IMG/VR virus record: IMGVR_UViG_3300025106_000003
Span: 1-56,064 of that record
Reading direction: 5' to 3' (one strand)
Length of the DNA: 56,064 bases
DNA from: a virus
Lineage: Duplodnaviria > Caudoviricetes
Positions 1-56,064 of this stretch are shown here, piece after piece. The notes below the pieces were generated by a model, which was given only the letters and a program-made list of their open reading frames with translations, did not search any database and was not told the DNA's origin. The position numbers were made by a program, and so were the translations under genes. The number at the start of each line of letters is the position of its first letter. Position 1 is the first letter of the stretch.

Positions 1-1526
1 AGCATTTACCGAAAGACGCTGAGAGAAGTATACCTGTCAACTCCTTCTATGTAAAAAATATTAACCTTTTTTCTATCGTAGACGGATCTCAGATTCCTCT
101 AACTGGTGACCCTGTCTGCGCCATCGGAAGCGATTACACCGTAGATGTTTTCGGCAGGGTTCCGGTAAATATTACAGGCTTCTTTACTGGTGAAATTTTG
201 CCAGAGCATAGCGGAGTGAGAGACTTTAAAAACGCCCTTATCACAGGCAAGATGTCTGGTCTGAACTCTGGTGACTGGGTAAGGTTTCATAATGCTTCTG
301 GAAAGCTGACTCAAGATCACGGATCTGGCTACTTTTCTGGCAAGTTTTACGGAACAGGAGTGTTTGAGAATAATGCGCCGGGCTGGTTCTATGAGCCTAC
401 TACAGAAGAGGTCACATTCAAGAAGCCCGTAACGCTTGGAATATTCAACGATACCGGAACTATGGATCCGAATTATCTGGCGCTGTTTGATTCTATCGGG
501 ACAAGCGGGTCAGGACAGTTTAGTGGTAAATTTATTTCTATCAATGAGGATGTTGTTAATCGCGAGTTGGTTGCTGGAGGGTTTTTAAATCCAGAGGTTA
601 GCATTAATTACAATACTGGGGTATACTTCCGAGGCAATATTACTGGCAATATCGCTGTAACCAACAAGAGCGGCTTCTTCGATTCTGGATACCGTATCAC
701 GGGATACTCTGACAGTGGAAGCTTCTTCTACGAGACTGGCATTACTGGTGTGACGCCACAAATCATTTATGTTCTGGAGAATCCAACTGGATTTGTAAAT
801 GCTTCGGTAAATGTCGCCGTAACAAACTTGGCCACATATGATTATCTGTCTATAAATGGAGAAGAAACAAGAAAGGCTCCAGCTTATGATTTGTCCACGT
901 ATTCATCTCCAGAGTACTTCTATGACTTTGCGCAGCTAGTTTCCGGCATCAGCGGTAGCCCTCTAATCTTTGGCGCGTACATTAAGAATGTTGACTTCTT
1001 AAATCAAACCTTTACATTGGAGGCGGCGCAATCTGGTGTATCTGGAAACCTAATTCCAATCAGCACAAACTCTACTGGATTTAATATCTCGTCAAATGGC
1101 GGATATTTGACTGGTGGCCAAACCTTTTATCAGAGAATTTCTGGAACTGGAAATTACGACCATGACGCCAGTGGTTATATCGCTGTCACTGGGTATTATA
1201 CTTCGACCGGTGGATCTGGATATCTCAGCGGAAACGTCCCGACTTATATGGGTCTGCGCGAATTCTCTGGGGTTTGGGATATATCGTCTGGTGCGGGATA
1301 CTCGTTTAAGACATTGGAGTTGTTTTCAGCGGGTGGGGACTTGTTTTATTCTGGAGACTTTGGAGGCGCAAGCGGCGAGTTCTTCCCCGTTTCCTGCTCG
1401 GTGAAAATCAACTACAACGATGTCGGCCTACCAGTTACAGAACTTGACGTTGTGAAGTTAAAAATATTTGATATCAACTCGGCTTCTGGAGTAGAATACT
1501 TTATTACAGGAACAAATAATCTATAA
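1..1526 (+). CDS. Gly/Ser/Thr-rich putative virion structural protein, 5'-truncated by window edge
   Basis: Frame of ORF 198..1526 is open back to position 3; SG/TG-rich beta-type composition. Confidence 0.55.
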   Translation, partial: HLPKDAERSIPVNSFYVKNINLFSIVDGSQIPLTGDPVCAIGSDYTVDVFGRVPVNITGFFTGEILPEHSGVRDFKNALITGKMSGLNSGDWVRFHNASGKLTQDHGSGYFSGKFYGTGVFENNAPGWFYEPTTEEVTFKKPVTLGIFNDTGTMDPNYLALFDSIGTSGSGQFSGKFISINEDVVNRELVAGGFLNPEVSINYNTGVYFRGNITGNIAVTNKSGFFDSGYRITGYSDSGSFFYETGITGVTPQIIYVLENPTGFVNASVNVAVTNLATYDYLSINGEETRKAPAYDLSTYSSPEYFYDFAQLVSGISGSPLIFGAYIKNVDFLNQTFTLEAAQSGVSGNLIPISTNSTGFNISSNGGYLTGGQTFYQRISGTGNYDHDASGYIAVTGYYTSTGGSGYLSGNVPTYMGLREFSGVWDISSGAGYSFKTLELFSAGGDLFYSGDFGGASGEFFPVSCSVKINYNDVGLPVTELDVVKLKIFDINSASGVEYFITGTNNL

Positions 1527-1528
1527 GT

Positions 1529-2158
1529 ATGGCAAATCATTATTCGCAACCCTTTTTAAACGGCGCATCGTCAAGTCCCGCAAGAAGATTTGAGGTAAAG
1601 CTGTCTGGCGTCGACGCTTCCAACTTGAAGAAATATAAGGTTTCAAGCGGCACTTGTTTTCGTACATTTTCATATGATACTGGCAATGGCGCTAGGGGCG
1701 GATCTATACCAATTGCTGGTCTAGAATCTGGCTTTGAGTGGGGCGTGGGAGAAAAGGTTTATCTAGAATTTGATATTTCTCAAAACCTACAGGTTACTGG
1801 GGCTAGAGTTAAATGCTCAAGCGTTGGCAGCGCATCTTCTGAAGCTTCCTCGAAAGAACCAAACGTTGCTGAGTGGGCTGATTTTCCAAATATGTTTAGG
1901 ATTACTCCTCAAGATCAGCTTGATGGTGATGGTTATGTTTTTAAAAGAGCAGAAAATAAGAGGCAAACTAAAGCCTATCTTCTCTTGGCTACACGCAGCG
2001 ACGACGGCGACGGGAATGCATCTGCCTCTAGCACCTTTAGAATAAACGGAAAGGTCGACTCTAACATTATAATGATGATTAGTCAGGTTAGCGGAGTACC
2101 TGTTGTTTTTCCGATGCCTTGGTTTGGTTCAGCTTACTCTGACGACAACCTGTATTAA
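1529..2158 (+). CDS. hypothetical protein (probable structural module)
   Basis: 209-aa ORF, ATG 2 nt after upstream stop. Confidence 0.6.
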   Translation: MANHYSQPFLNGASSSPARRFEVKLSGVDASNLKKYKVSSGTCFRTFSYDTGNGARGGSIPIAGLESGFEWGVGEKVYLEFDISQNLQVTGARVKCSSVGSASSEASSKEPNVAEWADFPNMFRITPQDQLDGDGYVFKRAENKRQTKAYLLLATRSDDGDGNASASSTFRINGKVDSNIIMMISQVSGVPVVFPMPWFGSAYSDDNLY

Positions 2159-2159
2159 A

Positions 2160-3041
2160 ATGTATTTAAACTATCTAGGTTACGTTCCATTCAATGTCGA
2201 TAACCTGCCTGAGAGGAAGCCTTTGCGCGGCGCAGGCACGGATCGGCCTGTGGGCTTGATCCCATCTACTATGTTTGATATTTATTGGAGCGTAAGAAGT
2301 ATGAGCGTGGGGGTTTCTAGCTATATACAGAATAACCAGTCTGCTTTTGATGTGTTTATGATAGGGGGAGGGTCTAGCTTTACAGTCGCTGGAGCCAACG
2401 CTGGATTGGAGCTTCTCAATTTCGTTAACTCTCAAAACAATGGCGCGGGATCATTTTCTGGAAACACTAAAATTCAAAACGCTATATCTTTGAAAAACAG
2501 AAGGGGAATGGCTTACGGGGCAGAAAATCCATTTGATACGACGATTATGAAGAAAGACCGCTACGGCGTCACGCCTCAGGTTACAATTTCTAGAACCAAG
2601 AAGAACGTAAATGAGGGCACTATTTGCGGCGCAGGGCCTCAGCATTTTTTGCATACAAAAAGCGGATACGTCTTTATAGATTTCTCTGACATCTTATTTT
2701 ATCAAGGGCTTTATTGGCCAAAGATCCTAGTTATGCTTGGAGGCGCTGGAGCGGAATATTTCGTTTCAACTACTGTAAGTAGGAAGAAGGATGGGACGCT
2801 GTATTTTCCCACTTGGGATTTAATCCAAGCGCAGGGTGGCGTCTCGTTTTTCGGACATCTTATTCCTATGTATGCTGGAATAGGGCTTAGTTTGGTGACA
2901 AACAACCCAAATCTAAGCTTTATCACGGGGACGATATCTAAAGCAAAGCACTGCTGCGCAGAATTTTACTACGACGGCATGGACGAGGTTAGATGCAATA
3001 GATGCGAAGAAGGAAAACTCTTCCTAGACTCTATTAAATAG
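2160..3041 (+). CDS. hypothetical protein with Cys-rich C-terminus
   Basis: ATG at 2160 (MYLNY) abuts upstream stop; same frame as ORF 2103..3041. Confidence 0.6.
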   Translation: MYLNYLGYVPFNVDNLPERKPLRGAGTDRPVGLIPSTMFDIYWSVRSMSVGVSSYIQNNQSAFDVFMIGGGSSFTVAGANAGLELLNFVNSQNNGAGSFSGNTKIQNAISLKNRRGMAYGAENPFDTTIMKKDRYGVTPQVTISRTKKNVNEGTICGAGPQHFLHTKSGYVFIDFSDILFYQGLYWPKILVMLGGAGAEYFVSTTVSRKKDGTLYFPTWDLIQAQGGVSFFGHLIPMYAGIGLSLVTNNPNLSFITGTISKAKHCCAEFYYDGMDEVRCNRCEEGKLFLDSIK

Positions 3042-3255
3042 ATTTAAAATAGGAGCAGTCCGCGCACGTTTTCACGCAAGTTCTCTTATTTAAGAATGCG
3101 CAGTAAGCGTATCTAGTTGTCTTGGAAGTAGGGATCTTTCCGCAACAAGTCTTGGAGGCGGATTCCTCCAAGATTCTTTTGTGAGCACAGTTGTTGAACT
3201 TATTTTCTGGATCAACTAGCTGCATTTTCCTCGACCTTTTTCTTGATTCTTTCAA
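3034..3255 (-). CDS. small Cys-rich hypothetical protein
   Basis: 73-aa ORF with CC and CxxC clusters closing the minus-strand operon; start uncertain. Confidence 0.4.
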   Translation of the reverse strand: MKESRKRSRKMQLVDPENKFNNCAHKRILEESASKTCCGKIPTSKTTRYAYCAFLNKRTCVKTCADCSYFKSI

Positions 3256-4039
3256 TCAGCTTAAAGATCTGGTCTTTAGGGATATCCGTGACGCTAGTCC
3301 ATGCTTCTGCCTCGGCGTTACCCTCTTTTACTACAGCCCTCTTGACGGTGTCAAAGCTGATGCTAGCCTTATCCATCAGTTTCGTAAGAACGTTTACGGG
3401 ATCAAGGGCTGACACGCTTTTTGGGGCAGATTCCTCGCTTGTGGAGGCATTCTTTTTGTCGCCCATTTCGTCCGAACCAACAATGTTGATACGAAGGAAG
3501 TTTCTGACGGCGCGGGTAAAAGCACGATTCTCGGCGGTGGCCATCAAGAAGTCACGAGCAAAGCTCTTTGTGTTTTCCGTGTGAGCGTCAGCCAAAGCCT
3601 CAAACTCCACAGCTGCGAAGTCAGTTTCATAATTCGGGAGCCAAGTGATGTTACAGGTGACCGCAACATAGGTTGGTGTGGCCACGTGGACGGTGTATGC
3701 GACCTTTCGGATTCCCCTGATTTGCGCAAGATCCTTGATTCCACCTAGCAGGATCAAAAGTTGATTGTCGTCAAGGTCTTCGACCTTAAGATCACGCAGG
3801 GCAGTCCCCTCTGGGAATTTTGCCGCATTCGGGACGAGATATTCCTTCTTTACCAGTTTTCGCCAGTTGATAAGGCCAGTCTCTTCATCCTTCGGATACT
3901 CCTGATTTAGAAGGAGGCCGTCCGAATTTCTGCGGTATTTCGCTGATGTTGTGGCTACTGATGTCACAAACGGAGCCTGCTCGTCCCCGCTGATTCCAAC
4001 GCCTTCTGTAGTTTGTTCTGATTTTTTTGGTCTTCCCAT
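3212..4039 (-). CDS. putative single-strand annealing protein (Rad52/Sak-like)
   Basis: Motif ATAENRAFTRAVRNFLRI resembles the AETRAxxRAL helix of Rad52-superfamily annealases. Confidence 0.5.
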   Translation of the reverse strand: MGRPKKSEQTTEGVGISGDEQAPFVTSVATTSAKYRRNSDGLLLNQEYPKDEETGLINWRKLVKKEYLVPNAAKFPEGTALRDLKVEDLDDNQLLILLGGIKDLAQIRGIRKVAYTVHVATPTYVAVTCNITWLPNYETDFAAVEFEALADAHTENTKSFARDFLMATAENRAFTRAVRNFLRINIVGSDEMGDKKNASTSEESAPKSVSALDPVNVLTKLMDKASISFDTVKRAVVKEGNAEAEAWTSVTDIPKDQIFKLIERIKKKVEENAAS

Positions 4040-4045
4040 ATAATT

Positions 4046-5236
4046 TTATTTCTTGTTGATTATAATACAATATTCTAGTTCTTTTGCTTGTTTTGTCAAG
4101 TCTTTTATTTCAGATAGTTTCTGCTCTCTGGAACCTCTGGATTCTGCGCCTTCTAGGAAAGCTTGTTTGCTGAGGAACATCTTGCGGTCAGAAAAGATCA
4201 CTCTTGAGGATCTGAAGACGGTGTCTTCATTTATTTTAGATTGATCTATGCTTTCGATGGATGTCTCGTCCACTTCTACGATAGGAGCAATGTCAATAAA
4301 ATCTAATTTGAGCATGTCCATTTCGTCTTTTGTGAAGTTGTTCTTGATGGCCGCAGGGATGAACTTAAAGCCCAGTCTTGAGACTGCCGCACAGAACTCC
4401 AATACTTCTGGACTATTCGAGCTTTCTTTTTTTATGTTGAAGATGAAGCCAGCGATATTTACCGTGCCTCTCCTTTCCTCTAGAAGAGTTAGGTCAAAAA
4501 TCTTATCTGTAACAAAAACGACATTTCTTTTCTCCGCGCTGACAAGGGCATTGACGATGTGTTTTTGCTCAACATTTTCCAAAAAATCGAACCTTATATT
4601 GACGGGCTGTCCCTTCATGAAATTTTCCGACACAGCTAGATCTGGAACAACATCGACTGTGGTTTTAGGATACTTGTCTCCGATATAGACGGTTTCCATT
4701 GGGGAAAAATCACCCTCTTTCCCAAGCTGCTGATAGATTTTTTTAAGAATCTCTTCCGGCTTGGTGTGCTCGCCTGACTTGGTTACAATTGCCTCGTGGG
4801 CGTGCTTGTTCCAGAACGGCCCAAGAGTCTTGTGAAGAGACCCCTCAGGATAAACGCAAACAGAAAACGTGGCGGGAGAAGCCATGTCGCAGATGGAAAG
4901 GTATCCAGATATGTTGCCTACGTAAAGAGAGCTGCTGCCCAAAACATAATTAAGCTGGCTGATTGTTAGAGATCCTGTCAGGTTTTTGCAGCCGTTCAGA
5001 ATCTGATCCTCCTTTGTGCCTATTTGTATCAGTTCAAATTCGTCAGCCAGTGGAGACTCTAAGATTTCGTCGACCACATCTTGAAAATATGGATACGAGG
5101 GCGCATATTCCGCCGTAGTCGAAAAGACCAGTAGAGGCTTGGATCCTAGCGTAACATAAGATGAGAAAACCTCAGGGGGAATAAGGTTCTGGGGATTGAC
5201 CCCGCAGTCGAGTGCGTATTTTTCTACTAGATGCAT
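4046..5236 (-). CDS. glycosyltransferase family 9-like protein
   Basis: IQIGxxxD...NLTGSLTISQLNYVL...LYVG resembles the GT9 C-terminal domain. Confidence 0.5.
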   Translation of the reverse strand: MHLVEKYALDCGVNPQNLIPPEVFSSYVTLGSKPLLVFSTTAEYAPSYPYFQDVVDEILESPLADEFELIQIGTKEDQILNGCKNLTGSLTISQLNYVLGSSSLYVGNISGYLSICDMASPATFSVCVYPEGSLHKTLGPFWNKHAHEAIVTKSGEHTKPEEILKKIYQQLGKEGDFSPMETVYIGDKYPKTTVDVVPDLAVSENFMKGQPVNIRFDFLENVEQKHIVNALVSAEKRNVVFVTDKIFDLTLLEERRGTVNIAGFIFNIKKESSNSPEVLEFCAAVSRLGFKFIPAAIKNNFTKDEMDMLKLDFIDIAPIVEVDETSIESIDQSKINEDTVFRSSRVIFSDRKMFLSKQAFLEGAESRGSREQKLSEIKDLTKQAKELEYCIIINKK

Positions 5237-7242
5237 ATCTTGTCCTCTCCGTTATGCTGGAAATTCTCTATTTTTTGCGTGTTAAAGTACGGGTTAAAAC
5301 AGATATCGAAAAGCCTTCCGTCTTCAGATTTTGACTCCATGAGTTTCTGATTATCCATTTCGGGCACGAACTCTATCCAATTGGCTATATCATGACCTAT
5401 TGCAGCATCGAATATGTCCTTATACCTTCTCTCGGTAGCCACGTAAACTTCCCACTTATCTTTTCCATAATGCTCTTGCAATTGTTGGGCAACCGAAAGC
5501 GCGGCCAGACAATCATTGAGTGAGTGAGGCATAGCCAATAATATCCTTTTTTTATCAGGACTTGTAAAGCTATCCTTAATTTTCTTTTTCCAGTCATTTT
5601 TGCCAACCTTCTCTGTTAGTGTTTTTTGGGCAACATGCCTGAAGTATTTCTCAATAGCGTCACGCTCTGTCCCTCTGCCAATCTCTTTCATCCAGTACTG
5701 GAATCCGTCGTAATCGTCTGTGACTTCTCTGTCCAAGACGTTTTTGTACAGGGCTTTTATCCATGTGGCGTTATCACTAAAACTCTCCACAGAGGCAGTT
5801 GGATTTGGCAATTCGCTGTTCCCCATGAACAGTTTGTCATTTTTTTGATCCACCTCTGGCGCAGAGTCCAGAAACCTTTCAAACTCTGCTCCAATATTTT
5901 CAATGCTGTAATTCAAGATAGCCCATTCCCGCGCCTCACGACCCCATTTTTCCTTATCTGCCTTGCTCATATTGCAGATCTTGGATAGCTGTTTACAGAT
6001 GGAGCCGGGCGAGGTGGATGCTTTGATGAATTCTGTGCCGTGTTCGACGTATTTATTCCAGTCTAGCGGTAGAGATTTTGCCGCAGGTTCGCACATTTCT
6101 TCACCGCAGGAGTAGTTTGTGACTAGGGTAATTAGCTCGCAAAGCTTGGCCTCTTGAATTGGGATTTCTTGACCTCCAGAAGTAAATGCATGAAGATACA
6201 CATCCATGAGGTTATAGATCTCATTGAGTTCTTTTTCCGTGATTCCAAATCCAACACCAGTGGTGACTTGAGACTTTTCAGCTTTGCAATACGGACAATC
6301 CTTGTTTTGAGGGTCAAGATCGATTTCTTTCTTTTTACCCTTCGCATCTAAAAGATACTCGCCCTTGTTGTCAAGTTGGTATTTTGACTTTCTATCATCA
6401 AAGGTTTTTACCTCGTATTTTCTGCATTTGCGGCAAATGTATGTAGTCAAGATCTCTTTAGTGTCAACTCCGTAGAGATCTGCCTGATCTTTAATATTCC
6501 ATCCCTCTGAAAAGTTTGTATGGAACAGGAGATAGGTATTTTTGATCTCTGGATTTTGTCTCTTCCACAACTTGTACCCCTCGATTACGTTTGGAACCAA
6601 CTTTCTTAGCTGATTGCGAAATACGAAACCGATGATGAAAGCATCTTCTTCCAGACCGAACTTCTTTCTAAGCTCTTTCCTCTGTGATTCTGGAAGTTTG
6701 TAGAAATGCTTGGATTCAATTGGGCCGTGGACGGTTTTGACATGACTCTCACCCTGCTCCTTGAGCGCCTTTTCCGCAAAGTTGCTCCAAACCCAGTAAT
6801 TCTTGACCTTGTGCGCGTTTGAAACGGCCTGCTTCAAGATTGGTACTGAGTCAAGCGTAATCCATAGTGCGGATGTAAGATTTGAGAACCAGCTTTTATC
6901 TACGACATAGTCGACCCCCCACCAGTCTTGCGCGCCGATGTAGACATCTGGTCTTACTTCATTAATGACTTTGTCGATAGAGTACGATCCGTATCCCGCC
7001 GCACGAGCCGCTTGTGGATCCTTAGATAGCTCCGATAGCTCCTCTTGATCTGAGGGCAGAGAGCCTATGCTTTTCCAAGGCGTATTCTTGAGCCCAGGAT
7101 CGCCCTCATGCATGCCGCAGCAGTAATGGTATATGTCGTACTTGCCAGTCCTGTACAGGTGCGATAGCAGCGCCTTCATGACGCGACCAAAGCCTGTCTT
7201 TGCCAAAGCAAAGTCCGAGTGAAATAATACCTTTTTGGGCAT
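5227..7242 (-). CDS. multidomain GT4 glycosyltransferase with Zn-ribbon insert, DUF4214-like and GT9-like C-terminal parts
   Basis: KTGFGRV, RNQLRK, YNLMDVY..SGGQEIPIQEA GT-B motifs; CRKC/CPYC insert; WIKALYKNVLDRE; RILLAMPHSLND. Confidence 0.75.
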   Translation of the reverse strand: MPKKVLFHSDFALAKTGFGRVMKALLSHLYRTGKYDIYHYCCGMHEGDPGLKNTPWKSIGSLPSDQEELSELSKDPQAARAAGYGSYSIDKVINEVRPDVYIGAQDWWGVDYVVDKSWFSNLTSALWITLDSVPILKQAVSNAHKVKNYWVWSNFAEKALKEQGESHVKTVHGPIESKHFYKLPESQRKELRKKFGLEEDAFIIGFVFRNQLRKLVPNVIEGYKLWKRQNPEIKNTYLLFHTNFSEGWNIKDQADLYGVDTKEILTTYICRKCRKYEVKTFDDRKSKYQLDNKGEYLLDAKGKKKEIDLDPQNKDCPYCKAEKSQVTTGVGFGITEKELNEIYNLMDVYLHAFTSGGQEIPIQEAKLCELITLVTNYSCGEEMCEPAAKSLPLDWNKYVEHGTEFIKASTSPGSICKQLSKICNMSKADKEKWGREAREWAILNYSIENIGAEFERFLDSAPEVDQKNDKLFMGNSELPNPTASVESFSDNATWIKALYKNVLDREVTDDYDGFQYWMKEIGRGTERDAIEKYFRHVAQKTLTEKVGKNDWKKKIKDSFTSPDKKRILLAMPHSLNDCLAALSVAQQLQEHYGKDKWEVYVATERRYKDIFDAAIGHDIANWIEFVPEMDNQKLMESKSEDGRLFDICFNPYFNTQKIENFQHNGEDKICI

Positions 7243-7248
7243 TAGAGA

Positions 7249-7740
7249 TTATTCTGATTCTGCGGTTTCCGCCGTGTCCACGGGGGCCTCTTCATAGAAG
7301 CCGTTTCTGATATACTCTTTCAGATACTCTCGTAGACAAATAACCTCATCAAGTGTAAAGCCTACGGAAAATGGATTGTCCTTATCTCGACTGTCGAGGA
7401 TCTTTAGGCCAAAACCTACAAGAACTTCCTCTCTTTCGTATGGGGAGAAATAAATCGACACACCGCTGTCGGCACCAAACTTATGGAAAGCACTCCACTT
7501 GTCTTTGGTTTCGATTGCGCGAATAATTCCGCCTGCTTCAAATTGATTGAATTTGATGTTTTTCTTGGCAGACGCAACGTCCTTATTCTCCTTGAATGAT
7601 CCAGTCTTTTTCTCAGGATTCCACGAGAACTGCCTGATAAAAGAAATGTAAAGTCCGCCGTCCTTTGCCCCCGCATTTACGGATACAGCTACGCCAGTGT
7701 TTTTCGAATTCGGTTTGTAGAATGATAGTTGTTTAATCAT
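7249..7740 (-). CDS. putative Whirly/PC4-like ssDNA-binding protein
   Basis: FYK..., SW...K.F...E.G.I...AFH spacing resembles the Whirly fold; acidic tail. Confidence 0.4.
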   Translation of the reverse strand: MIKQLSFYKPNSKNTGVAVSVNAGAKDGGLYISFIRQFSWNPEKKTGSFKENKDVASAKKNIKFNQFEAGGIIRAIETKDKWSAFHKFGADSGVSIYFSPYEREEVLVGFGLKILDSRDKDNPFSVGFTLDEVICLREYLKEYIRNGFYEEAPVDTAETAESE

Positions 7741-7830
7741 AGAAGATAATAGCTTTCAAACGGACCTACATCAAAAAAATATTAAGAATAAAATTCACGA
7801 AACGCGCTGAAAATATTTTCTTTTTGTCTA

Positions 7831-7858
7831 TTGACATCTCCCCAAAGCATGGTACAAT
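7831..7858 (+). promoter_or_regulatory. sigma70-type promoter (extended -10)
   Basis: TTGACA-16nt-TACAAT with TGn extension. Confidence 0.6.
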
Positions 7859-8175
7859 AAATTCCATCGATGGACTAAACGACGCTCGAAGAAAGGCGTC
7901 CAACAACACTCTTCTTCTCCAAACCTTTTCTTAAAATGCTTGGACGCGCAGCGGCCATCCCCCTTGGGGGTAGGGGGTATTCGACCTTACTGCGAAGCCT
8001 AATTTTAAATTCGTTTTAAAATCTTACCGCCGCATATGTGCAAAGACGGTCAGGTGGCAAGTGGTGAAACGCCATAACTATGTTCTTTATTTTGAATAAA
8101 AATACCGCATTCCACAGAATTTTACATGCGACGAGTTGGCGCTACGCGCCCGGCTCCGCTTCGCGGCAAAAAAGC

Positions 8176-8203
8176 TTGACAAATAGAAAAAGCGCGCTAT
8201 CTT
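8176..8203 (+). promoter_or_regulatory. sigma70-type promoter, probably leaderless transcript
   Basis: TTGACA-16nt-TATCTT, ATG 7 nt downstream. Confidence 0.6.
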
Positions 8204-8210
8204 AGCAAGA

Positions 8211-9218
8211 ATGAGTAATGTTTTAATGATTGAAAGTTGCGAAAAGAAGTCCGTTGCTGATGACTTTTCAAATACGACGATAGTTCACGTAAGGAATTCC
8301 AAAATTCTTCAACGAGAACTCGGTTATGATTTGGTGACGCACGCATCGCAGATCCCGTCAGTCATAAAAAACAGGTATGACCACATCATTTGTCATTACG
8401 CCTCACCGTACATGAAGTACAAAGAGTATCTGGTTCTTCTGGAGTCAAATCCTGACGCCAAACTCCACTGGTTTATGAATGACCACGATGGCGAGGACAA
8501 TATCCTGTTGCGGAATTACCTCAAGCAGACCCACAAAGCTTACAACGTCATCTGCAACAACCCACGCGCAGGTTACAGGCATTGGATTCTCGGTAAAAAT
8601 CTGGAAGAGAAGAAGTTAAATGATTGGCTCACAGAGTGGCACACGCTAAATCTTAATACGTTAATCTTTTCAGGCACATCCTCTTGCGCGCCCCGGCAAA
8701 AAAGCGGCTGTATCTATTTCGGCACATTTCGAAAACACCGTGCGGAAGACATGGCGGCTTTTAACGGAATTGAAAACTACACCATTTCCTCTTCCACTAA
8801 GAACCAGCAAAAATATATCGACGCAGGAATCCAAGCGAAGTTTATAGACAAGCTTGACTGGACAGTTGGAAATGAAACTCTTGCTAATTTCAAGTACTCT
8901 ATTTACTTCGAAGATAAGCATACTCATGAAAACTTCGCATATCTTGCGAATAGATTCTATGAATGCCTTATGACAGATGTCGTTCTTTTCTTTGACAGGA
9001 AATGCCAAAATACCATTGACCGAGCCAGAGAACAGGGATATATTATTGACGAATATCTCATAGTTGATGGGGCAGATGAGATAAATAGAAAAATACGTCA
9101 ACTAGACGCGCTTCCAGAATCGTATGAAATTGCGCTTAATCAACAAAGATTAAATATAGATATTGCAAAAAAAGAAAAACAAGATACACTCAAGATGATG
9201 AGGGAAATACTATCATGA
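8211..9218 (+). CDS. T4 beta-glucosyltransferase-like (GT63-like) glycosyltransferase
   Basis: IYFGTFRKHRAE and EDKHTHENF..LANRFYECLMTDVVLFFD match my recollection of T4 BGT IYGGSFRSGQRE and GDKNYNDNFITLRVWETMASDAVMLID. Confidence 0.6.
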   Translation: MSNVLMIESCEKKSVADDFSNTTIVHVRNSKILQRELGYDLVTHASQIPSVIKNRYDHIICHYASPYMKYKEYLVLLESNPDAKLHWFMNDHDGEDNILLRNYLKQTHKAYNVICNNPRAGYRHWILGKNLEEKKLNDWLTEWHTLNLNTLIFSGTSSCAPRQKSGCIYFGTFRKHRAEDMAAFNGIENYTISSSTKNQQKYIDAGIQAKFIDKLDWTVGNETLANFKYSIYFEDKHTHENFAYLANRFYECLMTDVVLFFDRKCQNTIDRAREQGYIIDEYLIVDGADEINRKIRQLDALPESYEIALNQQRLNIDIAKKEKQDTLKMMREILS

Positions 9219-9532
9219 ACGACGTAGAGAAATCTGCTAAAAAATACGAAAAAATTCTGGATGCGCTTGAGGCGACCATGAGTCGAGGCTCAAGAGTCGT
9301 AGTCAAGCCGTCCCCAGCCCTAAACAACAAGGGTATCATCAATAGCGACCAAACAGGAAGGCTCCAGAAAAATATGTGGGTTGTATTTGAGATCCACTAT
9401 CTCCCAGATGAACTCACAAATATCGTTCGAAGCGAAGCAGAACTCCGTCAGCACGGAATCTTATTTGATAAGAGACTCAGGGGCCAAGTCAGGGATTGGT
9501 ACGTCGATTACTCACTAACAATAAGCGATTAA
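9215..9532 (+). CDS. hypothetical protein
   Basis: 105-aa ORF, ATGA overlap with upstream gene. Confidence 0.6.
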   Translation: MNDVEKSAKKYEKILDALEATMSRGSRVVVKPSPALNNKGIINSDQTGRLQKNMWVVFEIHYLPDELTNIVRSEAELRQHGILFDKRLRGQVRDWYVDYSLTISD

Positions 9533-9536
9533 AAAT

Positions 9537-9797
9537 ATGATTAATAAACTTCCATTTATAGGCTGGGCTTTTAGCTTCATCGCCAGCGTGTCACTTTCGG
9601 TACCTTTCTGGTTCATCTGGACATTTTGCGGCATCGGAGAGAAGTACTTTTACTTTCTGCCCACGGTCTACCATTCCATCCCCTTCTGGAGCAGCGTCGG
9701 GCTTTTCATGGTTGTGGGTATTTTAAAGGCCGTCTTGACTCCCAAATTTGCAACCGTCTCACAGACAGTGAAAAATAACACTAAAGAGGAGGAGTAA
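9537..9797 (+). CDS. small membrane protein
   Basis: Two hydrophobic segments in 86 aa. Confidence 0.6.
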   Translation: MINKLPFIGWAFSFIASVSLSVPFWFIWTFCGIGEKYFYFLPTVYHSIPFWSSVGLFMVVGILKAVLTPKFATVSQTVKNNTKEEE

Positions 9798-9798
9798 T

Positions 9799-10332
9799 AT
9801 GGGCATCCTAAAAAATACAAACTGTTACCTTGTTGGTAATATCGAATATACTCAAGACGCTTATTCGTGGAGGACAATGATCTCCAGAGAATTGGCCGCG
9901 ATGGGGGTAAAAAGCCTAGACCCGAACAAGGACAACTTCATCAATCAAACTTCTGAAAATGAAGATGACAGAAAGAGACTAAAAGATGCTCGCTCTCGTG
10001 GGGAATGGGCCTTTGTTCACGACTACATGAAAAAGGTGATTCGGCGCGACCTGCGCATGGTAGACCTCTCCACCTTCATTGTGGGACGAATTGAGCCAAA
10101 AATGCCAACGTTTGGAACCATCCATGAGATCGTGGAGGCGTCTAAGCAAAGCAAGCCTATCCTTCTTCAAACCGACAGGAAAGATGAATTTCCCCTGTGG
10201 CTGGCCGGACTCGTAAACATGGAAATGGTATTTGAAAGCTGGACGGAGGTATTGATTTATATTCATTCAATTGACGGGGGAAGCGTCAAAGCAGACCCGA
10301 AGTACTGGAAAATTCTCAATAACGAATCATGA
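9799..10332 (+). CDS. nucleoside 2-deoxyribosyltransferase-like / nucleotide N-glycosidase
   Basis: YLVG.I...SWR...DP...RDLRMVDLS...GT..EI..A...KP pattern. Confidence 0.65.
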   Translation: MGILKNTNCYLVGNIEYTQDAYSWRTMISRELAAMGVKSLDPNKDNFINQTSENEDDRKRLKDARSRGEWAFVHDYMKKVIRRDLRMVDLSTFIVGRIEPKMPTFGTIHEIVEASKQSKPILLQTDRKDEFPLWLAGLVNMEMVFESWTEVLIYIHSIDGGSVKADPKYWKILNNES

Positions 10333-10961
10333 AACAAAAAAAAATATACATTGTAGGTATCGGAGCCACGGCTCGTGTTGGAAAAGATCTGTTTGCAGAT
10401 TATTTTGTAAAGTTTGCGCAAAATTTAGGCTATTCCGCTGGTAAGTATGCACTTGCCTCGGAGTTGAAAAATGATCTCGCGCCATTCTTGAAAGATAAGT
10501 GCGGCATGAACGTATGGACGGAGGAAACTTCGGAAAAGGCCAAATTCCGCGATCTGCTAGTCGCCTACGGAAAAATCCAACGCATGGAATCTCAAGGAAC
10601 ATACTGGACTTCTCTCCTTCTGGAAAAGATCAAGCAAGACGCGATAAATTCCATGAATGATATGGATGATGCCAGAGATTCTTATATCGCTGTGGTATCC
10701 GATATCCGCTATGACTTCTTCCCTAAAGATGAAGCTCACTGGGTTCAGAACAATAACGGCTTCCTTATCTACCTTGACAGGGACGGCATTAGCCCAGCTA
10801 ATATTGACGAGCAGGAAAATGCACCAAAAATCAAAGAAAAAGCAGACCTGTGCGTGTCTTGGGGCAATCGCGGAGAGCCTAATAGGGAAGACATGGATTC
10901 GTATCATGCCAATGTTGTAAAGATGGCTTTTTGTAAATTTATTATGGAGAAAGGTCTATAA
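10329..10961 (+). CDS. deoxynucleoside monophosphate kinase
   Basis: P-loop variant GATARVGKD, LA..LK, R.LL..YG, VVSDIRY. Confidence 0.75.
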   Translation: MKQKKIYIVGIGATARVGKDLFADYFVKFAQNLGYSAGKYALASELKNDLAPFLKDKCGMNVWTEETSEKAKFRDLLVAYGKIQRMESQGTYWTSLLLEKIKQDAINSMNDMDDARDSYIAVVSDIRYDFFPKDEAHWVQNNNGFLIYLDRDGISPANIDEQENAPKIKEKADLCVSWGNRGEPNREDMDSYHANVVKMAFCKFIMEKGL

Positions 10962-10996
10962 TTGGTGTATATACTGTAAGTAAAGGAACTGATAAA

Positions 10997-11608
10997 ATGG
11001 CTGATAAAACGCAAGTAACGGACTCGACTTTAGCTAGTCGGGTCAAAAAACACAAAGATAACGAAGCATTAAAAGAGCTTATAGCAAGACACTCAGGTAT
11101 ATATACCGCTACTTGTCGAAAATTTTTTAACTCGTCGTCGTATAACTACTTCCAAACAGACCTTCTTTCGGAGAAGGATTTGATTATTTACGAAGCGGCA
11201 CTCACCTACGACAAAACAAAAAAGTGCAAATTCTCAACTTGGCTAGCCAATAGGGCGCGCTACCATTGTTTGAACTCTTTTGCGAAACAGTCTCGCGTAC
11301 TGCATCCAGACGGCGAAAATTCCGAGCAGATTATTTCCGATTCGCATTCTTGCTTACTTGCCAGAGAGGCCGACTATAAAGAGGACAAGGATGAGCAGAT
11401 TCAGCAAATCAGAATGATCCTTGAAGATATGGAGGATGAAAGCGTAAAGAAAGTAATCCAAAAAAAATACTTCGGGAACCAGCGCGGAGAGAACGTGACC
11501 TTTTTAGAGATAGCCAACGAACTCAAGGTTTCCAGACAGACTGTATTGAACTGGCATAAAAAATTCATTAAATATGTTCAGGGAAAAAAGCATCACATCA
11601 AAAAATAA
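10997..11608 (+). CDS. phage RNA polymerase sigma factor (sigma70 family)
   Basis: Region 2 (EAALTYD..K..KFSTWL) and region 4 HTH (TFLEIANELKVSRQTV). Confidence 0.8.
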   Translation: MADKTQVTDSTLASRVKKHKDNEALKELIARHSGIYTATCRKFFNSSSYNYFQTDLLSEKDLIIYEAALTYDKTKKCKFSTWLANRARYHCLNSFAKQSRVLHPDGENSEQIISDSHSCLLAREADYKEDKDEQIQQIRMILEDMEDESVKKVIQKKYFGNQRGENVTFLEIANELKVSRQTVLNWHKKFIKYVQGKKHHIKK

Positions 11609-11611
11609 TAG

Positions 11612-11643
11612 TTGACATTCAACCCAAAACCAATTAGTATAAT
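11612..11643 (+). promoter_or_regulatory. sigma70-type promoter, probably leaderless
   Basis: TTGACA-17nt-TAGTAT overlapping TATAAT; ATG at 11650. Confidence 0.55.
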
Positions 11644-11649
11644 AACACT

Positions 11650-11943
11650 ATGAGTAATACAAACGAAGAAAAGAAAGACATCGGTGCCCTTTGGGCAAGA
11701 ACATCAAAGGCTGGGGCAACGTTCCTGTCTGGCAAGATCACAGTGGATGGTCAGGAGGTCGAAATTATCGCCTTCAAGAACACGTATAAGAAACCGGGAG
11801 ACAAGACTCCAGATTGGCGCGTGTACCCTAGCACTCCCCTAGGGCAGGGTGCAGGAGCTTCAAAGCCAGCCGCAAAAACTGAGGCAAGACCCGCTAAGGC
11901 CGCAGCCGCCGCAGTAGCACAGGACGACGACATCCCGTTCTAA
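11650..11943 (+). CDS. DUF736-like ssDNA-binding protein with SSB-type acidic tail
   Basis: IGALWARTSKAG..FLSG...PDWRV; C-terminal DDDIPF. Confidence 0.7.
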   Translation: MSNTNEEKKDIGALWARTSKAGATFLSGKITVDGQEVEIIAFKNTYKKPGDKTPDWRVYPSTPLGQGAGASKPAAKTEARPAKAAAAAVAQDDDIPF

Positions 11944-11947
11944 TAAA

Positions 11948-13042
11948 GTGTCGAGCAACTTCTCTGTTGAAGCGCCGATAAACACTCTCAGCTTTGGGAA
12001 TGTCGCATTCGGTATCCTAAATGAGCTTCGGGTTAGAGGCTTCGCCCCGCCAATTAAAAGCGTGGGCGATAAGGCAGACCTCTCTAACCTCAGGGAGAAC
12101 CATCCTATTTTTGACTGGGTGGAAAGAGGCATGGCATCTTTTGAGGAGCGACACCAGAGAAGTAGTCCCATCTTGAAGATATGGCACATAAGCAATAGTC
12201 TACAGTCTTATTCAAATAAGCAGTATCTCTTTACCTTTTATGAGTTGGACTCCCCAACTCCTACTGAGGTTAATATCCTTAAAAATCAGGAGAGGGTTTT
12301 AGTCTCTTCGAAATATACCAAAGAGGTGTTCGAAAGTGCTGGCGTTGAAAACGTTGTATATTGCCCTCTCGGATTTGATAGCGAAAACTACCATAAGGTT
12401 TCTGTTCGCCGCCCCACGGCGAAGGTTATTTTTGGTCTAGTAGGTAAGCTTGAAAAAAGGAAGGCTCACCACAAGGTTTTGAAGGCGTGGTCGAAGAGGT
12501 ATGGCAATAACAAAAACTACATGCTCAACTGCGCCATCCAGAATCCTTTCATCTCTGGAGAGGAGCAAAGTCGGGCAATCCTTGGGATGCTTGGAGGGGA
12601 ACGCTTCTTCAACATCAACTTCCTAGGCTTTATGCCCTCAAACGCTCTCTATAATGAGTTTCTTAACTCAAATGACATCATACTTGGCATGTCACACGCA
12701 GAGGGGTTTGGTCTACCAGAGTTCCACTCTTTGGGACTTGGCAAGCACGGGGTTATCTTAAATGCTCACGCTTACAAGGATTGGGCTAACTCCAAGAACG
12801 CGGTTCTAGTAAATCCCACTGGCAAAATTGACGCAGCTGACGGTGTCTTTTTTAGAAACGGTGGAGATTACAATCAGGGTCAATACTACGACTGGAACGA
12901 GGATGAGTTTATTGCCGCCTGCGAGGCCTCTGAAAAGAGATTCCTTGACTCTCCACTTAATGAAGAGGGTTTGAAGCTGCAACAGGAGTTCACTTACTCC
13001 AAGACTTGCGACATCATAGTTCCGCTAGTAACCGCTGGATAA
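11948..13042 (+). CDS. GT4 glycosyltransferase
   Basis: GKLEKRK, SHAEGFGLP motifs. Confidence 0.8.
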   Translation: MSSNFSVEAPINTLSFGNVAFGILNELRVRGFAPPIKSVGDKADLSNLRENHPIFDWVERGMASFEERHQRSSPILKIWHISNSLQSYSNKQYLFTFYELDSPTPTEVNILKNQERVLVSSKYTKEVFESAGVENVVYCPLGFDSENYHKVSVRRPTAKVIFGLVGKLEKRKAHHKVLKAWSKRYGNNKNYMLNCAIQNPFISGEEQSRAILGMLGGERFFNINFLGFMPSNALYNEFLNSNDIILGMSHAEGFGLPEFHSLGLGKHGVILNAHAYKDWANSKNAVLVNPTGKIDAADGVFFRNGGDYNQGQYYDWNEDEFIAACEASEKRFLDSPLNEEGLKLQQEFTYSKTCDIIVPLVTAG

Positions 13043-13852
13043 AATCCTATTTTTCAAGGTCAGGAAATTGGCCCCACGATTCTTCTCAAACATATGTATG
13101 AATGGGATGAATCCGCTCATGGTTCCTTCTTGCAATGCCGCTGTTTGAGCTTTTGTTGGTAGAGGGCTAGTTCCCTTATGGTTGAATGTCATAATTGGAA
13201 AGTCTGAAAAGTTAATTGGCACAAGGCCATTTTTGCTAAATGAGTAAGAAAAGCAAGGCTCATCAACTGCGCCGCCCTCATAAAATCTTTTCATCCCTAA
13301 TTCCGAGTAATTGACGAAGCAGTATTCCGCTTCGCCAAAAATACGAGAAAGCTTTTCGCTGTAATTCTTGTTGAAGAATATCAACCCCCCGTGAGTCTCC
13401 ATCGGAGAAGTGCCTAATCGCCCACAAATTTCTCCCCAGTAACCCCAATGCCATTTGGCATTTTCTTTTGCGCCAAGCAAGCTTACGGGCTGATTATTTT
13501 TCTTTAAAAAATCCCACGCGGCATCTGTAGGAAACGCGCAAAGCATGTCAACATCCAGAAGCATAGTATATTCGTGATTCAAGTACTTTTCAAGGCGCAA
13601 GCGAGGCAACAAACACTTCTTCTCAAAATTTGTCTTACACATTCCAAATAAGGGATCACTCTCAACGTCTATGTGCATAACCCTGTTGAATACTCGGAGA
13701 GATTCTGCGTAGCGAGCCTCCTTGGCTGATCCAGTCAAAATATCTACTGGGCGCGTATCCTTATTCTTCCTCAACGTCAAAATCAAGTCTATCGCATCGC
13801 CAATATACTGACATCCCAAACCCAAAAGGAGATAACCTTCTTTCATATTCAT
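13025..13852 (-). CDS. GT-A fold glycosyltransferase (GT8-like)
   Basis: LLDVDML DxD motif, HGGLIFF, DEP. Confidence 0.6.
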   Translation of the reverse strand: MNMKEGYLLLGLGCQYIGDAIDLILTLRKNKDTRPVDILTGSAKEARYAESLRVFNRVMHIDVESDPLFGMCKTNFEKKCLLPRLRLEKYLNHEYTMLLDVDMLCAFPTDAAWDFLKKNNQPVSLLGAKENAKWHWGYWGEICGRLGTSPMETHGGLIFFNKNYSEKLSRIFGEAEYCFVNYSELGMKRFYEGGAVDEPCFSYSFSKNGLVPINFSDFPIMTFNHKGTSPLPTKAQTAALQEGTMSGFIPFIHMFEKNRGANFLTLKNRILSSGY

Positions 13853-14667
13853 TCTAAAGAGTTAATAATGTCTGCAATTTTACACAGAGCGGCGCGGCGA
13901 GAACAATACTGTTCGGCAAAAACCCTCTGGTTTTGAAGGATGCTTTTTTGAAGACCCAAGTCCCCCTCTATTTTGCGATAGTTTTCTTCAAAGTCCGCAA
14001 AGTCAGAACTCACGGGGATAAAGTGAACCCAAGGTTCCAAAAATGGAAAGAACCACTCTCTATACGTCCTAGCGGTCATAAATACTATTCTATTCGATGC
14101 CAAGAGGAGCTTGAGTCTGGCCGACCAGCCAGCACCTTTTATATCAAAGAGATATTTCCACGAGCGCGCCTGATCCTGCATGGTCATGTATGAACTTGTA
14201 TGCAAATGTAAATTACTTGGATCTTTTCGGTTCCAAGTGTTCTCCCGAAAATCACAGAAGCTGCGATTATGATGTCCGTAACGGAGTAGAACTTCGCGAT
14301 CATAGCAGGTAACAGCTCCAATCCATCCGATCTTATTAGACAAAGGTTCGCCCAAATCAGCTAGAGCTGCGCGCTCGACCTCGTAGTCTGGTATTCCAAT
14401 TTCAGGCCATCCGTCGTACATAAAGTCGGGGAACGCATCGCGACAATCATCCCAAAAAGAGGAAAAATGAAACAAAGGAACGGAAGGTTCGCCCACGGAA
14501 GCCGGGCGATCATCGACATTCAAGATGAAAGAAAAATCTTTAGTTATATTGAATATGGTTACCGCCTCCCTTATCAACTTCTCCATACTTACCCCTCGAC
14601 TTTCATAGCAGTTGACGTGCTGAAAGCCAATCTCCCCTTTCTCCTGCTTTACTTTTAAAATAGGCAT
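13849..14667 (-). CDS. glycosyltransferase family 90 (CAP10-like)
   Basis: WKYLFDIKGAGWSARLKLLL, EWFFPFLEPWVHFIPV. Confidence 0.8.
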   Translation of the reverse strand: MPILKVKQEKGEIGFQHVNCYESRGVSMEKLIREAVTIFNITKDFSFILNVDDRPASVGEPSVPLFHFSSFWDDCRDAFPDFMYDGWPEIGIPDYEVERAALADLGEPLSNKIGWIGAVTCYDREVLLRYGHHNRSFCDFRENTWNRKDPSNLHLHTSSYMTMQDQARSWKYLFDIKGAGWSARLKLLLASNRIVFMTARTYREWFFPFLEPWVHFIPVSSDFADFEENYRKIEGDLGLQKSILQNQRVFAEQYCSRRAALCKIADIINSLE

Positions 14668-14668
14668 A

Positions 14669-15352
14669 TTATACCTTGTAGTTATGAACTAGCGTAGCCC
14701 TGTAATCTGCCTCCCGCATCCGCCCATCGACATAATGTACAGGGATATTAGACACCTCTTCCCAGTGACCAAATGTCAATCCGGCCTTCCTAGCAACAAG
14801 TGTGGAAATTAAGTCCATGAAGTAATTGCGTGGAAACTTCTCAAACAAATCTTCAAACATGTAAAAATAGTTCCTTGATATGATTTCCTCAAAATAGCTC
14901 CTCTTGAACATTGTTGCGCCGCAGCCGGTGTGAATATACGGCTTTGGAATACATAGGTACTCGTAAAGGACATGCTCGCCGCCACCACAGAAATTAATAG
15001 GGCCGCTTATGTCAAATTTTGGCTCAATTGTAATCGGCCTATTGGTGAGAACGTCAGTCTCAAGAAGGAGAACGTGGTCATACACATCGTCGCTTAAGGC
15101 GTACTCGAAAAGGACATCGCAGTACTTAGGCCCAAAAGAGCCTACCCCACACGCTGTTTTTTTATGCCACAGATTCTCGTGATGCACAACCTCAGCAATT
15201 ATCCCGTTGGTATTGAAATACGGGGAAGGATCTTCTCCCCCAGAGTTGATCACTCTAATGGGAATATCTGGATTATGCTTCTGAAAATGGCCTAAGGTAA
15301 ACACCGCACGGTCAAAATCGTTACACATGAACATAATTGCTTTTATTTTCAT
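14669..15352 (-). CDS. GT-A fold glycosyltransferase-like protein
   Basis: LLLETDVL DxD-like motif; located in GT cluster. Confidence 0.5.
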   Translation of the reverse strand: MKIKAIMFMCNDFDRAVFTLGHFQKHNPDIPIRVINSGGEDPSPYFNTNGIIAEVVHHENLWHKKTACGVGSFGPKYCDVLFEYALSDDVYDHVLLLETDVLTNRPITIEPKFDISGPINFCGGGEHVLYEYLCIPKPYIHTGCGATMFKRSYFEEIISRNYFYMFEDLFEKFPRNYFMDLISTLVARKAGLTFGHWEEVSNIPVHYVDGRMREADYRATLVHNYKV

Positions 15353-15355
15353 AAC

Positions 15356-16303
15356 TTAATTCGATAATTTTTGAAGCATTGGGATATACTCGTTCTTTAT
15401 TATATTTTTCCACGAGAAACGAGACGCGTATTCTCTAATTTCATCTCTGCAAGACAGCGCCAATTTTGCATTTTCAGTGATGCAGTTATTAACATAAGAG
15501 ATATCCTTCAACTCTTCCTCGTCTATAACCTTGATCCAAGGCTTTGAAGTGTCAAGGTTTTGCGCGGCACACTCAGAGATAACCAAGCCCAACCCAGCAG
15601 CCAGAGCCTCTAAGCACACAAGCGGCTGTAACTCCATCTCGCTTAATAACACCAGATTGGAGAATCTTGGAAGATTTTCATTCACCTCTTCCTCAGTCCA
15701 ATTTCCAAGATAATTGGGGTCAGAAGAATCAAAGGAGGGATCTTGAATCGGGCCAGCAAAGAAGCAATTTATTCCAGCGCGTTGGAGTAAAGCCTGACGC
15801 TTAATTGGGGCAACCTTTGCGAGATATATAGAGGCAGGAAGAACTGGCGTGCCAGTGCCAGCGCCAGCGAATCTATCTATATCGACGCCATTAGGGATAA
15901 TATTCACAGAGCGCACACCTATCGAACTAAAGAATTCTGACTCCCAAGATGTCAGAACTGAAAATGTACAATCCGACAAGAAATTACCCGCCACGTTGCC
16001 AAAAAAACCCTTACATGCTTCAAAATTGCCAGCGTGGCTCGTCACAAGCTTAATTGGCGCTCGCAGGAGCTTCATCAATTCAAAATGCTTGCCAAGATGC
16101 AAGTGGATTACATCAGGCCGGAATTCACGATATAGATCTAGGCACTTAAAAGAATCAGCATCATTAAATATTGCGACAGTATGACCTAATTTCTCCAATT
16201 CCGTTTTATACGACCACACGACTCTTTCTAGCGCGCCCCACCCAGAAACTGGAGGTATTGGCATTTCACCGGGCGCAATAAGTAGAAACTTTTTAGCTGT
16301 CAT
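15356..16303 (-). CDS. GT4 glycosyltransferase
   Basis: IPPVSGWGALERVV, IPNGVD, LVCLEALAAGL; start taken at MTAKKF. Confidence 0.8.
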   Translation of the reverse strand: MTAKKFLLIAPGEMPIPPVSGWGALERVVWSYKTELEKLGHTVAIFNDADSFKCLDLYREFRPDVIHLHLGKHFELMKLLRAPIKLVTSHAGNFEACKGFFGNVAGNFLSDCTFSVLTSWESEFFSSIGVRSVNIIPNGVDIDRFAGAGTGTPVLPASIYLAKVAPIKRQALLQRAGINCFFAGPIQDPSFDSSDPNYLGNWTEEEVNENLPRFSNLVLLSEMELQPLVCLEALAAGLGLVISECAAQNLDTSKPWIKVIDEEELKDISYVNNCITENAKLALSCRDEIREYASRFSWKNIIKNEYIPMLQKLSN

Positions 16304-16304
16304 T

Positions 16305-17060
16305 CTATTTGTGTCTGAAGAAAACGTCTTTTCGATCATTCTCGTATTGTTTGAATTTGCTGGTCACAGGTTCCCCGATCATAATCTTTGAATCCCCAAG
16401 AAGTATCCGAAACACATATTGGCCAACCCACATATCCGCATTGAAAGAGTAGCTTCCCAAAGCAAGCCTTGCCAGACAGAATCTGTCTAGAAATTTTTGC
16501 ATAGCTTTAATCTTACCGCCCACCACGCCCATGTTTATCAACTCAAGCTGCGGCAGCATCATCGAGAGCCATAAGCTGTCACGCCAACCAGCTTTTTCGT
16601 GAAGATCCATGTAGGGGAAATCCGACAGTCCGATGCTATCGTTGCACACAAAAAAATCAACACCTTCATTAGAATCTACCAGAGATGCTGGATTTTGAAT
16701 AACCGTTACATCTGAAGAGTCTGTCAGAAATACAGAATCAAACTCGTTCCACTTAGTATCGTCAAGGTACTTTCGGTAACAGAAAAAGCGCCAATCGTTA
16801 TTGGAGAAAGGGGATGACCCCACCTTTACAAATTGTATCTTATCAGTTGAGTATTCCTTTATAAACTCATCGCTCAAGTTATCGCAAAATATTCTTGCGT
16901 CGATGCCCAGCTCTTTTACAGAGCTATACCAGTTCCATATGTAGGAAATGTCGTTTTGAAGAACACGACCGTCCGCACCCACGCCCTCTATATGGGGGTC
17001 GCCAAGCTGCGGATGTTTGTTTTTTGAAAAATAAGATGTGAATATTGCCGTTCTAGACAT
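16305..17060 (-). CDS. GT-A fold glycosyltransferase-like protein
   Basis: VFLTDSSDV, INMGVVGG, FRHK C-terminus; start taken at MSRTA. Confidence 0.5.
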   Translation of the reverse strand: MSRTAIFTSYFSKNKHPQLGDPHIEGVGADGRVLQNDISYIWNWYSSVKELGIDARIFCDNLSDEFIKEYSTDKIQFVKVGSSPFSNNDWRFFCYRKYLDDTKWNEFDSVFLTDSSDVTVIQNPASLVDSNEGVDFFVCNDSIGLSDFPYMDLHEKAGWRDSLWLSMMLPQLELINMGVVGGKIKAMQKFLDRFCLARLALGSYSFNADMWVGQYVFRILLGDSKIMIGEPVTSKFKQYENDRKDVFFRHK

Positions 17061-17101
17061 AGAATATATTATCACAACGAAGAGGAGAAAACAAAGAATT
17101 T

Positions 17102-17494
17102 ATGATTTATTTATACGAACATCCGAGAACAAAAAAGATTATTGAGGTTAGTCAGGGCGCGCACGACGAGCATACATTTATCGATGACAAGGGGGTAAAA
17201 TGGAATAGGGTATTTACCGTGCCGAACGTGCAGGTTGACTCCACAACCATCAACATTGATCCCTATGACGCCCAAAAATTCGTAGAAGTCACAGGTCGCA
17301 AGAAAGGTAGCGTGGGAGATTTATTGAAATTCTCGCAAGAATTAAGCGAAAAAAGAGGCGGCGCAGACAAAGACCCCATCATTGAGAAGAGAAACAGGGA
17401 TTACAAGAAGAAATTTGGAGTAGAACATGCGTCCGTTCTGAAGCAAAAGTCTAAAAAACGATTAAAAAAGCTCGGCATAAACGTGACGCACTAA
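17102..17494 (+). CDS. FmdB-like (degenerate zinc-ribbon) hypothetical protein
   Basis: MIYLYEHP...EV.Q...RVFTVP resembles FmdB N-terminus lacking Cys. Confidence 0.45.
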   Translation: MIYLYEHPRTKKIIEVSQGAHDEHTFIDDKGVKWNRVFTVPNVQVDSTTINIDPYDAQKFVEVTGRKKGSVGDLLKFSQELSEKRGGADKDPIIEKRNRDYKKKFGVEHASVLKQKSKKRLKKLGINVTH

Positions 17495-17613
17495 CCCCGC
17501 ATACACTGAAAAAAGATCAGCGACAAAATATTTTATTCAAATTACTTTTCTCTTGCTTTCGAGGAAAAGTTTCTGTAAGATAAATACTCAATTAAATTTA
17601 AAATAACAAAACT

Positions 17614-17832
17614 ATGGCATCAAGAACGAAAAATCCCGATACTCAGAGACAAATCAAGCTCATTAAGTCTGCCCGAAAGGCCCTCGACCTTCAAACACGC
17701 GCAGCGTTCCTCTCGGAGAACGTAGGCCGAGAAATCCAGCATAAGGATCGCACCTACAAAATCACACCAAAAGGAAATTGGGTGTGCATCACGGCGAAAG
17801 AAGATATTATTCGTAATAGCTCCAAATATTAA
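17614..17832 (+). CDS. small basic hypothetical protein
   Basis: 72-aa ORF directly before RNR. Confidence 0.5.
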   Translation: MASRTKNPDTQRQIKLIKSARKALDLQTRAAFLSENVGREIQHKDRTYKITPKGNWVCITAKEDIIRNSSKY

Positions 17833-17837
17833 TTGCC

Positions 17838-20165
17838 ATGAGTCTTAAAGCACTGGCGGATTACACGCTTTACGCAAAGTATTCCCATTACCTCCCAAAC
17901 AAGAAACGCAGGGAGAGTTGGGGTGAGATCGTGGATCGCGTTTTCGGGATGCACGAAAGAAAGTTTGAGGTTCTTTTGAATACAAATGAGGATTTCAAGC
18001 AGGAATTTGATTTTACTCGCAGAATCGTGCGAAAAAAGAGAGTCTTGGGTTCTCAACGGGCGCTCCAGTTTGGAGGGCGCTGGATCGAAAAGGAGAATTT
18101 CAAGATTTATAACTGTTCAGCTACATATGTAGACCGCCCTAGAGTTTTTCAGGAGTCCATGTATGTACTTCTATGTGGCGTAGGCTTGGGCTTTTCAGTC
18201 CAAAAGCACCACATCCACAAGCTTCCGACTCTTTCTCCCGTTGGCGAAAGCTGGAAGAGGTTCAAGGTGGAGGACTCAATCGAGGGATGGGCCGATGCCG
18301 TAGGCGTAATCGTAAATAGTTATTTCCCGCAGGAAGATAATGCCTTTCCAGAATTTGCAGGAAAGACCATTCGGTACGACTTTTCAGAAATCAGGCCAGA
18401 AGGCGCGCTAATAGCTGGTCAGTTTAAGGCCCCGGGGCACGAGGGTCTAGAGAAAGCCATCAATAAGATCAAGGCAGTCATTGAGGCTAGAATTCTCAGC
18501 GAAGGATTTAATTCTGGAGAGTTTGCTGGTAAGCTTCGCCCAATCGACGCATACGATATTATTCTCCACGCCGCTGATGCGGTGCTTTCTGGAGGGGTAA
18601 GACGATCTGCCACTATCTGTCAGTTCGATGTGGACGACGAGGAAATGATGACCGCCAAGACTGGCAACTGGTTCATTGACAATCCTCAAAGGGCAAGGTC
18701 TAATAATTCCGCCGTTCTCATTAAGGGTCAGACGACGAGGGAGCAGTTTGCAAAGCTCATGACCTCCACAAAGGAGTTCGGTGAACCGGGCTTCATTTGG
18801 CTGGACAATAGGGACATCGTGTTTAATCCTTGCTGTGAGATCGGAATGATTCCGCGCACGCGTTCTGGAAAGAGCGGCGTACAAACCTGTAACCTTACAG
18901 AGATTAACGGCAAATTCTGCGAGACGGAAGAGGCTTTCTACGAGGCATGTAGGGCTTCGGCAATCCTCGGAACTATGCAGGCGTCTTACACTAACTTCAA
19001 TTATCTTACTAAGGAAACGAAGGAGATCGTGGAAACTGAAGCCCTCCTAGGATGCTCAATAACTGGTTTCATGGAAAACCCTGATATTCTCCTAAACCCT
19101 GAGATTCAAAGAAAGGGCGCAGAGGAGATCAAAAAGACAAACGCCAAGATTGCGGCAATACTTGGAATCAATCAGGCTGCGAGACTTACATGCGTAAAGC
19201 CTGCTGGCTCAACGTCTTGCATCTTGGGAACATCCTCTGGAATTCACCCACACCACGCTCGCAAATATATTCGCAGAGTGCAGGCTAATCGTAATGAATT
19301 TCCCGCCCAATGGTACAAGGCTATGAATCCGCTTGCCGTGGAGAGAAGCGTTTGGTCTGCTTCTGGAACGGACGAGGTAGTTTCTTTCTTGTGCGAGGTT
19401 CCGAAGAGGTCAATCCTTAAGAACTCATTATCCGCGAAGGCTTTTCTTGAACAGATTAAGCTCACACAGCAAAATTGGGTTGAGGCGGGGACGAATGCAC
19501 ATCTTAGCACTATTACAGAGGCTCGCCACAACGTAAGTTGCACGGTCATTGTTAAGAGGGACGAGTGGGACGAGGTGGAGGAGTTTATCTTCTCCAATCA
19601 GCAGTTTTTCTCTGGCATCTCTCTTCTTCCAGCGTCAGGAGACTTAGATTACCCTCAAGCACCATTCAGCACGGTTCTGACACCGTCCGAAATTGTAGAG
19701 GAGTATGGCGATGCATCTGTATTCGCATCGGGTCTTGTTGTCGATGGTCTAGCCGCCTTCGATGGCGACCTATGGAAGGCGTGCGATGCGGTTTTCGGTA
19801 GAGGTGAGAAGATCCCCGACAATATGACAGAGCCTGTCCAGCCAACTAAGAACGGATACTCTTTCAAGGAGTACAATCAAAAACTTATCCAGTATTTTAC
19901 CATTAAGGGAGATTACGATAATTGGTTTGAAAAGAAAGATTGGATTCGTCGCGCAAATCAGTTTGCAGAGCGTTACTTCGCTGGAGATGTCGTCAGAATG
20001 TCCCATTGTCTAAAACATGTCAGCCTATGGAAAACATGGTGCGATATGGAGCGCGAACACAAAGAGGTGGACTGGGATGATGTGGTAGAAACGGATCAGA
20101 TATTCGTTGACGTTAACACGTTGGCGGGTGCTGCTTGCAGTGGAGGCTCCTGCGAATTGAAATGA
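17838..20165 (+). CDS. nrdJ: class II (adenosylcobalamin-dependent) ribonucleotide reductase
   Basis: YNCS, LLCGVGLGFSV, GGVRRSA, NPCCEI, CNLTEIN, TCVKPAGS, C-terminal ACSGGSCE. Confidence 0.9.
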   Translation: MSLKALADYTLYAKYSHYLPNKKRRESWGEIVDRVFGMHERKFEVLLNTNEDFKQEFDFTRRIVRKKRVLGSQRALQFGGRWIEKENFKIYNCSATYVDRPRVFQESMYVLLCGVGLGFSVQKHHIHKLPTLSPVGESWKRFKVEDSIEGWADAVGVIVNSYFPQEDNAFPEFAGKTIRYDFSEIRPEGALIAGQFKAPGHEGLEKAINKIKAVIEARILSEGFNSGEFAGKLRPIDAYDIILHAADAVLSGGVRRSATICQFDVDDEEMMTAKTGNWFIDNPQRARSNNSAVLIKGQTTREQFAKLMTSTKEFGEPGFIWLDNRDIVFNPCCEIGMIPRTRSGKSGVQTCNLTEINGKFCETEEAFYEACRASAILGTMQASYTNFNYLTKETKEIVETEALLGCSITGFMENPDILLNPEIQRKGAEEIKKTNAKIAAILGINQAARLTCVKPAGSTSCILGTSSGIHPHHARKYIRRVQANRNEFPAQWYKAMNPLAVERSVWSASGTDEVVSFLCEVPKRSILKNSLSAKAFLEQIKLTQQNWVEAGTNAHLSTITEARHNVSCTVIVKRDEWDEVEEFIFSNQQFFSGISLLPASGDLDYPQAPFSTVLTPSEIVEEYGDASVFASGLVVDGLAAFDGDLWKACDAVFGRGEKIPDNMTEPVQPTKNGYSFKEYNQKLIQYFTIKGDYDNWFEKKDWIRRANQFAERYFAGDVVRMSHCLKHVSLWKTWCDMEREHKEVDWDDVVETDQIFVDVNTLAGAACSGGSCELK

Positions 20166-20578
20166 GACCCTCTTGGCCAGAATACGCAATGACTCTAGCC
20201 GTAGCGGCTAGCCTGAGAAGTGAAGATCCCTATCAGAGGGTTGGAGCATGCATTCTTAGACATGACAATTCTGTGGCCGCGCTAGGATACAATGGCGCGC
20301 CTCCGGGGGTTGAGATAGACTGGTCTGATAGGGACGCTCGCAGGGAGAGAGTTTCTCACGCAGAGGCATCAGCTTTGCGCTACATTCGGCCTGGTGAGGG
20401 TAGGATTATTGCTGTGACACTTCGCCCATGCAAGGACTGCATCAAAAATATAGCCCTCTACGGCATAAAGGAAGTTTATTACATACAAGAATATGATAGG
20501 GATGAAATCTCTGCAAAACTTGCGGGGGAGTTTGGTATTAATTTGATTAAGCTGGACAAGCTTAATACAGCACTATAA
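20162..20578 (+). CDS. dCMP deaminase
   Basis: RSEDP..RVGACI, GYNG, HAE...PCKDC; ATGA overlap with nrdJ. Confidence 0.9.
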   Translation: MRPSWPEYAMTLAVAASLRSEDPYQRVGACILRHDNSVAALGYNGAPPGVEIDWSDRDARRERVSHAEASALRYIRPGEGRIIAVTLRPCKDCIKNIALYGIKEVYYIQEYDRDEISAKLAGEFGINLIKLDKLNTAL

Positions 20579-20579
20579 T

Positions 20580-21035
20580 ATGTCTCATTTGGATATTCCT
20601 AAAGCCGATTTAGTAAATCACTTGAAAAAAAGTGCGGAGGAGATGGCCGACACCCTAAGAGATCGGTTCTCGCGAGATTTGATGTTCAATATGACATTTT
20701 TTCTCTTCAATCTCATGAGCAAAAAGATGGTTGAGAGCGTTGAATCGAAAACTACAGGTAAGACTTCTACTTTGGCTGAACACTTCATCAATACTTGGGA
20801 GTCTGAAACTAAAAAGCAGATTGCGCCAGAGCTTAAAGACATGAATGATCAGCTTAATTCTAATAAGCACACCGCATTGATGCAAGCAATGTGCGATTAT
20901 GAACTTCCGAGTACCGAAGACTTTCAGAAGATTTACAGCAAGGCCATAGCAGACACGGTAGCGATGTTTAAAAGGAATACAAAGCTGAACAAAGATGATG
21001 ACGGTGATGATGAGGGGGAGGAGCAGATATGGTAA
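20580..21035 (+). CDS. hypothetical protein
   Basis: 151-aa ORF in operon. Confidence 0.6.
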   Translation: MSHLDIPKADLVNHLKKSAEEMADTLRDRFSRDLMFNMTFFLFNLMSKKMVESVESKTTGKTSTLAEHFINTWESETKKQIAPELKDMNDQLNSNKHTALMQAMCDYELPSTEDFQKIYSKAIADTVAMFKRNTKLNKDDDGDDEGEEQIW

Positions 21036-21247
21036 TTGGAACTCTACGTTCTGTCGCAAGCACCATTTCAGCGCAAGACGGGGAAACTGTAGAGGTATGC
21101 GTAATTAAAAAACCAACGACTAGAAGGGGGAAGTCTGCGACCTTCAATGTTGGGGAGACGGTAGTTATCCTAGCCCAAGAGGAGTACCATAAAATTTTAC
21201 ACAAGAAAAGATCGCCAATGCCATTTGCAAACTATGAAGAATTTTAA
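21029..21247 (+). CDS. hypothetical protein
   Basis: 72-aa ORF overlapping both neighbours. Confidence 0.5.
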   Translation: MVIGTLRSVASTISAQDGETVEVCVIKKPTTRRGKSATFNVGETVVILAQEEYHKILHKKRSPMPFANYEEF

Positions 21248-23363
21248 AAAAGTAGTTATTACAGGAGTGACTGGTCAAGATGGAAGCTATATGGCTGACT
21301 ATCTTCTAGAGAACACAGACTGCGAAATATTCGGCGCGATCCGAAGACTCAGCGTGGACAACCATATCAACATAGAGGGAATCAAAGATAACCCGCGTTT
21401 TCATCTAATAGAAATGGATCTGTGCGACTCCGAGAGTATTGAATGTTCCGTAAGGGAGATTCAGCCAGACTACTACATCAATTTTGCCGCAAACTCGTTT
21501 GTTGGAACAAGCTGGAAACTACCAGTCAATCATTTTCAGTCCAATACAATGGCAGTCCTTCATCAACTTGAGGCAATCCGCAAGCATGCGCCACATTGTC
21601 GCTATTACAACTCTGGGAGTTCGGAGGAGTATGGAAATGTTGCATACACGCCACAAGACGAGAATCACCCCCTTAATCCAAGAAGTCCATATGGTGCCTC
21701 CAAAGCTTCCGCAAGACATATTGTGAAAGTGTGGAGAGAGTCCTATGGTTTATTTGCGATACAGGGACATCTTTTCAACCACGAATGCTTAACCGCCCAA
21801 ACTCCAGTTATATTAAAAAATAAAAATACTGGACTTATTGATATAAAGCCAATTAAAGAAATTGTTCCACATAGAACGAAACCAAATGGTACAAAAAAAT
21901 ATACATCCGTTAATGAATGTGAATATTTAGTTTGGGACGGAAATCGTTGGGAAGAAATCATTACCAGAACCGCTACTTGGAATGATCGTAAAAATGATAA
22001 AAAAGTTTTAAGAGTAATGGCTCGTGGTGGATTCTATGAGGCAACCGAAGATCATATTTCTTTTAAAAACGGCCAAATAGAAACCAAAACTAAAAGTTTA
22101 AAAATAGGAAACGAATTAGAACTAAAAAATTTGCCAGAACTAACCCAAAAATCATTAATAAGCCAAGAGGAGGCAGAATTTTTAGGGCTTATGTCTGCCG
22201 AAGGGTGGGTTTCCTCATGCGGGAAAGGCAGATTTACTAATAAGGACGAGAATCTATGTAATAAAATTAAAGACTTGTGGTCCAAATTATCCATTGGATA
22301 TACATCTGAAAACATAAGTGAAAGCGGATATACTGGTAAAAAAGATATTAAAAATATCAATCTCCTTGGAGATGCTAATTATTTAAAATCAATTAAAAAT
22401 CAATTATATACAAAATCGGAAGAAAAAAGAGTACCTCAAAAAATTCTTAATGCCGATAGAGAGACGATGCTTGCCTATCTGCGCGGTTACAATTATGGAG
22501 ATGGACTCAAGGCTGGAAATCAAAATTCTGAATTTCAAGGTTTTACAACAAATTCTTATACATTAAGCGCGGGACTCTGTTATTTACTTCATCAGCTAGA
22601 TTTTAGATTTGTACTATGCCCAGAAGAAAGGGGCGACAAGATTTATTTTAAAATAAATATAAACGTCAAAAACTCGCAAAAAGGCCACCACCTCAAAAAG
22701 AGCCTCAATGAAATAACTAAAATATCAAAACTTAATTATGAAGGCTGGCTTTTTGATTTAGAAACCACTTCTGGAACATTCTCTGCGGGTGTCGGATTTT
22801 CTTGGGTGCATAATAGCCCTCGTCGTGGAGTGGAATTTGTTACACGCAAAATCTCAATGGGGGTAGCAAGAATTAGGGAAGCTATAAGAAAAGGAGAGTC
22901 TTTTGAGCCTATTGAGGTAGGAAATCTGTATGCCAAGCGCGATTGGAGTCATGCCAAAGACTTTGTAAGAGGGATCTGGATGATGCTTAATCAGGAAACT
23001 CTCCGAAAAGAATCCGTTGCAATATGTAGCTTGAAAGAGTATGTCCTATCCTCTAATGAAACGCATACAGTAAAAGAATTTATTGAAATAGCCTTCTCAA
23101 TTGCAGGATTGAAGGGCGAATGGGTGGGTGAAGGAGTAGACGAAAGGTACATCATGCCTTGTGATACACAGCAGGGAACAATTAATTTGGTTAAAATTAA
23201 TCCAGATTTTTACAGACCAGCGGAGGTCGAGCTGTTACTTGGCGATTCCACAAAAGCGCGCACCGAACTCGGTTGGAAGCCAGACTACAATTTGGAGCAG
23301 TTGGTTAAAGAGATGGTAGACAACGACATAAAGCTGGTAAAAAACAAAGCAAATACAGATTGA
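21234..23363 (+). CDS. gmd: GDP-mannose 4,6-dehydratase containing an intein
   Basis: ITGVTGQDGSY, PRSPYGASK, LFNHE|SPRRG.EFVTRKI, RDWSHAKD, YRPAEVELLLGD. Confidence 0.9.
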   Translation: MKNFKKVVITGVTGQDGSYMADYLLENTDCEIFGAIRRLSVDNHINIEGIKDNPRFHLIEMDLCDSESIECSVREIQPDYYINFAANSFVGTSWKLPVNHFQSNTMAVLHQLEAIRKHAPHCRYYNSGSSEEYGNVAYTPQDENHPLNPRSPYGASKASARHIVKVWRESYGLFAIQGHLFNHECLTAQTPVILKNKNTGLIDIKPIKEIVPHRTKPNGTKKYTSVNECEYLVWDGNRWEEIITRTATWNDRKNDKKVLRVMARGGFYEATEDHISFKNGQIETKTKSLKIGNELELKNLPELTQKSLISQEEAEFLGLMSAEGWVSSCGKGRFTNKDENLCNKIKDLWSKLSIGYTSENISESGYTGKKDIKNINLLGDANYLKSIKNQLYTKSEEKRVPQKILNADRETMLAYLRGYNYGDGLKAGNQNSEFQGFTTNSYTLSAGLCYLLHQLDFRFVLCPEERGDKIYFKININVKNSQKGHHLKKSLNEITKISKLNYEGWLFDLETTSGTFSAGVGFSWVHNSPRRGVEFVTRKISMGVARIREAIRKGESFEPIEVGNLYAKRDWSHAKDFVRGIWMMLNQETLRKESVAICSLKEYVLSSNETHTVKEFIEIAFSIAGLKGEWVGEGVDERYIMPCDTQQGTINLVKINPDFYRPAEVELLLGDSTKARTELGWKPDYNLEQLVKEMVDNDIKLVKNKANTD
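21786..22814 (+). mobile_element. 343-aa intein with LAGLIDADG endonuclease in gmd
   Basis: Starts CLTAQTPV, ends WVHN before Ser; FLGLMSAEG and YLRGYNYGDG motifs; AT-rich. Confidence 0.9.
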
Positions 23364-23388
23364 CAGACGGGCAAAGCCGATGTAATAT
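23360..23388 (+). promoter_or_regulatory. sigma70-type promoter, probably leaderless
   Basis: TTGACA-17nt-TAATAT, GTG start 6 nt downstream. Confidence 0.55.
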
Positions 23389-23394
23389 GTATTC

Positions 23395-23793
23395 GTGACC
23401 AGTACAGGCAAATTTAATTATTTAGGAGAAAGATTCACGAAATCCTCTTTTAAGGCGGAGTTCGTGATGGCTTGCATACAGACAGAAGACCCGAAGGAGA
23501 TAAATTGGCCACGCGAGATGAAAATTATGAACAAGCTTGCAAAAGCTGTCCCAAATTATCTGTTTTGGGATCACGCTAGGCCGACATTTAAACTCCCTTC
23601 TCTGGCATGGTTCCTGACAAAAAAAGGTAAAAAATACCTGAACGAAAAATGGCGTGATTTTAATCACAAAATGAAGGAGCCGGAAGCGCCGCCTATGCTA
23701 GAAGAGGATAAGGTAGGGCAAGACGGCGAAGTGGGAGAGAAAAAAATATTGACAATTTCAGACTTTTTAAAACAGAAAAAAACAGAGGAGTAA
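23395..23793 (+). CDS. hypothetical protein
   Basis: 132-aa ORF following promoter. Confidence 0.6.
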   Translation: MTSTGKFNYLGERFTKSSFKAEFVMACIQTEDPKEINWPREMKIMNKLAKAVPNYLFWDHARPTFKLPSLAWFLTKKGKKYLNEKWRDFNHKMKEPEAPPMLEEDKVGQDGEVGEKKILTISDFLKQKKTEE

Positions 23794-23796
23794 AAT

Positions 23797-24921
23797 ATGG
23801 CTAAAGAAAAAAATACAAAAGAAGAAGCAGATAAGAAAGGTGACCCAACGGTAAGTCTATTGTCAGGGTATCTTAAAGCGAACAAGGAAGATCACTATGG
23901 GGATATTTTGGAAAAGGATTTTCAAATTCCAACAGGTAGTTTGATTTTCGATATTGAGACGGGGGGAGGCATTCGGCCCTCTATTCTGAGAATGTCTGGA
24001 GTGAGCGGCGGCGGAAAAACAAGTTGCAGCCTTTCTATTCTTAAAAACTTCCTTGACGAACCAATCGGGCGCAGGGGCTTGTATGTCAAAGCGGAGGGGA
24101 GATTGAGCAGGGAAATTATTGAAAGGTCTGGAGTTAAATTCGTTCATAATCCAGAGGAGTGGGTTGATGGAACATGCTACGTCCTAAAAACTAATATCTA
24201 TGAGGTTGCTGCCAATCTTATCCATGATTTGGTAAAGCATAACCCTAATGAGCTATCGTTCTTTTTTATTATTGATTCGATGGATGCCCTATTTCCAAAA
24301 GGTGATAAGGACAAACTCTTTGAAGAGTGCGGTAAGGTATCAGGAGGAGCAACTCTCTCCTCTCACTTCCTTCGCAAGATGTCTCTACCGTTCTCGGTGG
24401 GAGGTCACATCTGTAGCATGATCTCTCAGGTTAGGAGCGCGATTTCTATTAATCCTTACGCTAAAGCTGATCCCAAGCAGACAAACGCTTCTGGAGGTAA
24501 CGCGCTCAATCACTATCCAGACTGGACGCTTGAGTTCCAGCCTCGCTATAAAGCGGATCTAATGTTCGATAAGAAAGATAATATCATAGGCCACTGGGCC
24601 AAGATCATCTTCCGTAAATCCCCAAACGAAAAGGACGGAAAGGAAATTCGATACCCTATTAAGCATAACCAGAAGTCTGGCAATTCAGTATGGAAAGAGT
24701 ACGAAATTTTCGATATCTTAATAGCTTGGGAAATGCTAAAGAAAGGTGGGGCGTGGCTCACGCTATCGGATGATATTCATGCGGAGCTAACAGCGGTATG
24801 CCCTGAGTTTCCAAAGATGGTTCAAGGTCAGGAGAAATTTATTGAAACTCTTGAGGCCAACCTTGCCGCCACGGAGTATCTATTTAATAAATTTAAGAAG
24901 CTCCTTGCGCAGCCAGTATGA
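23797..24921 (+). CDS. recA: RecA/UvsX-like recombinase
   Basis: IPTGSLIFD, GVSGGGKTS, IIDS, ISQVR, SGGNALNHY. Confidence 0.85.
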   Translation: MAKEKNTKEEADKKGDPTVSLLSGYLKANKEDHYGDILEKDFQIPTGSLIFDIETGGGIRPSILRMSGVSGGGKTSCSLSILKNFLDEPIGRRGLYVKAEGRLSREIIERSGVKFVHNPEEWVDGTCYVLKTNIYEVAANLIHDLVKHNPNELSFFFIIDSMDALFPKGDKDKLFEECGKVSGGATLSSHFLRKMSLPFSVGGHICSMISQVRSAISINPYAKADPKQTNASGGNALNHYPDWTLEFQPRYKADLMFDKKDNIIGHWAKIIFRKSPNEKDGKEIRYPIKHNQKSGNSVWKEYEIFDILIAWEMLKKGGAWLTLSDDIHAELTAVCPEFPKMVQGQEKFIETLEANLAATEYLFNKFKKLLAQPV

Positions 24922-25340
24922 CAATAATCCCAAACATAAGCGGGAAACCTCGCTCGGTCAACTTGGCAAAATACAGAGTTGACTGGGCAAGTAAAAGGGC
25001 GAGCAACGCGCAGTTCAAGGCGAAGCAGTTCTTCAAGCAATTTTGGTATGCTGATCAGGTTCTAGAGGAAATGGTTATCCCCGGCACGAGGCTAAGGCTC
25101 GATTTGGTCAACCTAACCAAAAAAATTGTTGTGGAGGTTTCTGGAGCGCAGCACGAAACGTTCGTCAAATTTTATCATAAAAACAGATTGGGTTTTTTAA
25201 AGTCAGTAAAGAGGGACTTCAAAAAGATAAATTGGGTCGAGAAGCATTTGTGCTTTACTTTCCTCGAAATATACGATACAGAAGTAGATGACCTAACGGT
25301 GGACGGCATAGAAAAGAAGTTTGGTATTAAAATTTATTAA
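24918..25340 (+). CDS. DUF559/Vsr-like endonuclease
   Basis: LRLDL..KIVVEVSGAQH...RD..K pattern. Confidence 0.65.
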   Translation: MTIIPNISGKPRSVNLAKYRVDWASKRASNAQFKAKQFFKQFWYADQVLEEMVIPGTRLRLDLVNLTKKIVVEVSGAQHETFVKFYHKNRLGFLKSVKRDFKKINWVEKHLCFTFLEIYDTEVDDLTVDGIEKKFGIKIY

Positions 25341-25345
25341 ATAAA

Positions 25346-25654
25346 ATGAAAAAAGAAAAAGAATTCGAAAACGAGGGAGATGATGGATTTGTCATCAGCG
25401 ATGCGTTTTTTAGCGAGCTAAACGAAATGAGCGGCGGTGGCTATCTTATTTTCATCTTAGATGACGATGGAACGCCTGTCATCTACGAATCTTTTGACAC
25501 CAGAGCTTACGAGAGCTTGGTGAAGTCATTTGCTTCCGATTGGTTGGAGGCAGACCGAGAGGTTCGCAAAGACATCCTCAAGGATGAGATTTCAGACCAG
25601 TGGTTTAATTTCGAGGGGGGTATTGAAGACGGGAGCGACGAAGATGGCTTTTAA
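25346..25654 (+). CDS. acidic hypothetical protein
   Basis: 102-aa ORF between nuclease and helicase. Confidence 0.6.
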   Translation: MKKEKEFENEGDDGFVISDAFFSELNEMSGGGYLIFILDDDGTPVIYESFDTRAYESLVKSFASDWLEADREVRKDILKDEISDQWFNFEGGIEDGSDEDGF

Positions 25655-27179
25655 TCCTAACCCCAACCACCTGATTTATAGCCCAACTCTGGAAAAACAC
25701 GTAATCGCGGGTTGCTTCAAATACCCGAAGATGTTTTACGAGATTGAGACGTTCGTTCATGAAAATGACTTCGTTTATGATCTTTATTCCACGGTTTTTG
25801 CCGTGCTAAAGAATCAAATTCATAATCAGGACTCGGTAGACCCCTTTATCGTTACGGAAAAGATCAAGAATCTTGGAATCTCCTTTAAGAGCGGGGAAGA
25901 TATTGACAGCATGCTCCGCAGCTTATCATTGATCAAATTGTCGGAAAAGGGATTTATTGAGGCTTGTCGTGACTTGAAGAAAACGACCGTGCGTCGAGAG
26001 ATTTTCGATACTGCGACCAAAATCCAAGATGTGATGAAGGCGAAGAATGACGCCTCTTATGACCAGCTTATCGCAGAAGCAGACGCCATCTATAACAAAA
26101 AAATTTCATCCTATGACCTAGTCGAAGATCCCCAAAACGTATTCGATGACATGCAGGAGATCATGGAATCATTGGGGAATAATCCTGTTGACGAGTCTGG
26201 CTTCTCCACTCCATATCCTGACTTTAATAGGCTTTACGGAGGTCTAAGGCCCAAGAATCTTTACGCCTTTACTGCTCGTGCTGGTCAGGGAAAAACCACC
26301 TTTCTTACAGATATGTGCTATCGTGCATGTAATACGGTAACTGCCAATCTCGATAAAAATATCCACTGTCTCTATCTAGATACAGAAATGGAAAAACTTG
26401 ACCAGCAGAAGAGGCTTTTGGCATCAATCTCAGGTGTGCCGTTCTGGTATATCGACACAGGCCAATGGAGAAAAAATCAGGAAATGGTAGAAAAGGTTCG
26501 CGCAGCATGGCCTATCATTAAAAATTATCGCTTCCATCACATGAAGGTAGGCAACAAGCCCGTCAACGAGGTTATCTCCATGGCTCGCCGCTGGTATTAT
26601 TCAAAGGTTGGTCGCGGAAATAACGCCATTCTCTGTTACGATTACTTAAAGATGACCGGAGAGGGAACGTCGGACTCTTGGAAGGAGTATCAGGTCATTG
26701 GAGATAAGACAGACAAGTTAAAAAAGCTAGCGGAAGAACTTGAGGTTCCAATCCTTACGTCGACGCAGCTTAATAGGACTGGAGAAAACCAGAATCGTCG
26801 CGCTGGCGGCTTTACGGATGATGCTTCAGCAATCGCGCTTTCCGACCGTCTACAATGGTTTGCCTCATATGTAGGTATTTTTAGGCGCAAAACTCTTGAC
26901 GAGATAGAATTAGACGGAGAGGACAATGGAACGCATAAGCTCGTAACAACGAAGAGTCGTTTCCAAGGTAAAGAGGCTGCTGGGCATCATGACCTAATCC
27001 AGAGAGAGATCGACGGAGAAAGAAAGTATGTTGCTAACTATGTATCATTTGATGTAAAAAACTTTGGAGTTGAGGAGAAGGGGAGTTTAGATACGCTCAT
27101 CAAACGAGGCGGCTTGCAATTTCAAATATTTGATAACGAGGGGAGGGTTGTTAATAATGAGCCAGAAAACCTACTTTAA
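25644..27179 (+). CDS. dnaB: replicative DNA helicase
   Basis: ARAGQGKTT, LDTEM, YDYLK, QLNR, KSRF; start at MAFNP. Confidence 0.9.
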   Translation: MAFNPNPNHLIYSPTLEKHVIAGCFKYPKMFYEIETFVHENDFVYDLYSTVFAVLKNQIHNQDSVDPFIVTEKIKNLGISFKSGEDIDSMLRSLSLIKLSEKGFIEACRDLKKTTVRREIFDTATKIQDVMKAKNDASYDQLIAEADAIYNKKISSYDLVEDPQNVFDDMQEIMESLGNNPVDESGFSTPYPDFNRLYGGLRPKNLYAFTARAGQGKTTFLTDMCYRACNTVTANLDKNIHCLYLDTEMEKLDQQKRLLASISGVPFWYIDTGQWRKNQEMVEKVRAAWPIIKNYRFHHMKVGNKPVNEVISMARRWYYSKVGRGNNAILCYDYLKMTGEGTSDSWKEYQVIGDKTDKLKKLAEELEVPILTSTQLNRTGENQNRRAGGFTDDASAIALSDRLQWFASYVGIFRRKTLDEIELDGEDNGTHKLVTTKSRFQGKEAAGHHDLIQREIDGERKYVANYVSFDVKNFGVEEKGSLDTLIKRGGLQFQIFDNEGRVVNNEPENLL

Positions 27180-28125
27180 TCCATCCACAGAGCAGATGCG
27201 TGAAATACTTACGGAGCTAGGCTTCAAGCTTAACGATGAAGGTAAAGATTGGCGTTGCGCTGCAATCCATCGTGATGGCGACAACGAAAGAGGTATTCGC
27301 ATTAATAAGATCACTGGGGTTTGGCAGGATTTCTCCGTTGGCGAGTTTGGCTCATTTTTCCAATTGGTGGGCAAAGCTAAGGGTTTTAAGAATAAAACCG
27401 TTAAGCAGATTATTGAGGCTATCGAAAGCGAACAGAGGAATAATCACTCAGAAGTCGCCTACCCTCTCGAAAAGATAAGCTGCCCAAAAATATTTGACCC
27501 AAGTTTGCTTGATAAACTTAAGCAGGATCACAGCTACTGGATCAACAGGGGCGTAAAAGAGGAAACTATTAAGTTGTTCAAGGGGGGGCTTTGCACATCG
27601 GGAAATATGAACGGCAGATATGTATTTCCAATCTTTGACGAAAATAGCATCATAAGAGGATTCTCTGGCCGCGCTGTTTACGACAACCCAAAAATTAAGT
27701 GGAAGCATTTTGGCAGCAAGACAACTTGGGAGTATCCATTATTTGCCTCACGCGAAGAGGTGGAAAAAGAGGGGTTCGTTGTAATTATAGAAAGCATAGG
27801 GGACATGCTGCGCCTCTGGGACAATGGTGTAAAAAACACTCTGGTCACATTTGGGCTTGACGGGCTTAGCAACATTAAATACAAACTCCTAGAGCTTGAT
27901 CCGCAAAAGATTTCAATATCCTTCAATGATGACAACGTTGGAGCGAAATTCAATGGAAAGGGTAATGAGGCCTCAGTAAGGTTTGCCAGAGACTTGGTTT
28001 TTAGCCAACTTTTCGAGAGGGAGCAGATTAAAATTTTACCGCCGAGCAGTAATGACTTCGGGGTAATGACAGATGAACAAATACAATTATGGCACCAGAA
28101 AACAAAAAAGAAATTACTTACCTAA
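27157..28125 (+). CDS. DNA primase (DnaG-like TOPRIM)
   Basis: YWINRG, RYVFPI, GFSGR, IIESIGD, FNDD; start at MSQKT. Confidence 0.8.
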   Translation: MSQKTYFNPSTEQMREILTELGFKLNDEGKDWRCAAIHRDGDNERGIRINKITGVWQDFSVGEFGSFFQLVGKAKGFKNKTVKQIIEAIESEQRNNHSEVAYPLEKISCPKIFDPSLLDKLKQDHSYWINRGVKEETIKLFKGGLCTSGNMNGRYVFPIFDENSIIRGFSGRAVYDNPKIKWKHFGSKTTWEYPLFASREEVEKEGFVVIIESIGDMLRLWDNGVKNTLVTFGLDGLSNIKYKLLELDPQKISISFNDDNVGAKFNGKGNEASVRFARDLVFSQLFEREQIKILPPSSNDFGVMTDEQIQLWHQKTKKKLLT

Positions 28126-28181
28126 GTGCATCTAAAAAGGATTGGCGCGGAATTCCACAATATATTTATTCTTGTGTATAA
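28089..28181 (+). pseudogene. orphaned N-terminal fragment of the downstream PD-(D/E)XK nuclease gene
   Basis: MAPENKKEITYLSASK... repeats the LSASK motif that opens ORF 29224. Confidence 0.55.
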
Positions 28182-28190
28182 GTCGTATAT

Positions 28191-29231
28191 ATGAAAATAA
28201 AAAAACAAGAAGATGTTGCTGCCATGGTTGCCATGTATAATTCAGGCTTCTCTATGGAGAAGATAGGGGAAAAAATGCGCGTCTCTAGCTATATTGTAAA
28301 AAAGTCCCTGCAAAATAAAGTAGCGTTTCGTGCGCAGGGTTCATGGGCCAGAAAATATACGTGCAATAGTGATTTTTTTGATAAAATCAATACGCAGGAA
28401 AAAGCTTACTGGTTAGGTTTTTTATATGCCGACTGTTACGTAAGAGAGGGAGGAATTCAACTTCTTCTCAAGCAGTCAGACCAAGATCATGTAAAAAAAT
28501 TCAAACATGCCATAAAGGCGACCAACCCAGTAGAATTGCGCTCAGATAAGGTTAAATACAAAAACGGACAGACTGGAATTCAACATACGGCAAAGCTAAG
28601 AATCTCTGACGTGAAGATGTCAAAAGATTTGCAAAAACTTGGTTGTTTTATTAATAAAACGCACAAATTGAGTTTCCCAACGGAGAATCAGGTTCCAGAC
28701 AGATTAGTTAAACATTTTATGCGCGGATATTTTGACGGAGATGGCTCCGTTTGGCAGTGCGAATCTTCCCGCAGCAAAAAGTTTGGAGCCTCTCTAACTT
28801 CTACCAATGAATTTATTTTAAAATTTAAAAAGAAGTTGAATAAATTGACTAATTCAGAAATAGGCCAAATAAGTTTTCATAAAAATTCTAATTTTAGCAT
28901 TTTATCTTTTAGTAGCGTTGACTCGTTTAACATTCTGAGGGATTTCTTTTATAAGGACTCTGAGGTTCATATGGAGAGAAAATTCAGTAAATTTAAGCAG
29001 TTTCCGTCTACGACTCTGCGACATGCTCTGCGAGATACGCTAAACAAAATTATGGAGCATTTTGACGAGGGGGGCGAGTTGTCAACCAAAGATATTATGA
29101 AAAGATTAAGTGTCAAATTAAATAAAGCGCAGATGTTGGTTAAAAAACTTGTAGGGGAAAATAAAATTGAACAAGTTGGATACAAATGCCGCTACGCAAA
29201 GATTTATAGAAAAAAAATAACAAATGGATAA
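28191..29231 (+). CDS. free-standing LAGLIDADG homing endonuclease
   Basis: KAYWLGFLYADC, HFMRGYFDGDGS; HTH-like termini. Confidence 0.85.
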   Translation: MKIKKQEDVAAMVAMYNSGFSMEKIGEKMRVSSYIVKKSLQNKVAFRAQGSWARKYTCNSDFFDKINTQEKAYWLGFLYADCYVREGGIQLLLKQSDQDHVKKFKHAIKATNPVELRSDKVKYKNGQTGIQHTAKLRISDVKMSKDLQKLGCFINKTHKLSFPTENQVPDRLVKHFMRGYFDGDGSVWQCESSRSKKFGASLTSTNEFILKFKKKLNKLTNSEIGQISFHKNSNFSILSFSSVDSFNILRDFFYKDSEVHMERKFSKFKQFPSTTLRHALRDTLNKIMEHFDEGGELSTKDIMKRLSVKLNKAQMLVKKLVGENKIEQVGYKCRYAKIYRKKITNG

Positions 29232-30234
29232 CAATAAACCGACTGTCGCACTTTCCGCCTCCAAGATTAAAACACTTCAAACCTGCTCTTGGCTGTATCA
29301 CTGCAATTATGAAATTAAACTCCCTCAAGGCAGTAATGATGGGGCGAGGAGGGGATCGTGCGTGCATGAAATTCTAGAGCTTTTGACAAAAAACCGACAC
29401 AAAAAATATATAGATTTGATAGCGTCAGCTGAGCAGCCTTGCGAGGTAAAAGCTATAGAAAAATTAATGACTGCAAAATTTAAAAAACTCGAACTCGAAA
29501 AAGTAGAACCGGTCAAGCCGCTAAGCGGAAAAGTTTCCAATGAGACAAACTGGGATTGCGTGTGGAACATGCTCAAATTTACGATACAAAAAGAATACCT
29601 AGATATTGGAGATAAAAAAATTATTCATTCCGAATATGAATTTGACATGGAAAATGAATCTCCACGCTATAAAGTAAGAGGGTTTATAGACAGGCTATCC
29701 GAAGAGGATGGCGTGATAGAGATTTTGGATTTCAAAGGAAGCGCGCGCAAATTTAAAGGAGATGAAGAGTCGAGCAACGTACAGGCTATGATATACTCGT
29801 TGGTGGCAAGAAAAATATGGAAGCATTACAAGAGATACAGGGCTAATTTCTTTTTTATGAGATTCAAAAAAGACCCGTATCAATGCAATGAATTTTCAGA
29901 TGAGGAACTTAAAGGGTTTGAATCGTATCTTGAATATGTCACCGAAATCATTGAAAACTTCGACAGCAAAACTGCGGTGTCGAACATGGCCTCAGAATCA
30001 AAAGAGAAGTCATGGCTTTGCGGCAGGGGCAAATGGCAGTGTCCGTATAAAAAACCATTTTTTTTCTTTGTCGTAGAGGATGAGGCAGGCAAGCAGCTTT
30101 CATCGCACCTTTCCCACAAGGAGGCCGAGGAGGCTGCTTTAAAAATAAAGGATAAAAAGGTGAATATCGAAATGAAGCATTATCATGGATGCCCAAGCTG
30201 GAAAACGCTTGACAGCGACGAAAATCCGTTTTAA
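29224..30234 (+). CDS. PD-(D/E)XK exonuclease (RecB/Cas4-like)
   Basis: LSAS..TC, RGSCVH, GFIDR, ILDFK, Q..IY, C-terminal Cys cluster. Confidence 0.8.
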   Translation: MDNNKPTVALSASKIKTLQTCSWLYHCNYEIKLPQGSNDGARRGSCVHEILELLTKNRHKKYIDLIASAEQPCEVKAIEKLMTAKFKKLELEKVEPVKPLSGKVSNETNWDCVWNMLKFTIQKEYLDIGDKKIIHSEYEFDMENESPRYKVRGFIDRLSEEDGVIEILDFKGSARKFKGDEESSNVQAMIYSLVARKIWKHYKRYRANFFFMRFKKDPYQCNEFSDEELKGFESYLEYVTEIIENFDSKTAVSNMASESKEKSWLCGRGKWQCPYKKPFFFFVVEDEAGKQLSSHLSHKEAEEAALKIKDKKVNIEMKHYHGCPSWKTLDSDENPF

Positions 30235-30244
30235 ACTGCAAAAA

Positions 30245-31009
30245 GTGAACATACTTCCATTTTTTAAATCTCATTACTCCATCAACAAGAGCATCCTAAC
30301 TCTTGACAAGGATCATGCCTCAAACAACGGCCCAAAGTCGATCATCAAGTTGGCGCAAGACTACGGGGTTTCTGACCCATTCTTGGTGGACGATAATCTA
30401 TCAGGATTTCTTGAAGCGTACTACAACGCAAAAGATGCGAACGTAAAGCTCAACATGGGCGTCAGGATTACGGTCTGTGATGACATGGACAAGAAGGATA
30501 AGGAGAGCTTAAAAAACGAATCCAAATATATCATCTTTTTGAAGAAGTCCAAGGGATATGACACGCTTTTTAAGATTTATTCTCACGCATCAACAAAAGG
30601 GCTTTATTATATCCCTCGCATAGACATGAAAACTTTGGAGTCTATGTGGTCAGACGATCTAGCATTGGGGGTGCCATTCTACGACAGTTTTCTGTTTAAA
30701 AATCATTTCACGATCTGCAATATTATCCCTCCCCAGTTCTGGTGCGAGCCAACTTTTTTCATCGAACAAAACGGACTGCCATTTGATGAGCGCTTCGGTG
30801 AAAGTTTAAAGGCGTATTTGGATACGGCTGGCTTAACTGCGCCGCTCCCCTGCCAGTCCATCTTTTATGAGCAGAAGGATGACTTCTTGGCTTATCTTAC
30901 CATGAGATGCATCGGGAAACGCACTACTTTACAAAAACCAAATCTAGATTTTATGTGCAGCGACCAGTTCTGCTTAGAATCATGGGAGGAAAAATGCAAG
31001 ACGAACTAA
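30245..31009 (+). CDS. stand-alone PHP domain of DNA polymerase III alpha
   Basis: KSHYSI..SIL, VDDNLSG, GY..L.KI.S, YYIPRID; GTG start at 30245. Confidence 0.7.
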   Translation: MNILPFFKSHYSINKSILTLDKDHASNNGPKSIIKLAQDYGVSDPFLVDDNLSGFLEAYYNAKDANVKLNMGVRITVCDDMDKKDKESLKNESKYIIFLKKSKGYDTLFKIYSHASTKGLYYIPRIDMKTLESMWSDDLALGVPFYDSFLFKNHFTICNIIPPQFWCEPTFFIEQNGLPFDERFGESLKAYLDTAGLTAPLPCQSIFYEQKDDFLAYLTMRCIGKRTTLQKPNLDFMCSDQFCLESWEEKCKTN

Positions 31010-31629
31010 TACGATTTGATAAAACTAGTAAGTTTCTCTTTCTCGATTTCGAGACTGAGGGGCTTTGCCTTAACCATAGATTCAATAAGCCTTGGCAGAT
31101 GTCTCTTTTGAAGTCGGTTAACGGTCAGAAGGTAGGCTCGCAGGAGGTGTGGATTAAGTGGCCGAAATTCAAATTTTCCAAAGGCGCAAGAATGCTGGCC
31201 CATTCATTTAGTGAATCTAAAATGGAGCAAGATGGCATCTCCCCCAAGGCAGCGCTTGCAATTTTAGACAAAGCCCTGTCGGAAACAGATTACCTTATCG
31301 GCCATAACCTGCTAGGCTTCGATGTTTTCATCATCAAAGCTATGTATGAGGCTTGCGGACAAAAAATGCCCAAGCTGCCAACTATCATAGATACTTTCCC
31401 CATTGCCAAGGGGGTTATAAATAATCTGCCCTACAAGGCTGGCGAGGATTTCTATTTTTACCAATACAAGCTCATCAATGAGATCATCAAAGGCTCAAAA
31501 ACAAGCCTTTCCGCGCTCGCCAAATACTATAATATTGAAATAGACGAGGGTAGATTGCACGATGCGACATACGATTTAAGTTTAAATTTAGCTATATGGA
31601 ACAAACTCAAATTTCAAATTCAATTGTAA
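30994..31629 (+). CDS. DEDDh 3'-5' proofreading exonuclease (DnaQ-like)
   Basis: LDFETEG, GHNLLGFD, IDT, LHDATYD. Confidence 0.85.
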   Translation: MQDELIRFDKTSKFLFLDFETEGLCLNHRFNKPWQMSLLKSVNGQKVGSQEVWIKWPKFKFSKGARMLAHSFSESKMEQDGISPKAALAILDKALSETDYLIGHNLLGFDVFIIKAMYEACGQKMPKLPTIIDTFPIAKGVINNLPYKAGEDFYFYQYKLINEIIKGSKTSLSALAKYYNIEIDEGRLHDATYDLSLNLAIWNKLKFQIQL

Positions 31630-33416
31630 GTTTTACGTCTAACTTTGAGAAGTTGGATCTGCCACTCTACGGGGTGCGCTGCCCAAAGATCGAAGTGGAT
31701 AAAAAGTTTCTCGATTCTATCGGTATTGATAGTTTTGAAGATAATCATGATCTTCTGCGCCAACTTTGTAATGCCAGCTTCAAACGGCATATGCCGAAGT
31801 GGAAAGAGATGGGCTACGATATTGAGGAATATAAGGCGAGAGTGCGCCGCGAGGTGGAAACACTCAACAAGCTAGGCTTTGTTGACTACATCCTAATTAT
31901 TTGGGATGTGTTTAACTTCTGCAAGAAAGAAGGAATCCCTGTCGGCCTTGGTCGAGGAAGCGCGGCATCGAGCTTGGTTCTATATCTTTTGGGGGTCACA
32001 GGTGTAGACCCTATTAAATATAAGCTGCTGTTTGAGAGATTCGTTTCTGATACACGAGCTAAAAAGACGGTTGTTGACGGTGTCACTTATTTGGACGGAA
32101 GCATGTTGGCGGATATTGATAGCGACATTTGCTACTATCGCCGCCACGAGGTTGTTAAATATCTGGACAAGAAATATCCAAACCGAACCTCCAAGATGCT
32201 TACGGTATCCACCCTCTCTGGAAAGGCTCTTATTAAAGATTGCGGAAAGATCATCGGTGAAAAAGATGAGAGCGAGATGAATAAAGTCACCTCTCTTTTC
32301 CCGTCAAAATTCGGCAAGGTCGCGGAGGTTGAAGAGGTGTACGCCAACGTACCAGAATTCACAACTTGGGCGGACGAGAATAAGCTGGTATACTCAATCG
32401 CTTGTAAATTAAAAGACCTTATTAGAAATAAGGGGGTGCATGCTTCGGGAACGCTCGTCGGCTTTAATGAGTTGACGCAGACTACTCCAGTAGAGCTTTC
32501 TGCGGACAAGGAGACTGTCTCTGGATTCACTATGGACTGGGCTACCAAGGTTAATCTTAAACTTGACTTGCTTGGCTTGAAATCAGTATCTGTCATCGCT
32601 GAGGTCGAAAGGCTTACAGGCGTAAAATACATGGAGGTGGACTTGGAAGATTACGATACAATCTACGCGCACCTACAGGATTTGAAGGCCGCAAAGGGTA
32701 TTTTCCAAATTGAGGCAGACACCAACTATAAGGTGTGCCGCGAGGTTAAACCTAAGAACCTTGACCAGCTTGCGGCTGTGGTGGCCATCGCACGTCCCGG
32801 CGCATTAGCTTTCACCAAGCAGTACGCAGACTACGCACAGACGGGGGTATTTCCAGAGAGCTTCCCACAGATCGACGAGATTCTAAAAGATACAGGCGGC
32901 GCAATTCTTTACCAAGAGAGTCTTATGGCCATTGGAAACAAGGTCTTTGGCTTGAGCCTCAACGAGTCCGAAACCCTTCGTAAGATCGTGGGCAAAAAGA
33001 AAGTCGCGGAAATGCCTAAATGGGAACAGGTCATTAGGGATAACGCCAAGAGGCTTAAACTCCCTGACGAGGTCGCTGATTTTTACTGGAAGGCTCTTGA
33101 CGAAAGCGCAAACTATTCCTTTTGTAAGTGTCTATCGCCAGAGACAATTGTACAAAAAGACAGTTTGGAATATGTGCCAATGTGCGAGGTAAAAAAAGGG
33201 GACAAAATTCTCAGCTATAACCCAGACTCCGAAATGGATGAGAGCGTGGAGGTCATTGATATAATGCACAATTCTACTGAAATGTTTGAATTTGAAATGG
33301 AGGACGGCAGGACAATAACATGCTCAATGGAGCACAAGTTCATGTGTGAGGACAAAAAAATGAGAAAAATTTCAGAAATTTTAAGGACAGGCGAGAAAAT
33401 TATGTGTATAGAATGA
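31596..33416 (+). CDS. dnaE: DNA polymerase III alpha N-part fused to split-intein N fragment
   Basis: GLGRGSAASSL, LLFERF, DIDSD, GVHASG, KLDLLGL, RPG, YQE; then CLSPETIV intein start. Confidence 0.9.
   Translation: MEQTQISNSIVSFTSNFEKLDLPLYGVRCPKIEVDKKFLDSIGIDSFEDNHDLLRQLCNASFKRHMPKWKEMGYDIEEYKARVRREVETLNKLGFVDYILIIWDVFNFCKKEGIPVGLGRGSAASSLVLYLLGVTGVDPIKYKLLFERFVSDTRAKKTVVDGVTYLDGSMLADIDSDICYYRRHEVVKYLDKKYPNRTSKMLTVSTLSGKALIKDCGKIIGEKDESEMNKVTSLFPSKFGKVAEVEEVYANVPEFTTWADENKLVYSIACKLKDLIRNKGVHASGTLVGFNELTQTTPVELSADKETVSGFTMDWATKVNLKLDLLGLKSVSVIAEVERLTGVKYMEVDLEDYDTIYAHLQDLKAAKGIFQIEADTNYKVCREVKPKNLDQLAAVVAIARPGALAFTKQYADYAQTGVFPESFPQIDEILKDTGGAILYQESLMAIGNKVFGLSLNESETLRKIVGKKKVAEMPKWEQVIRDNAKRLKLPDEVADFYWKALDESANYSFCKCLSPETIVQKDSLEYVPMCEVKKGDKILSYNPDSEMDESVEVIDIMHNSTEMFEFEMEDGRTITCSMEHKFMCEDKKMRKISEILRTGEKIMCIE
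33129..33416 (+). mobile_element. split intein N fragment (95 aa)
   Basis: CLSPETIV block A; ITCSMEHKF block B; stop after GEKIMCIE. Confidence 0.85.
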
Positions 33417-34351
33417 GCGCATTAAAACTAGATTCTACGCGAACCATCCCAGTTTGTATGTTTGAAACATGCCTAATAGACGGCAGGACAAGAAAACAAA
33501 TATGTGATCTTTTTCCAGCACGAAATGGAGGGGCGTATTATTTAGACAAATTCTGCAATCATCTTAAATATAATCATCAGACAAGCTTGATCAGTTATTG
33601 TGAGCGCTATTTTAATTTCTCATGGCCTACATGTCCGGTTAAAAAAACAAAGCTGGGCTATTGTATTAGCGGGAAGGGCGTAAAAATATCAGAATATTCA
33701 CTGGGTAGTGTAAATAAGAAGAATTGCGCCAAATTTTCAGATGGGTGCAAAAGATTATCCGAAGAAAGAAAGGGCAGAGGGAATCCTATGTATAAAAAGA
33801 CCCTTTGGAATAAGGGTAAGAATTATGAAATACCTTCCAGACAAGGAAAACCACTTTCCGAGATGCATCGCGCAAGCTTAAAAGAGGCCAGAGCAAAAAG
33901 CCCATATAAAGCTAGACATACAACCCCACACTCGGAACAGACAAAGAAAATCTTAGCTATTCGTCAGGCTGAAAAATATGCAGCGGGGATTTTTAAGCGC
34001 AGAACAGGTATAGAAATAAAAGTCGAACAATTTCTATCAACATTAAAATTAAAAGAAAGTTATATAGAACAGCATCAGGTCAAATATTTTACATTGGATT
34101 TCGCTTTACAAAATGGCAAAGTAGGCATAGAGTGTCAGGGTTCATTCTTTCATATTGATCCAAGAGTTTATCCGAACGGTCCAATCTGTGCTGTTCAAAG
34201 GCGAAATTTTGGAAGAGATAAGGCTAAAAGGAAATATTTAGCCAAGAGAGGTTGGACGATTATAGAACTTTGGGAAACAGAAATAAACAGCGGAGAATTT
34301 AAAGAAATACTATTGTGCAAGCTATCGGAATTAAATCTGTTAGAAGACTAG
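33413..34351 (+). CDS. free-standing homing endonuclease (NUMOD3-like repeats plus Vsr/DUF559 domain)
   Basis: GRGNPMY, HSEQTK, LDF...GIECQGSFFH, RDKAK..YL..RGW.II.LWE; ATGA overlap. Confidence 0.75.
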   Translation: MSALKLDSTRTIPVCMFETCLIDGRTRKQICDLFPARNGGAYYLDKFCNHLKYNHQTSLISYCERYFNFSWPTCPVKKTKLGYCISGKGVKISEYSLGSVNKKNCAKFSDGCKRLSEERKGRGNPMYKKTLWNKGKNYEIPSRQGKPLSEMHRASLKEARAKSPYKARHTTPHSEQTKKILAIRQAEKYAAGIFKRRTGIEIKVEQFLSTLKLKESYIEQHQVKYFTLDFALQNGKVGIECQGSFFHIDPRVYPNGPICAVQRRNFGRDKAKRKYLAKRGWTIIELWETEINSGEFKEILLCKLSELNLLED

Positions 34352-34428
34352 GACAACAAAACTCTATTGATTTTGAGGTCAATAGCAGATTTCATAATTT
34401 TTATGCGGAGGGCCTTGTTACCTCAAAT
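34315..34428 (+). mobile_element. split intein C fragment (38 aa)
   Basis: IKSVRRLG...DFEV...HNFYAEGLVTSN followed by Ser. Confidence 0.85.
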
Positions 34429-35535
34429 AGTCACGCTGTAAGCTATAGCGCGATGGCTGCACTGACCGTCTTTTACAAATTCAACTATCCAAAGGAATTC
34501 TTCTTGGCTCTGTTGAGAATGGCCAAGCATGAAAGTGACAGCCTGACAGAGATTGCTGCGATTTCACGAGACATGGGGGATTTTGGCATTGAGCTTCTTC
34601 CCCCTGATTTAAATAAGAGCGGCGAGGACTTCGAACTAGAGGGCAATAATATCCGATTTGGATTATCCGCAATCAAGGGTATCAGTACCAAGATTATGTC
34701 AAAGTTCTCTGGATTCAAAGACAAGCATGCCTCGCGCATCGACCTCTTCCTTTCCGCAAAACAGGCAGGAATCTCCATCGGAGTGCTTTCCGCCCTCATT
34801 CAAGCTGGCGCAATCGAATCACTTCACAATCGTTCTCGCAGCTACATGGTTCTTGAGGCTCAAACTTGGAATATTCTCAAGGATAGGGAGAAATTGCTCG
34901 TGAAAGACCTTATCGAATCAGGCGAGTGTAGGGATGTATTGTCGTGCATCAAAAAACTCAATGAGGAGATCAAGAACGACAAGGGCATGCCGCAAATCAA
35001 GGATAGTCGATTCTCCACGATCAAGCGAGATTACGAGAAATATAAATCCATTTATTTGATGAACAGTCGAAACGAGGATCTTGCGAATTACTTCTATGAG
35101 AAAGAACTACTTGGTCGTTCGTATAGCCAATCTCTCTCCTCTATATTCAGCAAGAAATGCGAAAAGTTGATGTCTATCAAGGAGTTCCAAGAGGAACTGA
35201 ACCCGAATGAAAAGGGTCTTATTGTGGGCGTGGTATCTGAAAAGGTTTCTAAAACCTCCTCAAAGGGCAACCCCTACATCAAATACACAATCCACGACGA
35301 GAGCGCGCAGATTGACTGTTTTATCTTCTCCACGGCACATTCCGACAAAATTGGACTGATCCGTGAGGATAACGGCGGCAAACTTCCAGAGGAAAAGGAT
35401 ATTGTTGTACTCAAGGGTATGCGAAAAGACGAGACTGCCTGCTACGTTGACAAACTTGGCATCCAAAGCTCCAAGATCTTTATGAAATTGAAGGACTTAA
35501 AGGATGCAGAGGAGACTTCAGATGAAAATAGTTGA
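34315..35535 (+). CDS. dnaE: split-intein C fragment fused to DNA polymerase III alpha C-part
   Basis: IntC ends HNFYAEGLVTSN, then SHAVSY, YPKEF, LLPPDLNKS, IRFGLSAIKGI, OB fold. Confidence 0.9.
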   Translation: MQAIGIKSVRRLGQQNSIDFEVNSRFHNFYAEGLVTSNSHAVSYSAMAALTVFYKFNYPKEFFLALLRMAKHESDSLTEIAAISRDMGDFGIELLPPDLNKSGEDFELEGNNIRFGLSAIKGISTKIMSKFSGFKDKHASRIDLFLSAKQAGISIGVLSALIQAGAIESLHNRSRSYMVLEAQTWNILKDREKLLVKDLIESGECRDVLSCIKKLNEEIKNDKGMPQIKDSRFSTIKRDYEKYKSIYLMNSRNEDLANYFYEKELLGRSYSQSLSSIFSKKCEKLMSIKEFQEELNPNEKGLIVGVVSEKVSKTSSKGNPYIKYTIHDESAQIDCFIFSTAHSDKIGLIREDNGGKLPEEKDIVVLKGMRKDETACYVDKLGIQSSKIFMKLKDLKDAEETSDENS

Positions 35536-35578
35536 AATATTTTGGAAAAAATGAATTTTGGTGTGTAGTATCTGTTAT

Positions 35579-35692
35579 ATGAAACAGCATGAAGCAAAAT
35601 ATACGCAGCGCACAGGTTGGCCGAAGGCCAATTTGGTGAGTTCGTCTGCGTTTATTCTGCTCCAAGGGAGAAATAACCCCATGACGAAATAA
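35579..35692 (+). CDS. putative 37-aa leader peptide
   Basis: GTGTA motif 11 nt upstream; stop abuts antiterminator arm. Confidence 0.35.
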   Translation: MKQHEAKYTQRTGWPKANLVSSSAFILLQGRNNPMTK

Positions 35693-35725
35693 GAGGCTCA
35701 AAGTACACAGGATAAACAACTTTTG

Positions 35726-35749
35726 GGCCTCCGAAACGAGGTCTTTTTT
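35726..35749 (+). terminator. intrinsic terminator with competing antiterminator (35693-35731)
   Basis: GGCCTC-CGAAAC-GAGGTC-TTTTTT. Confidence 0.6.
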
Positions 35750-35769
35750 ATTTTTTAGAAAAAAACTAC

Positions 35770-35973
35770 TTGACGAAAAACCAAAACGCAACTACAGTCA
35801 CGACATTCAAGAACGAAACGATTAAAAACGAATTAAAAAAAAGAAAAAAGAAAAAAGAAAAAACCACTTGACGAAAATTAAAAATCACGGTAAAGTGGCA
35901 AAACGATAGAGACAGCACCGAGTAAAAAGAAAATTTCGAAAAGTGTTGACAAAAAAGAAAATTTTGATAGTAT
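35770..35973 (+). promoter_or_regulatory. three tandem sigma70-type promoters heading the RNA island
   Basis: TTGACG-17-TACAGT (35770), TTGACG-17-TAAAGT (35868), TTGACA-16-TAGTAT (35946), A-rich flanks. Confidence 0.7.
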
Positions 35974-36174
35974 AAGAAAATAATAAACAATTTTAGACAG
36001 TTTGAGGAAGTCTTAGAAAGTAAGTTCTCTTCCACGCAGTAAAGAACTACCCACAACAGCCCGACACACTCCTACGGGTAGAATAAGGATAAGACCTTAC
36101 TTAAGTATAAGGCATAGGAACACCGTAATGGAAACATGGCGACCTCTTTCTCTGTCGATTAGCGAGGAGCAACA

Positions 36175-36357
36175 ATGAATATGAAAAAGTTAAACAAATT
36201 CGGAATCCATTATAATAGACAAGATTATCGTCAGGAATATCTACGAAGTGAAAGTTGGAGAGCCAAGAGTTCGGATACATTAGCGCGTAATCCTATATGT
36301 ATGATCTGTGATACTGAAAACCTGTTGACAAACTGGTATGCAATCTCGTTAAATTAA
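36175..36357 (+). pseudogene. truncated HNH-type endonuclease
   Basis: YLRSESWR...RNPICMIC N-terminus without the HNH core. Confidence 0.45.
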
Positions 36358-36371
36358 TTTCATTCTAAAAT

Positions 36372-36444
36372 GTTCTCTCCAAGGGAATTTGGCTCGGAAA
36401 CTTCTAATTTCTAATGGACGGCTCAACTCCGTCAGGGAACACCA
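36372..36444 (+). tRNA. tRNA-Arg(UCU), atypical D arm
   Basis: GTTCTCT/AGGGAAC+ACCA; GGAAA-CTTCTAA-TTTCT; T stem GACGG/CCGTC. Confidence 0.65.
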
Positions 36445-36446
36445 TT

Positions 36447-36731
36447 TTACAATTCTTTTGCTCTTTGGCAGGGCTTAGATTGAAATTTATCTTTTGACCT
36501 CCAAGGATGCTTGTCAGGATTCTCTTTTAAATACTTCTTGCGAATTTCCGACAATCGAATTTTTTCTTCTAGTGATATTTTCCTTGGTGGTTCTTTCTTG
36601 TAAGAGACGTTTAGATTTTTGCACCATCTGGCAATGGTGGCCTTTCCGCGATTAAAAAATATTGCCCATTCCGCAAGGGTTTTTTCAGATGAGTGCTCTT
36701 TGAGATGAGTTAGGTCGATTGTGTTGTCCGT
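36447..36731 (-). pseudogene. truncated endonuclease gene with ACG in place of ATG
   Basis: (T)DNTIDL...HTH-like...KKYLKENPDKHPW then early stop; GTGTA motif 11 nt upstream. Confidence 0.5.
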
Positions 36732-36995
36732 ATACTCAATATTACACTTAAACCGCAGGAGCGGTTCGAATATTTCAACAATTTTCCGTAGTGGCTGGTC
36801 GGGAGGCAGGTCTTTCCCCTCTGGATGCGGAAATTAATCTCGTCCACAAAGTTTGTCGATTAGTGTGTTTGTATGTGGAATTGAAGTAGATAAAAAACAT
36901 CGACTTTGACGGAAACTGCCGCCTTCTATTTCGGCACTCCGTTGAAACCATGACAAAGCTCGCGAGGAAAACATGGTAGAAACTTGAGAATTTAT

Positions 36996-37086
36996 GGGGG
37001 TTGTTCAGCGTAGCGGTCTGTAAAACCGATGTCCAAAAATAAGCGTTGTGGTCAGACGAGAGGTTCGATTCCTCCTACCCCCACCA
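36996..37086 (+). tRNA. tRNA-Tyr(GUA), no D hairpin, enlarged variable region
   Basis: CGGT-CTGTAAA-ACCG; GGTTCGATTCC; ACCA end. Confidence 0.65.
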
Positions 37087-37430
37087 ATAATCTCAGACCC
37101 TATAATGAAATACCGAGCGTGATGTTAACGAATCGGTTGATGGGATCGGAAATGTAACATATACACCGAAGCTGAGTGGTGTGGAGAGCAGCGTGAAACT
37201 CCTGATAGGCTATACGATGGCCGAAGTAGCATTAAGATAATGCGCCACACCAAACCTTTTGTAAATTTCGGCTCATGGTAGAGCGAGAAGCGGCAAAGCA
37301 CAACTACTTGTTGGAAGAGAACGTTGCCAGTAACCGCACGTAAGTCGCCATGCGTTCCAGTTCCAAGTCTGTGGGTTGCAACCTGCAAAGATTATGTCAA
37401 GACTAAAAGGACATGCCGAAAACTTTTTAT

Positions 37431-37502
37431 GCTCCTATAGTGTAGTGGTCAGCACGGAAGATTTTCAATCTTTAAGGTGGGTTTCGATTACCCATAGGAG
37501 TG
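37431..37502 (+). tRNA. tRNA-Glu(UUC)
   Basis: GCTCCTA/TAGGAGT; GAAGA-TTTTCAA-TCTTT. Confidence 0.8.
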
Positions 37503-37587
37503 CCGAGGATTGGTCGCACCAATCAGATTTCAGGGGATTTCGAGGTAGCCTGAACCAGAATAACAAAAATGCTCGACCAATTTATAT

Positions 37588-37661
37588 TGCAGATTAGAGT
37601 ATGGGTAACTCGGTTGGCTCATAACCAATAGCAACGGATTCAAACGCCGTATCTGCTACCA
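37588..37661 (+). tRNA. tRNA-Met(CAU), initiator-like
   Basis: 1:72 mismatch, A11-U24, GTTGG-CTCATAA-CCAAT, ACCA. Confidence 0.75.
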
Positions 37662-37838
37662 ATTTAAACACTAGTTAGTAGCGGTGGTCAGTTTTTGCCT
37701 TTAGTGGAGCAAACGTCCTTAAATCGACTCTCGCCCTCGCAGAGTTCGCTACTCACCTGAGTAAATACGTCAGCCGATGAGAACTTATGATACTAGTAAA
37801 TCTAAGTGCTAAAATCTGATTGGTGTTTAAACCTTTAT

Positions 37839-37912
37839 GGCTCTCTAGCTTAATGTAAAGCAATCGTTTCATACGCGATTAGATTTCCGGTCGATACGGA
37901 AGAGAGCTACCA
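37839..37912 (+). tRNA. tRNA-Met or Ile2 (CAU)
   Basis: ATCGT-TTCATAC-GCGAT; GGCTCTC/GAGAGCT ACCA. Confidence 0.75.
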
Positions 37913-37984
37913 TTACCACATAGCAGTCCGGTAATCCCGAATAGACAATACGGTTCGGGTTTAATGTGCGTAATCACTTTTTAT

Positions 37985-38077
37985 CCTTCGGTAGTTTAAC
38001 GATAAAACCCCTCGCTTATAACGAGTTTAGCGGTAGATTTCCGCGCAATGCAGGTTTGAATCCTGCTCGAAGGACCA
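37985..38077 (+). tRNA. tRNA-Ile(UAU) with long variable arm
   Basis: CTCG-CTTATAA-CGAG; V arm GCGG/CCGC; T stem GCAGG/CCTGC; ACCA. Confidence 0.7.
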
Positions 38078-38080
38078 ATT

Positions 38081-38181
38081 TAGACTGTAGTTCAGCGGTA
38101 GATCGCAACCATACTATGTGGGAAAATACTCCTAAAAAGCGTATGGCTCTGATGACACAGGTTCGAATCCTGTCAGTCTAA
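38081..38181 (+). ncRNA. tRNA-like RNA with expanded anticodon arm
   Basis: TAGACTG/CAGTCTA, D arm, ACAGG-TTCGAAT-CCTGT; CCATAC/GTATGG closes a 26-nt insert. Confidence 0.6.
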
Positions 38182-38332
38182 TAATTTCTAACGTTAGTTA
38201 AGTCATGGTGATAGACGAGTAAGAATAGGTCGAATTAGGAGGCATTCTATTAGACTGATAAGAAGACTCCCATATGAAGGGTTTCGACTTTCTGAATGGA
38301 ACGAATTCGTGAAATCCACTGTGCAAATTAAA

Positions 38333-38408
38333 CGCTTACGGGACCGCCAGCGTGGTCGCCCGACTTGGGATCGGGATATTCAGCAGAGGGCAGCACTCTG
38401 GTAGGCGA
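38333..38408 (+). tRNA. tRNA-Pro(UGG)
   Basis: CCCGA-CTTGGGA-TCGGG; T loop GGCAGCA. Confidence 0.7.
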
Positions 38409-38517
38409 CATAGAGTGGGTTTCCAATTTCTCACATCTTACAAAAATTGGTGGTGGAGTCTCTACCGCGAAATCGGTACGGCCCAAGCTGGCAACTTGCT
38501 CTAAAGTTGCATATTAG

Positions 38518-38592
38518 CCCTTCGTAGGCCATGAGCGAGCCGCAACCCTTAGAAGGTTGTGTATGTAGTTGCAACCACTACCGAAGGGACCA
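38518..38592 (+). tRNA. tRNA-Leu(UAG), short variable loop
   Basis: CAACC-CTTAGAA-GGTTG; CCCTTCG/CGAAGGG ACCA. Confidence 0.7.
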
Positions 38593-38597
38593 TTTTA

Positions 38598-38668
38598 GCC
38601 CGTTTAGCTCAATGGGAGAGCCAATAGTTGATAATTATTAGACGGTGGATCGAAACCATCAATGGGCA
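38598..38668 (+). tRNA. tRNA-Ile(GAU)
   Basis: AATAG-TTGATAA-TTATT; canonical D arm. Confidence 0.8.
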
Positions 38669-38676
38669 TAGTTTAT

Positions 38677-38752
38677 GGGTGCGTGACGGGAATGCATACC
38701 TAGTTGGTCGAGAGCCAACTGCTTGTGAGGTCGAGACTCACCGCGCCCACCA
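38677..38752 (+). tRNA. tRNA-Leu(GAG), short variable loop, C33
   Basis: GTTGG-TCGAGAG-CCAAC; GGGTGCG/CGCGCCC ACCA. Confidence 0.65.
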
Positions 38753-38974
38753 AGTCTGGATGGCTACTCAGTATCAAGACGGACTTCATAAATGTCTACC
38801 AATCTGAGATCGTTTCTGAGTTTGTGATAATCATTAACTTAGCGTAACCCTATTTGCGAAAGAGGAAACACCTTAAATAGAAAACAATTTAACCTAGAAA
38901 AAACGGGTGACGAGTCCCGTAGTCGGCACTGGTCGGCTGGATGGTAAGTATCATAGTCTAAGTTATTCACCAAT

Positions 38975-39055
38975 GCGATAGTCGGATAGTGGTTCATTCC
39001 GCCTCTCTTCCAAAGAGGTTTATGGTCGTGGGTTCGAATCCCACCTGTCGCACCA
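38975..39055 (+). tRNA. tRNA-Gly(UCC), A73 variant
   Basis: CCTCT-CTTCCAA-AGAGG; GGGTTCGAATCCC; ACCA. Confidence 0.75.
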
Positions 39056-39059
39056 ATAT

Positions 39060-39113
39060 GCCAGTAGCAACTTGCAAGTTTATCGGCTTCATGGGCTGAT
39101 AATGCTGGCACCA
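39060..39113 (+). ncRNA. 54-nt T-armless tRNA-like RNA with CAU loop
   Basis: GCCAGTA/TGCTGGC+ACCA; ATCGGC-TTCATGG-GCTGAT. Confidence 0.5.
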
Positions 39114-39433
39114 ATTTGTGGTCATTGAGGGGAATAAATTATCGTGGGGGTTACGAACCACTATAAATAAATAAGTAATAAAAAGGTGTCTATTCAACGA
39201 CCTGAGCCACAAAAAATTTCAAAACCTAGATAAGACAACTTACCGAGCCGCTTACTCATCGGACAAAGACGTAAAGTGGTGGGTGCCACTTATCAGGTAT
39301 TAGCTATGCCTCCTGTCCGGTCGCATAGCTTGAATTAATTTCGAAGCTCCCCGCGAAGGAGTCCTAGTTCGGAAAAGCATCCTCCTTGTATGCTGTAAAA
39401 GGGTGAGAATCCCAACGGGCCAATACAATTTTT

Positions 39434-39507
39434 GCATCATTAGTTTAGTGGTAAAACTTTTGCCTTCCAAGCAGAGTTCGTCGGTTCGATTCCGACATGA
39501 TGCTCCA
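39434..39507 (+). tRNA. tRNA-Gly(UCC)
   Basis: TTTGC-CTTCCAA-GCAGA; U73 CCA. Confidence 0.85.
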
Positions 39508-39510
39508 TAA

Positions 39511-39619
39511 AAGCGTGTGGCGCGATAAAGCGCGTAAAGTCGCCAGCGTGTAGGTAACATGCGGATAACTACACCAACAGACCCGCCTCTTGTGGGTTAA
39601 AATCCTATCGCGCTTACCA
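39511..39619 (+). ncRNA. tRNA-like RNA with replaced/elongated anticodon arm
   Basis: AAGCGTG/CGCGCTT+ACCA; D stem GCGC; T arm GTGGG-TTAAAAT-CCTAT; GTGTAG/CTACAC helix. Confidence 0.55.
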
Positions 39620-39624
39620 ATTTA

Positions 39625-39784
39625 AAGAACGTGGCGGAAGTCAAACGCTTTCGTTTAAGTCCTCTATAGCTCAGAGTAGAGCATCGGCATTGTCCGAAGG
39701 TCAGAGAAGTAACGAACTCTTAGATGCAAAGACAACGAAGACACAAAAGCTTAGTGTGAAAAGTCCAAACCTTTTCCGTTCTTT
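39625..39784 (+). ncRNA. Leu-like tRNA whose anticodon loop contains a nested degenerate tRNA (39660-39728)
   Basis: Outer AAGAACG/CGTTCTT, TGGCGGAA..AACGC D arm, TTCGT/ACGAA stem, V arm, T arm; inner TAGCTCAG..TAGAGCA, TCGG/CCGA, AGGTC, AGAG/CTCT. Confidence 0.6.
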
Positions 39785-39786
39785 AA

Positions 39787-40272
39787 TTATTTAAGAGATT
39801 CAGATTGTTTTACAATTTGCTTACATAATAAAATAAGCTCGTCGTAAAGTAAATCTTGTTTAATTCTATTGGCTTTGTTAGAAGTTAGTCCGCAATTTTC
39901 TAGGGAGGAGTCTCCTCCGCGAGATGTAGGAATAATGTGATCTAATGAATAATCTTCTGGTTTATCTAAATCTATCAATTCCCCAGTCAAATAACATTTT
40001 GGGACAGGGCCGATTTTATTTAAAAGATCCTTTAGAGTAAACCGAATTATTTTAGGTCTGGTTTTACTTTTCGGATTGCCTCGATAGAAGTCTGACATCT
40101 TAGTAACCAATGGGTTTCTTTTGCGATAATTTTTATACGCCTGACTCATTGACTTTTTTCGGTTTGGACTAAAATGATAAATTAAAGTCCACTTAGATAT
40201 TTGAAGTTCATCGGAAATTTCCTGATAAGTTTTTCCGTTTTCTAACATTTTTATTATTTTTTCTTTGTCCAT
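39787..40272 (-). CDS. HTH-HNH homing endonuclease
   Basis: GKTYQEISDEL HTH; CYLTG...SLDHIIPTSRGG...ENCGL..KAN. Confidence 0.8.
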   Translation of the reverse strand: MDKEKIIKMLENGKTYQEISDELQISKWTLIYHFSPNRKKSMSQAYKNYRKRNPLVTKMSDFYRGNPKSKTRPKIIRFTLKDLLNKIGPVPKCYLTGELIDLDKPEDYSLDHIIPTSRGGDSSLENCGLTSNKANRIKQDLLYDELILLCKQIVKQSESLK

Positions 40273-40329
40273 ATGCAATACTTACACTTGTAAGACAGTA
40301 ATGTGAAACTTGCAATGGATATATTAAAT

Positions 40330-40405
40330 GGGGTTGTAGCATAAGAGGAAGTGCGCTTGTTTTGCAAACAAGAGTGTGTGATTTCGAGCATCATCAACTC
40401 CACCA
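40330..40405 (+). tRNA. tRNA-Ala(UGC)
   Basis: G3:U70; CTTGT-TTTGCAA-ACAAG; ACCA. Confidence 0.85.
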
Positions 40406-40414
40406 TTTATTTAT

Positions 40415-40491
40415 CGCTACTGAGCAGGAACGGTGACAGGCACGAGACTGAAAATCTTGGGAACTCGGTTCGACTCCGAGAGTAGCGGCCA
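40415..40491 (+). tRNA. tRNA-Phe(GAA)
   Basis: CGAGA-CTGAAAA-TCTTG; CTCGG-TTCGACT-CCGAG. Confidence 0.8.
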
Positions 40492-40987
40492 ATGAAAACA
40501 TGGTAGGCTCTATGCAGACCTCCGGTAAAATCCGGCGTGTTGGGTTAGTCGATAAGACCCTCCAATTTCCCGAATACCAAGGCGGGTTCCGCTGACCAGA
40601 TCCAGTGTGGTAGCTACTCAGGCGAGATAGCGATAACGAGATGCGTAAAAAGCCCTTAACGGTTGCAATCAGTGAGCCACAAAAAAGGTTAGTTATTCGG
40701 GATTTAAATTTTCACAAAACCTAGATCGGGGTATACAAACGACGAAGTTGCGCTAGTAGGTCGCTAAAATACGCTGTGCGGTAATAGGATAATGTAACGC
40801 AATACAGAAAGCTAGAAGTTAGGGGAGGCAACTCTCAGTCCTTTTAGTCCTTTGTGAAAAATTTTGAGAGCAGCATTAACTTGCTTGAAATGGGTTAAGT
40901 CCTAAACTCTCATGGTGTGCAGACCTATCCTGTAATAGTAGCAATCCTCTACGAATTCGGCTCGATAAGAGTATGGATAAATTTTAT

Positions 40988-41062
40988 AGGTTAGAGTATC
41001 AACAGCATGATTACCTCTCTGTCGAAGAGGATCGAGCGGGGCAGCACCCGTCTAACCTGCCA
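40988..41062 (+). tRNA. tRNA-Asp(GUC)
   Basis: CCTCT-CTGTCGA-AGAGG; G73 CCA; T loop GGCAGCA. Confidence 0.75.
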
Positions 41063-41070
41063 ATTTAAAT

Positions 41071-41157
41071 ACATGGGTGGAGGAATGGTAAACTCAGCGG
41101 GTTGTTACCCCGCCTTTCGAAAGAAAATTGAACGTTCAAGTCGTTCTCCATGTGCCA
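41071..41157 (+). tRNA. tRNA-Asn(GUU) with variable arm
   Basis: GCGGG-TTGTTAC-CCCGC; CTTTCGAAAGAAA variable hairpin; GCCA. Confidence 0.75.
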
Positions 41158-41162
41158 TATAA

Positions 41163-41250
41163 GCCAACGTGACCGGAATTGGTATCGGCCCGTTTTTGTA
41201 AATCGGTATGGGGAAACCCTTTGCAGGTTCGACGCCTGTCGTTGGCTCCA
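41163..41250 (+). tRNA. tRNA-Thr(UGU) with variable arm
   Basis: GCCAACG/CGTTGGC TCCA; loop TTTGTAA; GGG-GAAA-CCC V arm. Confidence 0.7.
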
Positions 41251-41259
41251 ATAATTTAT

Positions 41260-41343
41260 GCAATCGTCTGTTAGCGGCAATACAAACTGACTTTTAATCA
41301 GTCGCCCATTTGGGCTTCGAGAGTTCGAGTCTCTCCGGTTGCA
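41260..41343 (+). tRNA. tRNA-Lys(UUU) with variable arm
   Basis: ACTGA-CTTTTAA-TCAGT; GCCCA-TT-TGGGC V arm. Confidence 0.75.
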
Positions 41344-42445
41344 AATCTTCTAAGTTAATATATTCTTTTTCATACCATAATTCAAATGAATACCCATGTT
41401 TAAGATATTCTTGACGTTTATCTATCATATTTTGGTAATCTAGGGTATATTTACTTTTCACCTCAATTATTTTATTATACGCTGGAAGATAAAAATCTGG
41501 AATTGCTACTCGATTCATCAGTTTTTGAGAATCCCAATAAACGATGCGTAATCCTTCTACCTCATAATCTATTTTTTGTTCATCAAAAATTTTGGCTAAT
41601 TCTAATTCGTAAGATGATCTATAAAAAACTCGCTTGTTGTTCCATGTAGTATGGAACCCATGCTTATATCTTAAGCAGGATGGTGGTGTTTGCCTGCCAG
41701 ATATTAGTGCGTTATTATGAGATTGAGATAAGTTTCTAAAACCTATACCAAGGCACGTTAACAATTTAGATAAATTTCCAACATTATTGTGGTTATATTT
41801 GTCGCAGATTTGTTGTAGAGATAGCTTTCGATCCCAGTAATCTTCTCGTAGCATTAGGGAAACACGATCAAATTCGCGATAAGCGTCAACGCTCCCCAGT
41901 GTGGTGAGATCAAACCCAAAGTATTTATTTAGCCCTTTAAATAATTGAGGGCTTTTACAGATTTCCTTACGCTCACATTCAGATTTCCCACAAATATTAC
42001 ATTTTCTTATTTTTGCATTATATTGTGCTGCTTTTCTCACTTTTCGTAACTTCCTACAGCCAGAACATATTTTTTTCCCCATATTTTTTGAATATAATAA
42101 TATGTCCGCGCCACATTTTATACAGTTGCTTGATATTTTTGGTGCATGCGCGTTGCTATATATGGCAGCACAGGAGCGTGAACAAAATAAGTGTTTGCTT
42201 TTTTTAACCTGACATATCGGGCGCGTAAACTTACTATCACATACCTCGCATGAATATTCTTGAGCGGTTGTTTTTCGTTTCGTATCGCAAAGTCTAGAGC
42301 ATATATCGCTTTGAGAACCGCTTATTATCGAGTGGTATATATTCTTTTTAGTTCTTTGAAATACTTTATGACAAGCATCACATTCTAAATTCAACAGCGT
42401 TTTTTGTGCAGCATTTTGGTATTCAGATTCGGTATAAAGTTTCAT
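41294..42445 (-). CDS. putative homing endonuclease (Zn-finger repeats plus TnsA-like PD-(D/E)XK domain)
   Basis: Multiple CxxC/FCSRSC; YRSSYE...PDFYLP..IIEVKS; 3' end overlaps tRNA-Lys antisense. Confidence 0.7.
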   Translation of the reverse strand: MKLYTESEYQNAAQKTLLNLECDACHKVFQRTKKNIYHSIISGSQSDICSRLCDTKRKTTAQEYSCEVCDSKFTRPICQVKKSKHLFCSRSCAAIYSNAHAPKISSNCIKCGADILLYSKNMGKKICSGCRKLRKVRKAAQYNAKIRKCNICGKSECERKEICKSPQLFKGLNKYFGFDLTTLGSVDAYREFDRVSLMLREDYWDRKLSLQQICDKYNHNNVGNLSKLLTCLGIGFRNLSQSHNNALISGRQTPPSCLRYKHGFHTTWNNKRVFYRSSYELELAKIFDEQKIDYEVEGLRIVYWDSQKLMNRVAIPDFYLPAYNKIIEVKSKYTLDYQNMIDKRQEYLKHGYSFELWYEKEYINLEDLQPERLELSKPKWATD

Positions 42446-42600
42446 ATATGTATAATTACACTTATCAACTCCTTTTGGGAGCATCTTTCTATTACCACCG
42501 GACCCACCATTTTACGTAAAAGAAATTCCTCTTTCCATTCGGGAATAGGTGGAAAGTGATAAGGAGGGGTAAAAGTCCCAACCTTCCCACATTTTAGTAT

Positions 42601-42677
42601 GGTCTTATCATCCAACTGGCAGGATTCCCGTCCGATTAACGGGGCATGATTGGGTTCGAATCCCTCTAAGACTACCA
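42601..42677 (+). tRNA. degenerate tRNA, apparent GAU anticodon
   Basis: GGTCTTA/TAAGACT ACCA; CCCGT-CCGATTA-ACGGG (C33, U37). Confidence 0.5.
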
Positions 42678-42760
42678 TCAGTCTGCGGTAAGCGCAGACA
42701 TAAATTTTATATCAAAAAGGTGAAATTCCCGTTCGTCTGTAAAAGGCTTTGGTATATTAC

Positions 42761-42834
42761 CGCCTGCTAGTTTAAATTATAGAACAACCCCATGAAGAGG
42801 GGTAGATGTCGATTATCCACGACAAGGGCGACCA
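42761..42834 (+). tRNA. degenerate tRNA, apparent GAA anticodon
   Basis: ACCCC-ATGAAGA-GGGGT; imperfect acceptor and T arm; ACCA. Confidence 0.45.
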
Positions 42835-42836
42835 TT

Positions 42837-43112
42837 TTATTCCTTGAAATGCACTTCTCTGTGGCAATTTGCGCATAGAAGATCGCACTTATTTATTTCT
42901 GCGACAATCTCTTCCTGAGAAAAGCCTTCGCCGTACATGGCAGAGGAAAGCTTAAACTTCTTCTCTTTCGGGTTCCTGTGATGAAACTCAAGGGCGTCCA
43001 GACATTTGGAGTAACCGCAAGTTTTGCATTTGCCTCCCGCAAGTAATTTAAATCGATTTTTTGCAAGCTTTCTTCGCATAGCTTTCGTCAGTGAGGGAGA
43101 TTTAATTGCCAT
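42837..43112 (-). CDS. small HNH endonuclease
   Basis: CKTCGY...ALEFHH...KCDLLCANCHREVH. Confidence 0.8.
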   Translation of the reverse strand: MAIKSPSLTKAMRRKLAKNRFKLLAGGKCKTCGYSKCLDALEFHHRNPKEKKFKLSSAMYGEGFSQEEIVAEINKCDLLCANCHREVHFKE

Positions 43113-43169
43113 ATTAACAATAGTATACACGATTTAATGACAAAAGGGTGTATTTACAGGAAGAATCCC

Positions 43170-43742
43170 ATGAAATCAAAATTGTACAAACTTATCTTCG
43201 CTTTAGCGTTTTCGGTTGCGTTTTGCTGCTGCGATGAAACAGTCGCGCAGCTTCCCGCGCCGAACCAGATCGTTGTTAATACGGGCGGCACTTTATTTCT
43301 CAGCGGAATAGAAGTCATTCCAAATAACACAAATATCAAATTAAATGGAGGCGAAATAGACATCATTGGGGGCGGCACAGAAACCGTAGGAAAATTGACT
43401 CTCTCAAAAGACTCCGCAATCAACATCGACACGCTGATGAATTTTTCCCTTTATTTTAAGAATAGCTCTATGGAGAAGTGGAAGGGAAACTTAATCATAA
43501 CAGGATGGACTGGAGACGCTTACGGAGGATACACGACTAAAATATTTGTAGGCAATAACGCTAATGGATTAAATCAAAATCAGCTTAACTCAATATCGTT
43601 TGCTGGTTTTGGAAATGGCGCGATACTTCTTGGAAGCGGCGAACTGTGTCCGATTGCCGTGCCAGAACTCAATCCTTGGACTGGAGCGGTGGCGATCTTC
43701 CTGCTGATAGTGGCTATTGAATGCCGCATGAAAAAAAGATAA
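43170..43742 (+). CDS. secreted PEP-CTERM-type surface protein
   Basis: Signal peptide; Gly/Asn/Thr beta-helix-like body; C-terminal AVPE + TM helix + RMKKR. Confidence 0.7.
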   Translation: MKSKLYKLIFALAFSVAFCCCDETVAQLPAPNQIVVNTGGTLFLSGIEVIPNNTNIKLNGGEIDIIGGGTETVGKLTLSKDSAINIDTLMNFSLYFKNSSMEKWKGNLIITGWTGDAYGGYTTKIFVGNNANGLNQNQLNSISFAGFGNGAILLGSGELCPIAVPELNPWTGAVAIFLLIVAIECRMKKR

Positions 43743-43886
43743 TTTCCCTATAGCTAGGGGTTACGGGTGCGGAATAATTAAATAGTTCGCACCTAGAGCA
43801 GATAGATAGACAATTGGATAGGTTCGATTCCTTAACGCTGGTGCGCTCTTATTGTTGAGAACGTCCGTGAAATCCTGCTAATTTTT

Positions 43887-44029
43887 TGATCCGTGGAGAA
43901 TGGGAAACTCACTAGCGATAGCAATGAATAATACAGCAAAAGAAGTTGGCTCATAATCGACCGTTCTGTTAGTTAATGTCTATAAGTCTTGAAACATGCT
44001 AGAGGTCTGGTTCGAATCCAGCGGATCTA
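43887..44029 (+). ncRNA. initiator-tRNA-like RNA with CAU anticodon hairpin on a long stalk
   Basis: TGATCCG/CGGATCT (1:72 mismatch), GAG/CTC D stem, CTAGC/GCTAG, apical GTTGG-CTCATAA-TCGAC, CTGG-TTCGAAT-CCAG. Confidence 0.6.
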
Positions 44030-44035
44030 TTTTAT

Positions 44036-44106
44036 GGAGCGATAGTTTAAATGAAGAACACTGCAATAATGCAGAGGTGTGTGATCGTAATCCGCAAACT
44101 CCTCCA
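44036..44106 (+). pseudogene. pseudo-tRNA with 4-nt anticodon loop
   Basis: GGAG/CTCC TCCA; D arm; CTGCA-ATAA-TGCAG. Confidence 0.45.
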
Positions 44107-44192
44107 TTCTGTCGAAGATGGCGTTTAAATCGCCACTGTAGCGCAAAGAGACAGTTAGCTCAACCCTAGAGCATCGACGCAATTTTTTATAT

Positions 44193-44271
44193 GGTGTACG
44201 AATCCGAAGTGACCGAGGAAATGGACTGTGAATCCATTCATTAGCGAGTTTAAGTCTCGTCGTATACCCCA
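44193..44271 (+). tRNA. tRNA-His(GUG)
   Basis: G-1:C73 8-bp acceptor; ATGGA-CTGTGAA-TCCAT. Confidence 0.8.
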
Positions 44272-44274
44272 AAT

Positions 44275-44349
44275 TGCGATGTCGGCAACAGTAGTCACTC
44301 TCACTCTGAATGAGAAAAAGTCTTGGGGCGGAACCAAGCATCGCAGCCA
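44275..44349 (+). tRNA. tRNA-Gln(CUG)
   Basis: U1-A72, G73; TCTCA-CTCTGAA-TGAGA. Confidence 0.75.
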
Positions 44350-44356
44350 TTTTTAT

Positions 44357-44427
44357 TCCCTTGTAGTGTAAAGGTAGCACACGGCTCTTTGAAAGCCTGA
44401 GTTTCGGTTCAAATCCTGACAAGGGAG
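44357..44427 (+). tRNA. tRNA-Gln(UUG)
   Basis: TCCCTTG/CAAGGGA G; GGCT-CTTTGAA-AGCC. Confidence 0.75.
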
Positions 44428-44440
44428 CGTATTGGTTTTT

Positions 44441-44517
44441 GGGAATTTAGCTTAAATTGGCAGAGCAAGAAACTCTTAATTTCTAAGGTGTCGGATCATT
44501 GCCGACAGTTCCCACCA
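44441..44517 (+). tRNA. tRNA-Lys(CUU)
   Basis: AGAAA-CTCTTAA-TTTCT; ACCA. Confidence 0.8.
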
Positions 44518-44596
44518 TTTACCATACAAGCTCCTAGATTAAAATAGTGTAAAATCGTGGGGCGGCTGTCACTATAAAGCCAGTGTGGGAATTTAT

Positions 44597-44692
44597 ACGG
44601 ATGGGGCTATGGTAGCCGAGAACTCTCCAAAGGTTCTGTGCTTAATCGGAAGAAGCGGCGTCGATAGGGTTCGATTCCCTACATCCGTGCCA
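44597..44692 (+). tRNA. tRNA-Trp(CCA) with long variable region
   Basis: GAACT-CTCCAAA-GGTTC; ~28-nt V region; TAGGG-TTCGATT-CCCTA; GCCA. Confidence 0.65.
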
Positions 44693-44755
44693 TTTCGCGA
44701 CAAAATGTAACAAAACTTCCTTGGCTCAAACCAATTATTTAGTGTAATATCCGTC

Positions 44756-45004
44756 ATGACTTTAGATATTTTCCTAATTGCCCAAGCAGAGGCCCTAGCC
44801 AATGGCAGGTATGTCCATCAGGTGCAGAACATGGTCGCGGCGTATCGCGCAGCCTACGAGTTTGCCGTGGCGTCAGGCGTCCAATCAGACATAGATGTAT
44901 TTCACGAAGCTCAAGCCGATCTAAGGCGTTTTATTCATAGAAGAAGGGTAGAGAAAACTGATCCCGATGAATACGATATAGACGTAATAAGGAGTGCTTC
45001 TTAA
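44756..45004 (+). CDS. hypothetical protein
   Basis: 82-aa ORF with GTGTA motif 9 nt upstream. Confidence 0.55.
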   Translation: MTLDIFLIAQAEALANGRYVHQVQNMVAAYRAAYEFAVASGVQSDIDVFHEAQADLRRFIHRRRVEKTDPDEYDIDVIRSAS

Positions 45005-45179
45005 CAATTTCAACCGTAATGGTAAATTATCCAGCGATGGATATCGGAAACACAAATAAGTAACCTCTTAATATTGAGGCGAATGATGTTTTCAAATCGC
45101 CCGTTGAATTACGGGCTGTGAAGGTGCAAGAACTCGTCGTAGACTGTCACGCGAAAAACAGCACGGTTGAATTAATTTC

Positions 45180-45597
45180 GGGGGCGTTTTGGTTTCGATT
45201 TGTTGTCGTACTGCCTCCTTACAAGCAGAGGAAATCATCTTGGCCTCTATAAAATGGTGATAACAAAAAATAAATGCTAAGTTCAAAACGAACCTAGTCT
45301 CCAGCCTCAAGGGGTTGATTAAGGAAGTCTCCGACTTCTTTGCTCCTTCCCAAGAGTTGGCTTTCGCCTAAGAAATTAGGAGAGAAAGGATAGTTGCGAG
45401 AGGTTAAACCGGAAATTTGTATCGCAATGATTCTGACCGCAAAAGAAGGAAAGATGACAATGGTTGATGTCATTTAAATAAACAACTGCGGAAATAACAT
45501 CAGTAACAATACGCGACAGTGATAATCCTGATTGAAGCTTGTAAGTAATAGGAACATAAAAATAACAAACACGCGGGTTCGAATCCCGCCGCTTCCA
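45180..45597 (+). ncRNA. ssrA: tmRNA
   Basis: GGGGGCG..GGTTTCGA 5' end; GCGGGTTCGAATCCCGCCGCTTCCA 3' end (G3:U70); tag ORF 45276-45371 ending LAFA*. Confidence 0.85.
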
Positions 45598-45599
45598 TT

Positions 45600-46193
45600 C
45601 TATTTAAGATGAGATAAAAACTCTATAAATTCATCATGAGATAATTCACCCTTGGCATAATTTATATTTCTGCTTACGAACTGAACATTTCCCTTCTGAT
45701 AAGGAAGGGCAGAGTCTATTCTGTCAACAGATGCATATAGATAGGTTTTTACTTTTAAATGATTTGAGTGAGTGGGAAGTAATAGCTTTATTTTCGAATA
45801 TGGGCATATTCCGTCTTGAGATTCCCATTGTTCTTTCAGATCAACTAGAGACAATAAGTTTGGTTTACGATTTTTGTTTGAAATACATTTAAGTAAATAT
45901 CGAAATGGGGTAAGCTTATCAGAGTTATCATATCCAGATAACATCTTCCCCTCTGAGCGAAGTTTTTTTAACGTTGTTTTAATTATTTCTATCTGTTGTG
46001 GATTATTACGCTGACATCCGCATCCTTTAATTTTTCCCCTAACTAAATCATAAAGATCACAAGTTTTAATAGTGCCACAATCGCATTCGACTTCGACTTT
46101 GCGATGAGTAATGAACTGTTTGATTGTTAAGTGAGCAATTTTAGTATTTAAGTATAATTGTTGATTTTTAGTTAATTTTTCTTTATTATTCAT
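45600..46193 (-). CDS. HNH-like homing endonuclease
   Basis: CDCG..GCGC; Q.GICPYS...SVDRIDS..Y.KGNVQFV..IN.AK. Confidence 0.75.
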   Translation of the reverse strand: MNNKEKLTKNQQLYLNTKIAHLTIKQFITHRKVEVECDCGTIKTCDLYDLVRGKIKGCGCQRNNPQQIEIIKTTLKKLRSEGKMLSGYDNSDKLTPFRYLLKCISNKNRKPNLLSLVDLKEQWESQDGICPYSKIKLLLPTHSNHLKVKTYLYASVDRIDSALPYQKGNVQFVSRNINYAKGELSHDEFIEFLSHLK

Positions 46194-46240
46194 ATCATAT
46201 TATACACTTCAATTCCCGTCGTGTCCACTATTATTTTTTT

Positions 46241-46316
46241 GCGGCAGTAGGAGAATGGTAGATCCACTTCCCTCCAAGGAAGACACTTGCGGGTTCGACT
46301 CCCGTTTGCCGCGCCA
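46241..46316 (+). tRNA. tRNA with 6-nt anticodon loop (Gly- or Trp-derived)
   Basis: GCGGCAG/TTGCCGC GCCA; CTTCC-CTCCAA-GGAAG. Confidence 0.55.
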
Positions 46317-46478
46317 TTTTGTGCTGCCATACGATGCACATATGTCGTATGAGCCGTAGAGATAAATCTGGTGACTCCAGTAAGGCTCTATGGTAATCGG
46401 GCGCACGGTCGTAAGATTGGGTTCGTCTCCTTTATATATCGACTCTCTGCGATTCCCCGTAGTGGCACAAAATTTTAT

Positions 46479-46556
46479 GAGCATGAGCGCGAAGTGGATA
46501 GCGGCCAGATTCTCAATCTGGTATCCTAGAGGGTTCAAGTCCCTTCATGCTTGCCA
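46479..46556 (+). tRNA. tRNA-Glu(CUC)
   Basis: CCAGA-TTCTCAA-TCTGG; GCCA. Confidence 0.75.
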
Positions 46557-46560
46557 ATTT

Positions 46561-46632
46561 GATCGTATAATGTAATGGATAGCATAAAAATTTCCTAAAT
46601 TTTTCGTCCCCGTTCGAATCGGGGTATGATCA
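46561..46632 (+). tRNA. tRNA-Arg(CCU)
   Basis: AAAAT-TTCCTAA-ATTTT; GATCGTA/TATGATC. Confidence 0.75.
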
Positions 46633-46637
46633 CCCTT

Positions 46638-46711
46638 GGGTGATTCGTCTAGTGGCAGGACGGGACATTGACATTGTTCAAACAGAGTTTCGATTACTCT
46701 ATTACCCACCA
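46638..46711 (+). tRNA. tRNA-Val(GAC)
   Basis: GGACA-TTGACAT-TGTTC; ACCA. Confidence 0.75.
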
Positions 46712-46719
46712 AATTTTAT

Positions 46720-46793
46720 GTCTCTTGAGTGTGTTGGATGCACGAAACTTTGCGAAGGTTTTAGGAGAGGTTCGATTCCTCTAGGAGACACCA
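46720..46793 (+). tRNA. tRNA-Arg(GCG)
   Basis: AAACT-TTGCGAA-GGTTT; AGAGG-TTCGATT-CCTCT; ACCA. Confidence 0.75.
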
Positions 46794-46797
46794 AAAT

Positions 46798-46874
46798 GCA
46801 TCAGTATGCCGCTCGTCTTCGAAACGAGAGAAAGCTAATGGATACATGTGGTTCAAGTCCCTCCTGATGCGCCA
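46798..46874 (+). tRNA. tRNA-Arg(UCG), D-armless with long variable region
   Basis: GCATCAG/CTGATGC GCCA; CTCGT-CTTCGAA-ACGAG; 7-nt D connector. Confidence 0.6.
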
Positions 46875-46883
46875 AATTTCCCC

Positions 46884-46912
46884 TTGACAAAATAGAAAAG
46901 TTGTAGTAAACT
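46884..46912 (+). promoter_or_regulatory. sigma70-type promoter, probably leaderless
   Basis: TTGACA-17nt-TAAACT; ATG 6 nt downstream. Confidence 0.6.
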
Positions 46913-46918
46913 TCTTTT

Positions 46919-47311
46919 ATGAGTAAGAACAACACACGACCAGCGCAGTTTGTAGATTTTGTAGGAAACCCGATTAACGTGGGAGATTTTATCGCATACG
47001 GAAAGTCACTCGGACGCTGCGCCGGGGTTAACATCGGGGTTGTTCAAAAAACATACGAATCAGAAGATCCTTACAATAATCGATGGGAGCCGCGCATCAC
47101 CGTCCAAGCTAACCAAGATAGCTGGGAAGATTTTACGAAGCGCGATCCGAACAAAACAGACTGGAAAGGCGTGAGCGAGATCAAGCAAACGACTTTGATG
47201 TTTTCGGATCGATGCATTGTAGTCAAGGATATCGGCAATTCGCCGCTTGCCCAACGATTCAAGCAAATTTCCAAGGAGATTATTGACAAGGCTAATAACG
47301 TTAAGCCTTAG
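46919..47311 (+). CDS. hypothetical protein
   Basis: 130-aa ORF (D..GNPI.VGD.IAY pattern). Confidence 0.65.
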   Translation: MSKNNTRPAQFVDFVGNPINVGDFIAYGKSLGRCAGVNIGVVQKTYESEDPYNNRWEPRITVQANQDSWEDFTKRDPNKTDWKGVSEIKQTTLMFSDRCIVVKDIGNSPLAQRFKQISKEIIDKANNVKP

Positions 47312-47353
47312 CGGGCGCATCATCTTTCTCTTCACAAATTATTGATTAAAAAT

Positions 47354-47695
47354 ATGAAATCAGAAGACATCCAGCATTTGAAAAACTACGAAGAGTTGAT
47401 CCAAAAAAGGATTAAACCCAAGGGCAAAAAATACAATCCAACACGGATCAGATTGAAGTCCAGCGGCGAATACTTTGTGACAGAAGGAGGGAAAACTCTT
47501 TGGAATAACGTTGGGCCAGCGAAGGCGGCGCTCCGTTTGGATTTCCCTAGTGTATTTGTATATGATTGGCGCGCAAATACCTATTTTCACAGGATTACCA
47601 AAAAAGTCGTGGCGGACTATAATGAAAGAGAAAAAATAGCAGAGGAAACATTCCAAGAATTTGTGAAAAATTGGGTGGAGTTTATTCCAGCTTGA
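47354..47695 (+). CDS. hypothetical protein
   Basis: ORF 47342..47695, first ATG at 47354. Confidence 0.55.
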   Translation: MKSEDIQHLKNYEELIQKRIKPKGKKYNPTRIRLKSSGEYFVTEGGKTLWNNVGPAKAALRLDFPSVFVYDWRANTYFHRITKKVVADYNEREKIAEETFQEFVKNWVEFIPA

Positions 47696-47703
47696 CCCAA
47701 AAT

Positions 47704-47791
47704 GGGCATGTGGCGCAGTGGCGAGACGCATTCCGCTTAAGACGGAATACCCTTGTGGTAAACAACGTGGGTTCGAATCCCACCTAGCCCA
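47704..47791 (+). tRNA. tRNA-Leu(UAA)
   Basis: TTCCG-CTTAAGA-CGGAA; long V arm; A73. Confidence 0.8.
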
Positions 47792-47883
47792 TCAAGAATG
47801 GCAAAGGAATAATAGTTTGGAAAAAGTGCCAAAAAACTCCAAGAACTCCACAAGGCCGATTGGCAGAAATATTGGGAATAACC

Positions 47884-47911
47884 TTGACAAATAATCAAAA
47901 TCTGATAAAGT
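47884..47911 (+). promoter_or_regulatory. sigma70-type promoter, probably leaderless
   Basis: TTGACA-16nt-TAAAGT; ATG 7 nt downstream. Confidence 0.55.
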
Positions 47912-47918
47912 CAACAGT

Positions 47919-48275
47919 ATGAAATCACAAAATAAATTCAGAGTCTGGGATCATCAGACATCGACATTCTCATTTTTCGGATTGAGAGAATTATTCGGCC
48001 ATCTGCCAAATGATATTCCCGACAACCAAATTTGTCAGTTTACGGGGCTACAGGATAATTTCTGGCAAGATGTTTACGAGGGTGATGTTGTTCGTATATC
48101 AGAAAGCAATGATCCAGAAGACCCATCTTGGTTTGTTGGTGATGTTTCTTTTGTGAACGGCGGATTTAGAATTGGCCGCACCGAACCAATTACAGATTAT
48201 ATTTGTTGTGATGGTAAGCGTTATTATTTCGATGGTGAGGTCATTGGCAATATTTTCGAACAAAAAATCATATGA
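47919..48275 (+). CDS. YopX family protein
   Basis: KFRVWD...QFTGLQD....VYEGDVV...EVIGNIFE. Confidence 0.85.
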   Translation: MKSQNKFRVWDHQTSTFSFFGLRELFGHLPNDIPDNQICQFTGLQDNFWQDVYEGDVVRISESNDPEDPSWFVGDVSFVNGGFRIGRTEPITDYICCDGKRYYFDGEVIGNIFEQKII

Positions 48276-48778
48276 GTTTTGAAATTTGGAAAGATGTATT
48301 GGATACTAATGGGAAGTATAAGGTCAGCAATTTAGGAAACGTGCTGAGTTTTGTTAGAGGAGAAAAGAAACTATCGTATAGCGTAACAAAAAAAGGATAT
48401 GCGCGTTTAAGAATTTTTGATAAACAAATGTATATACATAGATTAGTTGCAGAGGCGTTCATTCCCAACGTAGAATTAAAACGACAAGTAAATCATAAGG
48501 ATGGTAACAAACTTAATAATTGTGTTGATAATTTAGAGTGGGCAACGCAAGAAGAAAATATGCAACACGCCCACGATAATAAACTTATCGAAACGATTGG
48601 AGATAATAACGGAAGATTCCTTGGTAAAATCGCAGGATTTAATTCTTCCGGCAAAAAAGTTGTAGAGTTTTGTGGTAGAAAAGATATGGAAGATAATGGA
48701 TATACTAACGTATGCGTATATAATTGCGTCAACGGCAAACAGAAAACATACAAAAGATTGACATTTAAAAGAATTTAA
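48272..48778 (+). CDS. NUMOD4-HNH homing endonuclease
   Basis: EIWKD...YKVSNLGNV; IHRLVAEAFIPN..QVNHKDGNKLNN...NLEW. Confidence 0.9.
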   Translation: MSFEIWKDVLDTNGKYKVSNLGNVLSFVRGEKKLSYSVTKKGYARLRIFDKQMYIHRLVAEAFIPNVELKRQVNHKDGNKLNNCVDNLEWATQEENMQHAHDNKLIETIGDNNGRFLGKIAGFNSSGKKVVEFCGRKDMEDNGYTNVCVYNCVNGKQKTYKRLTFKRI

Positions 48779-48779
48779 A

Positions 48780-49073
48780 ATGAAACCTGTTCACAAATTC
48801 AACAACGGCAACGGCGCGACACTCTGCCATAACTGCAATGTGATTATCGGGTACGGACTTGCTAATGTATTTCTTTGCGCCGAATGCGTCGAAAAATTAC
48901 TTGAATTGAAAAAACTGACGGCAGAGCTAATTCAAATACTCGAAACCGTAGAGATTTCCGACAGCGAAAATGAATTTCACCCAACTGTGATTAGAACCTG
49001 TCGAGTTCAAGAAAATCTAAGATTGAATGAGATTATGCCAAAAATTTCTAAAATAGTTAAATCAGATGAATAA
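48780..49073 (+). CDS. hypothetical protein with CxxC motifs
   Basis: HKFNNGNGATLCHNC...CAEC. Confidence 0.6.
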   Translation: MKPVHKFNNGNGATLCHNCNVIIGYGLANVFLCAECVEKLLELKKLTAELIQILETVEISDSENEFHPTVIRTCRVQENLRLNEIMPKISKIVKSDE

Positions 49074-49239
49074 AAAATTCGAAAAATGGTGGATGAGAGT
49101 AAAACTCCCCGAATGGTGGAAGGATATGGATATGTCTAGAGGTAGGGAATTGGCCAAGAAAGCTTACCGTCTAGGCAGAGAACACCAAAAGGCTATTGAT
49201 AACGGAGATAAATCCTATGATCAGTATAGGAACTGGTAA
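49066..49239 (+). CDS. small hypothetical protein (57 aa)
   Basis: MNKKFEKWW... fills the gap between neighbours; below ORF-track cutoff. Confidence 0.5.
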   Translation: MNKKFEKWWMRVKLPEWWKDMDMSRGRELAKKAYRLGREHQKAIDNGDKSYDQYRNW

Positions 49240-49519
49240 TATTTGCTCTCTTTGCGAGGTTGCGCCAGCCGAGTCGAAACATCACCTTATTCCTAAAAGT
49301 AGAGGGGGCAAATCCACCGAGGGTCTTTGTTCTGATTGTCATGACCAGATACATTCCGTCTTGACAAATAAAGAAATGATGGTAGAATTCAATAGTATAG
49401 AGAAATTAAAAGAATTCGAACAGATCCAGAAATGGGTCAAGTGGCGGCGAAAGCATCCTAATGTCACAGTCGCCCACAAGATGAGTAAAGAAAGGAAAAA
49501 ATATGGAAGATTCCATTAA
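49217..49519 (+). CDS. small HNH protein
   Basis: CSLC..HHLIPKSRGG..LCSDCHDQIH. Confidence 0.8.
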   Translation: MISIGTGNICSLCEVAPAESKHHLIPKSRGGKSTEGLCSDCHDQIHSVLTNKEMMVEFNSIEKLKEFEQIQKWVKWRRKHPNVTVAHKMSKERKKYGRFH

Positions 49520-49540
49520 ATAATTAGTGTATCCCATTAC

Positions 49541-49696
49541 ATGGGAACTACAACCACAAAGGAAACCATTCAAAAAAGAATCCTTGAGCTTATTGAAGTC
49601 GCCAGAGTTAATAGGGATAACGATAAGCTAAGAATAGCCGCGCTCTCAGAGATAATCTTTCTGCGCGAGTTACTGGTAGATAAAAAAGAAATTTAA
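49541..49696 (+). CDS. small hypothetical protein (51 aa)
   Basis: MGTTTTKE...; GTGTA motif 9 nt upstream. Confidence 0.45.
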   Translation: MGTTTTKETIQKRILELIEVARVNRDNDKLRIAALSEIIFLRELLVDKKEI

Positions 49697-49698
49697 AT

Positions 49699-49772
49699 GT
49701 CGCATTAGTTTATTAGTAAAATCCATCATTGCCAATGATGAGAGATCGGAGCGTTACCGATATGCGATACCA
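49699..49772 (+). tRNA. tRNA-Gly(GCC)
   Basis: CATCA-TTGCCAA-TGATG; ACCA. Confidence 0.75.
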
Positions 49773-49775
49773 TAA

Positions 49776-49847
49776 GCTTCCGTAGTATAGTGCTTATTAT
49801 TCTCGATTGGTATTCGAGGAACCTGGGTTGAATTCCCAGCGGAAGCT
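49776..49847 (+). tRNA. tRNA-Thr(GGU)
   Basis: CTCGA-TTGGTAT-TCGAG; GCTTCCG/CGGAAGC. Confidence 0.8.
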
Positions 49848-49852
49848 CATAA

Positions 49853-49943
49853 GGATCGTTAAATAGACAGGGTTCTATAATTCTTTGCTAAAGAAATTGT
49901 GCCGTATCCAATCGCGCATGACTTTCGAGTAGTCAGCGATCCT
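49853..49943 (+). tRNA. tRNA-Ser(GCU)
   Basis: TTCT-TTGCTAA-AGAA; long V arm. Confidence 0.7.
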
Positions 49944-49948
49944 CTTTC

Positions 49949-50039
49949 GGATGATGAAATCTAGCGGCCTAGATCACGGCTTTGAATCCCGTTGGAGGTA
50001 TGAGAACCATGCCTTTGAGATCGACACTTACTTCATCCG
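49949..50039 (+). tRNA. tRNA-Ser(UGA)
   Basis: ACGG/CCGT stem with loop TTTGAAT; long V arm; G73. Confidence 0.65.
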
Positions 50040-50288
50040 CTTTTTTAAATAAAAATCCCACGCTGATAACAGTAAAGCCTGTTATTAGAGGACAAGTTCG
50101 ACAATGCATAACTCGTAGAAGGAGAAGAAATTCATTATTACTTCATATCAGCATTAACCCTAAAGTTCCTAGAATGTGAGTTATTCTATGACGGAAAGGT
50201 TGGGGCGGTTGCTATTAGCAAGCAACTACTAGAAATAGTAAGATAAATGTGGGAAGAAACACAGGATGTCGGCTATTTTATTTAAATT

Positions 50289-50380
50289 GGGTGGTAAATC
50301 AGAAGGGCTATCTGACTTGATTTCGAAAATCAAAGGAGCCGATTAATTATCGCGCTTGGGCTTCGATGCTCTGCCATCCT
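50289..50380 (+). tRNA. tRNA-Ser(CGA)
   Basis: TTGAT-TTCGAAA-ATCAA; long V arm. Confidence 0.7.
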
Positions 50381-50385
50381 CATAA

Positions 50386-50476
50386 GGAGATGTAATCGGT
50401 CAGGGTACCGAACCATATTGGAAATATGTGTGTGCCGTAACCATTCGTGCATGGCTTTCGATTAGTCACATCTCCT
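50386..50476 (+). tRNA. tRNA-Ser(GGA)
   Basis: CATA-TTGGAAA-TATG; GGAGATG/CATCTCC; long V arm. Confidence 0.7.
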
Positions 50477-50509
50477 CCCTTCTTTCTCAAACTGTTCTAA
50501 AATAATCTC

Positions 50510-50538
50510 TTGACTTTCAATAAAAAGTCATTTAAGAT
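50510..50538 (+). promoter_or_regulatory. sigma70-type promoter
   Basis: TTGACT-17nt-TAAGAT, 12 nt before ATG. Confidence 0.5.
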
Positions 50539-50550
50539 GCTTCTACTGTT

Positions 50551-51216
50551 ATGAAACCTCAAAAACGCGAAGAAGAGTATAAAAAATTCATTAAAATGCG
50601 CGACCGCATTCACGAGATCTACGGATTGATGAGGGATCTCCCTTATGAACCTACCGAAAAGAAGATTTTCGCTGGTCATTGGCGCTTTTTTAAGGTGCGC
50701 GAGGACATCCTTCGATCCAGCATTGGCGCACAGGTTAAAATGGTCGTAGACAAGTGCAATACTTGGATACTTGGCAACAAAAACGATCCAGATTCTTACA
50801 AGCAGAAAATTTGGTCTACCGGAGAACTCCGTGAATATCAGGCACTTCGTTCTCTTTCTGAGAAGGAATTCAACGAGAGCGGATTTCCCGACTTTTTTAC
50901 CCGCAAATGGTTTGTAAAAGAAGTGACCTACAAAAATGTAGGAACTAAAAACCTTGAAATTATCCGTTTTCGCCCCAATATCCCTCCTCACATGATTGAA
51001 TACGCCTTTAAAAGAGCGTATAAATGCGCCTTTAAGATGCTTGACGGCGACCTTGAGGGCGAACTTGACCGACTTCAGCGCACCATGAATAACGAGAATG
51101 GCTGGGCCAAGATCGCTGGCAATAATTACGATGAATGGGATCGTAATGAGAAAAAGAAAAAGAATATGAAGAAGATTGCGCGCAGGGAGTTGCGCGAGGA
51201 ACTTGCGGAATTCTAG
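50551..51216 (+). CDS. basic hypothetical protein
   Basis: 221-aa ORF after promoter. Confidence 0.65.
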   Translation: MKPQKREEEYKKFIKMRDRIHEIYGLMRDLPYEPTEKKIFAGHWRFFKVREDILRSSIGAQVKMVVDKCNTWILGNKNDPDSYKQKIWSTGELREYQALRSLSEKEFNESGFPDFFTRKWFVKEVTYKNVGTKNLEIIRFRPNIPPHMIEYAFKRAYKCAFKMLDGDLEGELDRLQRTMNNENGWAKIAGNNYDEWDRNEKKKKNMKKIARRELREELAEF

Positions 51217-51287
51217 AATTAAAAGTTAAAAAATAGCCGTTCTGGAGTCAAAACGTGTGTAGTATATAGCTATACGCGTTTTTTACT

Positions 51288-51632
51288 ATGATTCCAGCAC
51301 CCTACAATTTACCTACAGGCTACAGAGGAGACAGCTACGGCCCAATAGCTTTTTATTTAAACAATCCATCTGGCGCAATTATGCTTGATGGTGCGACTGG
51401 CGCGGCGCAGGTAAGATCAAAAAGGGATCGTCGCGTAGTCCTCCAATGGTTGTCATCGGACGACTCCATTACGATCTCTGGGAACGCCGTGGTATTGAAT
51501 ACAAAGGTCGGCGCTGACATGCGTATTCCAGCAGATGTATACGACTGGGATCTCCAAATTTCATCAGGAGAATATACCGACACCTATCTTAGAGGAGAAT
51601 TTCCTGTCATCCAAGATATCACTGAAATTTAA
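51288..51632 (+). CDS. putative baseplate/tail adaptor (BppU N-terminal-like)
   Basis: RGDS...LDGAT..AQVR...YDWDLQI...YLRG.F.V..DIT pattern. Confidence 0.55.
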   Translation: MIPAPYNLPTGYRGDSYGPIAFYLNNPSGAIMLDGATGAAQVRSKRDRRVVLQWLSSDDSITISGNAVVLNTKVGADMRIPADVYDWDLQISSGEYTDTYLRGEFPVIQDITEI

Positions 51633-51646
51633 TTCATTTTTTTACA

Positions 51647-52174
51647 ATGGCGAATGATGAAATAACAGTGACGGTGGTGGTTTCGGGATCGGTGCAGCAG
51701 CCGATAGAGGTTTCTGTAGCTAATGAGCCGCAGCCGCCCGTTCAAGTCGTGGCAGAAACGGCGGGGGTCAAGTCGGTCAACGGCAAAGCTGGTTACGTCA
51801 ACTTAGATAAGAACGACATAAACTTGGGAAACGTCGAAAACATCAGCATTACTGGTGTTTCTGGTCATCTTCAGCAACAATTTGACAATTTGGATCTAAA
51901 TTATGCAACGGACGAGCAATTAGTTGCATTAAGTTGCAAATCTTACAAGAATACTTACGCAATATCTACAGGAGTGGAGAGTGAGTGGTATGGATTCAGC
52001 GGTGTTTTTCCAAGCTCTCCGTTTTTAGTCGCTAATATCGTAATGCCGACAGACGCTTCGGGCAGCTACTACCACACCCTCAGCGGTATTTCAACCTCTG
52101 GATTTTACGCAAACTACAGCATGGAGGTAGCGCAGACAGGCTACCTTCTCAATGTTCTAGCAACAATAGGATAA
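51647..52174 (+). CDS. tail-fibre-associated protein
   Basis: VKSVNGKAGYVNL..DINLGNVEN phage tail repeat. Confidence 0.6.
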   Translation: MANDEITVTVVVSGSVQQPIEVSVANEPQPPVQVVAETAGVKSVNGKAGYVNLDKNDINLGNVENISITGVSGHLQQQFDNLDLNYATDEQLVALSCKSYKNTYAISTGVESEWYGFSGVFPSSPFLVANIVMPTDASGSYYHTLSGISTSGFYANYSMEVAQTGYLLNVLATIG

Positions 52175-52196
52175 TATATACATCTTTCATCATACT

Positions 52197-53351
52197 ATGC
52201 TTCATTTTTTCAAAAATCTCAAGGTTGTAAATGCTGACATTAGTGGGCCGCTTACCGTATCTTCGGGGCCGCTAACCGCGAGCGCGCCTATTGCGCTTAC
52301 CCAAACCTGGAACAACTCAGGCGTCACGTTCACGGGGCTGAAGTTTGATGTGACGGATACAGCTAGTGGATCTAGCTCACTGCTGCTTAACCTTCAAAAA
52401 AACGGCAATACGCAAGCATCTATAAACAAGAACGGAGAGCTTAGACTACTTTATCAAGCAAACACAACTGGGGGCGTTTACATCTCTCCTATCGGCGGTG
52501 GAGGATCGACAGACCGTTGTAACGTATCGATTATCTCTTCATTTTTTGATCTTGATTCAAGGGGGGGCGTTAATCCTGGAGTTACCTCCTACAAGACACA
52601 TCTATTCAAGTCGTTTGTATATTTTGGGACGACAGCAACCATAGACTCAACTTTGGTTGGCCTCGGATACGACGGAGCAGCCGGAACCCTAGCCCAGCGC
52701 AACGGCACAAACGCCCAGACATTCCGCATCTACAACACCTACACCGACGGCTCAAACTACGAGCGCGGCTTCATGCGGTGGAGCAGCAACGTGCTCGAAA
52801 TCGGCGCTGAAGCAGCTGGGACGGGAACGGCGAGAAATCTTAGGCTGGTTTCGCCTTTCACTGCCAACCTTGGTACGTCCGTAGCATGGGATTTTTACAA
52901 TAACGGAGTTGCAAGATCGAAGCTCTTCGCTTGCGGGTCGCAGGAATGGTATTTGTCCGACGCGGCTGGAAACCTTAAAGGGAAAATTGCCTACGCGACA
53001 CCGGGCGGCAAACCCGGCATCATTTTTGCCACAGATACGCTCTCGGCAAATCGCGTAAACGCTTTTTATTACTCGAGTTCGGTTTTTCGGATTGCCTTCG
53101 ATGCCGACGCAAATGGTGGGCTGAACCTAAAGGCTGGCGGCAACGTCGGCATTGGAACGATTTCTCCGTCATATAAGCTTCATATTAAATATTCTGAGCA
53201 AGACGATCCCTTTAAAATAGAGCGATCAGATGGGCTTATGCCTTTAGTAATTACAGGTGATGGCAACATATCCTTATACAAACTCGACGTAGCTGGAGAT
53301 ATTGCATCAAATAATTTAAATCTTTATGCAATGGCGATTTTAGGACTATAA
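52197..53351 (+). CDS. tail fibre / receptor-binding-like protein
   Basis: LAQRNGTNAQTFRIYNTY, GNVGIGT.SPSYKLHI; Gly/Thr rich. Confidence 0.65.
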   Translation: MLHFFKNLKVVNADISGPLTVSSGPLTASAPIALTQTWNNSGVTFTGLKFDVTDTASGSSSLLLNLQKNGNTQASINKNGELRLLYQANTTGGVYISPIGGGGSTDRCNVSIISSFFDLDSRGGVNPGVTSYKTHLFKSFVYFGTTATIDSTLVGLGYDGAAGTLAQRNGTNAQTFRIYNTYTDGSNYERGFMRWSSNVLEIGAEAAGTGTARNLRLVSPFTANLGTSVAWDFYNNGVARSKLFACGSQEWYLSDAAGNLKGKIAYATPGGKPGIIFATDTLSANRVNAFYYSSSVFRIAFDADANGGLNLKAGGNVGIGTISPSYKLHIKYSEQDDPFKIERSDGLMPLVITGDGNISLYKLDVAGDIASNNLNLYAMAILGL

Positions 53352-53373
53352 TAAATAACAAAGAAATAAAAAT

Positions 53374-53793
53374 ATGGCAAAAACAACATCATTACCCTTA
53401 ACGCAGAGCATCAAGAATGCGGGAGTAACCATTCTACCCGCCGATACTACTGCACTCAAGACACTTTATACGGCAGGCGCGAACGACGCCGTGGTAAAAA
53501 GTATCATTTGCGTGTCCGACGACACGGCGGCAGTAAATCTGCGCGTTCTTATTAACATCGCTGGCACGGACTATCAAATCGGCACAGTCAATGTCCCAAT
53601 CGCCTCTGGAACAAATGGAACAGCTAATGCGGTGGATGTTCTTAATTCTACCGCCTTGCCGGGCCTCCCACTTGACCGTAACGGAAAAAGAATTCTTCCA
53701 TTGGTCGGCGGCGCGATTGTAAAGGTGGCGGCGCTGGCGACAGTAACGGCGGCAAAGACAGTAACAGTAACAGCAATTGTAGAGGAGTACTAA
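53374..53793 (+). CDS. putative virion structural protein
   Basis: 139-aa Ala/Thr/Val-rich ORF in tail module. Confidence 0.55.
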   Translation: MAKTTSLPLTQSIKNAGVTILPADTTALKTLYTAGANDAVVKSIICVSDDTAAVNLRVLINIAGTDYQIGTVNVPIASGTNGTANAVDVLNSTALPGLPLDRNGKRILPLVGGAIVKVAALATVTAAKTVTVTAIVEEY

Positions 53794-53796
53794 TTT

Positions 53797-54129
53797 ATGT
53801 TTACAATTAATCAACCCGATAGCGCGGCTCTTATAGCGGCGGAAAAGATAGACAGAATTTCAAACGACATGCTCACGACGTTTGCTGGTGGCCTTGCATC
53901 CGGCTTCGCCACCATGTTCCTCCGCGACGACGGCACGCCCCGCACCAAAGCCGAAGTCCGCAGCATCCTTGCTGCATTCGCCCGCCCCGCCGACGTCTTC
54001 GCCATGCAAGCCGCCGCGACGGCATTCCTGCTCTCGATGGCACCGGATGCCCTGCAACCGGAGCAATACACGATCCCATTCGAGGTCGTGGTCAACCAGC
54101 AAACCGGCCAAGTCACCATCCCCGAATAA
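53797..54129 (+). CDS. hypothetical protein
   Basis: 110-aa ORF, TAATG coupling to next gene. Confidence 0.55.
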   Translation: MFTINQPDSAALIAAEKIDRISNDMLTTFAGGLASGFATMFLRDDGTPRTKAEVRSILAAFARPADVFAMQAAATAFLLSMAPDALQPEQYTIPFEVVVNQQTGQVTIPE

Positions 54130-54821
54130 TGCTCTGCGATTCCTCCAGTTCAACCCGTGCAGGACTCGATCTTGGGATGAGTCCCGCGCTCGACTGTGGG
54201 CTGGAGGCTTGGGGTAGGAGCGATGGGTTTAATCCGCTTTCGTTGTCGCCTGCGTTGTGGTTGTCGGACACCGGAAATGATCCGAGCGTCTGGCCGGATA
54301 TTTCTGGCAACAAGCGAGATTTCACTCAGTCATACGCTCCTAGTAGACCAACCATTGTAGCTGGTGCGCTGAACGGCCGACAGGTTAGAAGGTTTAATAA
54401 CAGCGTGCTTAAAGCGACATTCTCAATGCAGACAACGTTCTGCGCGCTCGTATGCAAACGCTCAACAATTGACGGCAGTTATCCCAGCGCAATTGGCGGG
54501 CTGGGCCTTGTCAACGAAAGCTTTCTCACGTTCCAGGGCGGCGCTCCAAATATTTACTACCCCCGGGGAACCGGCTACATAAATGGAGTCAGGCGATCAA
54601 ACACAGAACACCCGACGCCAGTTCCCAATGTGTGGTTCATCTATTTTTTCGGCGGGGCAACTGGTGCTACCACATTCTCGGTTGGAAACAGATACACTAT
54701 TGATCAGCCCTTTCCGGGCGACATCGCAGAGATCATTTTTTTTGCGTCCGCTCTTTCAATAGAAAACCGCCAGCGAGTCGAACGCCACCTCGGCCAAAAA
54801 TGGGGCATCCCCGTCGCCTAA
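54129..54821 (+). CDS. LamG/concanavalin A-like domain protein
   Basis: ALWL...VWPDISGN.RD..Q....RP.....LNG...RF...GDIAEII...VERHLGQKWGI. Confidence 0.65.
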   Translation: MLCDSSSSTRAGLDLGMSPALDCGLEAWGRSDGFNPLSLSPALWLSDTGNDPSVWPDISGNKRDFTQSYAPSRPTIVAGALNGRQVRRFNNSVLKATFSMQTTFCALVCKRSTIDGSYPSAIGGLGLVNESFLTFQGGAPNIYYPRGTGYINGVRRSNTEHPTPVPNVWFIYFFGGATGATTFSVGNRYTIDQPFPGDIAEIIFFASALSIENRQRVERHLGQKWGIPVA

Positions 54822-54827
54822 TATCTT

Positions 54828-54917
54828 ATGACCATAAACCTCGAAAAAACACAGGCGGAAACGCTAATGCAACTCCTCGACATCGCAACCAAAGCTGGCT
54901 CCCGACTTAAGAAGTAA
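54828..54917 (+). pseudogene. 29-aa probable gene remnant
   Basis: MTINLEKTQAETLMQLLDIATKAG then abrupt stop. Confidence 0.3.
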
Positions 54918-54936
54918 CACAATTATAAATAAAAAT

Positions 54937-56064
54937 ATGAACATAACACACATCGAACAATCAGTAGTATCTGGCGGAATAGGCGGAATGCAAGTCGCTG
55001 GAACCGTCGAATCACAATTCTCCCCAAGCAATATGTCGGCATTCGGCACACTTGAGGCGAGCGAACTAACCCCTGTAATCCAAGGTGACTGGGTATATGG
55101 AATCAATACGCAGATCTGGAACACTCCAGTTGTGTCTGGTACAGGCGCGGCGGTTGACTCTAATCTTTCTAGATTGAGGATACAGTCGGGTACAGGCGCG
55201 GCCAACTATGCTTATATCACCAGTAAAAAGATCGTAAGATATCGTGCGGGACAAGGTATCGTGATTCGTCTAACTCCCCTATTCAGCGTAGGTGCTGCCA
55301 ACAGTGTGCAGATGTGGGGCGCGGGAGCTATTGCGGCGCACGCACCGCAGGATGGATATTTCTTCGGATATAACGGAACCGCTCTGGGCATTTTCCACTA
55401 CAACCACGGCTCTCCTACATGGATTCCTCAATCATCTTGGAACGGAGACAAGGTTGATGGTAGTGCTGGAACCGCTTTCAACTGGAACCCTACTTTCGGA
55501 ACCCCAGCCATGATCAAGTATCCATATTTAGGGTATGGCGACATTGAGTTTTTCCTACAGAATCCAGCAACTGGCCGCTGGGTACTAGTTCACGTTATTC
55601 AGTATGCCAATACTACGCCTCTTGTTCAGTTGGGAAATCCATCCCTCCAGATCGTAGGCTATACAGCAAACAGCGGGAACACAACCAACCTCACTATGTA
55701 TTCTGGCTCGGTCGGCGCATTCATCTCTGGCATGCGCTCATTTGCGGGAAATCCTAAGTGGGCCGCTGACTCTTCAAACAACGCGCCCGGCGCGCCCCTT
55801 ATCGTCAAGGGTCTTATCCAAGGATCAGAAACGTGCATGCTTAATCTTCGTAACTGTACAACATACAACGGTCTACCTAACCGTGGGGCCTTAAGGCTAA
55901 ACTCCTTATCTTTCGGAAACTCGTCTAACTCTAACGTTTTGGTTAGATTAGCAATAGGCTCCACATTCAACGGCACACCTGTTTTCACCCCGATCAGCGG
56001 CTCAACAGCAGACAATGGAGTCACAATAACTAATGGAAATAGTATCTCTTCTGTAGATGTGGCC
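54937..56064 (+). CDS. putative virion structural protein, runs off window end
   Basis: Open frame from ATG 54937 (MNITHIEQ...SAFG...RYRAGQG...); absent from ORF track because it has no stop in the window. Confidence 0.65.
   Translation, partial: MNITHIEQSVVSGGIGGMQVAGTVESQFSPSNMSAFGTLEASELTPVIQGDWVYGINTQIWNTPVVSGTGAAVDSNLSRLRIQSGTGAANYAYITSKKIVRYRAGQGIVIRLTPLFSVGAANSVQMWGAGAIAAHAPQDGYFFGYNGTALGIFHYNHGSPTWIPQSSWNGDKVDGSAGTAFNWNPTFGTPAMIKYPYLGYGDIEFFLQNPATGRWVLVHVIQYANTTPLVQLGNPSLQIVGYTANSGNTTNLTMYSGSVGAFISGMRSFAGNPKWAADSSNNAPGAPLIVKGLIQGSETCMLNLRNCTTYNGLPNRGALRLNSLSFGNSSNSNVLVRLAIGSTFNGTPVFTPISGSTADNGVTITNGNSISSVDVA

Follow-up and report, generated by a model that had tools for sequence, protein, structure and literature searches.

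A probable tRNA-Leu(UAA)-type gene, split within its anticodon loop and possibly disabled, in a nuclease-riddled phage tRNA array

The anticodon loop of bacterial tRNA-Leu(UAA) is a known host site for group I introns, and in those bacterial genes the insertion falls within the anticodon itself. Group I introns in the anticodon loops of bacterial tRNAs are also mentioned in the available text of a study dealing with the T4 endonuclease SegB (PMC2330249). The tRNAs of Lak megaphages contain conserved introns of another kind, described as 'enigmatic', one of which 'itself may encode a tRNA' (Devoto et al., 2019, PMC6784885). According to the accessible part of that report and its Table S6, the Lak inserts are 79–114 nt long and lie one base after the anticodon, and all follow one plan, in which a hairpin at the 5' end is joined by an A/T linker to a tRNA-like minihelix whose canonical T arm closes the insert at the 3' junction; the tRNA-like element of one insert is recognized by Rfam (PMC6784885). 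The inserts are conserved across cohorts and precisely absent from some variants (PMC6784885, accessible part). The concept of a nested-tRNA intron is, thus, already in print for phages, the accessible text giving no mechanism of removal, and no such mechanism appears in the titles and abstract openings of the papers listed for phage tRNA introns since 2019, which include the Lak study and papers on crAss-like, jumbo and huge phages.

Phage tRNA clusters also harbour nucleases. T4 SegB is a homing endonuclease encoded in a tRNA cluster; it cuts within tRNA genes, recognizing a T-loop motif, and drives the co-conversion of flanking tRNA genes (PMC2330249, available text). HNH genes linked to tRNA arrays have also been described (PMC8421152, available text). 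The available portions of these two papers make no mention of a tRNA-derived insertion in an anticodon loop.

The locus considered here (39625–39784, plus strand) lies in a window of 56,064 nt, the whole stretch of DNA analysed, which corresponds to the entire IMG/VR virus record IMGVR_UViG_3300025106_000003. This record is estimated to be about 36% complete, and its probable source is a groundwater metagenome. The window contains replication genes of bacterial type, encoding DnaB, a RecA-like protein, a sigma-70 domain and a Pol III alpha subunit. The last of these (30185–35535) is in pieces, split across several overlapping ORFs, and a GDP-mannose dehydratase ORF (21225–23363) has a LAGLIDADG domain in its middle, in an intein-like arrangement. 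A dense array of tRNA genes occupies the plus strand from about 37.4 to 50.5 kb, in which ARAGORN at its default settings finds 22 tRNAs and a tmRNA, and Rfam 21 tRNAs and a tmRNA at its gathering score. By manual count, CCA is encoded by about 15 of the 22 tRNAs. Many array tRNAs have odd T or D loops and score below default thresholds, yet carry a CCA end. The tRNA-like genes missed at default settings (38333–38407, 44194–44267, 38677–38752, 42601–42677, 44275–44349 and 49853–50478) were found by relaxed ARAGORN or by a strict stem search, and several have CCA ends. Undetected or dead members are likewise a feature of known tRNA arrays, as far as the available texts go (PMC2330249, PMC8421152). 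Type II-shaped tRNAs with long variable arms (37985–38077, 41071–41344) have the anticodons Ile(tat), Asn(gtt), Thr(tgt) and Lys(ttt); isolated T-loop and D-arm motifs are also found at 43740–44280, and a stretch of about 580 nt within the array (40490–41070) lacks both ORFs of at least 40 aa and Rfam matches at the gathering score.

HNH endonuclease genes are interspersed among the array tRNAs at 39787–40278 (minus strand), 45600–46193 (minus) and 48272–48778 (plus), together with a nuclease-like ORF at 41294–42484 (minus). The first of these genes encodes an HNH homing endonuclease of 163 aa (best E value 3e-14 against PHROG HNH families, 5.8e-8 against Pfam HNH_4), and its stop codon lies 2 nt from the 3' end of the element at 39625–39784. 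In every context examined (an IMG/VR contig, L002, Rhodococcus phage Weasels2 and Tenacibaculum phage Gundel_1), homologues of this gene sit in tRNA arrays, flush with tRNA genes; the L002 homologue (44% identity), the single locus recovered with the HNH gene as bait, adjoins a different tRNA, a 94-nt tRNA-Ile(tat) at L002:3463–3556, so that a long Ile(tat) recurs in this related contig. Elsewhere in the array, nuclease genes on the opposite strand end at or inside the 3' ends of the tmRNA gene (45180–45600, with the nuclease gene 45600–46193) and of the tRNA-Lys gene (41259–41344, with the nuclease gene 41294–42484), which is the same layout as at the element. The arrangement resembles that of T4 SegB, in the available text, in having a free-standing endonuclease gene inside a phage tRNA cluster and beside tRNA genes (PMC2330249). 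It differs in the enzyme, SegB being of the GIY-YIG type, whereas the nuclease here is an HNH protein.

The outer body of the element has 25 base pairs, with no mismatch and a single G-U pair, distributed over five tRNA helices (acceptor, D, anticodon, variable and T), all of which had been proposed in an earlier, sequence-only reading of this DNA and were found exactly where it had placed them. The acceptor stem pairs AAGAACG (39625–39631) with CGTTCTT (39777–39783), at pair probabilities of 0.59–1.0, and is followed by a discriminator T (39784); its pairing can be extended into the flanks to 10 bp (39622–39631 with 39777–39786). The D arm (39634–39648) has a 3-bp stem, GCG/CGC (39634–39636/39646–39648), and a 9-nt loop, GAAGTCAAA, from which GG is absent. 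The 5' strand of the anticodon stem, TTTCG, and the first six loop bases, TTTAAG, occupy 39649–39659, and the last loop base, A38, and the 3' strand, CGAAG, occupy 39735–39740, so the stem (39649–39653/39736–39740) has its two strands separated by 82 nt; deletion of 39660–39734 leaves the loop TTTAAGA. A variable-arm hairpin of type II tRNA shape (39741–39757; ACAC/GTGT stem at 39741–39744/39754–39757, 9-nt loop, pair probabilities 0.86–0.94) is followed by a T-arm-like hairpin (39758–39776; 6-bp GAAAAG/CTTTTC stem at 39758–39763/39771–39776, pair probabilities 0.94–0.99), the 7-nt loop of which, TCCAAAC, has a C in place of U55. The acceptor/T geometry is off by one, with 7 + 6 = 13 bp against a canonical stack of 12 bp; ARAGORN alternatively sees a 7-bp acceptor, a T.C mismatch and a single spacer base. 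No CCA is encoded at the 3' end of the outer body, where TAATTA comes next. The spliced product would also be a non-canonical tRNA, in its T-loop, its D-loop, its acceptor/T stack and its lack of CCA.

The closest paralogue of the outer body is an uninterrupted tRNA-Leu(taa) at 47703–47793 (plus strand), as judged from ARAGORN, Rfam and alignment; for the element as a whole, the window contains no paralogue. The spliced 17-nt anticodon arm is identical, in register, to the arm of this tRNA at 47731 in 13 of 17 positions, a match reached at only two places in the window on both strands, and the segment 39649–39659 accounts for 9 identities in 11 bases. When 14 tRNAs were compared with the spliced body, Leu(taa) scored highest (z 2.76, against 1.2 or less for the others). 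The outer D-arm motif, GTGGCGGAA..CGC, is of tRNA-Leu type; it occurs once in the window, against 0.05 matches expected, and is common to the 5' part of the tRNA-Leu(taa) at 47703. The likeness of the arm is accompanied by the 4-bp variable arm and type II shape of a tRNA-Leu(UAA) paralogue. A tRNA-Leu(UAA)-type body split at position 37/38, as originally claimed, is the best reading of these data, and the likeness to the paralogue places the insert at 37/38 independently of the ambiguity of ARAGORN described below. The element has two traits in common with group I tRNA introns, Leu(UAA) identity and an insert in the anticodon loop. It differs from them in that 75 nt is far below their size and the insertion lies at 37/38 rather than within the anticodon.

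Several observations bear on whether this frame is a member of the array. A strict search for five mismatch-free helices in tRNA order, with an anticodon loop of any size and with criteria set after the candidate had been seen, gave 19 matches on the plus strand of the window, all 19 in the array and including 39625–39783, with none on the minus strand and none outside the array. In 60 dinucleotide shuffles, the mean was 0.78 such frames per window on both strands and about 0.1 for the array strand. A strict frame somewhere in the window would, thus, be unsurprising, whereas one on the array strand and flush with its neighbours is surprising by chance. Directly upstream, between a tRNA-Gly and the element, lies a sub-threshold tRNA-like gene (39511–39619, plus strand; Rfam tRNA at 39511–39616, 21.9 bits, E = 0.026) with 34 + 21 extra nucleotides in an oversized anticodon region. 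Its CCA is at 39617–39619, so the element starts 5 nt past the 3' end of a tRNA, a tight packing typical of the array. The outer frame is a real array member, by the strict frame search, the packing and the paralogue likeness.

The 75-nt insert (39660–39734, plus strand) starts like the 5' third of a tRNA and continues with weak 4-bp hairpins and a 10-nt tail. Its 5' part consists of TCCTCTA, TA and then a D-arm motif at 39667–39682, of the pattern TAGCTCA..GAGC, which has three matches in the window, all on the plus strand of the array, against 0.17 expected. This motif is the sole tRNA-specific part of the insert. The other arms are 4-bp helices around loops of 6 and 10 nt, the 10-nt loop standing in the place of a T-loop; the inner acceptor/T stack would have only 4 + 4 bp, the 'acceptor' being four contiguous pairs. 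The sequence-only reading had seen a second, degenerate tRNA here. Neither ARAGORN, even at -ps70, nor Rfam, at E ≤ 10, makes a call on the insert, and of that claim only the D-arm motif is left. Counting back from U8 does put position 1 of the inner element at 39660, as that reading had claimed. The coincidence with the junction arises by construction, and deletions starting anywhere from 39659 to 39662 all give Leu(taa). No clear source for the insert was found among the 27 tRNAs of the window, the best z of 2.69 not being notable for 27 trials, and a search of the flanks of the insert and of the HNH gene for repeats or target-site duplications gave only short, non-collinear matches. From its letters, the insert is best described as an apparent tRNA gene fragment (5' acceptor strand, D arm and start of the anticodon stem) followed by unrelated sequence.

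The insert resembles those of Lak in its 37/38 site, its size (75 nt) and its tRNA-like features, in terms of the accessible text of that report (PMC6784885). Within the same text, the differences are equally clear. The outer tRNAs of Lak score 26–60 bits with tRNAscan, whereas the outer body here fails both Rfam and default ARAGORN. The Lak T arm, of GGTTCGA type, ends at the 3' junction, whereas the tRNA-like part here starts at the 5' junction, with no T-loop and with a 10-nt tail at the end of the insert. By eye against Table S6, none of the three parts of the Lak plan (5' hairpin, A/T linker and T-arm minihelix) is present in this insert.

Standard tRNA finders recognize the element poorly. 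The Rfam tRNA model (RF00005) has no match at E ≤ 10 over 39495–39900, and ARAGORN makes no call on the element at default settings or with introns allowed down to -ps90. The spliced form, with 39660–39734 deleted, is called as tRNA-Leu(taa) only at ARAGORN settings of -ps90 to -ps93. At -ps85 with introns, ARAGORN calls exactly 39625–39784, but as a Cys(gca) with a different insert, and it also makes 14 calls that are on the wrong strand or not in the array. As many as 45 deletions of the candidate lead to a tRNA call, the anticodon being that of Ile, Cys, Val, Ser, Phe, Thr or Leu. In control segments (358 of 231 nt from outside the array, with any deletion of 50–100 nt allowed), a call was obtained at -ps90 in 37 and at the level of the candidate (-ps93 or higher) in 18. 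By ARAGORN alone, the outer tRNA is no better than chance. Three control segments, 51462–51692 (minus), 52617–52847 (minus) and 54234–54464 (plus), gave calls at -ps98 to -ps102 with a deletion of 50–100 nt; these calls could be due to chance or could reflect extra tRNA-derived sequence beyond the array. Folding gives a similar picture. The fold energy of the element has a z of -0.75, 41 of 200 shuffles reaching an equal or lower energy, enforcement of the outer helices costs 3 kcal/mol relative to the MFE, and the pair probabilities of the outer D and anticodon stems are about 0.01–0.02; the thermodynamics of the element is uninformative. Of the original observation, the outer frame and its stems are present, whereas the body is not a standard tRNA and the inner tRNA is a D-arm motif only.

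Odd anticodon regions occur elsewhere in the array. By our own reading, at least six other tRNA-like genes have an anticodon loop that is not of 7 nt (38081–38181, 39511–39619, 43886–44030, 44597–44692, 46241–46316 and 40415–40488), and several carry CCA; the CCA-bearing genes at 46241–46316, 40415–40488 and 44597–44692 have loops of 6 or 11 nt. At 38081–38181 (plus strand; Rfam 41.9 bits), 42 nt stand in place of 13 nt of the anticodon arm, and ARAGORN reports an 'intron' of 21 nt. Three other IMG/VR contigs have the body of this gene, with its 8-bp acceptor and its D and T arms; in these copies the acceptor shows a compensatory change and the anticodon arm is oversized in a way of its own. 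The T arm of 38081–38181 is also that of a normal tRNA-Met(CAT) in a fourth contig (the loci compared being L031:326–429, L034:393–496 (minus), L035:393–496 (minus) and L033:326–429). In the rest of the array, ARAGORN at -ps90 with introns reports inserts of 72 and 21 nt and one call with four extra bases. The 72-nt insert is placed at 37/38 of a tRNA-Ala(agc) call at 43886–44030 (plus strand), and contains an anticodon-arm-like hairpin with the loop CTCATAA; no Rfam tRNA match was found for 43886–44030 at E ≤ 10.

The relatives recovered do not carry the locus. With a DNA Pol III fragment as bait, seven IMG/VR loci and seven JGI metagenome loci were recovered, all 60–64% identical, and in these neither the element nor a comparable array is present. 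The locus is carried by none of 39 loci (242.5 kb) searched. Pieces of the element, used as exact patterns against IMG/VR, had either no matches or chance ones in coding DNA, and the element is absent from eight virus records, each searched over its full length. Insert-type calls by ARAGORN (-ps90, introns allowed) were few in about 190 kb of related loci, with three in one locus, one of these being on a tmRNA. The sequencing runs listed as containing the stretch are the probable source run and one freshwater run in which its share is low and which has no cover over the element; there are no RNA runs among them. Contigs of the source run break at 39612–39641, with an overlap of 30 nt, and one of them follows the window to 39641, in the outer D-loop, before diverging; its loose end of 30 letters was not found in IMG/VR or in the genome collection. 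The divergence after 39641 may be a strain variant or a recombination point.

The account that best fits these findings, held tentatively at a little under an even chance, is that 39625–39784 is a tRNA-Leu(UAA) paralogue which has lost its function to a tRNA-derived insert, in an array riddled with nuclease genes. Direct observation covers the anatomy, the array context, the paralogue likeness and the nuclease gene next door. The insert, some 75 nt of DNA derived in part from a tRNA, would have entered a tRNA-Leu(UAA)-type array gene at 37/38, presumably when a break in the array was repaired or gave rise to illegitimate recombination, and the several homing-endonuclease genes of the array, one of them abutting the element, would provide the context for such a break. 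The locus would be transcribed together with the array, and its RNA may be trimmed at the ends, given that the acceptor and T helices are intact. An RNA of about 160 nt could not decode, so the gene would be disabled, and the decoding of Leu(UAA) would be left to the uninterrupted copy at 47703–47793. In favour of this account are the five fully paired helices, the restriction of strict frames to the array strand, the tight packing and the likeness to Leu(taa), as well as the fact that the interrupted gene is called by neither Rfam nor ARAGORN and that the insert has a D-arm motif without a complete tRNA. It is further favoured by the HNH lineage, which belongs to tRNA arrays, by the SegB precedent and by the other damaged or odd tRNA-like sequences of the array. 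It is weakened by the site, 37/38 being the canonical intron position and, as such, unlikely for a random insertion, by the second insert at 37/38 (72 nt, 43886–44030) and the Lak inserts at the same position, and by the lack of a source tRNA for the inserted fragment in the window. Since many apparently functional array tRNAs are also sub-threshold, a sub-threshold score is weak evidence of gene death. As for a homing-endonuclease scar, an adjacent nuclease of tRNA arrays and an interrupted anticodon loop are both found, and stem decay is not (0 of 25 pairs mismatched). An old pseudogene should have mismatches, so the 25 intact outer pairs suggest that the insertion is recent or that the body is under selection.

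Another explanation is a maintained, non-decoding RNA of tRNA shape, in which the body is functional and an extra domain replaces the anticodon loop. Such an RNA might act as a decoy or sponge for host nucleases that target tRNAs, or for tRNA-binding enzymes, or it might, by analogy, be comparable to the species I and II RNAs of the T4 tRNA region, which are stable RNAs. The intact stems and destroyed decoding loop of the element are as this explanation predicts, the array contains at least six other tRNA-like genes with anticodon loops that are not of 7 nt, several with CCA, and the 38081–38181 type recurs in three IMG/VR contigs with a compensatory acceptor change. This explanation nevertheless seems unlikely given that the element has no homologue in any search, the least canonical T-loop and no CCA, and that it folds no better than its shuffles, with a cloverleaf 3 kcal/mol over the MFE and D and anticodon pair probabilities of about 0.01–0.02.

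The intact stems, the 37/38 site and the second 72-nt insert (43886–44030) keep alive not only this explanation but also that of an intron. Nucleases, whether those of tRNA processing or others, would then cut the precursor at or near both ends of the 75 nt, and ligation of the exons would yield a working tRNA-Leu(UAA). A position at 37/38 fixed by the paralogue and the intactness of all outer helices are in keeping with splicing, as are the further insert-bearing calls in the array (72 and 21 nt), such calls being few in about 190 kb of related loci. Lak tRNAs have inserts with tRNA-like elements at the same position, according to the accessible text (PMC6784885). Splicing is quite unlikely all the same, as the inner element is not a tRNA by any tool, the Lak architecture is absent and the spliced product would be non-canonical (C55, a D-loop lacking GG, and no CCA). 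A Pfam scan of 44 ORFs found no RNA ligase, in agreement with what had been claimed for the window, although this counts only weakly against an intron, the record being only about 36% complete. Bacteria are not known to have a protein-dependent tRNA splicing pathway, which also counts against an intron. The earlier interpretation stands in its anatomy, a body of Leu(UAA) type split at 37/38, and finds no support for its processing mechanism, the inner element not being a recognizable tRNA and the spliced product being non-canonical.

Chance would require the element to be a spacer downstream of the HNH gene that looks like a cloverleaf once a free deletion is allowed. The controls point in this direction (37 of 358 at -ps90 and 18 of 358 at the candidate level), together with the 0.78 strict frames per shuffled window, the fold z of -0.75 and the 45 alternative deletions with calls. 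The strand, the flush position, the two D-arm motifs and the 13/17 arm match are each unlikely for a spacer, and jointly very unlikely, and real sequence outside the array has no strict-frame match; chance is an unlikely explanation. Readings other than those named here retain a small but appreciable share of the probability.

Some further candidates were rejected. Nested tRNA genes, in which an intact inner tRNA lies within broken outer shells of the same identity, do not describe the locus, the inner element never being called and the outer body being the intact one; a group I intron would need about 200 nt or more, against 75 nt here, and no Rfam intron or ribozyme family matches at E ≤ 10; and an archaeal or eukaryal protein-spliced intron would show a 3-nt bulge, a 4-bp helix and a 3-nt bulge, which were not seen by eye at 39659/39660 and 39734/39735. 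The virus, moreover, has bacterial hallmarks that speak against such an intron (tmRNA, Pol III alpha subunit, DnaB and a sigma-70 domain). A search for a terminator on the minus strand found no terminator-like site.

If the insert is a lesion, as in the preferred account of a disabled paralogue, the locus shows the turnover of tRNA arrays invaded by homing endonucleases, and serves as a warning that, in arrays of this kind, tRNA finders overlook genes as well as over-calling them. A bolder proposal, which must be considered a long shot, is that phage arrays beyond Lak carry partly tRNA-derived inserts of about 20–115 nt at 37/38 that are removed by end-processing enzymes and a ligase; 39625–39784 and 43886–44030 would be two of these, in a single groundwater phage of the 155-kb class, and the abutting HNH enzyme would target the insert-less allele. 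Were both removal and targeting true, this would be a tRNA version of the 'collaborative homing' of a free-standing nuclease and an intron, which has reportedly been described in work on cyanophage psbA. Removal of the insert would make this locus a second, independent case of Lak-like tRNA introns that are not of group I, in an unrelated and smaller phage, and would render the mechanism of the Lak introns testable on a short, simple substrate. It would also point to protein-dependent tRNA splicing in bacteria or their viruses.
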